Assembly: GCA_050331735.1 (NCBI GenBank)
Contig: JBHJGN010000015.1
Location: 1 to 64,000, forward strand
Direction of reading: 5' to 3'
Length of the DNA: 64,000 nt
From: Cyanophyceae cyanobacterium
GTDB taxonomy: Bacteria > Cyanobacteriota > Cyanobacteriia > Cyanobacteriales > JBHJGN01
In this document: positions 1-64,000 of the stretch, piece by piece
Numbering within the stretch: the first letter of the stretch is position 1
Layout: the number at the start of each line of letters is the position of its first letter
Translations under genes and position numbers: made by a program
The notes under the pieces: generated by a model
Told to the model about the DNA's origin: nothing
What the model saw: only the letters and a program-made list of their open reading frames with translations
The model's database searches: none

Positions 1-150
1 ACCATTTACCGAAAGTAGTCAGATAGTTCCCAAACTAACCAACAATTGGAGGTTCAAGGGCAAAGAGCTGCTGTGCTTCCCTTTCCCCTTTACCCCTTCC
101 CCTTTCCCCCAACTCATCAAGTCTCCTATTACTTTTTCTAACTGGTATTA
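1..150. mobile_element. MITE-like repeat, copy 1 (left end clipped by window edge)
   Basis: Near-identical to the reverse complement of 17137-17282 and similar to 10171-10316; ends in TGGTATTA; pyrimidine-rich core. Confidence 0.8.
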
Positions 151-477
151 GCTTGATGCCGATAGGGGCAGGATTGCCTAGAATCGGGTTTTCTGGCTTT
201 GCTAGCGCTGCAAAACTGACTACCAGATTAACGACAGAAAAAGCCACGGCTATCCAAGCTGCTGGCTTGCGGTAGAGATTAGCAATGAGCGTTATGGCGA
301 TCGCCACTTGCACGATACCAAGCAGATATACCCACACAGAGGCGTTGAAGGGAAGCTCGCCGTAAAAGGCGTTTTCGTAACAACCCAGCTTGACACAAAG
401 AATAGTTTGGAGACTCCCCAAAAACCAACAGCAAGACCAGCGGCAAGACGAAAGGTGACTAAATAGGCTCTTGACAT
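151..477 (-). pseudogene. DoxX-like membrane protein, frameshifted near 380-390, 3' end running into the MITE
   Basis: N-terminus MSRAYLVTFRLAAGLAVGFWGVSKLF (ORF 292..477) continues as YENAFYGELP...VYLLGIVQVAIAITLIANLYRKPAAW in another frame (ORF 35..421); SD GAGG before ATG 477. Confidence 0.55.
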
Positions 478-521
478 AATTAACCTCTAGTACTCTTTCC
501 TTCCTAGGGTAGATGCAAAAC

Positions 522-538
522 TTGAGGAACTCGTGAAG
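522..538 (-). promoter_or_regulatory. Direct-repeat operator copy 1 (CTTCACGAGTTCCTCAA), 10 nt upstream of TACCCT
   Basis: Motif and spacing shared by five promoters. Confidence 0.7.
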
Positions 539-721
539 CTACCGATGGAACAGACAAAGAGTGTTGCTAAATTTTGATGTCTGCTTTGCACATCCGATGA
601 GGTTTCTAGAGTTAGTGGTTAGTCGTTAGTAGTTGCAATAGCTAGCGACCAACCCTTCGCGATTGAGCGAAGTAAACGACTGTTAACGCCGCTTCGCTCC
701 CGATCCCAACAGTCTTTCTGG

Positions 722-1171
722 CTACTCTACCTTGATTTTGACAACTTTGCGCTGGGCATCCTCTATCTTAGGCAGAGTCAGCGTGAGAATGCCGTTTTTG
801 AACTCAGACTTGACCTGCTCTTGCTGAACGGGGACGGGGAGAGGAATTCGACGTTGGAATTGACCGTAGTTAAATTCCGAGCGGAAAACTCCTCCTTCTT
901 CGGTTTGTTTCTCCTCGCGGTGTTCTCCGGCGATCGAAACTTCTTCGGGAGCCACCTGTACGTCTAAATCTTGGGCTTCAACACCAGGAATTTCTGCTTT
1001 GACAACGATGTTTTGGTCGGTTTCTTGAATTTCAATCGCCGGGGCCCAGATATTGCCATTGCCTGACAAGCTTTCCCAGTTGCGATCGCTCATTAGTTCT
1101 CCAAACAAACGGTCCATCTGCTGTCTTAGGTGGCTTAATTCTTGAAAGGGTTGCCAACGAACTAGTGCCAT
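722..1171 (-). CDS. Hsp20/alpha-crystallin small heat shock protein
   Basis: MALVRWQPF start with GGAGG SD; WAPAIE, AEIPGV, YGQFQRRIPLP, NGILTLTLPK motifs. Confidence 0.93.
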   Translation of the reverse strand: MALVRWQPFQELSHLRQQMDRLFGELMSDRNWESLSGNGNIWAPAIEIQETDQNIVVKAEIPGVEAQDLDVQVAPEEVSIAGEHREEKQTEEGGVFRSEFNYGQFQRRIPLPVPVQQEQVKSEFKNGILTLTLPKIEDAQRKVVKIKVE

Positions 1172-1270
1172 AGTAACCTCCAATCCGATTGATGAACGTT
1201 GAGTAACGCTATCAGGTCGCCGTTGATAGCTTCCTGAAGCGCCCTCTACTTTTAAAAGTAAACAAACATT

Positions 1271-1287
1271 TTGAGGAACTTGTGAAG
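1271..1287 (-). promoter_or_regulatory. Direct-repeat operator copy 2 (CTTCACAAGTTCCTCAA), 10 nt upstream of TACTTT
   Basis: Shared motif upstream of hsp20. Confidence 0.75.
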
Positions 1288-1336
1288 GAGTTTGGTCTTC
1301 GTCCACAGTCCCTTTGTTTCCTGTCGGACCGCTAGC

Positions 1337-1858
1337 TCACTGATGAATCACAACGGGCGTTCCTACCGATGTCCGTTGAAAGAGCTGTTGAGCTGCTTCT
1401 ACAGGTACGTTGATGCAGCCGTGACTGACAGGGGTGCCAAACTGATTGTGCCAATAGGCTCCGTGAATGGCATAACCCCGGTGATAGTACATCACGCTGG
1501 GAACGTTAGGAACATCGTAGTCGGCTCCCCGCATTCTGTCTTGAGGAAGTTTCCGCTGAATGGTAAATACCCTTATTGGAGTTGGGGTTGATGGTTTGCC
1601 AGTAGACACGGTGATTGTCTGGCTCGTAGTATTTCCCTGCCAAGCCGTCAACTGTTGGTCGGAGAGATCGACCTCAAGCCAGCGTTGCTGGGAGTTTTTG
1701 AGGGTTTCGATGCGTTGAGCGATCGCCTCCGGCAGTTCCGCTAAAACTGGCAGGGATAGCCCCGTTGCCATTGCTGTTATCGCTAGGGTTATCCCTGCCA
1801 AGGACGTCATCGAACCAGGCAACCACTGTCCAAAAGCTTTTTTTTCATGACCGCTCAC
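1337..1858 (-). CDS. L,D-transpeptidase (YkuD family), secreted
   Basis: Hydrophobic N-terminus; EVDLSDQQL, VSTGK..PTP, YAIHGAYWH...SHGCIN catalytic motif. Confidence 0.92.
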   Translation of the reverse strand: MSGHEKKAFGQWLPGSMTSLAGITLAITAMATGLSLPVLAELPEAIAQRIETLKNSQQRWLEVDLSDQQLTAWQGNTTSQTITVSTGKPSTPTPIRVFTIQRKLPQDRMRGADYDVPNVPSVMYYHRGYAIHGAYWHNQFGTPVSHGCINVPVEAAQQLFQRTSVGTPVVIHQ

Positions 1859-1904
1859 CTCTACTTTGAAGTGGACTTATCTACCTCTAAGCTAGCTAAA
1901 GAGT

Positions 1905-1921
1905 TTGAGAAACTCGTGAAG
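1905..1921 (-). promoter_or_regulatory. Direct-repeat operator copy 3 (CTTCACGAGTTTCTCAA), 10 nt upstream of TAGCTT
   Basis: Shared motif upstream of the L,D-transpeptidase gene. Confidence 0.75.
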
Positions 1922-1982
1922 AGGAGCGATCGCGCTTCCATTACCAGCGCCGCTCTTGACTTTCTCCTTTAATATAAGATTC

Positions 1983-2633
1983 CTACAAACTTGCCTCTTG
2001 CAAGCTCTGACTCAGATTGGCATCCTGAAAATTAGCTAATCTTAAATCAGCTTCCGTTAAATTAGTGCCGCTCAAATTTGCTCCGATCAAAATCGCTTCG
2101 TACAGGCTCGCCCTAGACAAATTTGCCCCGGCTAAATTGGCCCCGCTTAAATCGGTTCCGCTCAAGTCGGCTGCTAACAAGCTCGCGCTACTCAGATTCG
2201 CTCCCCGCAAATTGCTTTCCGTTAGGGTTGTGTTTAAAACGGCTCCACTGAAATTGGCTCCCCTGAGCGAGGCTCTGGTTAAATTAGAGCCACTCAAGTT
2301 CGCTCCGCTGAGATTACCGCCGTTGAGAGCAACTTCTGTTAAATTGGCCTGCCCCAGTTTTGCTCCGCCCAAATTAGCTCCGATCAAATCGGCTCCACTG
2401 AGGTTGGCGTCGGTTAAGGTAGCGGCACTGAGATTAGCGCCAATCAGGTTAGCTTCTCTGAGATTGGCCCGGGTTAAGTCAGCTCCACTCAAGTTAGCAC
2501 CAACTAGATTAGCTCCCTGAAGATTGATTTCTCGAAGAGCAGCACGATACAGGCAAACTCCATTGAGATTGGCTCCGGCAAAATTTCTGGCTCCTGAAGC
2601 ATACTGTGCGAGTAACTGGTTGGCATCGCTCAT
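1983..2633 (-). CDS. Pentapeptide repeat protein
   Basis: LLAQYASGARNF N-terminus followed by tandem A(N/D)LxG repeats. Confidence 0.92.
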   Translation of the reverse strand: MSDANQLLAQYASGARNFAGANLNGVCLYRAALREINLQGANLVGANLSGADLTRANLREANLIGANLSAATLTDANLSGADLIGANLGGAKLGQANLTEVALNGGNLSGANLSGSNLTRASLRGANFSGAVLNTTLTESNLRGANLSSASLLAADLSGTDLSGANLAGANLSRASLYEAILIGANLSGTNLTEADLRLANFQDANLSQSLQEASL

Positions 2634-3181
2634 TTTCTTACTCCAACAAAGTTGCTAAGGTCAACGGGAAGCACATCCGGCATTATTGCTCCTTCAAGCT
2701 TTGCGCCCCGCAGGTTAGCGTGGTCTAAATTAGCTCCCTGTAGGTTGGCATTGCGGAGATCGGCCCCATAAAGATTTACTCCCTGTAAATCGGCCTCTAT
2801 CAGGTTAGCTTCATTCAGGTTAGCTCCGGCCAAGATAGCTCCCCGCAAACAGGCTCGTGATAAATTGGCTCTAATCAAGATTGTCCCGGTCAGGATAGCT
2901 TCGCTCAGATTCGCGCAGCGAAGATTGGCTGCTCGTAAATCAGCACCGCTTAGATTCGCCACAATCAGCGTGGCTCCCTCAAAATTGGCTGCTGCCATGT
3001 TAGCAACGACGAGAAAAGCACCGCTTAAATTGCTTCCTTGGCAGTGACTGCGAGATAAGTCAGCGCGAATTAGGTTGATACCGCTTAACTTCGCTTGCGC
3101 TAACTTGGCTTCTGCTAGCTCTGCTCTACTAAAGTCTCGTTCTCCGGCTGCATACTGTTTCAACAGAGCTTGTGCATCCAT
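2630..3181 (-). CDS. Pentapeptide repeat protein
   Basis: MDAQALLKQYAAGERDF start with GGAGGAG SD; A(N/D)Lxx repeats; MPD cap; 4-bp overlap with the next gene. Confidence 0.92.
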   Translation of the reverse strand: MDAQALLKQYAAGERDFSRAELAEAKLAQAKLSGINLIRADLSRSHCQGSNLSGAFLVVANMAAANFEGATLIVANLSGADLRAANLRCANLSEAILTGTILIRANLSRACLRGAILAGANLNEANLIEADLQGVNLYGADLRNANLQGANLDHANLRGAKLEGAIMPDVLPVDLSNFVGVRK

Positions 3182-3225
3182 ACGCTCCTCCCTGTCTCTG
3201 TCTGACGCTAGATTAGCGCTCAATT

Positions 3226-3242
3226 GTGGGAAAGTTGTGAGG
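3226..3242 (-). promoter_or_regulatory. Direct-repeat operator copy 4 (CCTCACAACTTTCCCAC), 10 nt upstream of TAATCT
   Basis: More diverged copy with identical spacing, upstream of the pentapeptide operon. Confidence 0.6.
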
Positions 3243-3339
3243 CTGAAGGAGTCAAAAGTTGTTCGGTAGGATTTGAGTGAGTGGTTAGTCGCCAGAAAAT
3301 TCATAGATAGCGACTACCTACTAACTATTTGCAGCTTCC

Positions 3340-3356
3340 CTTCACAAGTTTCTCAA
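3340..3356 (+). promoter_or_regulatory. Direct-repeat operator copy 5 (CTTCACAAGTTTCTCAA), 10 nt upstream of GACCAT
   Basis: Shared motif on the + strand upstream of devB. Confidence 0.7.
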
Positions 3357-3390
3357 TTTTGTGTTCGACCATAGATGTAGAGCAAGTTGA

Positions 3391-4632
3391 GTGACGCAGG
3401 TAATCAGCATGGAAGTGACTCAGTACCAAAAAGCGCCTCCAGAAGCGACCCCCTCTCGCCCGAAAAGAAAGAGGGTGAAGCCTTGGGTCATTGCGATCGC
3501 CGTTGGGACTGCTGTAAGTGCAGGAGCTACTTACTGGTTCTATATTCAGTCTCAAACTCCTCCTCCCCCTGCGACAACCAGCGTTGTTGAGATTACCTCT
3601 GTCACAGCGCTAGGACGCTTGGAGCCGCAAGGAGAAGTGATCAAACTCTCGGTGGCTAACGCTCAAGATAGCCGCGTTAACCAACTGCTGGTGGAAGAAG
3701 GCGATCGCGTCCCAGCCGGAGAGATCATTGCCGTTCTGCAAGGGTTAGACCAGAAACAGGCAGCCCTGGAGGAAGCCCAAAAAAACGTGGCAATTTACCG
3801 AGCAAAGCTCGCTCAGATTGCAGCGGGAGAAGCGAAGGAGGCTGAAATTACTGCCCAAAGAGCCAATATTGCCCGTTTTGAAGCCGAGGTAAGAACGGCA
3901 ACCCTCGAACGGCAAGCTCAAATTTCTGACGCTCAAGCCGAACTGAGCAATGCCACCACCAACTATCGGCGCTATCAAGCTCTACACGATGAAGGAGCCG
4001 TGACCACGGCAGAACTCGACGACAGACGGGAAACCTATACTAGAGCACAAGCCAGACTCAATGAGGCTCAAGCCCGCCTCGACCAAACGGTGTCTACTCT
4101 GCAAGAGCAGATTGCCCAAGAAAGAGCCATGCTCGCCAAGCTACAGGAAGTGCGTCCGGTCGATCTGCAAGAAGCGCAAGCTGAGCTAGACTATGCGATC
4201 GCCCAGGTAAAGCGCATTGAGGAGGAACTGGATGACTACTACGTGAGAGTTCCTGTCGCTGGGCAAATTCTTAAAATCAATACTCACGTTGGCGAACAGG
4301 TCAACACCAGCGAGGGCATTGTTGAGCTGGGACGCACCGAACAAATGTATGCGATCGCGGAAGTTTATGAAACCGATATTAGTCAAGTCGCAACTGGGCA
4401 GCGAGCCATCGTCACGAGCGAACACGGCGGCTTTGATGGCAGCTTACAGGGAACCGTAGAGCACATTGGCTTGCAGATCAAGAAACAAGATGTATTGGAT
4501 GCCGATCCGGCTGCTGATAAAGATGCCCGCGTTGTTGAAGTAAAGGTCCGTCTCGATCCTCAAGATAGCCACAGAGTGGCGGGATTAACAAATTTACAGG
4601 TAAGGGTGCGGATTGATGTGGGGAGTGAGTAA
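3391..4632 (+). CDS. devB: DevB-family membrane fusion protein of an ABC exporter
   Basis: N-terminal TM, VTALGRLEPQGEVI, coiled coil, AEVYETDI, DARVVEVKVRL, LTNLQV motifs. Confidence 0.92.
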   Translation: MTQVISMEVTQYQKAPPEATPSRPKRKRVKPWVIAIAVGTAVSAGATYWFYIQSQTPPPPATTSVVEITSVTALGRLEPQGEVIKLSVANAQDSRVNQLLVEEGDRVPAGEIIAVLQGLDQKQAALEEAQKNVAIYRAKLAQIAAGEAKEAEITAQRANIARFEAEVRTATLERQAQISDAQAELSNATTNYRRYQALHDEGAVTTAELDDRRETYTRAQARLNEAQARLDQTVSTLQEQIAQERAMLAKLQEVRPVDLQEAQAELDYAIAQVKRIEEELDDYYVRVPVAGQILKINTHVGEQVNTSEGIVELGRTEQMYAIAEVYETDISQVATGQRAIVTSEHGGFDGSLQGTVEHIGLQIKKQDVLDADPAADKDARVVEVKVRLDPQDSHRVAGLTNLQVRVRIDVGSE

Positions 4633-5814
4633 ATGTTCTTCAAACCTCTACTTAAAAGATTAACCAAAGAACCTCCTTTGGGTTGGGCACAACTCAGTCA
4701 TCAGAAAGTTCGTTTGCTGGTTGCGTTATCAGGAATTGCCTTTGCCGATATCCTCATTTTTATGCAGCTTGGCTTTTACAACAGCCTCTTTGGCGGCGTC
4801 ACTCGTCTCCACGAACATTTCAACGGTGATTTATATCTCGTCAGCGCGCGGGCTAAATTCCTCGATGATGGTCAAACATTTTCTCGTCGCCATCTCTATC
4901 AAGCGGCTGCGGTAGAAGGAGTGGCTGCCGCTAGCCCCTTCTACTATTCCCACGCTGGCTGGGTCAATCCCTGGAATAAAAAAGTGACCAATGTCGCAAT
5001 TTTAGCTTTTGATCCCGCTCGTCCGATCTTAAATTTGCCTGATGTTAATCAACAGCTAGAGAACATCAAGCTACCGGATCGAGTGCTAGTCGATCGCCAA
5101 GCGAGACCGGATTTAGGGCCCATTGCGGAAACGTTTGACCGAGGCGAGCCAATCACCACAGAAATATCAGGACGGAGAGTGAGCGTTAGCGGGATGTTTA
5201 CGTTTGGGAGTACGCTGTTTGTGGAAGGATACTTGATCACCAGCGATTGGAATTATCTGCGACTATATGGTGCAGACAGTATTGAGAACCTGAAGGTCGG
5301 CGTACTCAAGGTCAAGCCCGATGCAACTGTCACTACAGTTAAAGCAAAAGTGCAGGCGACTTTACCGAATGTTGTTTCGGTGATGACGCATGAAGAACTG
5401 ATCGCCGCTGAGAAAGAATTTTGGGATCAAAACCATCCTGCCGGAACCATCTTTAACTTTGGTGTAGCGATGGGCTTTGTCGTGGGAGTTGTGGTTGTCT
5501 ATCAAGTCTTATATGCTGATGTCAACGATCATCTGGCAGAATATGCCACTCTCAAAGCAATGGGATATCCAGACACAAGCTTGTTGGCGGTAGTTTTTCA
5601 AGAAGCGCTTATTCTCGCCATTCTCGGCTTTGTTCCTGGATTTGGAGTATCGATTGGTATGTATAGCTTGCTAGCAAGTTTGACCAAGATGCCACTGGCG
5701 ATGCAGTCGGGTGTTGCTTTGAAAGTATTTTTCTTGACGGTATCAATGTGTTTGGCTTCCGGGGCGATCGCCATTCGCAAACTTCACTCTGCCGATCCCG
5801 CAGATGTATTTTAG
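4633..5814 (+). CDS. devC: DevC-family ABC transporter permease
   Basis: GIAFADILIFMQLGF, YQVLYADVNDHLAEYATLKAMGY, C-terminal ADPADVF. Confidence 0.93.
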   Translation: MFFKPLLKRLTKEPPLGWAQLSHQKVRLLVALSGIAFADILIFMQLGFYNSLFGGVTRLHEHFNGDLYLVSARAKFLDDGQTFSRRHLYQAAAVEGVAAASPFYYSHAGWVNPWNKKVTNVAILAFDPARPILNLPDVNQQLENIKLPDRVLVDRQARPDLGPIAETFDRGEPITTEISGRRVSVSGMFTFGSTLFVEGYLITSDWNYLRLYGADSIENLKVGVLKVKPDATVTTVKAKVQATLPNVVSVMTHEELIAAEKEFWDQNHPAGTIFNFGVAMGFVVGVVVVYQVLYADVNDHLAEYATLKAMGYPDTSLLAVVFQEALILAILGFVPGFGVSIGMYSLLASLTKMPLAMQSGVALKVFFLTVSMCLASGAIAIRKLHSADPADVF

Positions 5815-5867
5815 GTTTCAGGTAGCTGTTTATAGGCAATTGTAAATATCGTAGCTCTGGAGAAAAC

Positions 5868-6632
5868 ATGATGAAACAGTGGTATGAAGAATTATTTGAA
5901 AACTATGCCCTGAAATACGATCGCGAGAGTTTTGTTCAAGGAACAATTGGAGAATGTGATTTTATCGAACAAGAAATAAACTATGATAAAAACACCCGAA
6001 TTTTAGATATTGGCTGTGGAACGGGCAGACATTCGATTGAACTAGCAAAAAGAGGATATAAGGTCACGGGAATCGACCTATCAGAAGCTCAGTTGGCCAG
6101 AGCCAAAGCAAAGGCATCTGCACAAAATTTGCCAGTTGGCTTTGAACAACATGACGCGAGAAACCTTGCTTTTTGTGCTGAATTCGATTTGGCGATCATG
6201 CTGTGCGAGGGAGCTTTTCCCTTAATGGAAACCGACGATATGAACTTTCAAATTCTTTGCAATGCCAGCACTGCTCTGGAGGCACAAGGAAAATTAATTT
6301 TTACCACCTTAAACGGATTATTTCCTTTGTTTCATTCGGTGAAAGACTTTCTCGCTTCGGCAAGTCAAGAAGGAAATGCCGAATATAGTAATCATTCATT
6401 TGATTTAATGACGTTTCGCGATCACAGTACGACAAAGATCGAGGACGATTTTGGCAATAAAAAAGAACTGAAATGTAACGAAAGGTATTATGTTCCATCC
6501 GAAATAACCTGGCTGTTGAAAACGCTCAATTATAAAACTATTGATATATTTGGCGCAAAGCTCGGTGCTTTTAGTCGCAATGATAAATTGACGACTGAAG
6601 ATTATGAGATGTTAGTTATAGCAGAGAAATAA
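5868..6632 (+). CDS. Class I SAM-dependent methyltransferase (AT-rich, likely acquired)
   Basis: ILDIGCGTGRH motif I, VTGIDLS motif II. Confidence 0.9.
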   Translation: MMKQWYEELFENYALKYDRESFVQGTIGECDFIEQEINYDKNTRILDIGCGTGRHSIELAKRGYKVTGIDLSEAQLARAKAKASAQNLPVGFEQHDARNLAFCAEFDLAIMLCEGAFPLMETDDMNFQILCNASTALEAQGKLIFTTLNGLFPLFHSVKDFLASASQEGNAEYSNHSFDLMTFRDHSTTKIEDDFGNKKELKCNERYYVPSEITWLLKTLNYKTIDIFGAKLGAFSRNDKLTTEDYEMLVIAEK

Positions 6633-6658
6633 CACAAGGCAAAATAAGCTATCAAGTA

Positions 6659-6711
6659 GGCGATCGCCATCTGTAAACTTCAATCAGCCGCTCCTGTGGA
6701 AGTATTTTAGG
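6659..6711 (+). repeat. Diverged duplicate of the devC 3' end (5763-5815), starting at HIP1
   Basis: 43/53 identical by hand alignment; encodes AIAICKLQSAAPVEVF* versus AIAIRKLHSADPADVF*. Confidence 0.85.
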
Positions 6712-6767
6712 AGTTGGTTCATCAAACTCTCCCCTAACTACTACCCACTACCTACTCACTATTCACT

Positions 6768-7514
6768 ATGTCCTCAACTGTCGTTACAATTAATCATCTC
6801 AATTATGCTTTTGGCAAAGGTGAATTACGCAAATCGGTGCTGTTCGATATCGATTTAGAGATCTATGCCGGGGAAATTGTGATTATGACGGGCCCTTCCG
6901 GGAGCGGAAAAACGACGCTATTGACGCTCATTGGAGGGTTACGATCGGTACAGTCAGGTAGCGTTAACATCTTAGGACAAGAACTCTATGGTGCGCTCAA
7001 ACATGAATTAGTTCAAGTTCGCCATCAGATCGGGTTTATCTTTCAATCCCATAACTTACTCTCTTGTTTGACCGCAGAACAAAACGTGCGCATGGCGTTA
7101 AGACTGCATCCCGAGATTCCCTTTGCCCAACGAAGCCTGATAACGACAAACATCTTAACAGCAGTGGGTTTAGGAGAGCGAGCCAGTTTTTATCCTCAGC
7201 ACCTTTCAGGAGGTCAACAGCAGCGAGTAGCGATCGCTCGCGCGTTGGTCAGTCAGCCTAAGCTGGTGCTGGCAGATGAACCGACAGCCGCTCTAGACAG
7301 CAGATCTGGTCGGGATGTGGTGGAGATCATGCAGCACTTAGCTAAAGAGCAGGGCAGCACCATTTTGCTGGTCACCCACGACAACCGCATTCTAGATATT
7401 GCTGACCGAATTGTGCATCTGGAGGATGGTCGTTTGGCAAGAGATACAGCACTCGTAAGCATTGACGCTCATCCCGCTAACCCTCCGGAGATTAGGGAGC
7501 ATCAGCAGGCCTGA
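6768..7514 (+). CDS. devA: DevA-family ABC ATPase (C-terminus supplied by an IS end)
   Basis: Walker A GPSGSGKTT, LSGGQQQR, ADEPT, VTHDNR. Confidence 0.93.
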   Translation: MSSTVVTINHLNYAFGKGELRKSVLFDIDLEIYAGEIVIMTGPSGSGKTTLLTLIGGLRSVQSGSVNILGQELYGALKHELVQVRHQIGFIFQSHNLLSCLTAEQNVRMALRLHPEIPFAQRSLITTNILTAVGLGERASFYPQHLSGGQQQRVAIARALVSQPKLVLADEPTAALDSRSGRDVVEIMQHLAKEQGSTILLVTHDNRILDIADRIVHLEDGRLARDTALVSIDAHPANPPEIREHQQA

Positions 7515-7689
7515 TGTACTCGCTACGCAATGAGCAAGTGCTAACCGGACACTGTCGCGAAGCAATCCAGTCCTTGCGCTCTCGTAATGCGTAATTCCAA
7601 ACCTGGCGACAGACTTCCAAATCATGTTCGATTTGTTCGATCTACTGCTTAGTCGGTTGTATCTTGGACTCGTAGTTCAGGGTTGTCAT
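7495..7689 (-). pseudogene. tnpB: tnpB N-terminal fragment with in-frame stop
   Basis: MTTLNYESKIQPTKQ*IEQIEHDLEVCRQVWNYALRERKDWIASRQCPVSTCSLRSEYIRPADAP matches the cyanobacterial TnpB N-terminus pattern. Confidence 0.8.
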
Positions 7690-7716
7690 GACTTTATTCT
7701 AGCTTGTCGTCAGCCA

Positions 7717-8120
7717 ATGCAAGACCAATTCAACAAGCTTAGACACTGCTCATACCTCATTCATTTTCATTGGGTCGTCACCTTGAGGAAATTTTTGCTG
7801 CAACGCTTGAGAAAGGGGAATGCAGCTTGGTTGAGTTCAATGGCGAAGCTGATCACCTGCACGTTCTGATGTCGGTCAATCCCAAGGTGCAGCCATCGAA
7901 GCTCATCAACAATCTGAAAACCGTTTCATCAAGACTGATTCGCAAAGAGTTTGCTGAGCACCTAAATCGCGTTTATCGAGGCAAGCCTATCCTCTGGAGC
8001 CGTACCTATTGCTTGTTGGCTTGTGGTGGAGCGCCGCTAGCGGTTATTCGGCAATATATTGAGCAGCAGGCCGAGATTGATGACGGCAGCTCAAGCTGCC
8101 TGCGCTACACCACCCCCTAA
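7717..8120 (+). pseudogene. tnpA: IS200/IS605 tnpA (Y1 transposase) with internal deletion/frameshift near 7782
   Basis: MQDQFNKLRHCSYLIHFHWVVT, then shifts frame to LEEIF...EADHLHVL (HuH)...WSRTY...YIEQQ. Confidence 0.85.
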
Positions 8121-8475
8121 GCGCTTCGCGCTATAGGCGGAGCACTGCGCGAGGTCTTTGATAGTCGAGCAGCGGTTTGAAATATTAGTGACGAAATTTT
8201 CTAGAATATTATGCCCGGAGAAATAACGAACTGAACAAAGATTCCATCTGCGGACGGAGGTTAATCTAATATCTTCTCATAAAATAGTTATTGAATAACG
8301 GTAATATTAGACAGAAAAAAATACACTTGTCTGTTGCACACTCAAGTCTCCTGCCTTAGCAACCTTATTTTCATTTAAAGCTTGTTTAAACAGGCAATCG
8401 CGAGTAAGTCGCTTCTACAGAGAAGTTCAATAATTATTTTGCTGAAACACCGAACTCAAGAGGAATAGTAACTAT

Positions 8476-9201
8476 ATGAAAATGCAAAAAATAGTCGGAA
8501 TTAGCGTTGCGACTCTTGGCATAACGGCAATGACATCGGGAGTGCCAGTTTTATCTCAAGAAGAGCAAGACCCGCTCAATCCGGTAGAAGAATCGCCCGA
8601 ATCAGTAGAGCAGAATCTTGATACTGCTGGAGAGAATATCGAGGAAGCCGAGCAAAACCTCGAACAGGCTGGAGAAGCGGCGGTAGATAGCTTGGAATCT
8701 ACTGGGGAAGCAGCGGTCGAGGGAGTTGAAGCGGCTGGCGAAGCAACGGCGGAAAGCGCTAGAGAAACAGCACAAGAAGTCGAAGCGGCTGGCGAAGCAG
8801 CCGAGCAGAGAATTCAAACATCTACTGAAGAAGCTCAGCAGCAGATTGAATCGGCAGCAGAAGCAGCCCAGGCAGAAGTGGCAGCTACTATGGAAGGCAT
8901 CGAAGAACAGGCTAACTGGGGCTGGTTAGGGTTAGCTGGCTTACTAGGTTTATTTGGTTTAGCTGGGTTGAAGGGTCGCGATAAGGACAGAGTAGAGTAC
9001 CATAATCAGCCCGGTACGCCTGAATATCGTGGGTCAGCGACGGGTGCAATCGACCAGACCACCGCATCTGGATACACCAACCCGTCAGCAACAACCGACT
9101 ACAATCAGCCTGGGACCGTTAACCGTCAAGAACATCCTAACCGAGATATTGTGGTTGAAAAGAGAGTCGACCGTCCGACCGATTACAGAGACCCTAGCTA
9201 A
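8476..9201 (+). CDS. Secreted acidic Ala/Glu-rich protein with WGxxGxxG-CTERM domain
   Basis: Signal peptide, E(A/Q)AGEAA repeats, WGWLGLAGLLGLFGLAG. Confidence 0.85.
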   Translation: MKMQKIVGISVATLGITAMTSGVPVLSQEEQDPLNPVEESPESVEQNLDTAGENIEEAEQNLEQAGEAAVDSLESTGEAAVEGVEAAGEATAESARETAQEVEAAGEAAEQRIQTSTEEAQQQIESAAEAAQAEVAATMEGIEEQANWGWLGLAGLLGLFGLAGLKGRDKDRVEYHNQPGTPEYRGSATGAIDQTTASGYTNPSATTDYNQPGTVNRQEHPNRDIVVEKRVDRPTDYRDPS

Positions 9202-9245
9202 AAGCATCTCTCTTTCTACAATTTTCAGAACACGTTAGTGATACT

Positions 9246-9268
9246 ACGCCTCATCTGAGGCGTTTTTT
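9246..9268 (+). terminator. Intrinsic terminator
   Basis: ACGCCTCA-TC-TGAGGCGT hairpin followed by a T tract. Confidence 0.7.
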
Positions 9269-9275
9269 ATAGTTT

Positions 9276-10160
9276 ATGGCGGCCCCGTTTCATCCTGTCC
9301 CAACTGCTGACGGCTCTTTTACCTTCTTTTCTGCTGAGTTTGATGAAGCTTTTCATTCCTATTCAGGAGCAAGATTGGAGTCTCAACAGAAATTTGTCGG
9401 TCCGTGTCACGTTGCCCGAAAAGCGCAAAGCAGCTCGCTCACAATCTTAGATGTTTGCTACGGACTCGGCTACAATAGTGCTGTGGCCCTGGCAACCATC
9501 TGGGCCATTAATCCATCATGCCGGGTGGAGCTGACTGGATTAGAAGCCGACCCAACTGTGCCTCTCCACGCTACCGAGCACCAGCTTTTGGCAGCGGCTC
9601 TTGACGAAGCCCGGTACTCCCCGATCGTTAATCTGTTGGAAACTCTGTCGCAGTTTCATCAGGTCCAGACCAAACGGGTGCAGGCTCAGCTTTTAATCGG
9701 AGATGCCAGGAAGACCATTCAACAGTATGCTGTGGGGAAAGCAGACGTAGTTTTTCTCGATCCGTTTTCGCCTCCCAAATGTCCCCAACTCTGGACCGTC
9801 GAGTTTTTAGGATTAGTCGCTCAACGTTTGGCCCCAGAAGGGAGACTGGCGACTTATTCCTGCGCAGCCGCGGTGCGCACCGCTTTGAAAAGTGCGGGTC
9901 TTACCTTTGGCCCTACCCAGGGAACAGGGCGACAATCTCCTGGAACTGTTGCCAGCTTTAGTCGTGAGAGTATTTCTGAACTTTCCCCACAGGAACGGGA
10001 ACATCTCAACACTCGGGCTGCCGTTCCTTATCGCGATCCTCGGCTACAGGATGCTGCGGAGATCATTGTGCAACGACGGCAACAGGAACAACAGCAAAGT
10101 CGTTTAGAGCCAACTAGCCACTGGAAAAAACGCTGGATGAATCGAAATTTCCAGCGGTAG
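9276..10160 (+). CDS. MnmC/MnmD-like tRNA methyltransferase
   Basis: TADGSFTFFS..FDEAFHS, LDVCYGLGYNS, FLDPFSPPKCPQLWT, TYSCA. Confidence 0.85.
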   Translation: MAAPFHPVPTADGSFTFFSAEFDEAFHSYSGARLESQQKFVGPCHVARKAQSSSLTILDVCYGLGYNSAVALATIWAINPSCRVELTGLEADPTVPLHATEHQLLAAALDEARYSPIVNLLETLSQFHQVQTKRVQAQLLIGDARKTIQQYAVGKADVVFLDPFSPPKCPQLWTVEFLGLVAQRLAPEGRLATYSCAAAVRTALKSAGLTFGPTQGTGRQSPGTVASFSRESISELSPQEREHLNTRAAVPYRDPRLQDAAEIIVQRRQQEQQQSRLEPTSHWKKRWMNRNFQR

Positions 10161-10170
10161 TTTTTGAGTT

Positions 10171-10316
10171 TATACCATTGACCGAAAGTAGTGAGATAGT
10201 TCTCCTAACTAACAAAGAGTTGGTTCTTAAAAGGGAAAGGCTTGCTGTGCGTCCCTTTCCCCTTTACCCCTTCCCCCAACGGATCAAGTCTCTCATGACT
10301 TTTTCTAATTGGTATA
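10171..10316. mobile_element. MITE-like repeat, copy 2
   Basis: TATACCA...TGGTATA terminal inverted repeats; similar to 1-150. Confidence 0.8.
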
Positions 10317-10511
10317 ATCTACCTCAAGAAGAAATTCAGCAATTTTGTCAACGTCACTCGATCCGAAAGAAGATTTAGAAAGATAAATAATGTCAGCAGA
10401 AAAATTCTTAGAGCCAATTACCCACTAAAACAAACGGTGCCCAGTAGAAAGAATGCTGATATTGGAGCGATCGCAACAGAGATAGTTACAGGAAAAACGC
10501 CTACCCAGAAT

Positions 10512-12233
10512 TTAGGGCTTTAAAGATTCAGAGAGAGTAGTTCCCTCGCCAACAATACAGTCTGCGGCTAAAACAGTAAAATTTTGCGTTTCAAAAACGG
10601 CACAGGTTTCGACTAACTTTGCTAAAGCGGGAGCCTCTCCCTGAGTCAGGCTATCAACAGCTTCGGCGGTGGCTAGCTGGTATTGCTTGAGCCACTTGTT
10701 TTCCCCCTCGTTGAGGTACGAGAGCGTAAACGTATTGTCTTCTAGGAGCCAAAAATCTACCTCGTACTGTTGAATAAAACGCTGTACCGTCTCCAAATTC
10801 GGGCTATACTGAGCCGTAATTAAATCGGTGGCTCGCTGACGAAATTGGCGGTAATAGCCAACGTGATAGGGAATGGCGTACTCACGACTCACTAAAACCG
10901 ATCGTCTAGCAAAAGTGGGCAGAAAATCTGCTTCTCTGGAGGTAGAGGCAATCAGACTATCGGTAGGCTGCTGCGCTAAAAATTGATAGAGTTCCGTTGC
11001 CGTCGCCGTTTCATTGCGAGTTTTCGGGAATAAATCGCCCAAAAAGTAAGGATAGAGGACAACAGCAGTTCCGACTGCGGCAGCCAAGAGAATTGCCACG
11101 GCTTGTTTGGCCAAGCGGAAGCGCTGCGGGTGTTGTGCCCAGCGAAAAACGGTGTCGAGTAATAGAGTAAAAGCGATCGCTGCCGCCAACGCTAACACAA
11201 TTTTTAGGCTCCGCTGCGTATAGCGACTAGGCAGATGCAGGCGAAACAGCACAGCATGAGCAACAAAGAACAGTCCCAACGATACTAGGGTAAGCTGCCC
11301 GAGCAAACTCACCCGCTCGCTCACTTGACGACGCAGCGGCAGTCTCCAGAGAAGCAGAACGGGCAATAGAAATCCCGCGCACAGCGTTGCCGGCATCAGG
11401 GTCGTAGAGCCAAAGATACTGCTCCGCCCGTTCGTCAGCCAAAAATCCCAAAAATCATTGGTAAAGAAGCCCGAGCGCCCCCCGCGATTAAACTCCGGCA
11501 ACGCCTGGGCTTCCGCTACACTAATCGTAGGACCATACTCCGACGTGCCTAAAGCATAGGGCAACAGAACCACAATAGCGACTCCTAACCCCGCCACCCC
11601 AATCCAGCGTTTCCCCCGCAGAAGCTGTAGGCAGAGTACGCCAGCAGAAAGAAACACGCACTGAGGATAGAATAATCCCTGAAGCGCGATCGCCCCCAAG
11701 CAAGGCAGCAGTGCTCCTCTGAGCAGGTAGTACATAAACGCCAACAGTAGCGGATAGGCAAAGCCCCGCGGCGTTCCAGAAGCTAAGGAATCTTCCAGCC
11801 ACAAACTCTGATTTAGCATTACCGCCGCCATAAATCCGGTGACGGGGACGGGCAGGATTTGCATACTGACCCCAAAGCAGTAAGCCGTGGTCAGTACGCC
11901 GAGAACGGTGGGCATCAGCTTATTGAACAACAGCGGCGGAATCCCCATCGCAGCCGCTATTTTATAGAGCCAGGTATAGCCCGCTGGGGCTACCGACTGA
12001 AAATAATCAGCAATCAGATCGTTTGGAAACAGCTCCGGATTGAGAAACCGCTGCATCCAAAATACGTGCTGACGGGCATCATCCTGGACCACATATTCGC
12101 CCCAGCCTTCCTGCCACCCCAAGTAGGCATAGAACACCGCCAACGTCATGCTCAAGCAAAACCAGAACGTTTGCCCTTTAAATAGGATGAATGGATGTCG
12201 TTTAGCGATCGCCTTCATTGCTTCACCCGCCAC
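10512..12233 (-). CDS. Multi-pass membrane protein, putative GT-C-fold glycosyltransferase (paralog of 13783-15561)
   Basis: VVQDDARQHVFWMQRF loop after TM1, many TM helices, soluble C-terminal domain. Confidence 0.7.
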   Translation of the reverse strand: MAGEAMKAIAKRHPFILFKGQTFWFCLSMTLAVFYAYLGWQEGWGEYVVQDDARQHVFWMQRFLNPELFPNDLIADYFQSVAPAGYTWLYKIAAAMGIPPLLFNKLMPTVLGVLTTAYCFGVSMQILPVPVTGFMAAVMLNQSLWLEDSLASGTPRGFAYPLLLAFMYYLLRGALLPCLGAIALQGLFYPQCVFLSAGVLCLQLLRGKRWIGVAGLGVAIVVLLPYALGTSEYGPTISVAEAQALPEFNRGGRSGFFTNDFWDFWLTNGRSSIFGSTTLMPATLCAGFLLPVLLLWRLPLRRQVSERVSLLGQLTLVSLGLFFVAHAVLFRLHLPSRYTQRSLKIVLALAAAIAFTLLLDTVFRWAQHPQRFRLAKQAVAILLAAAVGTAVVLYPYFLGDLFPKTRNETATATELYQFLAQQPTDSLIASTSREADFLPTFARRSVLVSREYAIPYHVGYYRQFRQRATDLITAQYSPNLETVQRFIQQYEVDFWLLEDNTFTLSYLNEGENKWLKQYQLATAEAVDSLTQGEAPALAKLVETCAVFETQNFTVLAADCIVGEGTTLSESLKP

Positions 12234-13756
12234 AGCTTATGCTCTCGTTTGTACTCAGCAGCCAATTCTAACTGGTAGTGAGCTTGATAACTCTGCTTTA
12301 ACGCTTCTGACGGACTAAACAAAAAAATCTGGCTAAAGCCATCGGGAATATCGGCATCGGGTCGGGTGACGAGTTTAAGATGGACGTGCGGAGCAAGTCG
12401 ATAGCTGGTGGTGAGAATATCGTTGACAAAAGCATCGCTAATCACTAAGGGACGTTCGCTTTGGTTGATCGCCTGGGCAGCCTCTCGGTAGTATTTCGAC
12501 TTGCTGTAGTGCTTATTCCAAGTGAGTTCCGACTGAGCCGCAATAGTCGAGGCGATCGCACTCAATACCAAAAAAAGAATAATTAACCCCCGACTGAGTT
12601 TTTGCCACCGGGTTTTCACCCACGGCGGTTGAGCCTGAATCCAATAAATCGCCGCCATCTGTATTCCCAAATAGCAGGGAATTACGTATCTGACCCGCGT
12701 CGAACGAGTTCCCCCTAAAATCAGATCGGGCAGCATCAGCGCTAACGCCGTCACTCCCACCCACGTTAAGATCAACAGACTGGTTCGTTTGGGGGCGGTG
12801 CGGTACAGAAACCACAGCACGTAACCCGTTAGCAGAACAACAATGAGATTGGCAGACCCCAGATTGGCGTTGAACACCGCCTGGTTAATATTGCGAAACC
12901 AGCGATCGCTCAGATAGGCTAAATCCGTCGCCTTTTGCACCTCGGCGGCCATGTTGCCGACGTGGTTAAGATTATTCAAAATCACGATGAGCCAAGGCAT
13001 AAAGGCCGCAGCAGCAACGAAGAGCGATCGCCCATAGGCCAATCCTTTCCCCCGCTGAGTCAGCCCGATATAAATCCCGTGGCCCACAATCGAAAAAATA
13101 AACAGCAGGTGGGAATATAAACCGAGAATAATTGTCGCCGTATAGAGGCTCCAGGAGGACCGGGTATTCAGTCGGAGCGCTCTTAACAGCGCCGCCCCAG
13201 AAAGCGCCACGGCTAGCGTCCATAAGCCATACTGTCGCGCTTCTTGGGCATAGAGAAGATGAAGCGGAGAGATAGCGACCACTGCCACACCAATCAGTCC
13301 GGCGGATGGGTCAGCAAACAGTTCTCGACAAAGCCAGTAAACTGCTGGCAATAGCAATAAACCAAACAACACCGATAGACTTCTAATAATCGCTACCGAG
13401 TCTCCCCACCACGGCAGCCAAAACTGTGTCCACAGTCGCGCCAAAACAAAATAGAGTGGGGGATGTTCTGGGCGAGTCGTGAGGGCGGCGATGGTATCGC
13501 CGAAGCCCTTTTCAGGAGTGGGAAACTTATAGGGTCTCAGGCTTTCTACCTCAATGATGCGGTTGTTGAACAGTTCTGCAACCGTTCCCAGATGAGTATT
13601 GCCCGCCACTCTCATCGAGGTGCGGACCTCATCGCCCCAATAAAATTTCTGCTCAAGGTTGACAAATCTGAGGACGACTCCGAGTCCGATTAAAGCGATC
13701 AAAAAAAACTTGAACGGAATCCGTCGCTGCATAGTTGGAGACGCGTCACCCACCAT
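12215..13756 (-). CDS. Glycosyltransferase family 39/83-like (PMT_2) membrane protein
   Basis: YWGDE, EHPPLYFVL, RSLSVLFG, YAQEARQYGL motifs. Confidence 0.88.
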   Translation of the reverse strand: MVGDASPTMQRRIPFKFFLIALIGLGVVLRFVNLEQKFYWGDEVRTSMRVAGNTHLGTVAELFNNRIIEVESLRPYKFPTPEKGFGDTIAALTTRPEHPPLYFVLARLWTQFWLPWWGDSVAIIRSLSVLFGLLLLPAVYWLCRELFADPSAGLIGVAVVAISPLHLLYAQEARQYGLWTLAVALSGAALLRALRLNTRSSWSLYTATIILGLYSHLLFIFSIVGHGIYIGLTQRGKGLAYGRSLFVAAAAFMPWLIVILNNLNHVGNMAAEVQKATDLAYLSDRWFRNINQAVFNANLGSANLIVVLLTGYVLWFLYRTAPKRTSLLILTWVGVTALALMLPDLILGGTRSTRVRYVIPCYLGIQMAAIYWIQAQPPWVKTRWQKLSRGLIILFLVLSAIASTIAAQSELTWNKHYSKSKYYREAAQAINQSERPLVISDAFVNDILTTSYRLAPHVHLKLVTRPDADIPDGFSQIFLFSPSEALKQSYQAHYQLELAAEYKREHKLWRVKQ

Positions 13757-13782
13757 AGAATTGAGTCATTCAATCATACCAG

Positions 13783-15561
13783 CTATGAATTTAGAATACA
13801 TTGTGCATCTAAAACAACTAAACTGTCAGTTGCCAACGCTGAACAACGCTTTTGAAGGGTCGATAACGCGGGGACAGCTCCCTGTTGCAGTTGAGCGGAT
13901 GCTTGATGGAAGGCGGAGTATTGACCGCTCCAGGGATGGTGCTCGACGTAGTCTACAGAAAAGGCCGTCCGTTCCAGCAGCCAAAAATCAACGCCGTACT
14001 GACGAACGAACTGCTGAACGGCTGGCAAATCTTCGCTGTACTGGGCATTAATGAGCTCGACCGTCCGCTGCGTCATCTCGCCGTAGTATCCCAGATGATA
14101 GGGCAAAACGAACCCTTCACCCCCGACTAAGATTGGGCGTTGGGCAAAGCTGGGGAGGCTGTTCACTTCTGGAGCGACAGAGGCTACCAAAGTTTCTTTC
14201 GGCTGCGAGAGCAGGAACTGATAGAGTTCTGGAACTTGACCTTCTGTATACTGCGTCACCGGAAACGGAAAGTCGTTGGTTCTAAGGATACTCGGGTAGA
14301 AGACGACTGTGGCACCGAGAATAACGGTACAGAGTGAAGTGGCGATCGCCGCTCGCCGATAGTGCCATAGAGTATCAATGATAATAGTGAGTGCGACTCC
14401 CCCAGCGATCGCTACGATAATTCGCAGGCTGTGTTCGGTGTAGCGATTGGGAAGATGCAGTTTAAACAGAAATAAATGGGCCAATAGAAACATTGCGCCC
14501 GAAACCAGCAGCAGTTGAAGCAGGCGAGAAATTTTGGGACTGATTCGAGCAACCAGCGGCAATTTAGCCCGGTAATACAGCAACAGCGGCAACAGCAAAC
14601 TGGCCCAAATTTGCGGAGGCAACAGCCAGACCGAATGCTTATCGATAATCCGACACCATTCTGGGGGCAGGAAGCCACTGCGTTTTCCACAGATCCAGTA
14701 ATCCCAAAACCCGTCGTCAAAAAAATGCGACCATCCTCTCTCGGCGAAGGCGGGCAGGGCTCGAGCCTGTTCAAAGGTAACGACTGGACCAAATTCCGAC
14801 GTTTGCAGGGCATAGGGTAACAAAACGAGCACCGCAACGACTACTCCAGACGCGCAAAACCGATAGTCTCTGCGGGTGCGGAAGCGCCTGCCGCCCCAGT
14901 GCCACCGTCCCAACGCTAATACGCCAACCGCTAAAAACACACACTGAGGATAAAATAGTCCGAGCAGGGCGATCGCCGCCAGAGTCGGCAGCAGCGAGCG
15001 TCGCAGTAAGTAGTATAAAAATGCCAAAAATAGCGGATAAACAAAGGCAGCAGGCGTTGCCGACACCAAATCGTCTCTCATCCAGAGATTTTGATTGAGA
15101 AACAGCGCTGACCAAAAGCCAGCGATGGGAATTGGCAGCATTTGCAGAGCAATGCCAAAACAGTAGGCGGTGGCAATCAGACTCAACGCCAGCGGCAACA
15201 GCTTGTTCAGTAAATCTGGCGCTAGGCCTAACTCGGCAAAGATGCGATAGAAAGAGCTGTAGCCCACGGGAGCCACGGACTGAAAGTAATCAGCTATTAA
15301 ATCGCCAGGAAATAGCTCCGCATCGAGAAACCGCTGCATCCAGAATACGTGCTGTCGGGCATCGTCCTGAACCACGTAATTGCTAGCAAAAGCTTCTTGG
15401 AGCGCCTCTAAGCAGTAGAAACCCGCTACGAGTAAGCTCAAGCTGAACCATAATCGCGTCTTGGCAATTTTCGAGGTCGCCGCGAGAGGGGAGTGCAGGT
15501 GCTTCATGAGCATAGTCGCGATCGGTTTTTTTCTGTTCGTCTGGCGCTGTGTCTGACTCAA
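13783..15561 (-). CDS. Multi-pass membrane protein, putative GT-C-fold glycosyltransferase (paralog of 10512-12233); true start may be ~15513
   Basis: Same QDDARQHVFWMQRF, DYFQSVAP and LHLPxRYT motifs. Confidence 0.7.
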   Translation of the reverse strand: MSQTQRQTNRKKPIATMLMKHLHSPLAATSKIAKTRLWFSLSLLVAGFYCLEALQEAFASNYVVQDDARQHVFWMQRFLDAELFPGDLIADYFQSVAPVGYSSFYRIFAELGLAPDLLNKLLPLALSLIATAYCFGIALQMLPIPIAGFWSALFLNQNLWMRDDLVSATPAAFVYPLFLAFLYYLLRRSLLPTLAAIALLGLFYPQCVFLAVGVLALGRWHWGGRRFRTRRDYRFCASGVVVAVLVLLPYALQTSEFGPVVTFEQARALPAFAERGWSHFFDDGFWDYWICGKRSGFLPPEWCRIIDKHSVWLLPPQIWASLLLPLLLYYRAKLPLVARISPKISRLLQLLLVSGAMFLLAHLFLFKLHLPNRYTEHSLRIIVAIAGGVALTIIIDTLWHYRRAAIATSLCTVILGATVVFYPSILRTNDFPFPVTQYTEGQVPELYQFLLSQPKETLVASVAPEVNSLPSFAQRPILVGGEGFVLPYHLGYYGEMTQRTVELINAQYSEDLPAVQQFVRQYGVDFWLLERTAFSVDYVEHHPWSGQYSAFHQASAQLQQGAVPALSTLQKRCSALATDSLVVLDAQCILNS

Positions 15562-15662
15562 TATTTTATACTGTTACTAACCATGACGGAACTGAACTGT
15601 TAGCCGTGAAGCAGCGCGGTTGAGTTCAACTTTAACTTGAGGCAATCAGCGCTGCCTAATTT

Positions 15663-17012
15663 ATGAAGCATCGCCAGCAGTCTGGCCATCTGCCCAAACT
15701 CCTACCTCGCCCAATGCCGGCTTTAGCACTGTGTGCCTTGCTCGTGGGCCTACTGCTGAGTGCCTGCACTCCTCAGCCAGCGACGCTCTCTTTCGTCGTG
15801 TCGCAGCGTGAAGCTGACTACTGGCAACCGCTGATCGAGGAATTTGAAGACAAACACCCTCACATTCGCATCGCTCTGCTGAATGCTGATAACAGTATCT
15901 TAGATAAGCCAGATGGGACCGATGAGCTCAAAAGATTTTTAGTCGCTGCCTTTGAAAAAAATTCGCCCTATGACCTCATCTCCCTAGACATTATTTGGGT
16001 TCCGGAGTTTGCCGAGTCAGGCTGGCTGATGGATCTGACGGATGAGTTTGACAAAGAGCAATTAGAAGAAGAGTTTTTGGTAAGTGAGGTTGAAAACGGC
16101 TTTTATCGCCACAGGCTCTATCGCCTGCCCTTCCGTACAGATGTTGGTGTTCTCTACTATCGCCAAGATTTACTTCAAGAAGCAGGATTGGAGCCGCCAG
16201 ACACTTTTGAAGAGCTCATCCAAATTTCCCAAACGCTGCAAAAGCAAATTCGCTGGGGATACCTGTGGCAAGGACAAACCGAAGCTCTAATCGCCATGTT
16301 TGTGGAAATTCTTAAAGGCTATGGCGGTTTTTGGATTAATTCCCAGACCGGAGCGGTAGGCTTAGATCGACCAGAAGCCATTCAGGCGGTAGAGTTTTTA
16401 CGCCAGACAATTGAAGCAGGCATTTCTCCTCAAGGGATTACCACCTACGAAGAAGAAGAAACCCGTCGCTTATTTCGGGATGGTCATGCTGCATTTATGC
16501 GGAACTGGCCCAACGTGTGGGTTGATGCCAATAGACCAGGAACTTCTGTTTACGGCAAGATTGCAATTCAGCCAATGGTCCATGCTTCAGGAGAGGAGAG
16601 TAGTGTTTGTAAAGGCGGTTGGGGGTTAGGAATTGCTAAAGCTACCAAACATCCCCAAGCTGCTTTGCAGGCCATTAAGTTTTTTACCAGTGCTGCCGCT
16701 CAACAGCAGTTTACTCTAGCCTATGGCTCGGTCCCTAGCCGTCGCCAGCTATTTTTTGAGCCAAAAATTGTGGCCAAGTATAGCCACTACCCTCAACTGC
16801 TGAATATGATCGACAGGTATTGGGTAGCCCGTCCGCGCATTCCCCAGTATGCCCAAGCCTCCTGTTTGTTGCAGAAACATTTGCGCCAAGCTCTCAATCC
16901 TGATGAGCAGGGTGATCCTAGTCCTCAACAGGCTATGCAGGATGCCGCGAGGGAGACTCGACACCTATTGACTCAAGGAACGTCCGACTGCGAATTAACA
17001 ACTATGGAGTAA
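15663..17012 (+). CDS. ABC sugar-type substrate-binding lipoprotein
   Basis: Lipobox LSAC; DIIWVPEFAESGWL, LYYRQDLL, FMRNWP, GGWGLGI. Confidence 0.9.
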   Translation: MKHRQQSGHLPKLLPRPMPALALCALLVGLLLSACTPQPATLSFVVSQREADYWQPLIEEFEDKHPHIRIALLNADNSILDKPDGTDELKRFLVAAFEKNSPYDLISLDIIWVPEFAESGWLMDLTDEFDKEQLEEEFLVSEVENGFYRHRLYRLPFRTDVGVLYYRQDLLQEAGLEPPDTFEELIQISQTLQKQIRWGYLWQGQTEALIAMFVEILKGYGGFWINSQTGAVGLDRPEAIQAVEFLRQTIEAGISPQGITTYEEEETRRLFRDGHAAFMRNWPNVWVDANRPGTSVYGKIAIQPMVHASGEESSVCKGGWGLGIAKATKHPQAALQAIKFFTSAAAQQQFTLAYGSVPSRRQLFFEPKIVAKYSHYPQLLNMIDRYWVARPRIPQYAQASCLLQKHLRQALNPDEQGDPSPQQAMQDAARETRHLLTQGTSDCELTTME

Positions 17013-17136
17013 GCTCAAATCTGTTGGAAGAGCCATCGCCTTACAGCCGGTTTAATAGTCAAGGTAGGTGGTTGTAGAGTCAGTGATTAGTGGGAATTGA
17101 GCTTCAGTTGCTAACGACTAATCATAAACTAGAGCT

Positions 17137-17282
17137 AATACCAATTAGAAAAAGTCATGAGAGACTTGATGAGTTGGGGGAAAGGGGAAGGGGGAAAGGG
17201 AAGCACAGCAGCTCTTTGCCCTTGAACCTCCAATGCTTGGTTAGTTTAAGGAACTATCTGACTACTTTCGGTAAATGGTATA
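17137..17282. mobile_element. MITE-like repeat, copy 3 (inverted relative to copies 1 and 2)
   Basis: AATACCA...TGGTATA ends; lies between convergent genes. Confidence 0.8.
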
Positions 17283-17300
17283 ATCTCTCTTCACCAGTGA

Positions 17301-19313
17301 CTAATCAAGTTTGTTAGCCTCGTGCTTCCACTTCTCGATCTCTACCGTGCCATCGGTGCTGGCTAGGGCAAGATAGTTGTCATTGGCGGGATCGAAGTCA
17401 ACAGTGACTAAATTGTTTTGGTCGGATAACTCTGCTACTTCATTGCCGTTGGTCTGCCATACTTTTGCTGTCCCGTCAGCACCAGCCGTTGCTAAGTTCT
17501 TCCCTGTTGAACTGAAAGCGACGTCTGCCACGTTGTCTTGAGGTAAGAAAATTGCTTTTTGGTCATAGCGGTGTGCTGGCCACTCCCAAAGTTGGGCTTT
17601 GTTATCGGAACTGGTCGTGGCTATATATTGTCCGTTGGGACTGAAACGGATTGTTAACAAACCAGTTTGATACTGGAGGTGCGCCACTTCTTCAGAGTTA
17701 GTAATATTCCACACCTGGGCAGTACCGTCCGCACTAGCCGTTGCCAAATATTGTTCGTCTTTTGGGCTAAAGGCCACATCGACAACATCCTGTTGAGGAA
17801 GCGCGACGAGTTGATTGCTGTGCAACCCTTGCCACTCCCATACTTGGGCTTGATGATTCAATTTGGCTACGGCGAGATACTTTCCTGTGGCGCTGAAGCT
17901 AACGGCTGTGACGTAAGTTGGGTTGTCTAGTCGCGCCATCTGTTCGCCGCTGGCTGTTTCCCAGACTTTAACAACACCATCAGCGCTTGCTGTAGCTAAA
18001 TACTGCCCCTCTGGGCTAAAGTCGAGGGCGACTACGGGGCTGCTGTGCCAGAAGGTTTTAAAGTGAACAATGCCGTCAGCATCAATCTGCCACAGTCGTG
18101 CTGTAGCATCCAGGCTAGCCGTTGCTAGGGTGGACTGCTCTGGGCTAAATTGAATAGCGACTACGCCACTGGTGTGGGACTCCAGGTAGCAAGCGTCACT
18201 AGCGACATCGAGCACTCGGACTGTTGTATCTAAACTAGCTGCGGCTAGATACTGACCATCTGGGCTGAAGTCCATCGCACTAACGTTATCGGCAGGAAAT
18301 TCACAGGCATTCAAGGAAGAGAACACCCCCGGCAGTTTTTCGATGTAGGGTCTGATGCCAATACCGATTAAAACTCCACCAATGGTTAGTCCAATCGTTA
18401 GCCACGGTCGGAAAGCTGGAGGAGGTGATGGGCTTGGCTCAGATAATGAGCGTTCAATCTCCTCTAAACGCTGCCGGATAGCGTGTGTATCTTGAGGACG
18501 ATTTTCCACTGACTGAGCCATAAGTCGGTCGATTAGATTTGCTAGGGGAGCTGAAATTTGGCTCGCACTGTCCTGCCATCGAGTTTTCAACTCATGAGGC
18601 TGCTTCCCCGTTAGCAGACGAACAAACGTACGCCCTAAAGCAAAAAAATCAGATTGAGGAACAGCTCGGCCTTCTATTTGTTCTGGAGCCGTGTAGCCTA
18701 AAGAATGAACTGCCGTGATCGTTTGCCCAGCGACGACGGTTGTGGTCATTTCCCTGGCTGTCCCAAAATCAATCAACACGAGCTGCCCATCGGGTTTACG
18801 CATAATATTAGCTGGTTTAATATCGCGATGAAAAAGCTCCTGTTGATGCACGTATCCCAAAATTTCTGCCAGTTGTTTGAGCCACCGGAGTGCCATATCT
18901 TGAGAAATTCGTCCGTGTTTCTGCACCCACTTTTCTAAGTCCTGTCCCGCAATTTTTTCCATAGCTAAGCACTGAAGCCGCTGACCATTGTTCAGCTCAA
19001 CGGTAAAATATTCTCCTAGCTCTGCTCTCGGAATTCCTGGATGCCTTGAACGAATCAAAATCTCGGCTTCTTGCTCAAATAGTTCCCTGTATTTAGACTG
19101 GCTACTCTTCAGAGATTTGAGAACTTTCGGCTGTTTCTGCTGGCAATCGTCAGCCTGGAAAATCTCAAAATAGGGGGAGGTATCCAAATCGCGTAGCGGT
19201 CGAACCAGCCAATACCGTCCGTTAATGTGCAATAAATTATTGCAGTCCTGGCATCGTTCGACACCATCAGGATTTTCACGGATCGGGCAGTTGGGATTGA
19301 TGCAGTAAGGCAT
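17301..19313 (-). CDS. Ser/Thr kinase with N-terminal 4-Cys motif, TM segment and C-terminal WD40 repeats
   Basis: YCINPNC...CQDC; HRDIKPAN, DFG, YTAPEQ; repeated FSPxGxxLATAS.DxTAxxW. Confidence 0.93.
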   Translation of the reverse strand: MPYCINPNCPIRENPDGVERCQDCNNLLHINGRYWLVRPLRDLDTSPYFEIFQADDCQQKQPKVLKSLKSSQSKYRELFEQEAEILIRSRHPGIPRAELGEYFTVELNNGQRLQCLAMEKIAGQDLEKWVQKHGRISQDMALRWLKQLAEILGYVHQQELFHRDIKPANIMRKPDGQLVLIDFGTAREMTTTVVAGQTITAVHSLGYTAPEQIEGRAVPQSDFFALGRTFVRLLTGKQPHELKTRWQDSASQISAPLANLIDRLMAQSVENRPQDTHAIRQRLEEIERSLSEPSPSPPPAFRPWLTIGLTIGGVLIGIGIRPYIEKLPGVFSSLNACEFPADNVSAMDFSPDGQYLAAASLDTTVRVLDVASDACYLESHTSGVVAIQFSPEQSTLATASLDATARLWQIDADGIVHFKTFWHSSPVVALDFSPEGQYLATASADGVVKVWETASGEQMARLDNPTYVTAVSFSATGKYLAVAKLNHQAQVWEWQGLHSNQLVALPQQDVVDVAFSPKDEQYLATASADGTAQVWNITNSEEVAHLQYQTGLLTIRFSPNGQYIATTSSDNKAQLWEWPAHRYDQKAIFLPQDNVADVAFSSTGKNLATAGADGTAKVWQTNGNEVAELSDQNNLVTVDFDPANDNYLALASTDGTVEIEKWKHEANKLD

Positions 19314-19339
19314 ACTCTTATCTAGAATCGGTTCTTTAC

Positions 19340-20896
19340 TCAGTTTTGAGCAAGCTCAAGCAGATGGCGAACGTTCTCTGGCAGATATCCCACCTCTAGC
19401 AGGGACTTTTCTTGCAGGAGAGCCTGCATGTCATTCAGCTTTGATTCAATGAGTTGTTCATTCCTAAAGATAGTGCGTAACTTGTCCTGAATCCGCGTGA
19501 GAATCGGGATGAAGGAAGCTTCCTTGATGCCATCTTTGTCCTGAACAAGGACGTGGTTTCTCAGAAGCTGTATCTTGTCGAGTTTTTGAGCTTGGATTTC
19601 TTCGCAAACCTGTTCAACTAACCGATTTGTGACGTACTCTAAAATAGCGGGCTGTAGCGTAATCATAGAGTCTTGCCCTTTTTCAATCAGCGATCGCTGC
19701 CGGAGCGACTCTAGGGCTTCGAGGAGGTTTGCTAAAGCGACGGGTAAAAACATTTGCTCCCCTAATTGAGGCAGCGCTACTGGTTCCTGGGCGATGGCGA
19801 GGCAGTACATAATATCCTTTTCGAGTTCGGAGAGGCGCTCAAACTGATCGGCGAGCAGATCCTCAATATCGCCGATCACAAGAGTGTTGTAGGATAAAAA
19901 ATCCGTGACCCTGCCCCCAAAAAACTCTTGAATGGTGCCGGAGACGATCTTCAAAGCCAAGGGATGACCTCTATAGAGTTTGATCAGGGTTGTCCATTCC
20001 CGCTCTTGAGCTAATCCTTTTGAGTGCAAAATCTTTCTGGCATCTGCCTCTGGTAAACCAGCAAGCTGCCAGGACAAAACGGGCAGATTTTCTCGTTCGA
20101 GGAAGGCTACTTCCTTGGGTTTTTCTAAACCGACGAGCATCAGGCAGCTTTGATGAGGTTCTTCTCCCAGTCGCTGGAAGAGTTTGCCATAGTCCTCATA
20201 TTTTTCCCGGTAGTATCCAGCCACACCACGACTGAGGACTGCTTCGAGATCGTCGAGAACAAGTAAGCAGCGCTGCCGACGCAGATGCTCGATTAATTGA
20301 GAGATTCGATCGTCGATGTCTTCTAATTTAGTTGGCTGATGAGAGAGCAACGTTACTAGCTCACTGAGGAGTTCGTCGGCAGGCAAAGCACGACGCAGCG
20401 ATCGCCAAATCACCCAGTCAAACTCGGACTGAATCTGCTGAGCCAGCTTGATGGCTAGGGTAGTTTTACCAATGCCGCCAATTCCTAGCAAGGCAACTAA
20501 TCGAGAGCCTTTCACTATAGAGCGTTCTAGCTCCATCAATTCTGTGCTGCGTCCGTAAAAGGCGCTAACGGGCGGGGCTTCCCCCCAATCTTGGCGGGCT
20601 TGATTGCTGTCCTCCTCAGTTTTACTGGCAGAAGCTACCTCACTTAGGTGATTTTGTCGAGCCAGAGAGATGAGAAGCTGCTGTAATTTGGCTAACTTCC
20701 CCGGACCCATGCCAGTAATCTGAAATTTTTTGTACACCTCGCCGAGTCGCTTACGCACTGCGTCTTCTCGAATGTTGAGCTGTTTGGCAATTGCCGGAAT
20801 AGATTGTCCGGCGATCGCTAACGACAAAGCTTCGAGCTCACTGTCCGATACGCCGCGTTCAGAGGCTAAAGACTTAAGAAAGTCCTGGGAAATCAC
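19340..20896 (-). CDS. HTH + NB-ARC (STAND) NTPase lacking a C-terminal repeat sensor
   Basis: N-terminal LuxR-like HTH; DWGEAP..FYGR; GIGGIGKT; WRSLR; LLVLDD; GHPLAL. Confidence 0.88.
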   Translation of the reverse strand: MISQDFLKSLASERGVSDSELEALSLAIAGQSIPAIAKQLNIREDAVRKRLGEVYKKFQITGMGPGKLAKLQQLLISLARQNHLSEVASASKTEEDSNQARQDWGEAPPVSAFYGRSTELMELERSIVKGSRLVALLGIGGIGKTTLAIKLAQQIQSEFDWVIWRSLRRALPADELLSELVTLLSHQPTKLEDIDDRISQLIEHLRRQRCLLVLDDLEAVLSRGVAGYYREKYEDYGKLFQRLGEEPHQSCLMLVGLEKPKEVAFLERENLPVLSWQLAGLPEADARKILHSKGLAQEREWTTLIKLYRGHPLALKIVSGTIQEFFGGRVTDFLSYNTLVIGDIEDLLADQFERLSELEKDIMYCLAIAQEPVALPQLGEQMFLPVALANLLEALESLRQRSLIEKGQDSMITLQPAILEYVTNRLVEQVCEEIQAQKLDKIQLLRNHVLVQDKDGIKEASFIPILTRIQDKLRTIFRNEQLIESKLNDMQALLQEKSLLEVGYLPENVRHLLELAQN

Positions 20897-21122
20897 AATA
20901 GTGCTTGTTCACAAGGGTTACCCTTGCCATTATTTCACATTTACTTTAGAGAGATTTGCCTAATACACTACGGCTTTCGTATCTAGAGCTGCTGTCTCAC
21001 TTGTGTAACTTTCTGTAAAGCTTTTGTCTGCCACAGAGTTTAAAGCGTCTAGGATATATTTATCTCACTAAAGTGAGGCAATCTCAAACTTCCAGTCAAT
21101 TTTATGGACTCGAATTGATGAC

Positions 21123-21941
21123 GTGTTACTTATTAGCTCAGAAAAGCAAGCCATGTTAACTACAGATTTCAAATTGAAGACAACTGCAACTATAGGCAGT
21201 TCGGCAGTGGCTTTTCCGTTGCCTAGTCTGGCTGTCACTGTCGAATCAGTGCCGAACCCTAGGCAAGAAGATGACACATGGGTGACAGACATGGCAGCGG
21301 TTCTCAGCGATACCACAGAAGTTAAACTCAATCAGTTAATCACTGACTTGGAGGCGCAAAACGGAAGCGAAATTGCTGTCGTTACCGTCCCAGATACTGC
21401 ACCAGCAGACTCTCCTAAAGAGTTTGCGGCAGATTTATTCAATTACTGGGGAATTGGCAAAGCCGACGCAGATAACGGCATACTGTTTTTGATTTCGACA
21501 GGAGAACGTCGGATTGAAATTGAAACGGGGTATGGGATTGAAGCAATTTTACCCGATACTCAAGTCGACCACATTATTACTGAGAAGATCGTGCCGCGAC
21601 TGAAACAGGGTGACTATGACGGCGGTACGCTAGCTGGCACCCAAGCTTTAATCACAGCTTTGCAAAATCCGCATCAGCAGACAACCGATTCAGTAGGTCA
21701 GTCTGGCAACTTCTTTGGTTCAGTACCGTTCTTTGGACTGCTCCTCATTCTAGCAGTCGTCATCGGTTTACTCTTTAACAGACGCAAACAGCGTCATGGG
21801 AGTGCTGGCAGAAGCCATTCTACTGGCGGCGTGATTGGCAGCGGTGGTTGCAGTAGCGGCGGTAGCAGTGGCAGTAGTGGAGGTGGTGGTAGCTTCGGCG
21901 GCGGCAGTAGTGGGGGTGGCGGTGCTGGTGGCAGCTATTAA
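21123..21941 (+). CDS. TPM-domain protein with Gly-rich tail
   Basis: WVTDMA, EIAVVTV, FNYWGIG...DNGILFL, IETGYGIE; FGGGSSGGGGAGG end. Confidence 0.9.
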   Translation: MLLISSEKQAMLTTDFKLKTTATIGSSAVAFPLPSLAVTVESVPNPRQEDDTWVTDMAAVLSDTTEVKLNQLITDLEAQNGSEIAVVTVPDTAPADSPKEFAADLFNYWGIGKADADNGILFLISTGERRIEIETGYGIEAILPDTQVDHIITEKIVPRLKQGDYDGGTLAGTQALITALQNPHQQTTDSVGQSGNFFGSVPFFGLLLILAVVIGLLFNRRKQRHGSAGRSHSTGGVIGSGGCSSGGSSGSSGGGGSFGGGSSGGGGAGGSY

Positions 21942-22065
21942 TACCAATTCTGAAAAGTAAAGTTATCGGTGCGTAGTTAGGGAACAGGGGAAATTGTTCC
22001 TGTCGGAAGGGAGAAAGGTTTCAGCACTCTTCGTTTGTGTAGCAACACCATTAAGAAATGATATA
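21940..22065. mobile_element. Diverged MITE-like repeat
   Basis: Begins AATACCAATTCTGAAAAGT like copy 3; purine-rich core; ends AAATGATATA. Confidence 0.45.
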
Positions 22066-22146
22066 AGAGTGCATTTAAGCTTCGTATCGCTTTCTCTGCA
22101 ACTGAAATTTGAGTGAACTAGACAACCCACGTAAGGAGTTAAACCA

Positions 22147-22386
22147 ATGGCAACTGTCATTCTAGTTTTGCTACTCATTGGCTTTGTTTTATTAATTGTG
22201 AGTGCCAGTCGTCGGAATTCTCGTCGTCGTTACGGTCAACATCGTGGCAGCCGCAATGACTACACGCTTTATAGCGGCGGTTCGGGTAGCGATTGCAGTA
22301 GTAGTTCTGGCGGTGAGAGTGGAGGGGGTGGCAGTAGCTTCGGCGGCGGCGAGAGTGGGGGGGGTGGTGCTGGTGGTGATTATTAA
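22147..22386 (+). CDS. Small TM + Arg-rich + Gly-rich protein resembling the TPM protein tail
   Basis: AAGGAG SD; ends SFGGGESGGGGAGGDY. Confidence 0.65.
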   Translation: MATVILVLLLIGFVLLIVSASRRNSRRRYGQHRGSRNDYTLYSGGSGSDCSSSSGGESGGGGSSFGGGESGGGGAGGDY

Positions 22387-22389
22387 CAG

Positions 22390-22614
22390 GCGATCGCCTT
22401 TCAACCTCATAGTCAGATTCTCGCTGGCGGTCGTGAAGAGACAATCAAATTGTGGCATACAGGTAGCGAGCTCGTTGCCTTTAGTCCCGATGGGAAATTT
22501 TTAGCCAGTGCTAGTGAGCCACTCAGCGGTGCTTCTGGTGTTTTAGGTAGAGATGAATCTCTTTCTGAAACTCTTGCCTATGAAATCAAGCTGTGGCAGA
22601 TGACGCAACCATAA
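22390..22614 (+). pseudogene. Start-less WD40 repeat fragment
   Basis: Open frame AIAFQPHSQILAGGREETIKLW...VAFSPDGKFLASAS...EIKLW* beginning at a HIP1 site. Confidence 0.65.
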
Positions 22615-22741
22615 ATTTTTCTTGAATAACATTTTTTACTACCTGCTTTTCTGGCTACACCATCACGATCAAACTTTCGACTGACGACTTCATCAACAGC
22701 AAAGCCAGAATCAATCCCTAGTTAAGGATAGGAAAATCAAT

Positions 22742-23743
22742 ATGAACCCTCGACTAATATTCTCAACGATAACGACCCTAATCGCTACAGCAGTTCTTTC
22801 ACCGACGGTGCAAGCCATTACCATTCGCCACGATAACGCGGACTTTTACTACCAAGCTCGCGGCAACTCTTTCGTCAGCGTTGGTCAACTGGTGATTAAT
22901 TCCTCCAGAATTTGTTCAGGAACGCTCATTCGTCCCGCCTGGGTGCTGACGGCGGCTCATTGTGTCGATAACCTGAGAGCGGCGACTTTCTATATTGGTC
23001 AGTCGAGTTACTCAGTCGTGCGCTCCATCGCCCATCCAGGATGGCTTCAGTATAGAAGAAATAAATTCGTCGGGGCAGATCTGGCGTTAGTACAGCTCAA
23101 CCGCGCCGTTAACAATATCAGTCCGGCTCCTCTGTTCGCTGGGTTTAATGAAGTGAGGCAACTTGGTACCTACGTTGGCTTTGGCTATACCGGTACGGGT
23201 CTGACTGGCTTTACCCGCTATGACGGTCGCAAACGGGGAGCCTACAATCGTGTGGATGCGACGGGAGCCTTTTACGGATGGTCGCCTCGGCTGCTCTTGA
23301 GCGACTTTGATAATCCAGGGGGAACGGCGAATCGCTTGGGTTCGCCCCAACCTTATTTTCTCGAAGGTTCTCTAGCGCCAGGAGACAGTGGTGGGGCTTT
23401 ATTTATCAGTGGTTGGCTAGCGGGGGTAAGTGCTTTTGCGCATCCCCCTCATTTTCGGAATGGGCGATATGGCGCACTGATAGCCGCCACGCGCGTATCA
23501 ACATCCTCTCGCTGGATTGCTTTAACGGTGGGCAGTCGTTGGTTAACTGCCCCTCCCCTTGCCTCTTCACTCAGCAGCTCGACTCGTCATGGTAATCTGT
23601 CGGCGGCTGATTCTATTAATGCTCCTGCGATAGAGTTTTCCATCGCTACAGAGGAGTCACCGAAATCTGTTCCCGAACCTTCCGGGCTCATCGCTTTACT
23701 ATTGCTTCTTGTTCTGCTGGGGCTAGCGCCTCGCCCCGACTAG
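22742..23743 (+). CDS. Trypsin-like serine protease with PEP-CTERM sorting signal
   Basis: CSGTLI...LTAAHC, DLALVQL, GDSGG; C-terminal VPEPS + hydrophobic stretch. Confidence 0.9.
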   Translation: MNPRLIFSTITTLIATAVLSPTVQAITIRHDNADFYYQARGNSFVSVGQLVINSSRICSGTLIRPAWVLTAAHCVDNLRAATFYIGQSSYSVVRSIAHPGWLQYRRNKFVGADLALVQLNRAVNNISPAPLFAGFNEVRQLGTYVGFGYTGTGLTGFTRYDGRKRGAYNRVDATGAFYGWSPRLLLSDFDNPGGTANRLGSPQPYFLEGSLAPGDSGGALFISGWLAGVSAFAHPPHFRNGRYGALIAATRVSTSSRWIALTVGSRWLTAPPLASSLSSSTRHGNLSAADSINAPAIEFSIATEESPKSVPEPSGLIALLLLLVLLGLAPRPD

Positions 23744-23794
23744 TATCTGTTCTCGATCTCAGGCAAGAGACTCATCGACGCATGGAGTGAAATC

Positions 23795-24289
23795 ATGAGA
23801 TATCAAGCGACTCTAATCGATAAAACGAAAGCTGTAGTACTGCTCTTAAGTGCGTGGACAGTTCTAGGCTTTACCTATTTTTTCAGTTTAGTTCTAACCT
23901 ATCAGCTAGAAACCCGTTCGCCAGCCGGCAAGAAAATTACATCTGGTCAGGTCACTCAGATCGAAAACAAAAGCGGAATTAGCCCTTGGGGAACGCCACT
24001 TAAACGCATTGCTGTCACTGTTAAATTTAGTCCTCAGCCGGGAAAAACTTTAGAAACTACTGACCATTTAGATAATCTCAAGCTCCACGGCAGTCATAAG
24101 AGGCTCAGCAGAGGTGATCCTGTCCCTGTCGTCTACGATCCAGCTAAACCACAAAAAGCCTATATCTGGCTGGCTTCAAGAAATATGCCTCTCCTTGTTT
24201 TTGTAGTTGTAGTCTTGCCTGGAATTATCTGCTTTGGCGTTCTTCAAAGTATTGGACTCAAATTCCTCTCAGACGACGGTGAAATCTAG
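23795..24289 (+). CDS. DUF3592-like membrane protein
   Basis: Two terminal TMs; GDPVPVVYDPAKPQKA motif. Confidence 0.7.
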   Translation: MRYQATLIDKTKAVVLLLSAWTVLGFTYFFSLVLTYQLETRSPAGKKITSGQVTQIENKSGISPWGTPLKRIAVTVKFSPQPGKTLETTDHLDNLKLHGSHKRLSRGDPVPVVYDPAKPQKAYIWLASRNMPLLVFVVVVLPGIICFGVLQSIGLKFLSDDGEI

Positions 24290-24724
24290 TTTCTTAGCTT
24301 GGATTAATATCGCTCCACGCACCAGTTGATTTTATGCTGTCTACATCCGTTATCGTTCCAGTCGGTATTGTGAAAAAAGCAGTAACTACAATTCTGTCTT
24401 TTCCTTGTACAGTTTTCTTTTCCCTAGCTTTTTGTTTAAAAATGACAGCTTGCAATACATTTTTTAATAGAATTACTTGAAGTTGAATGAATATTTAGTT
24501 TACGACGGTTACGTTAGATGCGTATAAAAATCAATATTGCCCTTGTGTTAAAATTGAACGTTTTATTAAGACAAAATGCTTATTAGGTAGAAAAATTAAT
24601 TGAAAGAAAAAGTAGACAAAGGCAGAAGGCAGAGAGCAGAAGCAGAAAAATATACAACTAATATAATCTTCTCCTCGCCTCGGGTTTTTTATGGTATTTA
24701 AAAGAAGATTTTCAAAGGAGGCAA

Positions 24725-25051
24725 ATGAATATTAAAACAGTAGCAATGGCAGTAGGAATTATTGGTGGCTTCTATGGATTGATCGCCGGATTTGTTGGGG
24801 GAACAATTGGAGCTCTTGTACTGAGTGAGGCTTCCGGATTCGGTGGTATTCTTTATGGATTGCTGGCTTTGGCAGCACCGATTGTTGGTTTAGTAGGAGC
24901 CGGAATGGTCAATAAAAAGCCATTATTTGGCAGTAGTTTAATGGCGATAGGCGGTATTGGCATGTTTTTAGTTCATATCTTCGGCATCTTTCCGGCTCTG
25001 TTTTTTCTGGCTGGAGCCATTCTCGGAGTAATTGGTAAATATCAAAGTTAA
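24725..25051 (+). CDS. Small Gly-rich multi-pass membrane protein (DUF4064-like)
   Basis: AAGGAGG SD; 3-4 hydrophobic segments. Confidence 0.7.
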   Translation: MNIKTVAMAVGIIGGFYGLIAGFVGGTIGALVLSEASGFGGILYGLLALAAPIVGLVGAGMVNKKPLFGSSLMAIGGIGMFLVHIFGIFPALFFLAGAILGVIGKYQS

Positions 25052-25311
25052 AGCGAGATTGCCCAGCTAGTTAGCCAGCCGCCTCATGTTTAGTTCATTA
25101 AGCAAGAAATTCTTCATCTCTCTGACGGCGCTCTAGATTGAGATGGTTGTTCTGCTCGAGCTGATTAAAGCACGGAGACAATTAAGATACTGGAGCTTTC
25201 CCAATACCATTGCCGTAATCCAATTCAGTTTTATTGGTAGAGCTGATATTTCTTTTGAGCAAGGTAGCTAGGAGCAAGACAGGCTTAACCACTGTTAAAA
25301 AATTAATCGAC

Positions 25312-26838
25312 ATGAAACAGATATTGAGCGATCGCTACGAAATTTTGCAGCCACTTAGCAACAAGGGAGGACGACAAACTTTCCTAGCGCGGGAGCTTAA
25401 AACTCAAAGTCCCGCCGGAGGTCTCTCCGGTGGCTGCTTTGAGCAAGCTCAAACCCTCGTTGTCCTCAAGCTCCTCAAGTTTGGGCAAGATTTTGAATGG
25501 GAACACCTCAAGCTATTTGAGCGAGAAGCCAAAATTCTCCAAAACCTCTCTCATCCTGCTATTCCTCGTTATCTAGACTCTTTTGAACTTGATTTACCTC
25601 ACTGCCAAGGCTTTGCTTTAGTGCAAACCTATATTGAAGCAAAATCCTTAGAAGAGCATCTAAAGAATGGACGCACCTTTAGCGAAGCCGAGGTTAAACA
25701 ACTTGCCCAAGCTTTGCTAGAAATCCTCATCTATTTACACGGACGCTCCCCCGCCATCGTTCATCGGGATCTTAAACCGAGCAATATTTTGCTGACTAGT
25801 CGCTCAGGACATCAAGTTGGTCAAGTCTACCTGGTGGATTTTGGCTCAGTCCAAAGTTTGGTGGCCACTGAAGGTGGCACAATGACTGTCGTGGGAACCT
25901 ATGGCTATATGCCCCCAGAACAATTTGGCGGACGTGCCGTTCCTGCCTCTGACCTCTATAGTTTAGGGGCAACGCTCATTTATTTGGTCACCGGGGCACA
26001 TCCAGCCGATCTGCCGCACCATAACCTGCAAATCCAGTTCCGCGATCGCGTCAGCCTGCACCCAAGTCTGGTGAGCTGGATAGAGAGATTAACTAAACCT
26101 ACTGTAGAAGAACGATTCAATACGGCGGCACAAGCGCTTGAAGCCTTAGAGCAGTTATCGAGTGGTCTAGTTCCCTCAGTTCGTCATGGAACACTAAGCG
26201 GTCGTGAACAAATTAGACCAACTCTGACGCTCGCTAAAAAATCTAATCATGAACTAGAAATAAGGTTTGCCAATGAAATAAATACCAACAATAAATCTCA
26301 CCCAGAGATTAGGAATAGGCATCTTAAATCTTACCCAGAAATTAAAAATAGACGCCGCACAAGCAAAGCCTCATTGACTATCTACCTAATTTACTTTGTA
26401 GGATGGTTAGCGGTTGTTATGGTCGGGTTCGCTGCAAAACTTACTTTGGCAGCTTTTGGCTCATTAGGCATAACCTTAGTCACAACTCTTTTTATAATCT
26501 TATTTTTTATTCTTGTCCTTCACAATCGTCAGTTTTATTCTCTCTACTTCAATAAAAACAGAAATTTTTTTAAGATTGTCCATCGGTCACTACTTGCCTA
26601 TGACTGCGAATCAGCCTGTATTTCAGATATTCGCTATATCTCAATTGTAGAAACAGCTCGTCCCTACACAACTGCTGTCAATCGTGCAACCTTTAATCGG
26701 CAGGAGTATTGCCGCTATCGGGTGACTATTCGAGCGAACAAAAGCTATTCCTTGAAAATCATGCTGTCTGAAGAAGAATGTCTTTGGTTAGTCAACAAAA
26801 TTCAAACCTGGTTGAAATACGGAGAACTAGCTTTATAA
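25312..26838 (+). CDS. Ser/Thr protein kinase with C-terminal TM segments
   Basis: VVLKLL, HRDLKPSN, DFG, GTYGYMPPEQFGG. Confidence 0.92.
   Translation: MKQILSDRYEILQPLSNKGGRQTFLARELKTQSPAGGLSGGCFEQAQTLVVLKLLKFGQDFEWEHLKLFEREAKILQNLSHPAIPRYLDSFELDLPHCQGFALVQTYIEAKSLEEHLKNGRTFSEAEVKQLAQALLEILIYLHGRSPAIVHRDLKPSNILLTSRSGHQVGQVYLVDFGSVQSLVATEGGTMTVVGTYGYMPPEQFGGRAVPASDLYSLGATLIYLVTGAHPADLPHHNLQIQFRDRVSLHPSLVSWIERLTKPTVEERFNTAAQALEALEQLSSGLVPSVRHGTLSGREQIRPTLTLAKKSNHELEIRFANEINTNNKSHPEIRNRHLKSYPEIKNRRRTSKASLTIYLIYFVGWLAVVMVGFAAKLTLAAFGSLGITLVTTLFIILFFILVLHNRQFYSLYFNKNRNFFKIVHRSLLAYDCESACISDIRYISIVETARPYTTAVNRATFNRQEYCRYRVTIRANKSYSLKIMLSEEECLWLVNKIQTWLKYGELAL
25403..25443. repeat. Palindromic in-frame insertion in the kinase N-lobe
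   Basis: CTCAAAG...CCGGAG-GTCT-CTCCGG...CTTTGAG hairpin encoding SPAGGLSGGCFEQ. Confidence 0.6.
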
Positions 26839-26946
26839 AAGTTGTAAAAAACGAAAGCTCCCGACGGACGACTGACGATTACCGACTCAATTTAATTACA
26901 CCCATCTACTTAACTCTTTACAAAGTAAGCGATTGAAGTCTCTATT

Positions 26947-28401
26947 ATGACTCTTTTTTTTAATAAACTGTCCCCGCTAGCGCTAACTTCTGCAAGCATT
27001 TTACTCCTCTTTTCTCAGCCAGGACTCTGTTCCTTGCGCCAGTTTTCTAACTTAAGTGAGCAAGGAAGCTTGCTGGCTTCAAGCCGGGAACAGACCAGGA
27101 AACCGGGACGGGATGGACCGGATAGAATGCTGAATCTAGTAACTGTTAACGCTCCTGTTTTTTTAAACCTTTCGGGAAGTGACGGCAGCGATGGTCTTGA
27201 TGGAATACCGGGAACAAACCATTTCTGTGCTGGAAACTTCAGCAAACCAGCGGGGAATGGTGGCGACGGTCAGGACGGCGGTGACGGTGGCGATGGTGGT
27301 TCCTTGTTTGTTCTGTATGGCAGCCTGCAAGACCTGAAGAAGGTGCGACTGGTGGCGCGAGGCGGTCAGGGAGGACAAGGGGGGCGGGGTGGGACTAGGG
27401 GAACGGGGTGTTCGTGTCAGTACGTGCCGAAACAGCCAGATTTCGACGAGATTGAAATCCCCGATGTTGATGATATCGAAATCCCTGATATAGACATCAA
27501 TAAGCCAAAAGTGCTGCTGAAAGAGAAACCAAGTCGTCAGTTGTCTCTTTTGAGGATGGCTGCCTTAGAAAAGTCCGAGGCAGGTGAATATCAGTGTTAT
27601 ACAACCTACGGTTCTCCAGGGAAATCCGGTGAAGCGGGAGCCGATGGGCAGATGGGGAGCCTGTATTTGATTAAGCAGGGAATAAATTTCCGAGACGACA
27701 ATCCGACCCAAGTTGTTACGCTGTCTTCTTTGGAAGCTACAAAAACACTAACACTGTCTAAAAATATCTGGCAGGCAAAGCTAGGGGCTGCTAACCTGCT
27801 TGCTGCCAATTCGATTGTATCCGATGCATACTACGAGTATAGCGATCGCCTTGAGAAAGCTATCCGGCTTGTTTGGGAAGCGACTCCCTCAGCAGCCAAT
27901 TTTCTCGATGCTGAGGTAAAACTGACTTTAACCGTAGGCGGACTGGAAATCCTATCTCCAGAAGATATTTGGTTAGCCACTCAACTCTCCGAACAAAACG
28001 GGACAGCACAACTCGCAATCAACCAAATTGTGAGGCGAGAAGAAGCAACTCAGCTCACTCAGGTCGGATTATCCGGAGAGCAAGCCGCCCTCAGCTTTAA
28101 TTTGATAGACAAGGCCAGAAAATCTAACATGCTCTCGACGCAGTTTTATCTTCAGTATCGCACGGCCCGCGATCGCTACGACAATAGACCCGTCCATCGG
28201 TATAGAACAAGGTTTGAGGGAATGATTCCAGCGAGCCTGGTCAGGCAGAACGAGCAGCGCTTCACCTTAAACTTAGGCCAGCTACCGATTGATAAACAAT
28301 ATCTTCAACCCGGCATGATGGTAGAAATTGAGCTAATAGCCGTCCGTTCTTTGAGTGGTCGCTCTGCGGAGCAGCACATCACCTGGAGAGGCGAAATTTA
28401 A
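26947..28401 (+). CDS. Secreted protein with collagen-like G-X-X repeats
   Basis: Signal peptide; GSDGSDGLDG, GNGGDGQDGGDGGDGG, GGQGGQGGRGG. Confidence 0.75.
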   Translation: MTLFFNKLSPLALTSASILLLFSQPGLCSLRQFSNLSEQGSLLASSREQTRKPGRDGPDRMLNLVTVNAPVFLNLSGSDGSDGLDGIPGTNHFCAGNFSKPAGNGGDGQDGGDGGDGGSLFVLYGSLQDLKKVRLVARGGQGGQGGRGGTRGTGCSCQYVPKQPDFDEIEIPDVDDIEIPDIDINKPKVLLKEKPSRQLSLLRMAALEKSEAGEYQCYTTYGSPGKSGEAGADGQMGSLYLIKQGINFRDDNPTQVVTLSSLEATKTLTLSKNIWQAKLGAANLLAANSIVSDAYYEYSDRLEKAIRLVWEATPSAANFLDAEVKLTLTVGGLEILSPEDIWLATQLSEQNGTAQLAINQIVRREEATQLTQVGLSGEQAALSFNLIDKARKSNMLSTQFYLQYRTARDRYDNRPVHRYRTRFEGMIPASLVRQNEQRFTLNLGQLPIDKQYLQPGMMVEIELIAVRSLSGRSAEQHITWRGEI

Positions 28402-28426
28402 AAGCGCACAGCTAACTGTGCGCTTT
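28401..28426. terminator. Bidirectional terminator hairpin
   Basis: AAAGCGCACAG-CTAA-CTGTGCGCTTT between convergent genes. Confidence 0.75.
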
Positions 28427-28451
28427 AACAGGGATTAGGGTAATAGGACGT

Positions 28452-28757
<306 letters not shown>

Positions 28758-29201
28758 TTATAGTAAAACGGCATTTGTTCAATTCAATGTCAAGGCTCTG
28801 AGCAAAACGCTTTGCGCTTCAGTAACCTCACTTTTCGATACTACGGGAAAAAGTCGGGGAGATGAGATCGCATTAGCAATGAAATTATTAAATAAATGTG
28901 ATATAAACTATTCTTATCTAATTGTCTAAAGTAAATGTTGAGCTGGAAAAAACACGAGTTTTGTCTATAACAGCGACAGTATGGGCACTTAGACGAATTA
29001 CAAGTTTCAATTATTTGCCAAAATATCCCGGATTAATCAGTATTAATTATAGTTATATATAACAACGACTTTTACTTAGAGACATCTCTCACCTAACAAC
29101 AGGCTGACAGAAGGCGATCGCTACTGAAGCCAAACGGAAATAACTATGACAGAATGAAGAACAGTCTTCAACCCGTCTAGAATGTATCGTTTAATACAGC
29201 T

Positions 29202-29993
29202 ATGTGCCGTCTCCTAAGCTACCTCGGTCCATCGATTCCGCTTGACAAACTACTCTACAAACCCGAACACTCTCTGATCGTCCAAAGCTATCAACCCCGC
29301 GAAATGTCCTCTGGGGTTGCCAATGCCGATGGATTTGGTGTGGGTTGGTATCATGCTGACCAGGAAACTCCCCCCTACACCTACAGAAACCTTCTGCCTA
29401 TCTGGAGCGATCTGAATCTGCCTCAATTGAGCCGGTACGTAGAATCACACTGTGTTTTGTCTTATGTCCGCAGCGCTACGGCTGGTCAAGCCGTCGATCT
29501 CAGTAACTGTCAGCCCTTTACCGACAAAAATCTCCTCTTTATTCATAACGGGGCTATCAGTAATTTCCGCAAAACAATGTATCGACCAATACGTGACTCC
29601 CTCAGCGACGAGACCTACCAGTTAATTAACGGGACGACCGACTCCGAGCATATCCTGGCTCTCCTGCTCGATCACTTAAACACATCGGACTCCCTCGCTC
29701 AAGCAGTTGCCAATACTCTAGGTCAGCTTCGACGCCTAGCCCAGCAAGCCCAGGTTTCCTTGTCTGCAAATCTGGTGATTAGCGATGGCAAGCAGTTAGT
29801 CGCTTCCCGCTACGCTTACCAAACCCCATCGCCAACGCTTTACTGGTTAAGAGATGACCCCCTTTATCCTGATGCGGTGATGGTTGCTTCTGAACCTCTA
29901 TTTGACGGAAACTGGAATAGTTTTCCAGAACACGCCCTTGTTAGTGTGGGAGAAGATCTTGAACTACACCTCAACCCGGTTGACGAAGGATGA
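29202..29993 (+). CDS. egtC: Ergothioneine biosynthesis Ntn amidohydrolase EgtC
   Basis: MCRLL N-terminal Cys, NADGFGVGWY, VRSAT, HNG, GTTDSEH; adjacent to egtB. Confidence 0.9.
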   Translation: MCRLLSYLGPSIPLDKLLYKPEHSLIVQSYQPREMSSGVANADGFGVGWYHADQETPPYTYRNLLPIWSDLNLPQLSRYVESHCVLSYVRSATAGQAVDLSNCQPFTDKNLLFIHNGAISNFRKTMYRPIRDSLSDETYQLINGTTDSEHILALLLDHLNTSDSLAQAVANTLGQLRRLAQQAQVSLSANLVISDGKQLVASRYAYQTPSPTLYWLRDDPLYPDAVMVASEPLFDGNWNSFPEHALVSVGEDLELHLNPVDEG

Positions 29994-31203
29994 GCTTCTT
30001 GAGGCACTCCATCAGTGTCGTGCCAGTACCTTAGAGCTATTCGCCGATATAGACCTCCAGACTTTCTGTCAGCAAGCCCATGCAGATTTCAGTCCGGTGG
30101 GATGGCATTTAGGACATATTGCTTTTACCGAGTCCTACTGGATATTGGAGCGCTGCGCGGGACAGCCCAACGCTTTTCCTCACTATCAACAGCTCTTTGC
30201 CGCTGATGGGCTACCCAAAGCAGAGCGACAAAATTTGCCCTCCCCAATAGAAATCCAAGCGTACTTAGAGGCTGTCAGAGCTGAAGTGACTCGCTATCTC
30301 AAATCATCCTCCCTTGAAGAGCGCCTGTGGCGCTGGCTGATTCAGCACGAAAGTCAGCACAGCGAAACGATCGCCTTTATTTTACAGCTCCTGCGGTGGA
30401 GACAGTCTGGATACGCCTCTCTGATTTCACCGGCCCCTTCCTCCCCATCTCCAACGGCAGAAATGATTTATATTCCCGCCGGGAACGCAGAAGTGGGCAG
30501 CAACGCCATTGATGCTTTAGATAATGAACGCCCCGCCTATCGTATTTACCTAGAGCCCTACTGGATTGATCGCTATCCGGTGACTTGTGCTCAGTACCGA
30601 GAGTTTATGAATGCGGGAGGGTATCAGAACCGTCGCTGGTGGTCTCAAGCAGGCTGGCAATGGCTGCAAGAGCATCCGGTCTCTCAACCGCTCTACTGGT
30701 GTGAGGCACCGGATTGGGAGCATCATCCGGTTTGTGGCGTTAGTTGGTATGAGGCGGAAGCCTATGCTCGCTTCGTTGGCAAGCGATTGCCCACCGAAGC
30801 AGAATGGGAACGGGCCGCCGCGGGCAGCTCAAGACGCTATCCTTGGGGCCATCAACTACCCGACGCCAAGCGCTGTAACTTCAATGCCCTCGTAGGACAC
30901 ACAACTCCAGTGAGTGCCTATCCAGATGGTCAGAGCGCTGAGGGCTGTTACGATCTGTTAGGAAACGTCTGGGAGTGGACGGCTTCGTGGTTCGCAGCCT
31001 ACGCTGGCTTTAAGAGTTACCCCTATCAAGGATATTCTCAAGCCTATTTCGACAATCAGCACCGCGCACTGCGGGGAGGTAGCTGGGCGACTCGTCCGTG
31101 GGCGTTACGGGCTAGCTTCCGCAACTGGTATCATCCGGGTGTACGACAAATCCTCGCCGGATTTCGCTGTGCGAGGAACTCAACTGGCCTCCCAGAAGAC
31201 TGA
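29959..31203 (+). CDS. egtB: Ergothioneine biosynthesis sulfoxide synthase EgtB (DinB + FGE-like); start uncertain
   Basis: SPVGWHLGH, QHESQHSE metal motif, RLPTEAEWE, GNVWEW, RGGSW, GFRCA. Confidence 0.88.
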   Translation: MNYTSTRLTKDELLEALHQCRASTLELFADIDLQTFCQQAHADFSPVGWHLGHIAFTESYWILERCAGQPNAFPHYQQLFAADGLPKAERQNLPSPIEIQAYLEAVRAEVTRYLKSSSLEERLWRWLIQHESQHSETIAFILQLLRWRQSGYASLISPAPSSPSPTAEMIYIPAGNAEVGSNAIDALDNERPAYRIYLEPYWIDRYPVTCAQYREFMNAGGYQNRRWWSQAGWQWLQEHPVSQPLYWCEAPDWEHHPVCGVSWYEAEAYARFVGKRLPTEAEWERAAAGSSRRYPWGHQLPDAKRCNFNALVGHTTPVSAYPDGQSAEGCYDLLGNVWEWTASWFAAYAGFKSYPYQGYSQAYFDNQHRALRGGSWATRPWALRASFRNWYHPGVRQILAGFRCARNSTGLPED

Positions 31204-31319
31204 CGGCAAATTAGCCAGGAGAGATCACTGGTATTTCTCGATTCTAAGGCTAAGATTAATCGAGTTTATCGATCAACAGTGGCAGTGTCATTTTGGGTAC
31301 ACTTTTTGTCTAGCCAGCC

Positions 31320-34300
31320 ATGCCGCAACTCCCGAGCACTGCTCGCGCTCTTGAGCAGATTCTAGACCGCTCTGCGATCGCCGTTGCCCCGGAAACCCCC
31401 CTAGCAGAAGCGATCGCTCTTTTGAGTCAGCCAGCCCATCGTCAAGATAGTGCACCCGTAAGGGCCGTTTTGGGGGTGAGGAAGGGTCGGTTTGTTGGCC
31501 TGCTCACTCAGCAAACTGCCCTTCAGCTCGCTACCACCCATAACGTCCAGGAGCTTACAGTAGCAGACGGCCTCACTCAGCCTCTCACTGCACAAGCTTC
31601 TGAAGTCACCGATATGGCAGCAGTGCAGCAACTGTTCGAGCAGCACCACCTCGAACAGTTGCCTATTCTTGGTGACAACAACGCGGTTTTAGGACTCGTG
31701 ACGCTTGCTAGCTTAAACCAAGGTCTAAACGCCAAGTGCAGGCAACTGACTGCTAGCCAGAACTCCCCTGATGGCAGACATCAGCCCCAAGATAGCGAAG
31801 CTCGGTTTCAAGAAATTGCTCATACGATTCGTCAGTTTTTCTTTGTCCGTTCGGCAGCGACCGGGCAGTATATTTATGTGAGTCCTGCTTATGAAACAAT
31901 TTGGGGACGAACCTGTGAAAGTCTCTATCGCGAGCCCAACTCCTGGCTAGAGGCCGTTTATCCAGAAGATCTTCCGCTCGTGCTGACTTCCCTCACCGAG
32001 CAACTAGCTGGTATTAGCGTCACGCGGGAGTATCGTATCATTCAGCCAAACGGCAATCTGCGCTGGGTCTTCGCTCAAATCAATCCGGTTAAAGATGAAG
32101 CGGGCCATGTCGTCAGATTTATCGGCGTTGCGGAAGATATCACCGAGCGCAAACAAGCCGAAGAAGCGCTGCGACAGAATCAACTACGGCTCCAGCAGCT
32201 CTCCACTTCTGTTCCGGCTTTTCTCTACACCGTGGTGCAGCGGGTAGAGGGGTCGTTGCAGTTCGAGTACGTCAGTTCAGAAGTCGAAACCATCTACGAA
32301 ATTGCCCCAGAACGCGCTCTGCAAGATGCGAACTTGATTTATCAACAGATCTTTCCCGCAGACCGCAAACTATTTTTTGAACGGGTTCGGCAAACGGTTC
32401 AGATGCTCGCCCCGTTTCGTCACGAATGGCAAATTGTTACTCCATCAGGCCAGGGCAAATGGATCCAGGCAGCGGCCCAAACCGAACGCCGCTCTGACGG
32501 CTCAGTAGCGTGGCACGGCGTGATGCTCGATGTTAGCGATCGCAAACAAGCAGAAGCCGCCCTTCAGCAAAGTGAGGCCACCCTCCGTAGTTTCTTCAAT
32601 AGTTCTCCCTTGATGATGGGGGTGGTCGAAGTGCTCGACCACAATATCCGACACATTACCGACAATGCTGCCACCGCAGAATTATTCGGTCTCACTCCTC
32701 CCCAGATGCACCACCGCTTAGCCAGTGAACTGGGGATGTCATCCCAGTACATCGAACTCTGGCTGCACCACTATCGCGAGAGTGGGCAGACCGGAAAACC
32801 AACTCAGTTTGAATACCTTCACGCCGCTGAATCCGACTACTGGCTCTCTGCTACAGTGGCTCCCGTTGACGGCGCAGCCGAGCAAAATCGCTTTGCCTAC
32901 ATCGTGGAAGACATTACCCGGCGCAAGCAGGCGGAAATGGAACTGCAACAGACTTACCAGCGCTTGCAGTTTCATATTGAGAACACGCCGCTGGCGGTGA
33001 TCGAGTGGGACCGTGAGTTCCGAGTACAGCGCTGGTCACCTCAAGCAGCCGAGATGTTTGGCTGGCAGGCCGAGGAAGTGGTGGGCAAGCACTGGTCTGA
33101 CTGGCGGTTTGTCTCTGAAGCGGATTTGGAAGCAGTCACCCTATCAGCGCAACGATTGCTCAACGGTGGCGACCCCCGGAATTTTAGCTGCAACCGGAAC
33201 TATACCCGCTCTGGAGCGCTTGTTTACTGCGAGTGGTACAACTCCGCCCTCCACGATGAGGCGGGGGAGGTGGTTTCGATTCTCTCCTTGGTGCAAAATG
33301 CCACTGTCCGCCATCAGGCAGAGAGCCGGCTGCACGAGCGCGAGCAGTTTTTACGCTCTATCTATAACGGAGTCGAGCAGGCCATTTTTGTCGTTGACGT
33401 GACTCCCGCCCGGAACTTCCGTTACGCTGACTGGAACCCAGCGGCGGCTGGAGCAATTGGTAAGAGGGCTGCGGAAATCGCCGATAAAACCTTTGAGGAG
33501 GTGTTAGAGCCAAAACTAGCGGCTTTAGCGCGGGATCGGTTTACGTCCTGCCTGCGCAGCGGAAATACCCTCGTGCAGGAAGATTACCTCGACGTAGCCG
33601 GAGGAACCTGGTGGCTACATACGCTGACTCCGTTACGCGACGGCCAAGGAGAGATCTATCGGATCGTCGGTACGGCAAGTAACATAACCGAGCGCAAACA
33701 CATCGAGCAAGAGCGCGATCGCCTGCTTCAGCGCGTCGAGAAACACAACCAAATTTTAGAAAGCTGCGTTGAGGAACGGACGGCGAAGCTAACACAGATC
33801 AACAGACAACTAGAGCAAGAAATTAGTGATCGCCAGCAGGCCGAGATGGCCCTGCGGGACAGCGAGGAGAGATATCGCCTGATCTTTAACCAAGCCGCAG
33901 TGGGCATTGCTCAAACGACAGTAGAGGGTCGGTATCTCAAGGTTAATCACAAGCTGACTGAAATTTTGGGGTATTCCGCAGCGGAACTGTACCAAAATGT
34001 TACGACTTTTGAGATCACCCACCCCGATGACCGCGCCATTTCCTACGAGTACATGCATCGGATTGTGACCGGGGAGCTCGAATCTTACTCGTTAGAGAAG
34101 CGCTACCTGCGCAAAGATGGCTTGCCAATTTGGGTCCAAATCTTTATTACGCTGCTGCGCGACAGCGCCGGGAACCCGCAGTACTTTATCAAGGTAATTG
34201 AAGACATCAGTGCTCGCAAGCAAACCGAGCAGGCGCTCAGCTTGAGCGAGCGCAAGTTTCGAGGAGCCTTCGACACGATCGCGGTGGGCATGGCTATTGT

Positions 34301-35774
34301 AGCCATCACGGGAGGTTTTGTAGAGGTTAATGCGGCCCTGTGCCAGATGCTGGGGTACTCCGAAACCGAGTTACTGGGTTTATCATTTGCGGAAATTACT
34401 CATCCAGAAGACCACAACACCGACCAAGATTTTTGGGAGCAACTGATGACTGGAGCCATCCCTACCTATCAAGCAGAAAAACGCTATCTCCGCCAAGATG
34501 GACAGGCGGTGTGGGGATGGCTCAGTATTTCTCTCATTCACTCTACCGGTCAACCGCTGTTTTTAATTGCTCAGATTCAGGATATTACTGAGCGCAAACG
34601 CTCTGAAGCAGTTCTGCATCAAAAGCTTGAGCAGGAGCAACTCACCACGGCAGTGGCCCAACATATTCGCACCTCTCTCGATCTTGACCAGATCCTCAAA
34701 ACCGCTGTGCAGGAAGTGCGGCAACTGCTGCAGGCCGATCGGGTATCGGTGTTTCGGGTGACTCCCGAGCGGTTTGGCCGGGTGATTGCCGAAGCCTTGA
34801 TGCCGGGACAGCCCTCAATTCTGGGGATGGAGTTTCCGGACGAACAGTTTCCCGTCGAGTACTACGACCTCTACAGCGACGGCCACGCTCGCATCGTCCC
34901 CAACGTAGCCACCGACGCCATTGCCCACTGCATCGCTGAGTTTTTGGTGGAGTTGGGGGTGCGGTCGAAACTATCGGTGCCAATTATCCAAGGGCAATCT
35001 TTATGGGGCGTGATGACGGTGCATCACTGCTCCGCCACCGAGCGCTGCTGGCAGTCTTGGGAGCTAGAGCTCATCGAGGGACTGGCTTTACAGTTGGCGA
35101 TCGCCATTCAGCAATCGGAGCTATACCAACAGCTTCAGAACGAATTGAGCCTTAAAGAACGGTCTCTGCGCGAAAAGACGGTGCTGCTCAAAGAAGTGCA
35201 TCACCGCGTGAAGAATAACTTGCAGGTCATTTCCAGCCTGCTGTGGATGCAGTCTCAGCAGGTGCGGAACGAGCCTGCGTTGCAGTTATTCAAAGATGCC
35301 CAAAGTCGGGTACAGACCCTGGCTCTGATTCACGAACAGCTTTATCAAACTGAGGATTTAGCTCAAGTTAATTTTGGCGAGTATCTCCAAACGCTGGCGA
35401 GCAAGCTCTTCCGCTCCTACGGCATCGAGCAGCAGGCGATCGCGCTTCAGATTGAGGTGGATGCCGCCCCCCTGAGCCTAGAAGCGGCGATTCCCTGCGG
35501 CCTGATTGTTAACGAACTGGTGTCTAACTCGCTCAAGTATGCGTTTCCTGAGCAGCGAGCGGGTGCCATCTCCCTGCGGCTCCAGACCAATGCTTGCGGG
35601 CAGTTTGTGCTGAGCGTTAGCGATAACGGCGTAGGCTTGCCTCAGACCCCTCCTCAGAAATCTCTCGGGCTGATTGTGGTAGACGATCTCGTTGAACAAC
35701 TGAATGGTAGGATTGAGCTGGAGTGTAACAATGGTACCTGCTTTAGAATTGTTTTCCCCAATTCAGCGCGCTGA
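31320..35774 (+). CDS. Multi-sensor histidine kinase: CBS pair, about seven PAS, CBCR-type GAF, HisKA_2/HATPase
   Basis: Repeated DITERK PAS ends; LQADRV..LWG GAF; EVHHRVKNNLQ; NELVSNSLKYAF, DNGVG. Confidence 0.92.
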   Translation: MPQLPSTARALEQILDRSAIAVAPETPLAEAIALLSQPAHRQDSAPVRAVLGVRKGRFVGLLTQQTALQLATTHNVQELTVADGLTQPLTAQASEVTDMAAVQQLFEQHHLEQLPILGDNNAVLGLVTLASLNQGLNAKCRQLTASQNSPDGRHQPQDSEARFQEIAHTIRQFFFVRSAATGQYIYVSPAYETIWGRTCESLYREPNSWLEAVYPEDLPLVLTSLTEQLAGISVTREYRIIQPNGNLRWVFAQINPVKDEAGHVVRFIGVAEDITERKQAEEALRQNQLRLQQLSTSVPAFLYTVVQRVEGSLQFEYVSSEVETIYEIAPERALQDANLIYQQIFPADRKLFFERVRQTVQMLAPFRHEWQIVTPSGQGKWIQAAAQTERRSDGSVAWHGVMLDVSDRKQAEAALQQSEATLRSFFNSSPLMMGVVEVLDHNIRHITDNAATAELFGLTPPQMHHRLASELGMSSQYIELWLHHYRESGQTGKPTQFEYLHAAESDYWLSATVAPVDGAAEQNRFAYIVEDITRRKQAEMELQQTYQRLQFHIENTPLAVIEWDREFRVQRWSPQAAEMFGWQAEEVVGKHWSDWRFVSEADLEAVTLSAQRLLNGGDPRNFSCNRNYTRSGALVYCEWYNSALHDEAGEVVSILSLVQNATVRHQAESRLHEREQFLRSIYNGVEQAIFVVDVTPARNFRYADWNPAAAGAIGKRAAEIADKTFEEVLEPKLAALARDRFTSCLRSGNTLVQEDYLDVAGGTWWLHTLTPLRDGQGEIYRIVGTASNITERKHIEQERDRLLQRVEKHNQILESCVEERTAKLTQINRQLEQEISDRQQAEMALRDSEERYRLIFNQAAVGIAQTTVEGRYLKVNHKLTEILGYSAAELYQNVTTFEITHPDDRAISYEYMHRIVTGELESYSLEKRYLRKDGLPIWVQIFITLLRDSAGNPQYFIKVIEDISARKQTEQALSLSERKFRGAFDTIAVGMAIVAITGGFVEVNAALCQMLGYSETELLGLSFAEITHPEDHNTDQDFWEQLMTGAIPTYQAEKRYLRQDGQAVWGWLSISLIHSTGQPLFLIAQIQDITERKRSEAVLHQKLEQEQLTTAVAQHIRTSLDLDQILKTAVQEVRQLLQADRVSVFRVTPERFGRVIAEALMPGQPSILGMEFPDEQFPVEYYDLYSDGHARIVPNVATDAIAHCIAEFLVELGVRSKLSVPIIQGQSLWGVMTVHHCSATERCWQSWELELIEGLALQLAIAIQQSELYQQLQNELSLKERSLREKTVLLKEVHHRVKNNLQVISSLLWMQSQQVRNEPALQLFKDAQSRVQTLALIHEQLYQTEDLAQVNFGEYLQTLASKLFRSYGIEQQAIALQIEVDAAPLSLEAAIPCGLIVNELVSNSLKYAFPEQRAGAISLRLQTNACGQFVLSVSDNGVGLPQTPPQKSLGLIVVDDLVEQLNGRIELECNNGTCFRIVFPNSAR

Positions 35775-35784
35775 GGAGCCGTCC

Positions 35785-36870
35785 TTGACACCAACAACGA
35801 TCCTGATTGTTGAAGATGAAAGGCTAGTGGCAAGGCATCTTAAAACGGTTCTAGAGTTCATGGGCTACAATGTTTTGGCCCTGGTTGCTTCTGGAGAAGA
35901 AGCCGTTGAGCAAGCGCGCTCTTTGCAGCCAGATTTGGTTCTCATGGATATTTGGCTCGCAGGCGAACTAGACGGCATCGCCGCCGCAAAAACCATGCAG
36001 GCCCATCGCGTTCCTGTCGTTTTTCTCACCGCCTACGGCGATGAGGCCACTCTCGGACGGGCTAAGCTGACTCAGCCCTATGGCTATGTTCTGAAGCCGT
36101 TTGAGGAACGAGAACTGCGCGTCACCCTCGAAATTGCCGTGCAGCGAGCCCTAGCCGAGGAGCGTATGCGTCAGGCCCTCAAAAAAGAACAGGAACTCAG
36201 AGAACACCAGCGGCGTTTCTTTTCGATGGTTTCCCATGAATTTCGGACGCCCCTAAGCACGATCTTGATGTCCGCCCAGATTTTAGAACATACTCACGAA
36301 ATCACCAGTCAAAAGATTGCCAAGAATTTAGCTCGCATTCAAAAATCTGTTAAACGCGCTCTTCGCTTAGTCGAAGATATTTTAGCGATCAACCGGGTGG
36401 CTCACCATCAGATTCAGGTGTCGCCTCAAAAATTCGATCTCGAAAAATTTTGTCAAAGTGTTATTGCAGAAGCTCACCCGGAGACGGAGCGCCCACCCAT
36501 TACTTTGGACATGCAGTGTCAGAATCAATTTGTCTGCCTTGACAAACATCTGCTCCACTCGATCCTCATCAACCTTTGCTCCAACGCGGTTAAGTATTCT
36601 CCCGCCGACAGCCGCATCACGTTATCGGTAGACTATCAATCTCGGCTCATTTTTCTAGTGCAGGACGAGGGCATTGGCATTCCGTCAGCCGATTTATCTC
36701 AGGTGTTTGAACCTTTTCACCGAGGCAGTAACGCTCATCCTCAAACGGGCTCCGGTTTGGGGCTGACAGTTGTCAAACACTATGTTGAGCTACTGGGTGG
36801 CAACATTAGGGTCAATAGCCAAGTGGGCATCGGCACGACGTTTACGGTCACGCTGCCATTAAGGGAGTAA
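35785..36870 (+). CDS. Hybrid response regulator-histidine kinase
   Basis: ILIVEDE, LMDI, KPF receiver; SHEFRTPL; NAVKYS, DEGIG, GSGLGL. Confidence 0.92.
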   Translation: MTPTTILIVEDERLVARHLKTVLEFMGYNVLALVASGEEAVEQARSLQPDLVLMDIWLAGELDGIAAAKTMQAHRVPVVFLTAYGDEATLGRAKLTQPYGYVLKPFEERELRVTLEIAVQRALAEERMRQALKKEQELREHQRRFFSMVSHEFRTPLSTILMSAQILEHTHEITSQKIAKNLARIQKSVKRALRLVEDILAINRVAHHQIQVSPQKFDLEKFCQSVIAEAHPETERPPITLDMQCQNQFVCLDKHLLHSILINLCSNAVKYSPADSRITLSVDYQSRLIFLVQDEGIGIPSADLSQVFEPFHRGSNAHPQTGSGLGLTVVKHYVELLGGNIRVNSQVGIGTTFTVTLPLRE

Positions 36871-36958
36871 GTCCCTCCGGGACGGGGAAGCGGTGCGACC
36901 CAGCGCCGCCGGAAGGCGCACTGGGTAGCGCACCAAGACAGGGAAAGGGGGAAAGGGA
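36871..36958. repeat. GTCCCTCCGGGAC mini-hairpin + larger hairpin + GGGAAAG tract
   Basis: Starts immediately after the stop codon; same unit at 46308 and 63906. Confidence 0.65.
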
Positions 36959-37023
36959 CCACTCTAAGAGTCATCACTCCAGACTGGCGACCTCGCTGTT
37001 TCCTCTTCAATATCTAGCGACAC

Positions 37024-38253
37024 TTACTCCCAGCGAATTGCTTCTTCCTTGCCCTGGAGCGCCGCAGTCACGATTTGGTAAAGCCATTTGGCTTCGTGAT
37101 GAAGGTTAAACTCCTGTTCTACCTTCGTCCGACCATTTTTCCCGAGTCGAGTCCGCAGGTCGGCATCGCTCAGAAGCTTGTGAATTTTGTCTGCTAGCGC
37201 ACCGGCATCTCCGGGAGGAACCAAGTAACCATTGATGCCTTCTTCTACCAGTTCGCTCACGCCGGCAATGCGAGTGGTGACGACAGGAACCCCAGCCGCC
37301 AGCGCTTCCATCAGCACCACCGGCAACCCTTCTGCAAAGCTAGGCAGCACGAAAACATCGGCAGTCTGCATATACTGACGGACTTCTGCCTGAGACTTGT
37401 AGCCGACCAACTCTACATTATCAGTCAGCTCTAATCTCGCGATCGCCGCTTCTAGCTCAGCTCGCTCGGAGCCATCGCCGACTAGAGTTAGAATAACGTC
37501 AGGATAAGTCTGTTTGAGAATGGCGAGGCTGTCAAATAACACGGGTAAGCCCTTGGTCGCGGCTAGCCGTCCGACAAACAGCAGACGGCCCTGCTGTTGG
37601 CGATGAGTAACGATGGTAAAGAGGCTCGGGTCGATCCCGCAGTGAACAATGTGCAGGCGATTCCAGGTTTCCGGTGGCGCGAACAACATGCACTGACTGC
37701 GGCAGAAGTGGCTGATGCAGGACACAAACAAAGCTCGCTGAATCTTGGCGTCCAAACGCCAGCGATAGGGTTCAAAAAAAATGTAGGGGCCGTGGATGGT
37801 AAAGCTAAAGGTAAACCCTCCCAGTTCAGCCGCGAGCATCGCTACGCTACAGCTAGAGTCGGCCAAATGATTGTGCAAATGCTCAATATCCTGCTTATGC
37901 ATCTGTTCAGCAACGATTCCGGCTTCAGCGAAGTAAAACAGTTGGTAGAGAGCCTTGAGCAGACCATCTGGGCAAGTTAACCACGCTAGCTTCAGGGCTC
38001 GCCAGTAGTGACCCGGTTTGGCGAGCAGGAGTAATAAATGCGCCCGCACCAGAGCCACCGGATGAGCGGGCAGGATATAGAAGGTGCGATCACGTTCTGT
38101 CTGCTGTTCGGGGCCAACCAGGTGTTCGTCTCCGGTTCTCCGGACCGAGAAAGTCTGCACCTCTACCCCTTGCTCGCGCAGCGTCATCACTTCCCGCTGA
38201 ATAAAAGTATCTGTTGCCCGAGGATATTCCCCGGTTAGATAGGCGATGCGCAT
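37024..38253 (-). CDS. Glycosyltransferase family 4 (WcaL-like)
   Basis: TFIQRE, VGRLAATKG, PSFAEGLPVVLMEA. Confidence 0.92.
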   Translation of the reverse strand: MRIAYLTGEYPRATDTFIQREVMTLREQGVEVQTFSVRRTGDEHLVGPEQQTERDRTFYILPAHPVALVRAHLLLLLAKPGHYWRALKLAWLTCPDGLLKALYQLFYFAEAGIVAEQMHKQDIEHLHNHLADSSCSVAMLAAELGGFTFSFTIHGPYIFFEPYRWRLDAKIQRALFVSCISHFCRSQCMLFAPPETWNRLHIVHCGIDPSLFTIVTHRQQQGRLLFVGRLAATKGLPVLFDSLAILKQTYPDVILTLVGDGSERAELEAAIARLELTDNVELVGYKSQAEVRQYMQTADVFVLPSFAEGLPVVLMEALAAGVPVVTTRIAGVSELVEEGINGYLVPPGDAGALADKIHKLLSDADLRTRLGKNGRTKVEQEFNLHHEAKWLYQIVTAALQGKEEAIRWE

Positions 38254-38365
38254 AGTTTTTAGGTCGTAGAAATCATTCAGTTAAGTAGGCAGAAGAACTA
38301 TCAAATTTGTCCCCAACTCCCGACTGACCCGCCTTCATCGGTCAACAGGGTCAGCGAGCCTAGTC

Positions 38366-39349
38366 TCAACCCAACTCGGCCCGACTACAGCGTTCTAGAG
38401 CCGAGTCGAGGGCATACTGAGGCTGCCAGTTGAGGGTGCGCTTCGCCTGAGTGTTATCGTACCGCAGGGGCTTGAAACGCGCGTGAAGCCTTGCTGGAAC
38501 TAAAATGCCTGGAAGTTTGGCTCTACCGCCAAGCAGCCTTCGATTACACCAGTCTACTGTCCCCGCTAAAGCATTCATCGCCCCCCAACTAATCGAAATC
38601 GTGCGCGGTTTCGAGGGCAAATGCTGCATGACTTTAGCGGCATACTCCTGCTGCGTTGGTAGCTCGTCGTCTACTAAATTAATCGTTTTTCCAATGGCTG
38701 CTTCGCTGTCAGCGGCTAGCACCACCGCCTCGGCACAATTTTCCACGTAGATCAGAGGAACCTGGGCGTCTGTCCCGATGCGGAGCCAGAGATTCCGCGC
38801 CTTGGCTCCTAAGTAGGCGTTCCAGAGGCGATCGCGCCCGTAGACGATTCCTGGACGCAGAATCGTAACCTGGCCTCCCTGGTGTTCAAAGTGGCGGACG
38901 AGCTGCTCTTGCAGCAGCTTCGTTTGGGCATACACATCCCGGTGCTGAGGAACGCTCTCTAGGGGAGACTCTTCTCGAATCGTTGTTCCCGGAGCACACC
39001 GAAGATAATCATAAACGGAGAAGGTGCTGATAGCAACGAGTCGCCGCACCTCCGCCTTCTGCATCGCCTCGAGCAGCGTCTCCGTTGCCGTCACGGTTCC
39101 AGCTAACTGCTGGTCGTAGCTGCCGCCAGTGACAGCGGCGAGGTGAATCACCACATCCATGCCTTTTACGACCTCCGCATCTCCTCGCAAATCGACGTTG
39201 ACCACTTCCACCGCCGGGTGGCCCTGCCAAGGAAGCGCCGCGCGGCTTGTTAATCCGATGGCTGCCCTCACCTGATACCCTCGTCGCAGCGCTTCTTGCA
39301 CGACGTATTTCCCAATAAAGCCTGACGCTCCCGTTACCAGCATCCTCAT
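38366..39349 (-). CDS. NAD-dependent epimerase/dehydratase
   Basis: VTGASGFIG, VIHLAA, YAQTK, LRPGIVYG. Confidence 0.9.
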   Translation of the reverse strand: MRMLVTGASGFIGKYVVQEALRRGYQVRAAIGLTSRAALPWQGHPAVEVVNVDLRGDAEVVKGMDVVIHLAAVTGGSYDQQLAGTVTATETLLEAMQKAEVRRLVAISTFSVYDYLRCAPGTTIREESPLESVPQHRDVYAQTKLLQEQLVRHFEHQGGQVTILRPGIVYGRDRLWNAYLGAKARNLWLRIGTDAQVPLIYVENCAEAVVLAADSEAAIGKTINLVDDELPTQQEYAAKVMQHLPSKPRTISISWGAMNALAGTVDWCNRRLLGGRAKLPGILVPARLHARFKPLRYDNTQAKRTLNWQPQYALDSALERCSRAELG

Positions 39350-39424
39350 GCGGGACTTCTCCTTGTGCCGTATCACTATTTGAAACCAGAGATTCTTGAC
39401 AATCAACAACAGAATCTCACGTCT

Positions 39425-40429
39425 TCAGGTTTCAGTTGCCGACTTATACTCAATCAAAGTGGCTGGCTGACCGCGCCACTGGGTGAGCCAGTATCTGCTC
39501 TGACCGATCACCTGAGGGAGTTTAGAGAGCACACACCAAAAGGCATAGGTTTTGGCATGTTGGGGAGAGTCGCCATACTCACAGCGATGGCGGTAAATGC
39601 GCCATCCCAGCAGTAAATAGGCCACCAGCAACAGCAAACTCACGCCAAAGGTAAACGGGAGCAGCATTAGAGCGGTGATAGGCAGCAAAGCTCCCCACAG
39701 CCAGCCGCTCAGATGCTCTCGCCTCATATATTGTTCTGGAGAATTGCCGTACATCGCCACTCCTTCGGCGATGGCCCAGCCGCCACGAATCGAGCGCTTC
39801 CACCACTGACTCACCTTGGTCATGGCTGCGTCATGGAGAGTCATATCAACATTAAGTCGCTGAATTTTCCAGCCTCGATTTCGCAACCGGATGCACATTT
39901 CTGGCTCCTCGCCGCAGATCAGAGTTGGATTAAACCCGTTTACTTCCTGAATCGCCCAAATGCGCATCAGCGCATCCCCACCACAGGCCTTAGCTTCTCC
40001 TATCGGCGTATTCCATTCCATATCCGCCAGTCGATTGTAGGGCGATGCCTCGGGAAACCGTTCCCGGCGTCGTCCACAGGCGATCGCCAACTGTTGGTTC
40101 TCATCGAGGGCAGTCTGCGCCGCCTCGAGCCATCCCGGCAGCAGTTCGCAGTCTCCATCGATAAACTGAACGTATTCCAGCTCGCTGTTGTGTTCAGTTA
40201 AGTCATCAAATCCGGCGTTCCGTCCTCGCGCCATCGTAAAGGGGAGCGACATATCTAAATGAATCACCTTCACTCCTAACGACTCTGCTCTAGCGGGACT
40301 GCCATCGGTTGACCCAGAATCAACGTAGACAATTGGCCCGTCAGGAAGCTGGGTCTTGAGTGACTTCAAACAGCGAATCAGACGCTCGCCCTCATTCCTG
40401 CCAATAGCAACCACCCCAATCCGGCTCAT
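39425..40429 (-). CDS. Glycosyltransferase family 2
   Basis: IGRNEG, VDSGSTDG, FIDGD, C-terminal TMs. Confidence 0.9.
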   Translation of the reverse strand: MSRIGVVAIGRNEGERLIRCLKSLKTQLPDGPIVYVDSGSTDGSPARAESLGVKVIHLDMSLPFTMARGRNAGFDDLTEHNSELEYVQFIDGDCELLPGWLEAAQTALDENQQLAIACGRRRERFPEASPYNRLADMEWNTPIGEAKACGGDALMRIWAIQEVNGFNPTLICGEEPEMCIRLRNRGWKIQRLNVDMTLHDAAMTKVSQWWKRSIRGGWAIAEGVAMYGNSPEQYMRREHLSGWLWGALLPITALMLLPFTFGVSLLLLVAYLLLGWRIYRHRCEYGDSPQHAKTYAFWCVLSKLPQVIGQSRYWLTQWRGQPATLIEYKSATET

Positions 40430-40571
40430 TGTAATTAACCTTTGACTTATGATAATAGTTTGCTTGGCTCTCGAAGATACTAAGCAGTTTCTTTTCTCCT
40501 GTCAAGATTCATGGGCTACTTTCTCTAGAAAGCAATGGGAGACGCCGACTCCTCTCGGTTCTTGAGCTTGA

Positions 40572-40958
40572 TTAATTTGCCTTGAGGCTCACGTACTGCC
40601 GCAGGCTCAATAAACTGAGCGTTTGTCCTAAATTGAGAGGAAGCAGAGTAATTCCTTCAATGCGCGACTGAACCCATCTATCTCCCCAGTACCATTCGTG
40701 GTAGCCATCAATTCCTTTGCTAAGTAACAGGCGCAAAGTCTGCTCGTCTGCTCTCTCTACCTGATGCTCAATCGCAACGGGACCAACCCAGCTAGTAAAT
40801 GTTGTTCCAGTCTGAAGCTGCTCGGGAACCCCAGGAGAAAAGCGCCGGAACCAAAGCCACTGGCTCAATTGCTCAGTCTTGAGCAAACTGTTACCCAGTG
40901 TTTCTTTGCTAGCCTCAACTTCAATGCGAATCTGACTCTGTTGAAAAGTACCAAACAT
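40572..40958 (-). CDS. Conserved hypothetical protein (possibly SRPBCC-like)
   Basis: Plausible 128-aa ORF divergent from hslO. Confidence 0.7.
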   Translation of the reverse strand: MFGTFQQSQIRIEVEASKETLGNSLLKTEQLSQWLWFRRFSPGVPEQLQTGTTFTSWVGPVAIEHQVERADEQTLRLLLSKGIDGYHEWYWGDRWVQSRIEGITLLPLNLGQTLSLLSLRQYVSLKAN

Positions 40959-41187
40959 AATGCCTGCCTATCCGGAAACCAACCTCTTGTTACTATTGTG
41001 CCTTTTTCACCGCTCCCCGTTAGTTGAGTCGGCAGAAAAAATGCTTCAGGCTTTTACCCAACTGCCACACTCCCAACGACCCCGTTAGCGATGGGCTGCC
41101 TTCTTCAAATTCCCGGTTGATTCACTGTTTCTTAACCTTTCGTTACGTTAGCCTAGAAAAGAGATCATTTACTCTTAGATAAAGATC

Positions 41188-42096
41188 ATGGCTGATCAAT
41201 TAATTCGCGCGACGGCAGCAGACGGTGGCATTAGAGCAGTAGGAACGATTACAACTCGCCTGAGCGAGGAAGCGCGACAGCGACACAAGCTTTCTTATGT
41301 AGCGACCGCAGCCTTAGGACGGGCAATGTCTTCCGGGTTATTGCTGGCCTCTAGCATGAAGCGAGAAGGGTCTCGAGTGAATATCCGCATCAAAGGCTCC
41401 GGACCTCTCGGCGGACTTTTAGTCGATGCTGGTCTAGACGGAACGGTTCGTGGCTATGTCGAGAATCCGGGTGTTGAGTTGCCTCCCAATTCCGTCGGCA
41501 AGCTCGACGTTGGCGGAGCAATTGGTAGGGACGGTTATTTATACGTTGTTCGAGATGTGGGCTACGGCTATCCCTACTCGAGTACCGTTGAATTGGTATC
41601 TGGAGAGGTTGGAGATGATGTTGCTCACTACCTAGTCACTTCCGAACAAACACCATCTGCTTTGCTGGTGGGGGTTTTTGTCGGTGCCGAAGGCGTGGCG
41701 GCCTCCGGGGGACTGCTGCTCCAGGTTTTACCAAAAGCGGCTAGAGACGAGCAGTTAATCGAGCTGTTGGAGTCTCGGGTCGGTCAGCTATCAGGATTTA
41801 CGCCACTCCTACAGGCCGGAAAAACACTGCCAGAAATCTTTGAGCACCTGCTTGGCGATCTGGGGCTGACCATTCTTCCAGAAGTGCAGATGGTTCGGTT
41901 TGATTGCGGCTGTTCTTTCCATCGCGTTTTAGGAGCTTTAAAGATGCTGGGTGAAAGTGAACTCCAGGACATGATTGAAAAGGATCGAGGAGCCGAAGCC
42001 ACCTGTCAGTTTTGCGGGGAAGTTTATCAAGCTAGTAGCGAACAGCTAGAGCAATTGATCGACGATTTGCGTACCGAATCTGTCGCTCGGCAGTAG
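41188..42096 (+). CDS. hslO: Hsp33 redox chaperone
   Basis: ATAALGR, SEQTPS, CGCS...CQFC zinc motif. Confidence 0.95.
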   Translation: MADQLIRATAADGGIRAVGTITTRLSEEARQRHKLSYVATAALGRAMSSGLLLASSMKREGSRVNIRIKGSGPLGGLLVDAGLDGTVRGYVENPGVELPPNSVGKLDVGGAIGRDGYLYVVRDVGYGYPYSSTVELVSGEVGDDVAHYLVTSEQTPSALLVGVFVGAEGVAASGGLLLQVLPKAARDEQLIELLESRVGQLSGFTPLLQAGKTLPEIFEHLLGDLGLTILPEVQMVRFDCGCSFHRVLGALKMLGESELQDMIEKDRGAEATCQFCGEVYQASSEQLEQLIDDLRTESVARQ

Positions 42097-42342
42097 TAGG
42101 CGCATGAAGGAGTGCAGCCTCCACGAATAGAATCGGGGACGAGATCAACAGGCCAACGATAGAGCTGACCCCCGTGCTTCCTGGTCAAGCTCGCAAAGAC
42201 GTTAAGCTCGCATGGTATTCTCAGCGACCTGTTAACGCTTTACTGAGCGACATTCTTATTTTTGGGGATGATATGATGAATTAGCTGTTAACATCATCTA
42301 CTAAAAAGCGTTGGCGATCGCAGATGAACGAGCGCACCAACT

Positions 42343-44307
42343 ATGAGAAGAAAACCCGAACAAACAAAGCGGTTGGAGGTCGGAAAAGCCTTCCCCCGCT
42401 CGAATACAGCTTTATCTAAACAGTCTCATCGAGAGCGAGATATGTCTTCTCATCCAGCGGCTCAGCCGGGAACCGAATCAAATACCACTCCTCAACGAGG
42501 GTGGTTGAGCTTTCCGTGGTTAGCAGCCCTGCTGATTGTCATTTTTGGAAGCGTTGGCTTTGTGGCCACTTCGGCTTTACTCAAGCTACCGGCGGTCGCC
42601 AACTGTCCGAAGATTTTCTTGCCTTTGGCTTCGGCTTCCAAGCGCCTGTACTGTGCCCAAGTGGAAGCCGAGAAAGCGACGGTCGATAGTCTTTTAGAAG
42701 CGATCGCCTTAGTCAAAGGCTTACCCGCTAATCATCCCCTCCGCAGCGATATTGACCATTTAGTTGAGCAATGGTCGGTCGAGATTCTCGATTTAGCCGA
42801 AGCCGATTTTCAAGCGGGTAAACTGAAGACGGCGGTTGCTACGGCCCGCCGCATTCCTCAGAACGTACGCGCCTATAGTTTGGTTGAAGAACGAGTTGAG
42901 CGCTGGCAAACAATTTGGTCCAAAGCCGAGCAAATCGCTGCCGCCACCGAAAAACAACTGCGTCAGTCTAACTGGAACGAGGCTTTTCGAGCAGCGGTTA
43001 AACTTGTCCAGCTCGATAATCACTACTGGGCCACGACGAAGTATCGCGAAACCGTTGATACAATTCAGGTAGCCCGCCAGGAAAGCCAAAAGCTTGATGA
43101 CGCTTTTGCCGCCCTGGAAACAGATAGCGTTGACGACTGGCTGGAAGCCGTTGCCGAAGCGGATCGGATCGCCACCAGCAGCTATGTCTATCAAGAAGCT
43201 CAAGAATTAATTGAGCAAGCCCGAGAAAAGTTCCTCGGCTACATCCAGAGACTCCTCGTCAATCGGAACTGGCAGCCGCTGCTCTCGGTGACAAATCGGC
43301 TACCGGGGAGCTTAGAGCTAGAACAGGTAGACGAATGGCGACAGCTAGCCAGGGCCGGAACCAGCGCTGACCAAGGCACGATTTCTAGCTTAGAGAGAGC
43401 CATCGCAGAGGCAGAAAGAATTGAGGAAGACAGTGCTCTTTACGCAGATGCCCAGCAGCTCGTCGAGCGCTGGTATCTGGAAATTGACGACCTGCACCAT
43501 CTCTTGCAGGCGCGGGAACTAGCGCGTGCTGGCAACATCGGCGCTCTGTCAGAAGCGATCGCGGAGGCTCGCGTTATTCCGCGAGCCAATCCCCGTTACC
43601 AAGAAGCCCAGGCGGAAATTCAGGACTGGAGACGCCAAATTGAAACCATTGAAGACCAGCCGTACCTCTCTCGGGCCAGAGAGTTAGCCAGCGGCGGCAC
43701 GATCCGAGCGTGGCAGGCGGCGATCGCCCAAGCTCGCCTCATTGCTTCTGGACGCGCTCTGCATTCAGAAGCCCAGAGAGAAATCCGCCGCTGGCGCAAC
43801 AGAATTGAACGCGAGGAAGATCAGCCTTATCTCGATGAGGCCGTCGCATTGTCCTACTCGAAGAATTACGCCGACGCGATTAACTTCGCGCAGCAAATTC
43901 GACCGGGAAGAGTGCTTTATGAAGAAGCGCGGAACAAAATTCAAGCATGGCAGCGAGAGATTCGGGCGGAGGAACTGATCGAAAGAGCTTATGAAGTGGC
44001 TCGTTCGAGAACGCCAGCCGCTCTGCTTGAGGCTATCAGAATTGCGCAGCAGGTGCCTGCGTCAACCGAGCCGAAGCGGGAAAGCCAGCAGGCTCTCAAC
44101 CGCTGGGGAAATCAGCTCTTAGCGATCGCCATCGACACCGCAGATAATTCTTTAAGAGACGCCATTGACCTGGCCGCCAAAATTCCCTCCGGCACTGAAG
44201 CCTACCAACCAGCGCAGGCGCAAATTGCTCGGTGGGAAGCCAGACTGAATCCCCCACCGTTAGTGATTCCGGAGTCTCCCTTCAGCGAAGAACCGCAGGA
44301 ACTGTAA
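42343..44307 (+). CDS. Membrane-anchored alpha-helical repeat protein of unknown function
   Basis: TM near the N-terminus, NC...LYCAQ, repeated AIxxAxxIP....YxxAQxxIxxW units. Confidence 0.8.
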   Translation: MRRKPEQTKRLEVGKAFPRSNTALSKQSHRERDMSSHPAAQPGTESNTTPQRGWLSFPWLAALLIVIFGSVGFVATSALLKLPAVANCPKIFLPLASASKRLYCAQVEAEKATVDSLLEAIALVKGLPANHPLRSDIDHLVEQWSVEILDLAEADFQAGKLKTAVATARRIPQNVRAYSLVEERVERWQTIWSKAEQIAAATEKQLRQSNWNEAFRAAVKLVQLDNHYWATTKYRETVDTIQVARQESQKLDDAFAALETDSVDDWLEAVAEADRIATSSYVYQEAQELIEQAREKFLGYIQRLLVNRNWQPLLSVTNRLPGSLELEQVDEWRQLARAGTSADQGTISSLERAIAEAERIEEDSALYADAQQLVERWYLEIDDLHHLLQARELARAGNIGALSEAIAEARVIPRANPRYQEAQAEIQDWRRQIETIEDQPYLSRARELASGGTIRAWQAAIAQARLIASGRALHSEAQREIRRWRNRIEREEDQPYLDEAVALSYSKNYADAINFAQQIRPGRVLYEEARNKIQAWQREIRAEELIERAYEVARSRTPAALLEAIRIAQQVPASTEPKRESQQALNRWGNQLLAIAIDTADNSLRDAIDLAAKIPSGTEAYQPAQAQIARWEARLNPPPLVIPESPFSEEPQEL

Positions 44308-44528
44308 AGCGCCGCAGGCGCGGGGAAGCAGCTTTCGCGCTCGGGAGATAAAACTGGCAGCGACTTCGGCGAGGATTGTTCCTTCCCATCACTCCGTTAC
44401 AAAGGGGGCGATCGCCTCGCCTCCTGGCGACAACTCACCTCTAGAGGCTACATCAAAAGCTCTGCTTGCCGTCCCCAGTTTTGATAGGTTAAATAGTAAT
44501 GAGCAATACCTAATCGGGGTTGAGAAGC

Positions 44529-46370
44529 ATGGCGCTAATTGTTCAAAAGTACGGAGGAACGTCCGTTGGTTCGGTAGGCAGAATTAAAGCAGTAGCGGAA
44601 CGAGTGCTGAAAACGCTTGACAACAATCATTCCGTTGTTGTCGTCGTTTCGGCAATGGGCAAAACGACAGATAGGCTCGTTGGTTTAGCCAAGGAAATCT
44701 CCGCTCATCCCAGTCGTCGAGAGATGGATATGCTGCTGTCTACTGGAGAGCAAGTGTCGATCGCGCTACTGAGTATGGCGCTTCAGGAGCAAGGACAGGC
44801 GGCAATTTCTCTCACTGGCGCTCAGGTAGGAATTGTTACCGAAGCCGAATACAGTCGCGCCCGCATTCTTCAGATTAAAACCGAGCGCATTAAGCGCCAT
44901 CTCCACAAAGGAGAGGTGGTCGTCGTGGCCGGATTTCAGGGGATGAGCAGCAGCGCCGATTTTGAAATCACCACCCTCGGACGCGGCGGTTCTGATACCA
45001 CCGCCGTCGCTTTAGCTGCTTCTCTAGGAGCAGAACGCTGCGAAATTTATACCGACGTTCCCGGCATTTTGACGACCGATCCTCGCCTCGTCCCGGATGC
45101 TCAACTGATGTCAGAGATTACCGCCGATGAAATGCTGGAGTTAGCCAGTTTAGGTGCGAAGGTGCTGCACCCAAGAGCCGTAGAAATTGCTCGGAACTAT
45201 GGAGTTCCTCTGGTGGTGCTGTCAAGCTGGAGTGAAGATTTAGGAACTAAAGTTGTGTCTCCGCTGCCCAATCCGCGTTCTCTTAGGGGGCTAGAAATTA
45301 CTAAAGCCGTCGATGCGGTTGAGTTTAGTACCGATCAGGCCAAAGTAGCGCTCTTGAGAGTGCCGGATTGCCCCGGGGTGGCGGCCCGTTTGTTTGGCGA
45401 AATCGCCCACCAAAACGTCGATGTTGACCTGGTGATTCAATCGATTCACGAAGGCAACAGCAACGATATTGCCTTTACGGTAGTGCAGGGAGTACTCAGC
45501 AAAGCCGAAGCCGTGGCCGAAGCGATCGCCCCTGCGCTGCGCAGCCACCCGACTGCCACCGAGGAGGCAGAGGTGATGGTGGAGCGGCAAATTGCCAAAG
45601 TCGCCATTTCAGGAGCCGGGATGATCGGTCGTCCCGGGATCGCCGCTCGCCTGTTTACCACCCTATCCGAGGCCGGAGTTAACATCGAGATGATTTCTAC
45701 CTCCGAAGTCAAGGTAAGCTGCGTCATTGATGCGTCAGCGTGCGATCGCGCGATCGCCGCTCTTTGCCGCGCTTTTGAGATTAATAGTTCTCCCGTTCAC
45801 TTAGCAGCCTCCTCAGCAGTCTTGCCGCCAGTGCGGGGAGTGGCACTAGATGTCAATCAAGCCCGCCTTGCTATTCGTCACGTTCCAGACCGCCCTGGTT
45901 TGGCCGCGCGAATCTTTGGTTTGCTGGCGCAGCACAACATCAGCGTAGACATGATTATTCAATCTCAGCGCTGCCGCATTATTAATAGCATTCCCACCCG
46001 CGACATCGCCTTTACGGTAGCGCAGGCCGACGCTCAAGCGGCCATTACTGCCTTGAAGAGCCTAGCTCCTACGATTAACTGTGGCGAAATCTCTCTCGAT
46101 ATAGAAATTGCCAAGGTTAGCATTGTGGGGGCAGGAATGGTCGGTCAACCCGGCGTGGCGGCTCGCTTATTTGCCGCTCTAGCCCAACAGAAGATTAATA
46201 TTCAGATGATTACTACATCCGAAATCAAAATTAGCTGCGTTGTCTCTCAAGAAGATGGAGTGAGTGCTTTAAAAGCCGCCCACGAAGCGTTTGAGTTGGC
46301 AGGTGATTGTCCCTCCGGGACGGGGAAAGGGGAAAGGGAAATTTGTCCCTCCGGGACGGGGAAAGGGTAA
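44529..46370 (+). CDS. lysC: Aspartate kinase (cyanobacterial multi-ACT type) with repeat-derived C-terminus
   Basis: [32 protein letters not shown], two STSE(V/I)K ACT pairs. Confidence 0.95.
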
Positions 46371-46400
46371 GTCGCTCCGCGACCACGGAAAAGACGCAGG
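46308..46400. repeat. Tandem GTCCCTCCGGGACGGGGAAAGGG repeat cluster overlapping the lysC stop
   Basis: Two direct copies encoding CPSGTGKG twice. Confidence 0.8.
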
Positions 46401-46564
46401 ATTAAGGAGCAAACACCTTATACCGGTTAGCCATGTTATTATCTTGCAGATAATTTTCTCTATGCTATCGCTTAGTCAACTGGATTGACCAACTCCCACG
46501 GCTAAAAGCACGTGGGATTCAAGGTTCAAGCAGAGATTGCTGCCTCAGACAGACTGACATCTCC

Positions 46565-47649
46565 TCACCTCAGAGTTGTAGCCCCAACTCTATGAATTAC
46601 TCGGCTGGCGTTGGCATCGCGTCTGTGCTTAGTCGAACAGCCTGGACACACCCAATAACGCTTGTTCAAGTCAAGCTTATCGATCACAAAACCACACTCA
46701 GAACAGGTTTTAGAGCTAGGAAGCCAACGGTCAATATAGCTAACTACCTTGCCTTTTTTCTCGGCTACAAAGTCCAGGATTTTCAGGAACTCAGCAAACG
46801 CCAAGTCACTAATTTTCCGACCCCACAAACGCTGCATTCCCTTGAGGCTAAGAGTTTCAAAGAATAAATAGTCAAACTTGTCGGTCAACTGATGTGCTAG
46901 CTTCCAAAACCAATCAGAGCGACGATTAACTACTTTCTCGTGCACTCGAACTAGGTTTTGTCTTGCCTTTTCTCGACTCCTAGAACCTCTCTTCTTTGTA
47001 GAATGCTGACGACTAGCTAGCTTTAGCTGCTTGAGAGATTGTTTAAGGAACAATGGCGATTTAATATCGATGCCGTCCGAGCAAGTTAGAAACGTTTTGC
47101 AGCCAAAATCAAAGCCTGCGCTGTTACCTGTCATGGCTGAGGCTTGTGATTGTCTACAAAATCTGTCACGACATACACAAACAACTCGCCTAGAGCATTG
47201 CGTTTGATCGTGACTGTTTTAATCTTCCCTTGGATTTCTCGACTGAGCCAGAATTTAAAGACTCGCTTTCCAATCCTCAACTGATTACCAGCCAAGAAGT
47301 TGTAGCCATTCTGCTTGAGCGTAATAGATTTATACTTAATTCTCTTTCTAAAGTTTGGTGGTCTAACTCCCTTACTGTGGCGTTTGAAAAATAGCTGATA
47401 GGCTCGGTCTATCCGCTGAACAATATCCTGAACAGCCTGTGCGTTAACCAAGAGCCAATAAGCGTTTCTACGTCTGAGCTTAGCTATATGCTTCATCAGC
47501 TTGTTCGGGTTCAAATGTTTCTTGAACATCCGATAATAGCGCTTATGCAAAGCAATACAGTGGTTATAGACACTGCTGGCTGCATTGATAGCGCGATGCA
47601 GATGTTTGTTTCGTTTGTGGTGATATAGCTTGAATTTAAACGTTTTCAC
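46565..47649 (-). pseudogene. tnpB: tnpB RNA-guided nuclease gene split by one frameshift near 47135
   Basis: ORFs 47131..47649 and 46565..47134; GFDFG, FETL, CSECG..CPGC, RDANAS. Confidence 0.9.
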
Positions 47650-47687
47650 ACGTCTATAATAACACTAGATAGACATAAGTGATAGAC

Positions 47688-48083
47688 ATGACAGAGAGAT
47701 ATAGACGAACACACACAACCGTTTCAGACGTTAATTATCATTTCATCTGGATCCCGAGAAGACGACGGAAGGTATTAAAGGGGGAGATCCAAAAAAGGCT
47801 TAACGAACTGATCCATCAAGCCTGATCCGAACTAGATTGTCGATTAATTTCTCTTGCCATAGAACCTGACCACGTGCATCTATTCATCAATGCACCTTGT
47901 CATTTGGGTATTCCAGCTATCATGCACAAAGTCAAAGGCGCATCGGCTAGATATTTAAGAAAAGAGTTTCCCCAGTTGATGAAGCTGCCTTCAATGTGGA
48001 CTCGCAGCTATTTTGTTTCTACGGCTGGACAAGTTAGCTTAGAGACAAGTACAGAATATGTCGAAGCACAAGGAAAAGACTGA
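47688..48083 (+). pseudogene. tnpA: tnpA Y1 transposase with in-frame TGA at 47823
   Basis: NYHFIWIPRRRRKVL...QA*SELD...PDHVHLF...WTRSYFVSTAG. Confidence 0.9.
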
Positions 48084-48277
48084 CTGCGGTTAAAACCGCC
48101 AGCTCGTTTTTCTACCCACGGCTGAAGCTCGTGGGCTATCAAACTGCGACGGTTCCTGTATTGCCGTAGCAGAGAGTTTTGCCGATGCGAGACTTCCGAT
48201 TATTCCACTCCTGAGTCACGATTAGAAGAATCTAATCTACTTGCGTTAAACTCACCATAGATGACGCTTGCAAATTC

Positions 48278-49420
48278 ATGCCAGATTTCAAAGAAGCATC
48301 GAATACAGCGTTCGATCGTCAGATGATGCAGCGGTGTCTTCAGCTCGCTCGTCGGGCGCTCGGGCAAACTTCACCAAATCCGCTGGTAGGAGCGGTGATT
48401 GTTCGTGATGGCGAAATCGTTGGCGAAGGATTCCATCCTGGTGCTGGACAGCCCCATGCGGAAGTGTTTGCCCTCAGAGAAGCCGGGGAACAGGCGAAGG
48501 AGGCTACAGCCTACGTTAGCTTAGAACCTTGCAATCATTTCGGACGGACGCCGCCCTGTTCAGAAGCGCTGGTTGCGGCTGGAGTGGCTAAGGTGGTGGT
48601 TGGCATGGTCGATCCCGATCCCCGCGTCTCTGGAGGCGGGATTGAACGACTGCGGAGTGCCGGGATTGAAGTGGTTGTTGGGGTAGAAGAAGCAGCCTGT
48701 CGTCAGCTCAATGAAGCTTTTATTCATCGCGTTCTTTACCAGCGTCCCTTTGGAATTTTGAAGTATGCTATGACCCTAGACGGCAAAATTGCCACCCAAA
48801 AGAGTCATAGTGCCTGGATCACTGGAGTTGCCGCCCGTCGCCAGGTCCATCAGCTTCGAGCGGCCTGCGATGCGGTGATCGTTGGCGGCAATACCGTTCG
48901 TCAAGACAACCCCCGCCTCACCAGTCATCAGGCTGGAGCGCACAATCCCTTACGGGTGGTGATGAGTCGCACGTTAGAGTTACCGCTGGAGTCCCATCTC
49001 TGGCAAACTGAGGAAGCGCCTACGTTAGTTCTGACTCAAAAAGGAGCTAATTTGCCGCTGCAAGAGCAGCTCCGGCATAACAAAGTCGAGGTTGTTGAGC
49101 TATTGACCCTGACGCCAACAGCGGCCTTGGCTCATCTCTACGAGCGCCAGTTGAATAGCGTCCTGTGGGAATGTGGCGGAGTGCTGGCTGCCAGGGCGAT
49201 CGCTGAAGGAGCTATCCAAAAGGTGGCTGCATTTGTTGCTCCTAAAATTATTGGAGGCCAAGGCGCTCCTTCCCCGGTTGGCGATTTAGGATTAGGTAGA
49301 ATGACCGATGCTTTGGAGCTGGAAAAAGTATCGCTGCGCTTGGTAGAATCTGATTTCTTAGTGGAGGGATATTTGCCTGCTCAGGCGTGGTTATCGAAGC
49401 TGGGGGGGCTAGATAGATAG
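48278..49420 (+). CDS. ribD: Riboflavin biosynthesis deaminase/reductase
   Basis: TSPNPLVG, HAE, LEPCNHFGRTPPC, TLDGKIA, ECGG. Confidence 0.96.
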   Translation: MPDFKEASNTAFDRQMMQRCLQLARRALGQTSPNPLVGAVIVRDGEIVGEGFHPGAGQPHAEVFALREAGEQAKEATAYVSLEPCNHFGRTPPCSEALVAAGVAKVVVGMVDPDPRVSGGGIERLRSAGIEVVVGVEEAACRQLNEAFIHRVLYQRPFGILKYAMTLDGKIATQKSHSAWITGVAARRQVHQLRAACDAVIVGGNTVRQDNPRLTSHQAGAHNPLRVVMSRTLELPLESHLWQTEEAPTLVLTQKGANLPLQEQLRHNKVEVVELLTLTPTAALAHLYERQLNSVLWECGGVLAARAIAEGAIQKVAAFVAPKIIGGQGAPSPVGDLGLGRMTDALELEKVSLRLVESDFLVEGYLPAQAWLSKLGGLDR

Positions 49421-49455
49421 AGCTCAGGGAACGTGGCCCTTTCTGGCAGTTACAC

Positions 49456-49492
49456 AGAGAGGGTTTAACGCTTTGAGCATCAAACCCTCTCT
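49456..49492. terminator. Hairpin between convergent genes
   Basis: AGAGAGGGTTT...AAACCCTCTCT inverted repeat. Confidence 0.65.
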
Positions 49493-49515
49493 ATCGAGTA
49501 CTGCTAGCATACTTA

Positions 49516-49752
49516 TCAATTGGTGAAGTTTTCTGCTGAGCGCTTACTCATTTTGTCTAAACCAAAAGGGATCGACATAATTAATAGCTTGATTACCCAA
49601 GGAGCTAGAAACAGAGTTGTTAGGGAAGCGAGTAAGGCAGCAAAGGCCATCGCAACTTTAACAACTTCTTCTTGAGAAATGACGCTTAGACAAGCAGTAA
49701 CTGTTGCAATCGCAAAGGATACTAAAGAAAGAAATAGCATCGTCAGGAACAC
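49516..49752 (-). CDS. Small hydrophobic membrane protein of unknown function
   Basis: 2-3 TM segments; directly downstream of a riboswitch. Confidence 0.75.
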   Translation of the reverse strand: MFLTMLFLSLVSFAIATVTACLSVISQEEVVKVAMAFAALLASLTTLFLAPWVIKLLIMSIPFGLDKMSKRSAENFTN

Positions 49753-49772
49753 CTTTTCTATAAAGACGTTAG

Positions 49773-49846
49773 ATGCGTTCCTTCGGTTTATTGGACCTAC
49801 TTCCGTCTTTCCTCTGTCTTAATCAGTCAGTGAAAAGATGAACGAC
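49773..49846 (-). ncRNA. Glutamine riboswitch (glnA motif, glutamine-I)
   Basis: CGTTCATCTTTTC...GAAAGACGGAAGTAGGT-CCAATAA-ACCGAAGGAACGC: P1 CGTTC/GAACG, P2, E-loop GGAAGTA/GAAG, P3. Confidence 0.85.
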
Positions 49847-49867
49847 GTGTATTTTGTATACTTATAT

Positions 49868-49897
49868 AAACTATATAACTTCCCGTGAGTCTGTCAA
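49868..49897 (-). promoter_or_regulatory. Sigma70-type promoter for the riboswitch transcript
   Basis: TTGACA followed 16/18 nt later by TATAGT/TAGTTT. Confidence 0.6.
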
Positions 49898-50065
49898 GCT
49901 CTGCGTCAAAGTTTGTTGACGAAAACAGTGCCCCTGGTTAAGGGGCGAGCACTCACTATTGCCTTGCTGTCAAGCTCCTATGTCTTAACCGTTAGCTTGT
50001 GGACTTCGGCTAACAGCGATTGAAGTGAATCGCCTATTCACAATGTCTAACCAAGACCGACAATT

Positions 50066-50680
50066 CTATACCGCCGGATCGCGATCGAGAATAACAATGT
50101 GGCGATCGCTTCCTAAAGCAATCAGTTCCCGACGCTGGAACTCTCCTAATAACCGCGTCACCGTGACTCTAGTTGTCCCAATTGCGTTAGCAATATTTTG
50201 GTGAGTAAAGCGAACGGCTAAGCGAGTCCCTCCAGAAATAGGCTCTCCCATTTCCTGTTTGAGCAATAGCAACAGTTCGTGTAGCCTCTCCTCTACCCGG
50301 CGCAAACCAGCAATCGACAATAAAGCTTCTGTCTGTCTCACGCGACGCACTACTCCCCCCAGTATCGTTTGAGCAAGCTGAGCAGATGTTTCAATTTCGC
50401 CCAAAGAGTACCAGCGCAAATAAACATCCGATAGAGCTTTCGCCTGATAAGGCTCAACGCGAGTTAGCCAAGTTCCAAAGAAGGTTGCTGGTTTGGCCCA
50501 TCCAAGCAGTAGTTCCTCGCCGCTGTGATGAATTTTACTGAGTTGGACAACGCCGCGATAAACCTGCCAAACCCCCTGTGCTACTAATGGAATTTCATCT
50601 CCCTTGTCATAGAAGTGAAGCCTTCTTCCTTCCCCGTACTCTTGAGCTTTTTCGAGCTTCCCTTTGTCGGTTACAAGCAT
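50066..50680 (-). CDS. Crp/Fnr-family transcriptional regulator
   Basis: cNMP-like N-domain; THQNIANAIGTTRVTVTRLL HTH. Confidence 0.92.
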   Translation of the reverse strand: MLVTDKGKLEKAQEYGEGRRLHFYDKGDEIPLVAQGVWQVYRGVVQLSKIHHSGEELLLGWAKPATFFGTWLTRVEPYQAKALSDVYLRWYSLGEIETSAQLAQTILGGVVRRVRQTEALLSIAGLRRVEERLHELLLLLKQEMGEPISGGTRLAVRFTHQNIANAIGTTRVTVTRLLGEFQRRELIALGSDRHIVILDRDPAV

Positions 50681-51026
50681 TTATTTTGTCAGCCGATTGG
50701 CTTAGAGAAAGTGCCTTTTACGTCAAAGGCTATCCGCTTTAGGTAAACATTCGGTAATCGTCTGATTAAATTACAGCTAATTTCCCATAAAGTATGACCA
50801 GGGGCATCTTTTAAACCTCTCTCTCATGGGTTGAAGAACCCTTTGTCGAATGCATGCATGCAATAGCCTGTCAATTATACAGTTTTGATTCAAGTCATTC
50901 CGCAATTTCCGCTATTTACACACCTTTCTTCGCGGCTTATCTTGTAAACAAAGCATATTCTATGGAATATCAGCCCATTCCTAGCCACTTGCAGTTTTTT
51001 CTCAGGGATGCAATTAGGAGCCAAAT

Positions 51027-53147
51027 ATGGATTTTTTAGTTTACGAACCTTTTAATAATAACGAAGCACAGAAAAAAGTTTGGGGTTGGCTACAGGATGC
51101 ATTTAAAGATGAAGCAGGCATCGCGTATTACCGCTATCCGATTTTTGCCGCTGGCATCAATCGAGAACCTGATATTCTCATGCTGCATCGCCAGCTAGGT
51201 GTGTGGGTGATTGATTGCCAGGAATACGCTATTGACAGTATAGCCACTATTGAAGGGGATGAATGGCAAATGAACGACTGGCAACGGGAAACCGAAACGC
51301 CAGTGGTTCAGGCAGAAGATAAATTGTTTGCTGTTCAAAGTAAGCTGACAGGACGCCGAGAAACTCGTGGTTTGCTTGATTCTCTTCATTTTCGAGTTGC
51401 CCTTCCTCACATTGAACGACATCAGTGGGAAACCCGAGGATTTCATCAACGACCAGCGACTCACCGTTGTGATGTGCCAGTTATTTTAGTCTCTGAAGAT
51501 TTAACCCCAGAAGCGTTAAGAAGAAAGTTAATCGAAGCTTCAGGCGATCGCCAACAAGAATTGAGCGATCGCGAGTGGGAACTGATTGCAGGAGTTTTCG
51601 GAGGAACGCTACCGGCATCGCCTCGCCATATTCCTACAGGAACGCCTCTCAATCACCCTGCTAGAGTGATTCAAGCCATTGAATCTCAACTGAAGATTTT
51701 GGATGAAACTCAACAGCAAATCGCCTTTGAAGTTCCCGATGGCCCACAACGCCTGCGGGGGTTAGCCGGAACAGGCAAAACTGTTCTTCTGGCAAAACGC
51801 GCTGCTAAGATACACGCCTCTCATCCAGACTGGACGATTGCTTTAGTCTTCTTTACGCGCTCTCTCTACGATCAAATCCTTAAGTTAATCGCTCATTTTT
51901 ACCGAGAGATGACTAGCGAGGAACCCGATTGGACAAAACTCAGGGTTTTACATGCTTGGGGGGGCAGAGAACAGCCGGGTTTTTACTATAGCTTAGCAAT
52001 GAAGTGTGGACACACACCTCAAACCGTTGGTGACGTGACCTCGGCTATTGGTCCAGTATCACCCGGAAAAGCATTTGAGTCTATCTGCCAGCGCCTCGAA
52101 GAAAGCCCTGTGCCTGCTATTTACGATGCTGTTTTGATTGATGAAGGTCAAGATTTACCGCCTGTATTCTACAGACTCGCTTACAAAACCCTCAAAGAAC
52201 CTCGACGACTGTACTGGGCCTACGATGAAGCGCAAGGAATCGGTTCATTGATGATTCCCACCTCAGAAACTCTCTTTGGCAGAAATGCAGACGGCAGTTT
52301 AGGAGTGGACGTTCGCGGTAGCTACGAAGGAGGAATTTTAAAAAGCCATATCTTGAATCAGTGCTACCGATCTCCCCGTTCCTTGCTGATGGCTGCTCAT
52401 GCGGTCAATATGGGACTGTTTAGAAGAGGAGGGGCTTTGCAGGGAGTTACCAATCAAAAAGACTGGCAAGATTTAGGCTATGCGGTGACGGACGGTGATT
52501 TTAAATCAGAAAGCGTCAAGGCTGGCAGAACGGTGACGGTAACGCGATCGCTCTCCGCCAGTCCTCATCCGGTGGATCGAGAAGACTTCGACCTTAAAGA
52601 TGCCCTGGGAACTCTCCTGACGATTCACCCTGTCTGGACTGAACGCGAAGAAAGAGAGTGGATAGCCAAGCAAGTGGCTCAAGATTTAGCTCAAGGACTT
52701 GACCCTTGGGACATCATGATTACAGCACTCGCTGGCGACTACGAAAAAGATTATCTCTACGAACTGCAAAACGCTCTCAAAGAGCAAGGAATCGACAGCT
52801 ACATTGCCGGGGTTAATGGCGATCGCAGTATTTTCCGCAAAGCAGGACACGTCACGATTGCGAATGTTTATCGCGCTAAAGGCAACGAAGCGTGGAAAGT
52901 TTATGCCTGCCGGTTTCATTATGCCACTCAGCCGCTAGAGTGGAAACAGGAAAATGAGCTGCACAAACGCAATGAAGCTTTTGTCGCCCTAACGCGATCG
53001 CGGGTTTGGTGCGTCGTCACCGGAATCGACAGCCCGATTTTTGCTGAACTACAGCAGGCACTTGAGCAGTATCCTCACTTTACTTTCCCGGCTTTTAATC
53101 GAGCATCTTTAAAACGGCATATGGAAGAAGCAGAGCCTGACAGTTAA
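51027..53147 (+). CDS. NERD-like domain + superfamily I (UvrD-like) helicase
   Basis: REPDIL; GLAGTGKT; LIDEGQD; YDEAQ; CYRSP; RAKGNE; FVALTRS. Confidence 0.85.
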   Translation: MDFLVYEPFNNNEAQKKVWGWLQDAFKDEAGIAYYRYPIFAAGINREPDILMLHRQLGVWVIDCQEYAIDSIATIEGDEWQMNDWQRETETPVVQAEDKLFAVQSKLTGRRETRGLLDSLHFRVALPHIERHQWETRGFHQRPATHRCDVPVILVSEDLTPEALRRKLIEASGDRQQELSDREWELIAGVFGGTLPASPRHIPTGTPLNHPARVIQAIESQLKILDETQQQIAFEVPDGPQRLRGLAGTGKTVLLAKRAAKIHASHPDWTIALVFFTRSLYDQILKLIAHFYREMTSEEPDWTKLRVLHAWGGREQPGFYYSLAMKCGHTPQTVGDVTSAIGPVSPGKAFESICQRLEESPVPAIYDAVLIDEGQDLPPVFYRLAYKTLKEPRRLYWAYDEAQGIGSLMIPTSETLFGRNADGSLGVDVRGSYEGGILKSHILNQCYRSPRSLLMAAHAVNMGLFRRGGALQGVTNQKDWQDLGYAVTDGDFKSESVKAGRTVTVTRSLSASPHPVDREDFDLKDALGTLLTIHPVWTEREEREWIAKQVAQDLAQGLDPWDIMITALAGDYEKDYLYELQNALKEQGIDSYIAGVNGDRSIFRKAGHVTIANVYRAKGNEAWKVYACRFHYATQPLEWKQENELHKRNEAFVALTRSRVWCVVTGIDSPIFAELQQALEQYPHFTFPAFNRASLKRHMEEAEPDS

Positions 53148-53155
53148 ATGGACAA

Positions 53156-54310
53156 TCACGAACAAAACTCTTCTAAAAATGTTGTTGCAATTAACGGTAA
53201 TACAAAACAGACAATAGCCGCTTCTGAAGTAAGTGCGTGACTAAATGTAGCCAGTAGTATAGCTAAACCCGCCATTGCTATGCGCCCGAACGCTCTCTGT
53301 AAAGGTAAAGCAGACGAGCGAACAGAATGTACTAGGGTCATCCCGAATAAAGCTGTCGCTGCCCCATAAAATAGGGGGAGAGGAACTCGTGCAGAGAAAG
53401 TCTGTTCGGTTGCAGAAGAAATTGCCAATTCTATCCCTACACCAGTTGCCGCGATTCCGGCAAAGATGGCGATATGTCCGTAGCCGTAAATGAAGCTTTT
53501 GAATAGCTCCTTGTTATTACTCCGCAAAGCCCGATCGACATTTGTCCGATCGAGATCGCTAAAATAAAGCCACCAGAAGCAGACGGCGATCGCAAACCCG
53601 TTAATCGCGGTAAAAATAGTCGATAGCTGCCAGTTGGTATCGGCAACCCCTGTGGCGACAGCAGCCACCGTTTCTCCCAAAACAATCATCGTAAACTGTC
53701 CCAAGCGATAGGGCAGATGAGAACCGTGAACGGGCGTATTAGCAACCGATAGATAAGCCACTAAAGGAGTCGCAATTTCAACGGCTAGCGCCAAACCCCA
53801 CAGAGTAAAACGGGCAGGGGGTTCGACAAACAAAGATGAAAGCCATAAAGCAGCACCGGCACTAAAGCCTGTGATGAAGCGATTACACAGCTTTTTAGTC
53901 TTGTCAACATCTCGACGCGCCCAAACATAGAGGCTAATTAGTAATCCCTGTAGCACTGTATAACATGCCGCAAAACTAAACGACGTTGTGGTTAGAGCAT
54001 CGCGAGTATTCAACGCCAAAGCTAGCACGACCAGCATGGCAATTAACAAAATCACTCTAAAATAAGTTTTGTCGTTCGTGTCAAACAGATCGAAGAAGTA
54101 GCTAAACCCCGTCCAAGCCCACCAAATCGGAATAAATAACGCGGCGTACTTAATCAAGTCTGCCGTACCTAAATGCTGATGGAGATAGCGAGCGAGTTGC
54201 GTTACCGTGACGGCAAAGACGAGATCGAAAAAAACCTCTAGCCAGGTTGCCTGTCTTTGGTTTCCTGGCTGGTTGGGGGTAAAGGCGTTAAGAGAATCCT
54301 CGGACGACAT
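53156..54310 (-). CDS. Low temperature requirement protein A (LtrA) family membrane protein
   Basis: ATWLEVFFDLVFA, WWAW, RLGQFTMIVLGE, WWLYF. Confidence 0.9.
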   Translation of the reverse strand: MSSEDSLNAFTPNQPGNQRQATWLEVFFDLVFAVTVTQLARYLHQHLGTADLIKYAALFIPIWWAWTGFSYFFDLFDTNDKTYFRVILLIAMLVVLALALNTRDALTTTSFSFAACYTVLQGLLISLYVWARRDVDKTKKLCNRFITGFSAGAALWLSSLFVEPPARFTLWGLALAVEIATPLVAYLSVANTPVHGSHLPYRLGQFTMIVLGETVAAVATGVADTNWQLSTIFTAINGFAIAVCFWWLYFSDLDRTNVDRALRSNNKELFKSFIYGYGHIAIFAGIAATGVGIELAISSATEQTFSARVPLPLFYGAATALFGMTLVHSVRSSALPLQRAFGRIAMAGLAILLATFSHALTSEAAIVCFVLPLIATTFLEEFCS

Positions 54311-54362
54311 AAACCATTTTCTTGAGATGCTGCTACACAGATTGACTGGAGGCAAGGGCTAG

Positions 54363-55076
54363 CTATATGAGCAGATTACCACCATTTACTTCCAGCACTG
54401 CACCCGTGATAAACGATTGAGTCATCAGAAACACAGCAGCGCTTCCAATATCTTCGGGTTGGCCAATTCGTCCGGCGGGAACTTGAGCCGCTTGCTGAAG
54501 AAATTCCTCCCGTTCGTCTTCTGGCATGAAGTCCCATAGAGAGGTGTCAATCGCCCCCGGAAGAACTACGTTAAACCGAAGCGGTGCTAGCTCCACCGCC
54601 AGCGCTTTCGCCAGTCCTTCGACAGCACACTGACTCGCAGTAACAATGCTGGCGCCTGGTTGAGGTCTACGGCTGAGACCACCAGTAATAAAGGTAATGG
54701 AGCCGCGTTCAGACATCTTTGGAGCGGCATAGTACGCGCAAGTGTAAGACCCCCAGAACTTACCTTCCATGTATTGGCGAGCAGAGTCAATGGAGTCAAG
54801 AAATTTTCCTCTCGAACCAGGTGCAGCCGTGATGAATAGATGATCGAGCTGTCCGACTTCCTCAAACAGTTGGCGAATCGAGTTGCGGTCAAGAATATCA
54901 AGCTGTAGTGCTTTAGCGTGCCCGTTGATTTGCTCTAGAGCTTTGTCTAGCTTGTCTTGGGAGTGACTAGCAATAACTACCGTTGCGCCTTCTGCTGCTG
55001 CTGCTTGCGCAGCTCCCAAGCCCATGCCGCTACTGCCACCGATGATGACTACTGTTTGTCCCTGTAGTTTATTCAC
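54363..55076 (-). CDS. SDR-family oxidoreductase
   Basis: GGSSGMG, ALAVELAPLRFNVV.PG, GRIGQPEDI, ITG. Confidence 0.9.
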   Translation of the reverse strand: MNKLQGQTVVIIGGSSGMGLGAAQAAAAEGATVVIASHSQDKLDKALEQINGHAKALQLDILDRNSIRQLFEEVGQLDHLFITAAPGSRGKFLDSIDSARQYMEGKFWGSYTCAYYAAPKMSERGSITFITGGLSRRPQPGASIVTASQCAVEGLAKALAVELAPLRFNVVLPGAIDTSLWDFMPEDEREEFLQQAAQVPAGRIGQPEDIGSAAVFLMTQSFITGAVLEVNGGNLLI

Positions 55077-55077
55077 A

Positions 55078-55755
55078 TCAAGCTCCCGGCTGTCGTCCTC
55101 CTAGTCTTTGCCTGTCTGCTTCTGGAAGCTGACGAACAGAAATTGTGGCATAGGATCCTAGTCCAATACCGCCGATCGCAAAGCGAATAAAGTCTCCTAG
55201 GGCTTCAACCATCCGAGCATTTCGCAGCCCTCCGCAGTCGAGAGGAGAGAAACCAATTTCCTCAGCTAAAGTCATCACCGTTTGCTTCGCTTGCTTATTG
55301 TCGCCGCAGACGAAACAAGAAACGTCGTAATCTTTGAGCGGTTCTGGGCTGAGTTCAAACACTTCCTGCGCCATTGTATTAAAGGCTTTCACTGTGTATG
55401 CATCCGGTATATCTGCCGCTAGCTTCTCGGCTAGAGATTCTTCCATCATCGAATCGAAGGCGTAGTTTTTCGGTATTTCTCGGTTGTTGCAGTCAATAAC
55501 TACCTTACCCGATAGAAATTGAGGGTTAGATAAAACTTGAGAAGGCATTACGCCTCGTACCGAATAAAAAATTACCTCTCCAAAAATGGCTGCCTCATCG
55601 TCAGAGCCACCCTTAGCTCCGTGTCCGGCAAATTCAGCAACGGACTGACCCTTTTCAGCCTCGCGGGAGCCGAAAAACACGTCATGTCCCTGTTCTGCCC
55701 ACAAGATCCCTAACGCTCTTGCCATATTTCCTGTCCCAATTGTGCTGATTTTCAT
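55078..55755 (-). CDS. NADPH-dependent F420 reductase-like oxidoreductase
   Basis: IGTGNMA, FGSR, VIDCNN, VKAFNT, CGD, GF.P.DCGGL..AR. Confidence 0.88.
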   Translation of the reverse strand: MKISTIGTGNMARALGILWAEQGHDVFFGSREAEKGQSVAEFAGHGAKGGSDDEAAIFGEVIFYSVRGVMPSQVLSNPQFLSGKVVIDCNNREIPKNYAFDSMMEESLAEKLAADIPDAYTVKAFNTMAQEVFELSPEPLKDYDVSCFVCGDNKQAKQTVMTLAEEIGFSPLDCGGLRNARMVEALGDFIRFAIGGIGLGSYATISVRQLPEADRQRLGGRQPGA

Positions 55756-55942
55756 AGAATAAACTCTCTAGGGAATCAAAATAAGCTATTAATTAACGAA
55801 CACTTTCTACAAGAAAATTTTGTCTCTCTTATCTGAGGTGTAGTAATCGCCCAGATTCTCCTTGGCAATAAGTTGGGTAAGGTTGAAGCTAAAGCGAGTT
55901 CAAACCCTTTTTGACAATCATTTTGTCAGCAGAGACAGCGCT

Positions 55943-56659
55943 TTAAACTGGCTGATTTCTAGGAACGACTAACAGCCTGGGAACTAATACATCCTCCGGC
56001 TGCTCCAATACATAGCGAACGCAGCGAGCAATATCCTCTGGCTTGAGCGCACCGCCCGCTTTAATTTGAGATTCACTGTCTTCATCCCAGCTATCATACA
56101 GTCCCGTGTCTACTGTTCCGGGTTCAATTGCCGCTACTTTGATTCCCGTTCCTGCCAGTTCCATGCGCAGAGAATCGGTAAAGGCTTCGACAGCGTGTTT
56201 TGTGCCGCTGTAAGCCCCGTAAGTGGCAGCCGTTTTCAGTCCTGAAATACTAGAGGTATTGATTAAAAAGCCGCTCCCTGTTTTCTTGAAGTGCTTGAGT
56301 ACCGTGTAAGCCATGCGGTAAACTGACTCAACGTTGAGTCTTGCCATCAGACAGATCTTGTCGATGTCGATTTCTTCAATCGCACCGACGCTCATCATCC
56401 CGGCGTTGTTCACCAAGACATCTAGCTGACCAAAAGAGTCTAAGGCAAAATCAAGGAGCTTTTGGGCTGTATCAGGCTCGGTAATGCTGGCTGCATAGAC
56501 TTTGGCGTTTTGACAGGAATCAGCTAAATCTTGCAGCTTGCCTTCAGAACGAGCAGTAAGAATGAGCTTCATTCCGGCTTTATCTAGCTCATCGGCGATC
56601 GCCTTACCAATCCCACTACTGGCACCGGTAATGAGAGCGACTTTATCTTGCAAATCCAT
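55943..56659 (-). CDS. SDR-family oxidoreductase
   Basis: TGASSGIG, NNAG, YSGTK. Confidence 0.92.
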   Translation of the reverse strand: MDLQDKVALITGASSGIGKAIADELDKAGMKLILTARSEGKLQDLADSCQNAKVYAASITEPDTAQKLLDFALDSFGQLDVLVNNAGMMSVGAIEEIDIDKICLMARLNVESVYRMAYTVLKHFKKTGSGFLINTSSISGLKTAATYGAYSGTKHAVEAFTDSLRMELAGTGIKVAAIEPGTVDTGLYDSWDEDSESQIKAGGALKPEDIARCVRYVLEQPEDVLVPRLLVVPRNQPV

Positions 56660-56661
56660 GT

Positions 56662-58161
56662 TTATTCTCCTGATGACAGATCTATCCAAACCGTTTTAGT
56701 TTGCAGATAATATTGCAAGCTTTCTCGACCTAATTCCCGTCCGTAGCCACTCATCTTGTAGCCGCCGAAGGGACACGAAGGATCGAATTGACCGTAGGTA
56801 TTAACCCAGATGATACCAGCTTCGAGTTGAGCCGCTGCACGATGAACCTTGTTAAGATCTCTACTTTGAATTCCTGCTGCGAGTCCATACTGGCTGCTGT
56901 TAGCAATTTTAATAGCATCTTCAAAAGTGTCAAAAGGAATGATGACCAGGATTGGCCCAAAGGTTTCCTCTTGAGCAATGGTCATACTTTGTTCAACGTC
57001 AGCAAATACGGTTGGTTCAACAAAATAGCCTTTGCCAGTGCCAATATCGGCAGCCTTACCGCCAGTTACCAACCTTGCGCCATCTTTTTGCCCAATATCC
57101 ATGTAGCGCAGGACGTTATCGTACTCGCTTTTACTAGCGATAGGACCGACTTGAGTTTCTGAATCTAGAGGATCGCCCAGCTTCAGGCTCGCGGCTTTTT
57201 GCCTAACTTGCTCGATGACCTCATCGTAAACAGAACGCTCGACTAGCATTCGAGAACCAGCATAGCAGATCTCGCCTTTATTATCGAAAATACTGTAAAA
57301 AGCGAGATTGTTAATCTTTTTCAAGTCAGCATCGGCAAAAACGATATTGGCAGATTTTCCTCCCAGTTCCATCGTCAGATGCTTAACCGTATCGGCAGAA
57401 CTTTCGATCACGCGGACGCCGCTGCCAGTAGAGCCTGTAATTGCTACCTTTTCCACATTGGGATGGGTAGAAAGTAAGTTGCCAACTACGCTACCAGACC
57501 CCGTGACTAAATTGAAAACTCCGGTTGGTAACCCTGCTTCCTGCATAATTTCCGCCATCTTAACAGCGGATAGGGGAGTAGAGGAGGCTGGCTTGTGAAC
57601 GACGCAGTTGCCAGTAGCTAAGGCAGGAGCGAATTTTTGAGCTGCCAGAACGAGGGGAAAGTTAAATGGCGAAATGGCTCCGACTACTCCTAATGGCTCC
57701 TGTAATGTATATACATGGGCATTTCTAGCTGCTTGCTTAACAGAACCTTCAACGATCGACGCTAATCCGGCATAGTAATGGTAAAGAGAAGTCAGATGGG
57801 GAATATCAATCGCCATGCTTTCAGAATACAAGCGACCCATTTCTTTCGCCTGTAAAAAAGCTAATTCTTCACCGTATTTGGTAATTAGATCGCCAATTCT
57901 CCAAAGGTATTCTGCGCGATCGTGTCCGCTCATCTGTCGCCAAGGACCACCGTTAAAGGCGTGACTCGCTGCTTTGATGGCTGCCTCGGTGTCTTCTTCA
58001 TTAGCCTCAACGACTTGGGTTAAAATTTCTTCTGTCGTCGGGTCGATAACATTAGTTTTATTACCATCTCCTCCATCACGGAATTCGTTGTTGATAAACA
58101 GCTTTCCTGGTTTGATAGAAAAGTTAGGGCGCAAGCTTTTTGACTCTGTAGAAGACTGCAT
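56662..58161 (-). CDS. Aldehyde dehydrogenase
   Basis: PFNFP, TGS, ELGGKS, catalytic GEIC, EETFGP, PFGGYKMSG. Confidence 0.95.
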   Translation of the reverse strand: MQSSTESKSLRPNFSIKPGKLFINNEFRDGGDGNKTNVIDPTTEEILTQVVEANEEDTEAAIKAASHAFNGGPWRQMSGHDRAEYLWRIGDLITKYGEELAFLQAKEMGRLYSESMAIDIPHLTSLYHYYAGLASIVEGSVKQAARNAHVYTLQEPLGVVGAISPFNFPLVLAAQKFAPALATGNCVVHKPASSTPLSAVKMAEIMQEAGLPTGVFNLVTGSGSVVGNLLSTHPNVEKVAITGSTGSGVRVIESSADTVKHLTMELGGKSANIVFADADLKKINNLAFYSIFDNKGEICYAGSRMLVERSVYDEVIEQVRQKAASLKLGDPLDSETQVGPIASKSEYDNVLRYMDIGQKDGARLVTGGKAADIGTGKGYFVEPTVFADVEQSMTIAQEETFGPILVIIPFDTFEDAIKIANSSQYGLAAGIQSRDLNKVHRAAAQLEAGIIWVNTYGQFDPSCPFGGYKMSGYGRELGRESLQYYLQTKTVWIDLSSGE

Positions 58162-58235
58162 GAATAATCCTTCAGCCGAGTTATTCTTGACTGGATTTTG
58201 CAAGTAGTTCAAGCGACCATACCATTAGCGATGAA

Positions 58236-58255
58236 TAGTTACCAAACAGAAACTA
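58236..58255. promoter_or_regulatory. Candidate HxlR-family operator palindrome
   Basis: TAGTTAC-N6-GAAACTA (6/7 symmetric) in the divergent ALDH/regulator gap. Confidence 0.5.
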
Positions 58256-58263
58256 ATAAAAGG

Positions 58264-58977
58264 ATGAACCAGTCTCAGACGCAGTATAGTTGTCCCGTAG
58301 AGGTTACGGTAGAAGTAATTGGAGGAAAATGGAAATGCACGATTCTCTGGTGGCTGAGAAGAGGACCAAAAAGATTTGGAGAATTGTTGCAGTTGATCCC
58401 GAGAATCAACCGCAAGGTTTTAACGAACCAACTGCGCGAATTGGAAAGAGACGGATTAATTGAACGACAGGCTTATCAAGAAAGACCCCCACGGGTCGAA
58501 TATTCGCTAACTTCTTTAGGTGAGACCCTAGAGCCGATTACGAATTTAATGTGCGATTGGGGTAAAGTTCAGAAGCCCGGCTATATCTTTGGCTTACTAG
58601 ATCTTGAGGGAGTTAACATTTTAGTTGTGGCAGACGATCCCAGTGCAAGCGAACAGATCCGTGTAGAGTTAGGAACAATTCGCGGCGCACAGGTATCTAC
58701 TGTATCTCTCGTTTTAGTGTCTGAAAGCCTGCCTCAGATACATCCCGATGCTGTTGTTGTCGATCTCAGTGACTTTGGTGGAAATCTAAGCCCTCTGATT
58801 CGCCAAATTCAACTTTTGACGACAAGCTCAGGCGAACAGACTCCAGCAATTGCTTTGGCGGAAGGGGGAGAGCGCACTCAAGCTTTTTCTAGCGGTTTTA
58901 AGCTGATTTTAGCTAAGCCATTTGAACCATCGGAATTAGTGGCGGCGATCGCCAGCGTTACTGGCACATTTGAATAA
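58264..58977 (+). CDS. HxlR-family winged-helix regulator fused to a receiver-like domain
   Basis: CPVEVTVEVIGGKWK, RFGEL, QLRELERDG, PPRVEYSLT; then ILVVADD...VVVDL...AIALA...AKPFEPSEL. Confidence 0.88.
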   Translation: MNQSQTQYSCPVEVTVEVIGGKWKCTILWWLRRGPKRFGELLQLIPRINRKVLTNQLRELERDGLIERQAYQERPPRVEYSLTSLGETLEPITNLMCDWGKVQKPGYIFGLLDLEGVNILVVADDPSASEQIRVELGTIRGAQVSTVSLVLVSESLPQIHPDAVVVDLSDFGGNLSPLIRQIQLLTTSSGEQTPAIALAEGGERTQAFSSGFKLILAKPFEPSELVAAIASVTGTFE

Positions 58978-59076
58978 ATTCTATCGTTCTGAAAATTATC
59001 GTCGGCCACTTGAGTTGCTAGTGCCGAATAGCTCTACTAGATGTTCCAGGCGATCGCCTCACTACTCCTTTTTAGT

Positions 59077-59922
59077 TTACTCACACAGATAACCTGCATG
59101 ATGACGAATATGGTCTTCCATAAAGGTAGAAATTGTAAAGTAGCTATGGTCGTAGCCTGCTTGAAGACGGAGGTCGACCTGTTGCCCTGCATTCTCAGCA
59201 GCTTGAGCAAACACTTCTGGGAGAAGCTGCTGCTGGGAGTAGAACGAATCATCCGTTCCCTGGTCAATGAGAATTGTGGTATCTAACTGTACCTGCTGCA
59301 CTAATTCAGAAGCATCGTATTTGCGCCAGTGTCTCTGTTCGCTTCCTAAATAAGCAGTAAACGCTTTTTGCCCCCAAGGAGCCTGCATCGGGGCGGCAAT
59401 CGGCGCAAAAGCAGATACAGACAGGTATTTTCCTGGATTTTTCAAAGCACACACCAGTGCGCCATGTCCTCCCATTGAATGACCAAAAATTCCTTGCTTG
59501 TCCGTTACGCTAAAGTTAGCGGCAATTAGTTCCGGTAACTCTTGGGTAACGTAGCTATACATGCGATAGTGTTTACGCCAAGGTTCAGTAGTAGCATCAA
59601 CATAAAAACCAGCACCACAGCCTAAATCCCAATCCTCATCCTCGACCGCAATTCCCGTGTTGCGAGGGCTAGTATCTGGCACAACTAGCATAATACCGTG
59701 TTGAGCCGCGTAGCGCTGCGCTCCAGCTTTCACCGTAAAGTTTTCTTCTGTACAGGTTAACCCCGATAGGTAGTAAAGCACCGGGACAGCCTGAGATTCA
59801 GCCTGCGGCGGTACGTATACAGCAAAGCGCATTTCGCTATTACACGCCTGAGATGAATGAGAATAATAGCCAACAGTTCCGCCAAAGCAGCGGTATGCCG
59901 ATTTAATATTGAGTGAAGACAT
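59077..59922 (-). CDS. fghA: S-formylglutathione hydrolase
   Basis: [26 protein letters not shown]. Confidence 0.95.
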
Positions 59923-59925
59923 AGA

Positions 59926-60330
59926 TTAGGCTTTACGTTCCTCTGAGTAACTTTTCAGTTCGGGCATTTTGGGAAACCAGGACAGTCGCCGCGTTATCCA
60001 AGTTTGATAAGCGAGCGGAGGTAACTTCTCTGGTTCGTCTAGACTACCAAGAAAAATATCTATTTCTAGACTGTCTTGCTCTTGAAAAAATAGGAGAGAA
60101 CCGCAGTTACCGCAGAAGTGACGAGTTCCGTGAGGAGATGACTGAAAAGAACGCGGTTCTCCTCTAATCACTTCAACCCCTTGACGAAGAAAGATGGCAA
60201 AAGCGGAGGCAGGACCACCAGCTTGTCGTCTACAGGTCCGACAGTGACACAACATCGTGCGGAGAGGTTCGCCATTGATGCGGTAGTGGATTTTTCCACA
60301 GAGACAACCCCCTGTATAGTAGGTACTCAT
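59926..60330 (-). CDS. GFA (glutathione-dependent formaldehyde-activating)/CENP-V family protein
   Basis: GGCLCG, CHCRTC, RHFCGNCGS. Confidence 0.88.
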   Translation of the reverse strand: MSTYYTGGCLCGKIHYRINGEPLRTMLCHCRTCRRQAGGPASAFAIFLRQGVEVIRGEPRSFQSSPHGTRHFCGNCGSLLFFQEQDSLEIDIFLGSLDEPEKLPPLAYQTWITRRLSWFPKMPELKSYSEERKA

Positions 60331-60331
60331 C

Positions 60332-61498
<1,167 letters not shown>

Positions 61499-61970
61499 TT
61501 ACACCGATATCGACCAGTTCCTCTGCGGATAACACTGAGCAAAAATTTAACAAAGCGGACTGAAAACGCTCAAAGCTTGACCAACGGTCAGCGCCATTTA
61601 AAATAGGCGATCGCATCTTCAGTGTGGCTGCTAAACTAAGCAGTAAGGCTCTTCACTCAATTCTGATTGTCAACTGTATGATACCGAGTCAAGGCTTCGG
61701 GAACACAGAATCGTCGCGGTGGACGGTTAAGAAGATAGATTTTGCTAGCTTAAGACCTAGACCTGGTTGGTAAGCCTCTTATTTAGTACAGCACGACCAA
61801 GCTTCAATTTTAGATTCGCCTTTAAAAAGCAGCGAGAGGAAATCGAGCAATCTCTCTGATTGATCGCTGATTGACTCAGCTACTCTGTCACCCAAGCGAT
61901 ACTTATTTCACAACTACAACCACTATGTCCCGGTAAGACCTTTCCTGGAGCGGGAAACCAGGAATATTTT

Positions 61971-62831
61971 ATGAAAATTAGCGAGAAGAGTGAACTGTTT
62001 CATCACTACCAACGAGGAGAGCGCAACTTTCAAAGAATCGATCTATCTGGAGCTAGTCTCCGTAAAGCTAAACTAAATCGCGCTCATTTTAGCCAAACCT
62101 ATTTCAGACAAGCAGATTTAGCCCGTGTTCAATTGATCGGCTCTCATCTTGTTCACGTCGATTTTTATCAAGCTAACCTATTCAACGCTAATCTTATTGA
62201 AGCTACTTGCTTTCAGTCTAACTTTACCACCGCTACCCTAATTAAAGCAGACCTCAGCGGTGCAGTGCTCACCCACTCTATCTTTAATGGTGCCGACTTG
62301 AGCCATGCTTGCTTAATTAGCAGCAGTCTCATTAAAACTTATTTTCTCCAGGCTAAGCTTCAGTCAGCCAACCTCACAAAAGCAACATTGACGCAAGCGA
62401 CTTTAGCGCAAGCCAATCTACGCAGTGCAGTACTGACTGGAGCAATCCTGGCTGAGGCCAGCTTGGAACAAGCGAATTTAAGACGGGCAAACTTAATTCG
62501 AGCTTATCTCCATCAAGCTAATTTAAGCGGAGCCTCCTTACAAGGAGCCGATTTAAGTAGCGCTTATCTGCAAGCGGCTAATTTAGCGTTTGCCGACTTA
62601 GCAGGCGCTAACTTAGAAGGAGCGAATCTGACAGGTGCTAATTTGGTTGGGGCCAACCTCCGGCGAACGAATCTTCAGGATTCTCAACTGAGTCAGGCCA
62701 ATCTTCAGGGAGCTCGGTTGCTGGGAGCTAACCTTACTGGCAGTAACTTACTGAACGCTAAATTAGACGATGCCGCTCTTTCTCAGGGCGAATCCGTAGC
62801 CAGCAAACTGATTCCTGACGGGCGTTACTGA
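61971..62831 (+). CDS. Pentapeptide repeat protein
   Basis: YQRGERNF, A(N/D)Lxx repeats, PDG end. Confidence 0.9.
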   Translation: MKISEKSELFHHYQRGERNFQRIDLSGASLRKAKLNRAHFSQTYFRQADLARVQLIGSHLVHVDFYQANLFNANLIEATCFQSNFTTATLIKADLSGAVLTHSIFNGADLSHACLISSSLIKTYFLQAKLQSANLTKATLTQATLAQANLRSAVLTGAILAEASLEQANLRRANLIRAYLHQANLSGASLQGADLSSAYLQAANLAFADLAGANLEGANLTGANLVGANLRRTNLQDSQLSQANLQGARLLGANLTGSNLLNAKLDDAALSQGESVASKLIPDGRY

Positions 62832-63176
62832 ATCCAAGGATATCTTTAACCCCTAGCCCCTCAGCGCCTCTGCCTTCCCCACGCCAACCTTGGGGAAGGC
62901 TAATAAGGCTCGACGCTCATCTGCCCTTACCCACAAAACGCCGAGGAGAAAAACCTGAAGGAGAGCTAGTTTTTGCTGGCGTAAACAGGAGTTATGTCTT
63001 TAATATGGGGATAGCGAAACGGCTTAGGCATTGGACACCACCAAAATGTCAGGCCAATTTCTCAAGGTCAGCTCAAGCGAGTCCTTAGATCTGTGCCTAA
63101 AGGCTCTATTCACTGAGATGCTGTTCTATGCTATGTCTAGTTTTAAGTTCATCTAGTACGGAGTCAATTGATAAGA

Positions 63177-63569
63177 ATGGCAAAAGTGGGAACCCACCTG
63201 GTTGTCGATGCTTGGGAAGCCCCGGCAGACCTGTTAAATAGCCCTGAATGTATTCGTCTAGCTCTCATAGCAGCTATTTCTGCCGGAGAAGCGACTTTGA
63301 TCGATTTATGCGTACACCAGTTTAGTCCCCATGGAGTCACAGCGACAGCTACGTTAGCCGAGTCTCACATTGCTATTCACACTTGGCCTGAGCATGGCTA
63401 CTTTGCAGCAGACCTATTTTTTTGCGGGTCAGGGAAACCCGAACAGGCTATGGCAGTTTTGCAAACGGCACTACAGGCCAAGCAGGTAGCGGTCAAAGCA
63501 GTGGAACGGGGTTTTCCCGCGCCGGAAGCTCAGCCGTGGCAAGATTCGATGTACCAAGGTGTTGCCTAA
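63177..63569 (+). CDS. speD: S-adenosylmethionine decarboxylase proenzyme
   Basis: GTHL, HQFSPHGVT, LAESH self-cleavage site, HTWPE, DLFFCG. Confidence 0.92.
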   Translation: MAKVGTHLVVDAWEAPADLLNSPECIRLALIAAISAGEATLIDLCVHQFSPHGVTATATLAESHIAIHTWPEHGYFAADLFFCGSGKPEQAMAVLQTALQAKQVAVKAVERGFPAPEAQPWQDSMYQGVA

Positions 63570-63605
63570 GGAAAGCGATCGCTCTCCCGCTATTGACCAT
63601 AATTT

Positions 63606-63905
63606 GTGAATGTGCTAGTAGCAGAAACAATCTTGATTGTGCTTTTGGGGTTAATTCCCGCTTTGCTATCCATTATCGCGATTCGTAGGACAAAGCGAAG
63701 ATGGCAGACAAGGTTCAGGCAAGCCCGCACAGCCTCTTTTTATCGGCAGGTCCGCTCAAGCTACTTATCAACCCCGAACGAAGCAGCACCTAAACCTTTT
63801 GTTGGCGATACTAGCTGTCGCTTTAATGCTCGTTCTCCCTATCTGCGCTGTGCTGTTAATCCTGATGGTCCCTGTGAGGAGTGTATTCATTACGAGACAA
63901 AATAA
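63606..63905 (+). CDS. DUF6464-like small membrane protein with Cys motif
   Basis: TM; VGDTSCRFNARSPYLRCAVNPDGPCEEC. Confidence 0.8.
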   Translation: MNVLVAETILIVLLGLIPALLSIIAIRRTKRRWQTRFRQARTASFYRQVRSSYLSTPNEAAPKPFVGDTSCRFNARSPYLRCAVNPDGPCEECIHYETK

Positions 63906-64000
63906 GTGTCCGGTGCGGGACGGGAAATAGTCTCTACGGGACGGGGAAAGGGGAAATAGTTCCTGCGGAACGGGGAAAGGGGAAAGGAAAATCAGTCGCT
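63906..64000. repeat. Mini-hairpin/GGGGAAA repeat cluster after the stop codon
   Basis: GTCTCTACGGGACGGGGAAAGGGG and GTTCCTGCGGAACGGGGAAAGGGG units, like 46308-46400. Confidence 0.7.

Follow-up and report, generated by a model that had tools for sequence, protein, structure and literature searches.

The DNA analysed here, referred to as the window, is a stretch of 64,000 nucleotides that begins at the end of a cyanobacterial contig. Close to that end, five copies of a 17-nucleotide box lie upstream of five gene units, four on the minus strand and one on the plus strand. The features are as follows:

35..475, minus strand: ORF for a small membrane protein of 146 aa, with no family match
522..538, minus strand: box 1, CTTCACGAGTTCCTCAA, with the −10 element TACCCT at 506–511
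722..1171, minus strand: Hsp20 small heat-shock protein of 149 aa, a recurrent member of the regulon
1271..1287, minus strand: box 2, CTTCACAAGTTCCTCAA, with the −10 element TACTTT at 1255–1260
1337..1849, minus strand: YkuD L,D-transpeptidase-domain protein
1905..1921, minus strand: box 3, CTTCACGAGTTTCTCAA, with the −10 element TAGCTT at 1889–1894
1983..3181, minus strand: pair of pentapeptide-repeat genes, 2630–3181 (183 aa) and 1983–2633 (216 aa)
3226..3242, minus strand: box 4, CCTCACAACTTTCCCAC, the weakest copy, with the −10 element TAATCT at 3210–3215
3340..3356, plus strand: box 5, CTTCACAAGTTTCTCAA, back to back with box 4, with the −10 element GACCAT at 3367–3372
3391..7514, plus strand: DevBCA-type ABC exporter unit, comprising devB (3391/3409–4632), devC (4633–5814), a SAM methyltransferase gene (5868–6632) and devA (6768–7514)

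The five 17-mers of the original prediction are all present at these positions and on these strands with no mismatch. The hexamers TACCCT, TACTTT, TAGCTT, TAATCT and GACCAT follow exactly 10 nt past each copy, each copy points at its gene, and the description of the box as a direct repeat with an 11-bp period is right. Downstream of the boxes, the predicted 5′ leaders measure 22–77 nt, with transcription predicted to begin at about 499, 1248, 1882, 3203 and 3379. The gene names held for Hsp20, YkuD, the pentapeptide repeats, DevB, DevC and DevA, but not for the supposed DoxX-like gene, ORF 35–475, which has no match in Pfam or NCBIfam; its homolog at locus L154 has no Pfam match. This ORF is probably truncated, because its C-terminal ~40 codons lie inside a dispersed repeat and, compared with a 156-aa homolog, it lacks the final hydrophobic stretch.

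The start of the window is itself the contig end, located inside a dispersed repeat, and overlaps exactly with the ends of contigs C35 and C13, neither of which carries a box. A junction of contig C39 with the window start was rejected, the 140 nt that they share being a dispersed repeat that is 96% alike at C39 and 100% alike at the ends of C35 and C13.

Box statistics and target genes

Six matches with at most two mismatches were found in the 64-kb window, against 0.40 expected, and none of 100 shuffles reached six. The sixth match (53378–53394) is not followed by TA after 10 nt, and the count leaves it out. Across the whole genome (99 contigs, 99.98% complete), the box occurs 31 times on six contigs in the form CYTCACAAGTTYCTCAW, followed by 10 nt and TANNNT. 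All 31 sites score at least 20 bits, and the reversed or complement-only genome has none at 15 bits or more. The half-sites of these 31 sites and of 126 sites in other genomes read YTCAC (positions 2–6) and YTCAW (positions 13–17) with an 11-bp period, and the second is conserved as strongly as the first.

In a held-out test, a matrix built from the five window copies only was scored on the rest of the genome. A TA at exactly +11/+12 accompanied 13/13 matches of at least 24 bits, 6/9 at 20–24 bits, 5/18 at 17–20 bits and 7/99 at 14–17 bits, the genomic TA frequency being 0.048. Among matches of at least 19 bits outside contig C15, 21 of 25 have TA at offset 10, that is, a fixed phase and orientation relative to the −10 element. 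In the 126 sites from 16 other genomes, the final position of the −10 is T in 78%, although the search pattern did not include it. That the box is a real promoter element is practically certain.

The sites in the window's genome lie mostly before hox/hyp hydrogenase, PFOR, USP, CBS and Hsp20 genes. The targets comprise hoxU, hoxW-hypAB, USP-hoxEF, hypF, PFOR, a DHOD-like-pfk-hypD unit, CBS, USP, Hsp20 and Lon. The 126 sites of the 16 other genomes add ppsA, PFL (pflB/A) with a radical-SAM activase, an AdhE-like aldehyde dehydrogenase, PEPCK, pyruvate kinase, glycogen phosphorylase, HPF, an alternative oxidase and protoglobin. The envelope/proteostasis regulon of the original prediction is not supported by this comparison: the window holds 5 of the 31 sites, and the others, also in the 16 other genomes, are mostly at hydrogenase, fermentation and dormancy genes. 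The regulon is very probably an anoxic/fermentative one.

Of the window units, Hsp20 is the first gene at 5/126 foreign sites, the pentapeptide family recurs at 4/126, and a devB-like gene is preceded by a box at two further loci (L090 and L175). The YkuD gene and the membrane-protein ORF are first genes at 0/126, so that YkuD is probably a local recruit. YkuD, DevBCA, a peroxidase, Lon and IF-1 are targets without an obvious anaerobic role.

A strict form of the pattern is present in 81 of 300 other cyanobacterial genomes, and the 21 strict matches of the window's genome are the largest number in the sample. No strict box was found in the searched genomes of families f7 and f25, nor in the majority of those of f32, so that other routes serve in some lineages. 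In Nostoc sp. PCC 7120, a single shift lowers the hox clusters, nifJ and ppsA together, 74-, 42- and 107-fold, according to Table 2 of PMC7699953; that was a shift of CO2 and not of O2, and the comparison with our targets is one of gene identity. The Lyngbya hoxE start lies 27 bp upstream (PMC2674450), and the accessible text of PMC4183373 gives no promoter sequence.

Candidate regulator and sensor domains

A tandem OmpR/PhoB-type box common to the five units, with its regulator encoded outside the window, had been proposed, and this part of the prediction stands. A ManR/CopR-type gene pair to the left of the window is not supported; the contig ends there, and the best candidate is a multi-domain regulator of the RcaC type on contig C39, with an orthologous kinase in the same cluster:

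C39:66747–68567: candidate RcaC-type regulator of 606 aa, REC-wHTH-HPt-REC-REC, recognition helix AVRTHIKG
C39:69544–74880: orthologous kinase with CBS domains and an RcaE-like GAF domain

The 606-aa protein matches Pfam PF00072, PF00486 and PF01627, which gives it a REC-wHTH-HPt-REC architecture, and by sequence reading it has the Asp in the first and last REC and the His of an AHKLAG motif. A homolog search returned generic names only, apart from one automatic label, 'Protein RcaC'. The recognition helix of the group reads A[VI]RT[HQ][IM]KG, and its presence goes with that of the box: 62 of 80 helix-positive genomes carry the box, as opposed to 19 of 220 helix-negative ones (62 with both, 18 with the helix only, 19 with the box only and 201 with neither, among 300 genomes). 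Tested within families, the association was upheld in four of five (family f6, p 0.11, not significant); kin are non-independent. One-residue variants of the helix occur in 5 of the 8 helix-negative genomes with at least two boxes. In G099 and G406, which have 3–4 boxes, none of the fetched regulators has a matching helix; G439 was left out of this comparison.

A box lies within 5 kb at 9 of 10 named loci that bear this helix and were found by protein likeness alone; 3 of the 22 loci of paralogs with a different helix also have a box nearby. A divergent arrangement of the regulator gene and box-USP-hoxEFU recurs in family f6. The helix-bearing regulators fall into two separate 99% clades, whose union a quick-method tree does not resolve. 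The wHTH profile of a second RcaC-type protein, of 767 aa and also encoded in the C39 cluster, matched 71 of 80 genomes without telling paralogs apart. From co-occurrence and synteny, it is quite likely that the box is bound by this group of RcaC-type regulators. All0729/CdgKA, considered as a possible Nostoc regulator, was rejected: the available text of bioRxiv 10.64898/2026.09.11.750938 describes it with neither wHTH nor HPt, and on that description it is not the box regulator.

Of the 80 helix-positive genomes, 42 encode a PAS domain of the FixL/DosP heme type no more than 6 kb downstream of the helix, often in the same protein, and 39 of these 42 have the box. Its best PDB matches in sequence and fold are FixL (E 6e-21; TM 0.82) and DosP, and it sits directly before the HisKA domain. 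The ligand positions of FixL, His200 (proximal) and Arg220 (distal), are occupied by His and Arg in 24 of 24 copies scoring above 200 bits. In 33 helix-positive genomes no such PAS was seen at first look, at least one of these cases (G484) being a miss. The location of this domain suggests oxygen sensing, and in the relatives oxygen is likely to be read through the predicted heme-PAS. No FixL-type PAS was found in the window's genome (best match 43 bits, against more than 200 in relatives; none at E 1e-35), nor were protoglobin or H-NOX matches; oxygen sensing is therefore not universal. The last GAF domain of its own kinase is most similar to RcaE (7CKV, E 2.6e-56), with the bilin Cys position kept. 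With its CBS domains and RcaE-like GAF and without a heme-PAS, this kinase may respond to darkness or energy.

Proposed mechanism and alternative readings

The observed motif, its geometry and conservation, the content of its targets, and the co-occurrence, synteny and domain identities of the regulator lead us to propose the following mechanism. The 17-mer would be a class II activator site whose half-sites, one helical turn apart, span about −39 to −23; it would replace the −35 element and stop 10 nt before the TANNNT −10. Its binder would be a phosphorelay regulator of the RcaC type, here the 606-aa protein, acting through its phosphorylated winged helix. The regulon would form an anoxia/low-energy programme that takes in the bidirectional hydrogenase, hydrogenase maturation, fermentation enzymes such as PFOR, USPs, CBS proteins and small chaperones, and to which the five window units would belong. 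Many relatives probably respond to oxygen through a FixL/DosP-type heme-PAS that adjoins the kinase domain and often shares one polypeptide with the wHTH; the phosphoryl group would pass through a single-domain REC to the HPt and then reach the N-terminal REC. In the window's genome, the input may be adenylate charge and/or light–dark. This explanation as a whole, comprising the box, an RcaC-type regulator, an anoxic regulon and a heme-PAS in relatives, is the one we consider probable.

The same box and regulator group could mainly serve as a switch for darkness or energy charge, with CBS domains (adenylates) and bilin GAFs as main inputs and the heme-PAS as an add-on of some lineages. CBS-PAS kinases indeed adjoin regulator or box clusters on C39 and at L095, L028, L017 and L019, the kinase on C39 has the bilin-type GAF and no heme-PAS, and the −10 boxes of this genome are C-rich, as in the Synechocystis SigE promoters described in the available text of PMC11368403. 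The RcaE-like GAF is, however, degenerate or replaced in the orthologous kinases checked. The five fused regulators with listed domain content, even the one of 875 aa, have a single sensor domain in common, the heme-PAS. PFL, PFOR and hydrogenase, moreover, are oxygen-sensitive enzymes. We consider such a switch unlikely. Much less probable still is an envelope/proteostasis regulon under a classical two-protein system, such as ManR, CopR or the MprA/NblR-like regulator at C48:48776–49447. The Hsp20, YkuD, pentapeptide and DevBCA genes of the window would fit it, the genome has 17 other OmpR-family wHTH matches, and the CTCA half-sites resemble MprA/ManR-type boxes; yet 26 of the 31 sites lie elsewhere, many at hydrogenase or fermentation genes, the contigs that carry the box encode none of the 17 regulators, and it is the RcaC-type helix that tracks the presence of the box.

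Two further readings concern the binding protein. An activator-free promoter, with the box as the extended −35 of an alternative sigma factor, might be suspected from the first half-site, YTCACA, which is one base off the sigma-70 −35 hexamer, and from a site before a sigma factor gene (L257). This is highly improbable, since the 20 nt between YTCACA and the −10 are too wide a spacing for a promoter of the sigma-70 family, the two half-sites are equally conserved, and synteny and co-occurrence favour a wHTH protein. There is similarly little chance that the binder is the 767-aa protein of the C39 cluster (GGDEF, helix TVTAHIKG), or that the box is a repressor site. The gene of that protein has a weak divergent site (18.5 bits) upstream, but its two closest relatives in the tree (L093 and L099) have no box within 5 kb. 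RcaC represses as well, from differently placed boxes, as the available text of PMC8256508 reports, but the fixed phase and orientation to the −10 found here are typical of activation.

The preferred RcaC-type reading can be extended to a more general proposal, to which we give about even chances: many cyanobacteria would possess an undescribed oxygen-sensing master switch, a counterpart of FNR, ArcA or DosR, made of a FixL-type heme-PAS kinase and an RcaC-type activator that are often fused and would switch on hydrogenase, fermentation and dormancy genes by way of the box. The chassis would swap sensors (heme-PAS, CBS, RcaE-like bilin GAF); in the organism studied here, light and energy would drive the anaerobic programme, with the chromatic-acclimation relay as a sister system. 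Such a system would offer a missing link for the switch of oxygen-producing bacteria to anaerobic metabolism, and about a quarter of the sampled genomes now have a specific box, a candidate regulator and a candidate oxygen sensor. Regulon membership becomes predictable gene by gene, and promoters and a switch are on offer for hydrogen and fermentation engineering.

Comparison with known systems

No description of the box or the regulator was found in the literature covered, which excluded subscription journals and figures, even when exact box strings were searched. The induction of hydrogenase and PFOR and the sensing of low oxygen have so far been ascribed to global factors (cyAbrB, LexA, SigE, RpaA), mostly in Synechocystis, as far as the accessible texts go. 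Regulators of hox and nifJ comprise cyAbrB1/2, LexA, SigE, Rre34 and RpaA, with ChlR acting on low-oxygen tetrapyrrole genes (PMC13421787, PMC11368403). These accounts share our target genes, but their available text names no RcaC-type regulator, heme-PAS kinase or box.

Among OmpR-type systems, the pho box is an 11-bp direct repeat that takes the place of the −35 and ends about 10 nt before the −10, and the sites of PhoB, RpaB (HLR1), ManR and CopR share with our box a direct repeat of 11-bp period replacing the −35. They differ from it in sequence, regulator architecture and targets (HLR1 according to the accessible text of PMC9241938). The ManR and CopR regulons are set apart by their metal-transport targets and adjacent HK-RR pair, as against the targets and linked regulator found here.

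DosR (DevR) of Mycobacterium tuberculosis has overlapping kinds of targets, a likeness that lies in the content of the two regulons. DosR is a NarL-type regulator with a palindromic box and GAF-heme kinases, whereas the present box is a direct repeat with a linked regulator of the OmpR type, which places it outside the DosR type. The shared kinds, taken from Table 3 of PMC4090907, are several USPs, a small heat-shock protein and phosphofructokinase, together with a cation P-type ATPase and a CBS protein; Rv2626c is a CBS-domain match, and one PDB search with the AAA_33 kinase gave no match.

To rhizobial FixL-FixJ and to DosP of E. coli, the relatives' sensors are similar in the PAS before HisKA, the sequence and fold match and the kept positions of the ligand His and distal Arg; the domain is missing from the window's genome. 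FixJ is a NarL-type output, whereas the present systems end in a wHTH of the OmpR type that works in an HPt phosphorelay and is often part of one polypeptide of 800–1800 aa.

A similar architecture is that of RcaE-RcaF-RcaC with its L-box in type III chromatic acclimation and of RfpA-RfpC-RfpB in far-red acclimation, each with a kinase, a single-domain REC and a multi-domain OmpR-type regulator with HPt. Our box presumably differs in sequence from the L-box; a tentative pattern of the latter, possibly inexact in sequence or spacing, gave two matches in 301 genomes, none in the window's genome and neither followed by a phycocyanin gene. Phosphorylated RcaC activates from a promoter box, according to the available text of PMC8256508 and PMC5737509. 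The contigs with phycobiliprotein genes (PF00502; C8, C11, C19 and C97) carry no copy of our box. In contrast to the Rca and Rfp systems, the box targets here are hydrogenase and fermentation genes, and most of the linked sensors are of the heme-PAS type and not bilin GAFs.

The box as a promoter element

Motif search of the window, which corresponds to C15:1-64000 of the own genome, located all five 17-mers of the original prediction, at the following positions:

522-538, minus strand, 17-mer match (box 1)
1271-1287, minus strand, 17-mer match (box 2)
1905-1921, minus strand, 17-mer match (box 3)
3226-3242, minus strand, 17-mer match (box 4)
3340-3356, plus strand, 17-mer match (box 5)

The predicted 10-nt gap, -10-like hexamer and orientation toward the respective gene were present in all five copies. 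At up to two mismatches, the window contains 6 matches versus 0.40 expected; the sixth (53378-53394) was dropped, as it has no -10-like hexamer at 10 nt. The predicted gene names hold for Hsp20, YkuD, pentapeptide, DevB, DevC and DevA, but not for the DoxX-like label, as no family match was found for the leftmost membrane ORF (35-475), which has homologues in 2 of 300 other genomes. The 3' end of this ORF runs into a dispersed repeat of ~150 nt, inside which the contig starts (window 1-150). The genome holds ~110 BLAST matches to the repeat, many of them where contigs end, and the repeat seems to have truncated the ORF. A SAM methyltransferase gene (5868-6632) lies between devC and devA, and a second devBC operon is located near the end of contig C39. 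Other window regions (7770-8120, 46565-47649, 8476-9201, 29202-31203, 31320-36870 and 59077-61495) hold what we take, by eye on translations, to be IS200/IS605 transposase pieces, a WGxxGxxG-type protein, egtC/egtB-like genes, a PAS/GAF kinase with a possible bilin Cys, and a formaldehyde-detoxification cluster.

The search matrix was built from the five window copies alone, with the downstream geometry outside the model. TA is found at +11/+12 in 13/13 further own-genome matches of at least 24 bits, and in 7/99 matches of 14-17 bits (background TA frequency 0.048). The refined model yields 31 own-genome sites of at least 20 bits (contigs C5, 2; C9, 10; C15, 5; C32, 3; C39, 6; C64, 5); the reversed and the complement-only genome contain no site at 15 bits. 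The consensus is C Y T C A C A A G T T Y C T C A W, followed by a T-rich 10-nt spacer and TANNNT. The last T of the -10, which is outside the search pattern, is T in 78% of 126 sites from 16 other genomes, chosen for their many boxes. A strict pattern occurs in 37 of 301 genomes of the phylum, own genome included (reversed control, 0), and a slightly looser one in 81 of 300 other genomes of the class (control, 1 match). The box is a real and conserved element. It would span about -39 to -23 and so, by comparison with the pho box, lie where class II activators bind.

Boxes at C15:1287, C32:32991, C5:3935 and C64:31264 have a nearly identical 10-nt spacer in common, and the flanks of the back-to-back pair C5:3790/3935 recur at the pair C32:32740/32991, a pattern that would fit recent copying of promoter cassettes with the box. 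The own genome has the most strict-pattern matches in the sample (21), and this large regulon may be due to such copying.

A candidate box-binding regulator

Of the 19 OmpR-type wHTH matches in the own genome, two belong to long REC-wHTH-HPt-REC proteins encoded within the C39 box cluster. The recognition helix AVRTHIKG of a 606-aa own protein (C39:66747-68567) is absent from its 767-aa paralog, and is common to the kinase-fused (hybrid) regulators of family f6, presumably Nostocaceae-like. There, the hybrid gene and box-USP-hoxEFU(Y-CBS-CP12-hoxH) repeatedly point away from each other, and a single-domain REC follows the regulator.

Across 300 genomes, helix and box occur together in 62, helix only in 18, box only in 19 and neither in 201. 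The association also appears within four of five families tested (p = 0.006 in f24, 6e-5 in f20, 0.01 in f30 and 6e-5 in f26) and is not significant in f6 (p = 0.11); these values are overstated since kin are not independent. Eight helix-negative genomes have two or more boxes; among the seven inspected (all except G439), five (G011, G032, G357, G433, G472) carry one-residue helix variants, and no variant was found in G099 and G406. A rescan of five of the 18 helix-only genomes found a one-mismatch box in each, within 1.6 kb of the helix in two, although the reversed control also matched 3/5 at two mismatches. A box lies within 5 kb in 9/10 named helix-bearing loci picked by protein likeness alone, and beside the gene in 7/10 further regulator loci. 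Among all loci of at least 8 kb, a set that includes loci fetched for box nearness, the figures are 24/35 with the helix versus 3/22 with other helices. Judging from these sequence associations, the RcaC-type regulator with helix AVRTHIKG is the likely binder of the box.

Two 99% clades carry the helix, one of ~600-aa proteins, own one included, and one of hybrids and relatives; the tree shows no resolved union of the two. Near two RcaC-type paralogs with other helices (loci L063 in G014 and L060 in G029) there are weak, similarly arranged box-like sites (20-24 bits), possibly diverged regulator-box pairs. Split or frameshifted genes were observed for regulators in L099 and L101 and for PFOR in L021 (also noted for G014:C2, L063), possibly reflecting system decay or assembly errors.

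Sensor input and proposed relay

A PAS domain directly precedes HisKA in 5/5 hybrids whose domains were listed. In the PDB it is closest in sequence to FixL (E 6e-21) and DosP (E 1e-13), whose heme domains are also the top fold matches of its AlphaFold model (pLDDT 79; TM up to 0.82). His and Arg align with FixL heme-pocket residues and are present in all 24 copies scoring above 200 bits among the fetched loci (23 hybrids and the L095 kinase; next score, 35). With up to 14 candidates scored per genome, and at least one present copy (G484) missed, this PAS was found in at least 65 of 300 genomes, at least 47 of them helix-positive. In at least 42 of the latter, the domain follows the helix on the same strand at a distance of no more than 6 kb, and 39 of these 42 have a box. 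The domain likeness and the model suggest that the signal in many relatives is probably oxygen.

The own genome, however, has no match to a FixL/DosP-type heme-PAS, protoglobin or H-NOX, which argues against a simple story. The own kinase (C39:69544-74880) is encoded near the regulator, and a box and a single REC come after it. Most of this kinase can be aligned with the L095 heme-PAS kinase, but it is missing the heme-PAS segment. In its place, the last GAF closely matches RcaE and keeps the bilin Cys position; no such GAF was found in the orthologous kinases checked. The N-terminus contains CBS domains. No phycobiliprotein contig of the own genome has a box; chromatic acclimation is therefore not the output.

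From these features and associations we infer each biochemical step of the following mechanism. Low O2, read by the heme-PAS, would turn the kinase on; in the own organism, low energy charge or darkness (CBS, GAF) might do so instead. Phosphoryl groups would flow from the kinase via the single-domain REC and the HPt to the N-terminal REC, a kind of route described for RcaE-RcaF-RcaC in excerpts of PMC8256508 and PMC5737509. The wHTH dimer would then bind the tandem box and bring RNA polymerase to a -10-only promoter. SigE, for which an excerpt of PMC11368403 gives a C-rich TANNNT -10, may take part.

Targets and relation to known systems

The original prediction of an envelope/proteostasis regulon was not borne out; the targets are dominated by genes of anaerobic metabolism and dormancy. 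First genes or operons after own sites include hoxU-hoxY, USP-hoxE-hoxF, hoxW-hypA-hypB, hypF-adh, PFOR, DHOD-like-pfk-hypD, a CBS protein, a metallo-beta-lactamase-fold protein, more USPs, Hsp20s, Lon, an IF7-like protein and IF-1.

A box-bearing short Hsp20 gene precedes a second ATP synthase operon that starts with atpD (L001, C9:14720-23202), and similar atpD operons are downstream of regulator and box in L095 and L097. Divergent boxes in L005 (C39:84953-91042) face Lon protease and an animal-type heme peroxidase with calcium-binding repeats, and a RoxA-like cytochrome c pair (C39:47676) is downstream of a box. An IF7A-like glutamine synthetase inactivating factor gene behind a strong box (L002:6445-6843, C9:41442-41843) links the shut-down of nitrogen assimilation to the regulon. 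IF-1 (L008:13361-13552, C32) and HPF (L182) under boxes suggest translational control within the programme.

At the 126 foreign sites, with heuristic assignments that sometimes skipped small ORFs, the commonest first genes are USP (9), ppsA (8), Hsp20 (5), hoxW (5), PFOR (4) and pentapeptide (4); 74 have no match to the own-genome reference set. A Pfam scan of 52 of these 74 revealed PFL in 2 (two further genes look PFL-like), radical-SAM activases, AdhE-like aldehyde dehydrogenase, PEPCK, pyruvate kinase, glycogen phosphorylase, HPF, alternative oxidase, protoglobin, PNPOx, PRTase and a sigma factor, along with many unrelated or unknown families. By this tally, the window Hsp20, pentapeptide and exporter genes are recurrent members; YkuD and the leftmost membrane ORF look like local recruits.

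According to an excerpt of PMC7699953, hox clusters, nifJ and ppsA of Nostoc sp. PCC 7120 fall together 74-, 42- and 107-fold upon CO2 step-down; hox and nifJ share one cluster in an excerpt of PMC4915528. For hox and nifJ control, excerpts of PMC13421787 and PMC11368403 name only cyAbrB1/2, LexA, SigE, Rre34 and RpaA; for the atpT promoter, an excerpt of PMC9241938 names HLR1/RpaB. No published description of the box was found, exact box strings included, although subscription journals, figures or supplements could contain one. The parts of the system are of known kinds: the geometry of the box is that of pho boxes, the relay is Rca-type (RcaE-RcaF-RcaC), the sensor is FixL-type, and the gene content, by analogy, parallels the DosR regulon list as excerpted from PMC4090907.
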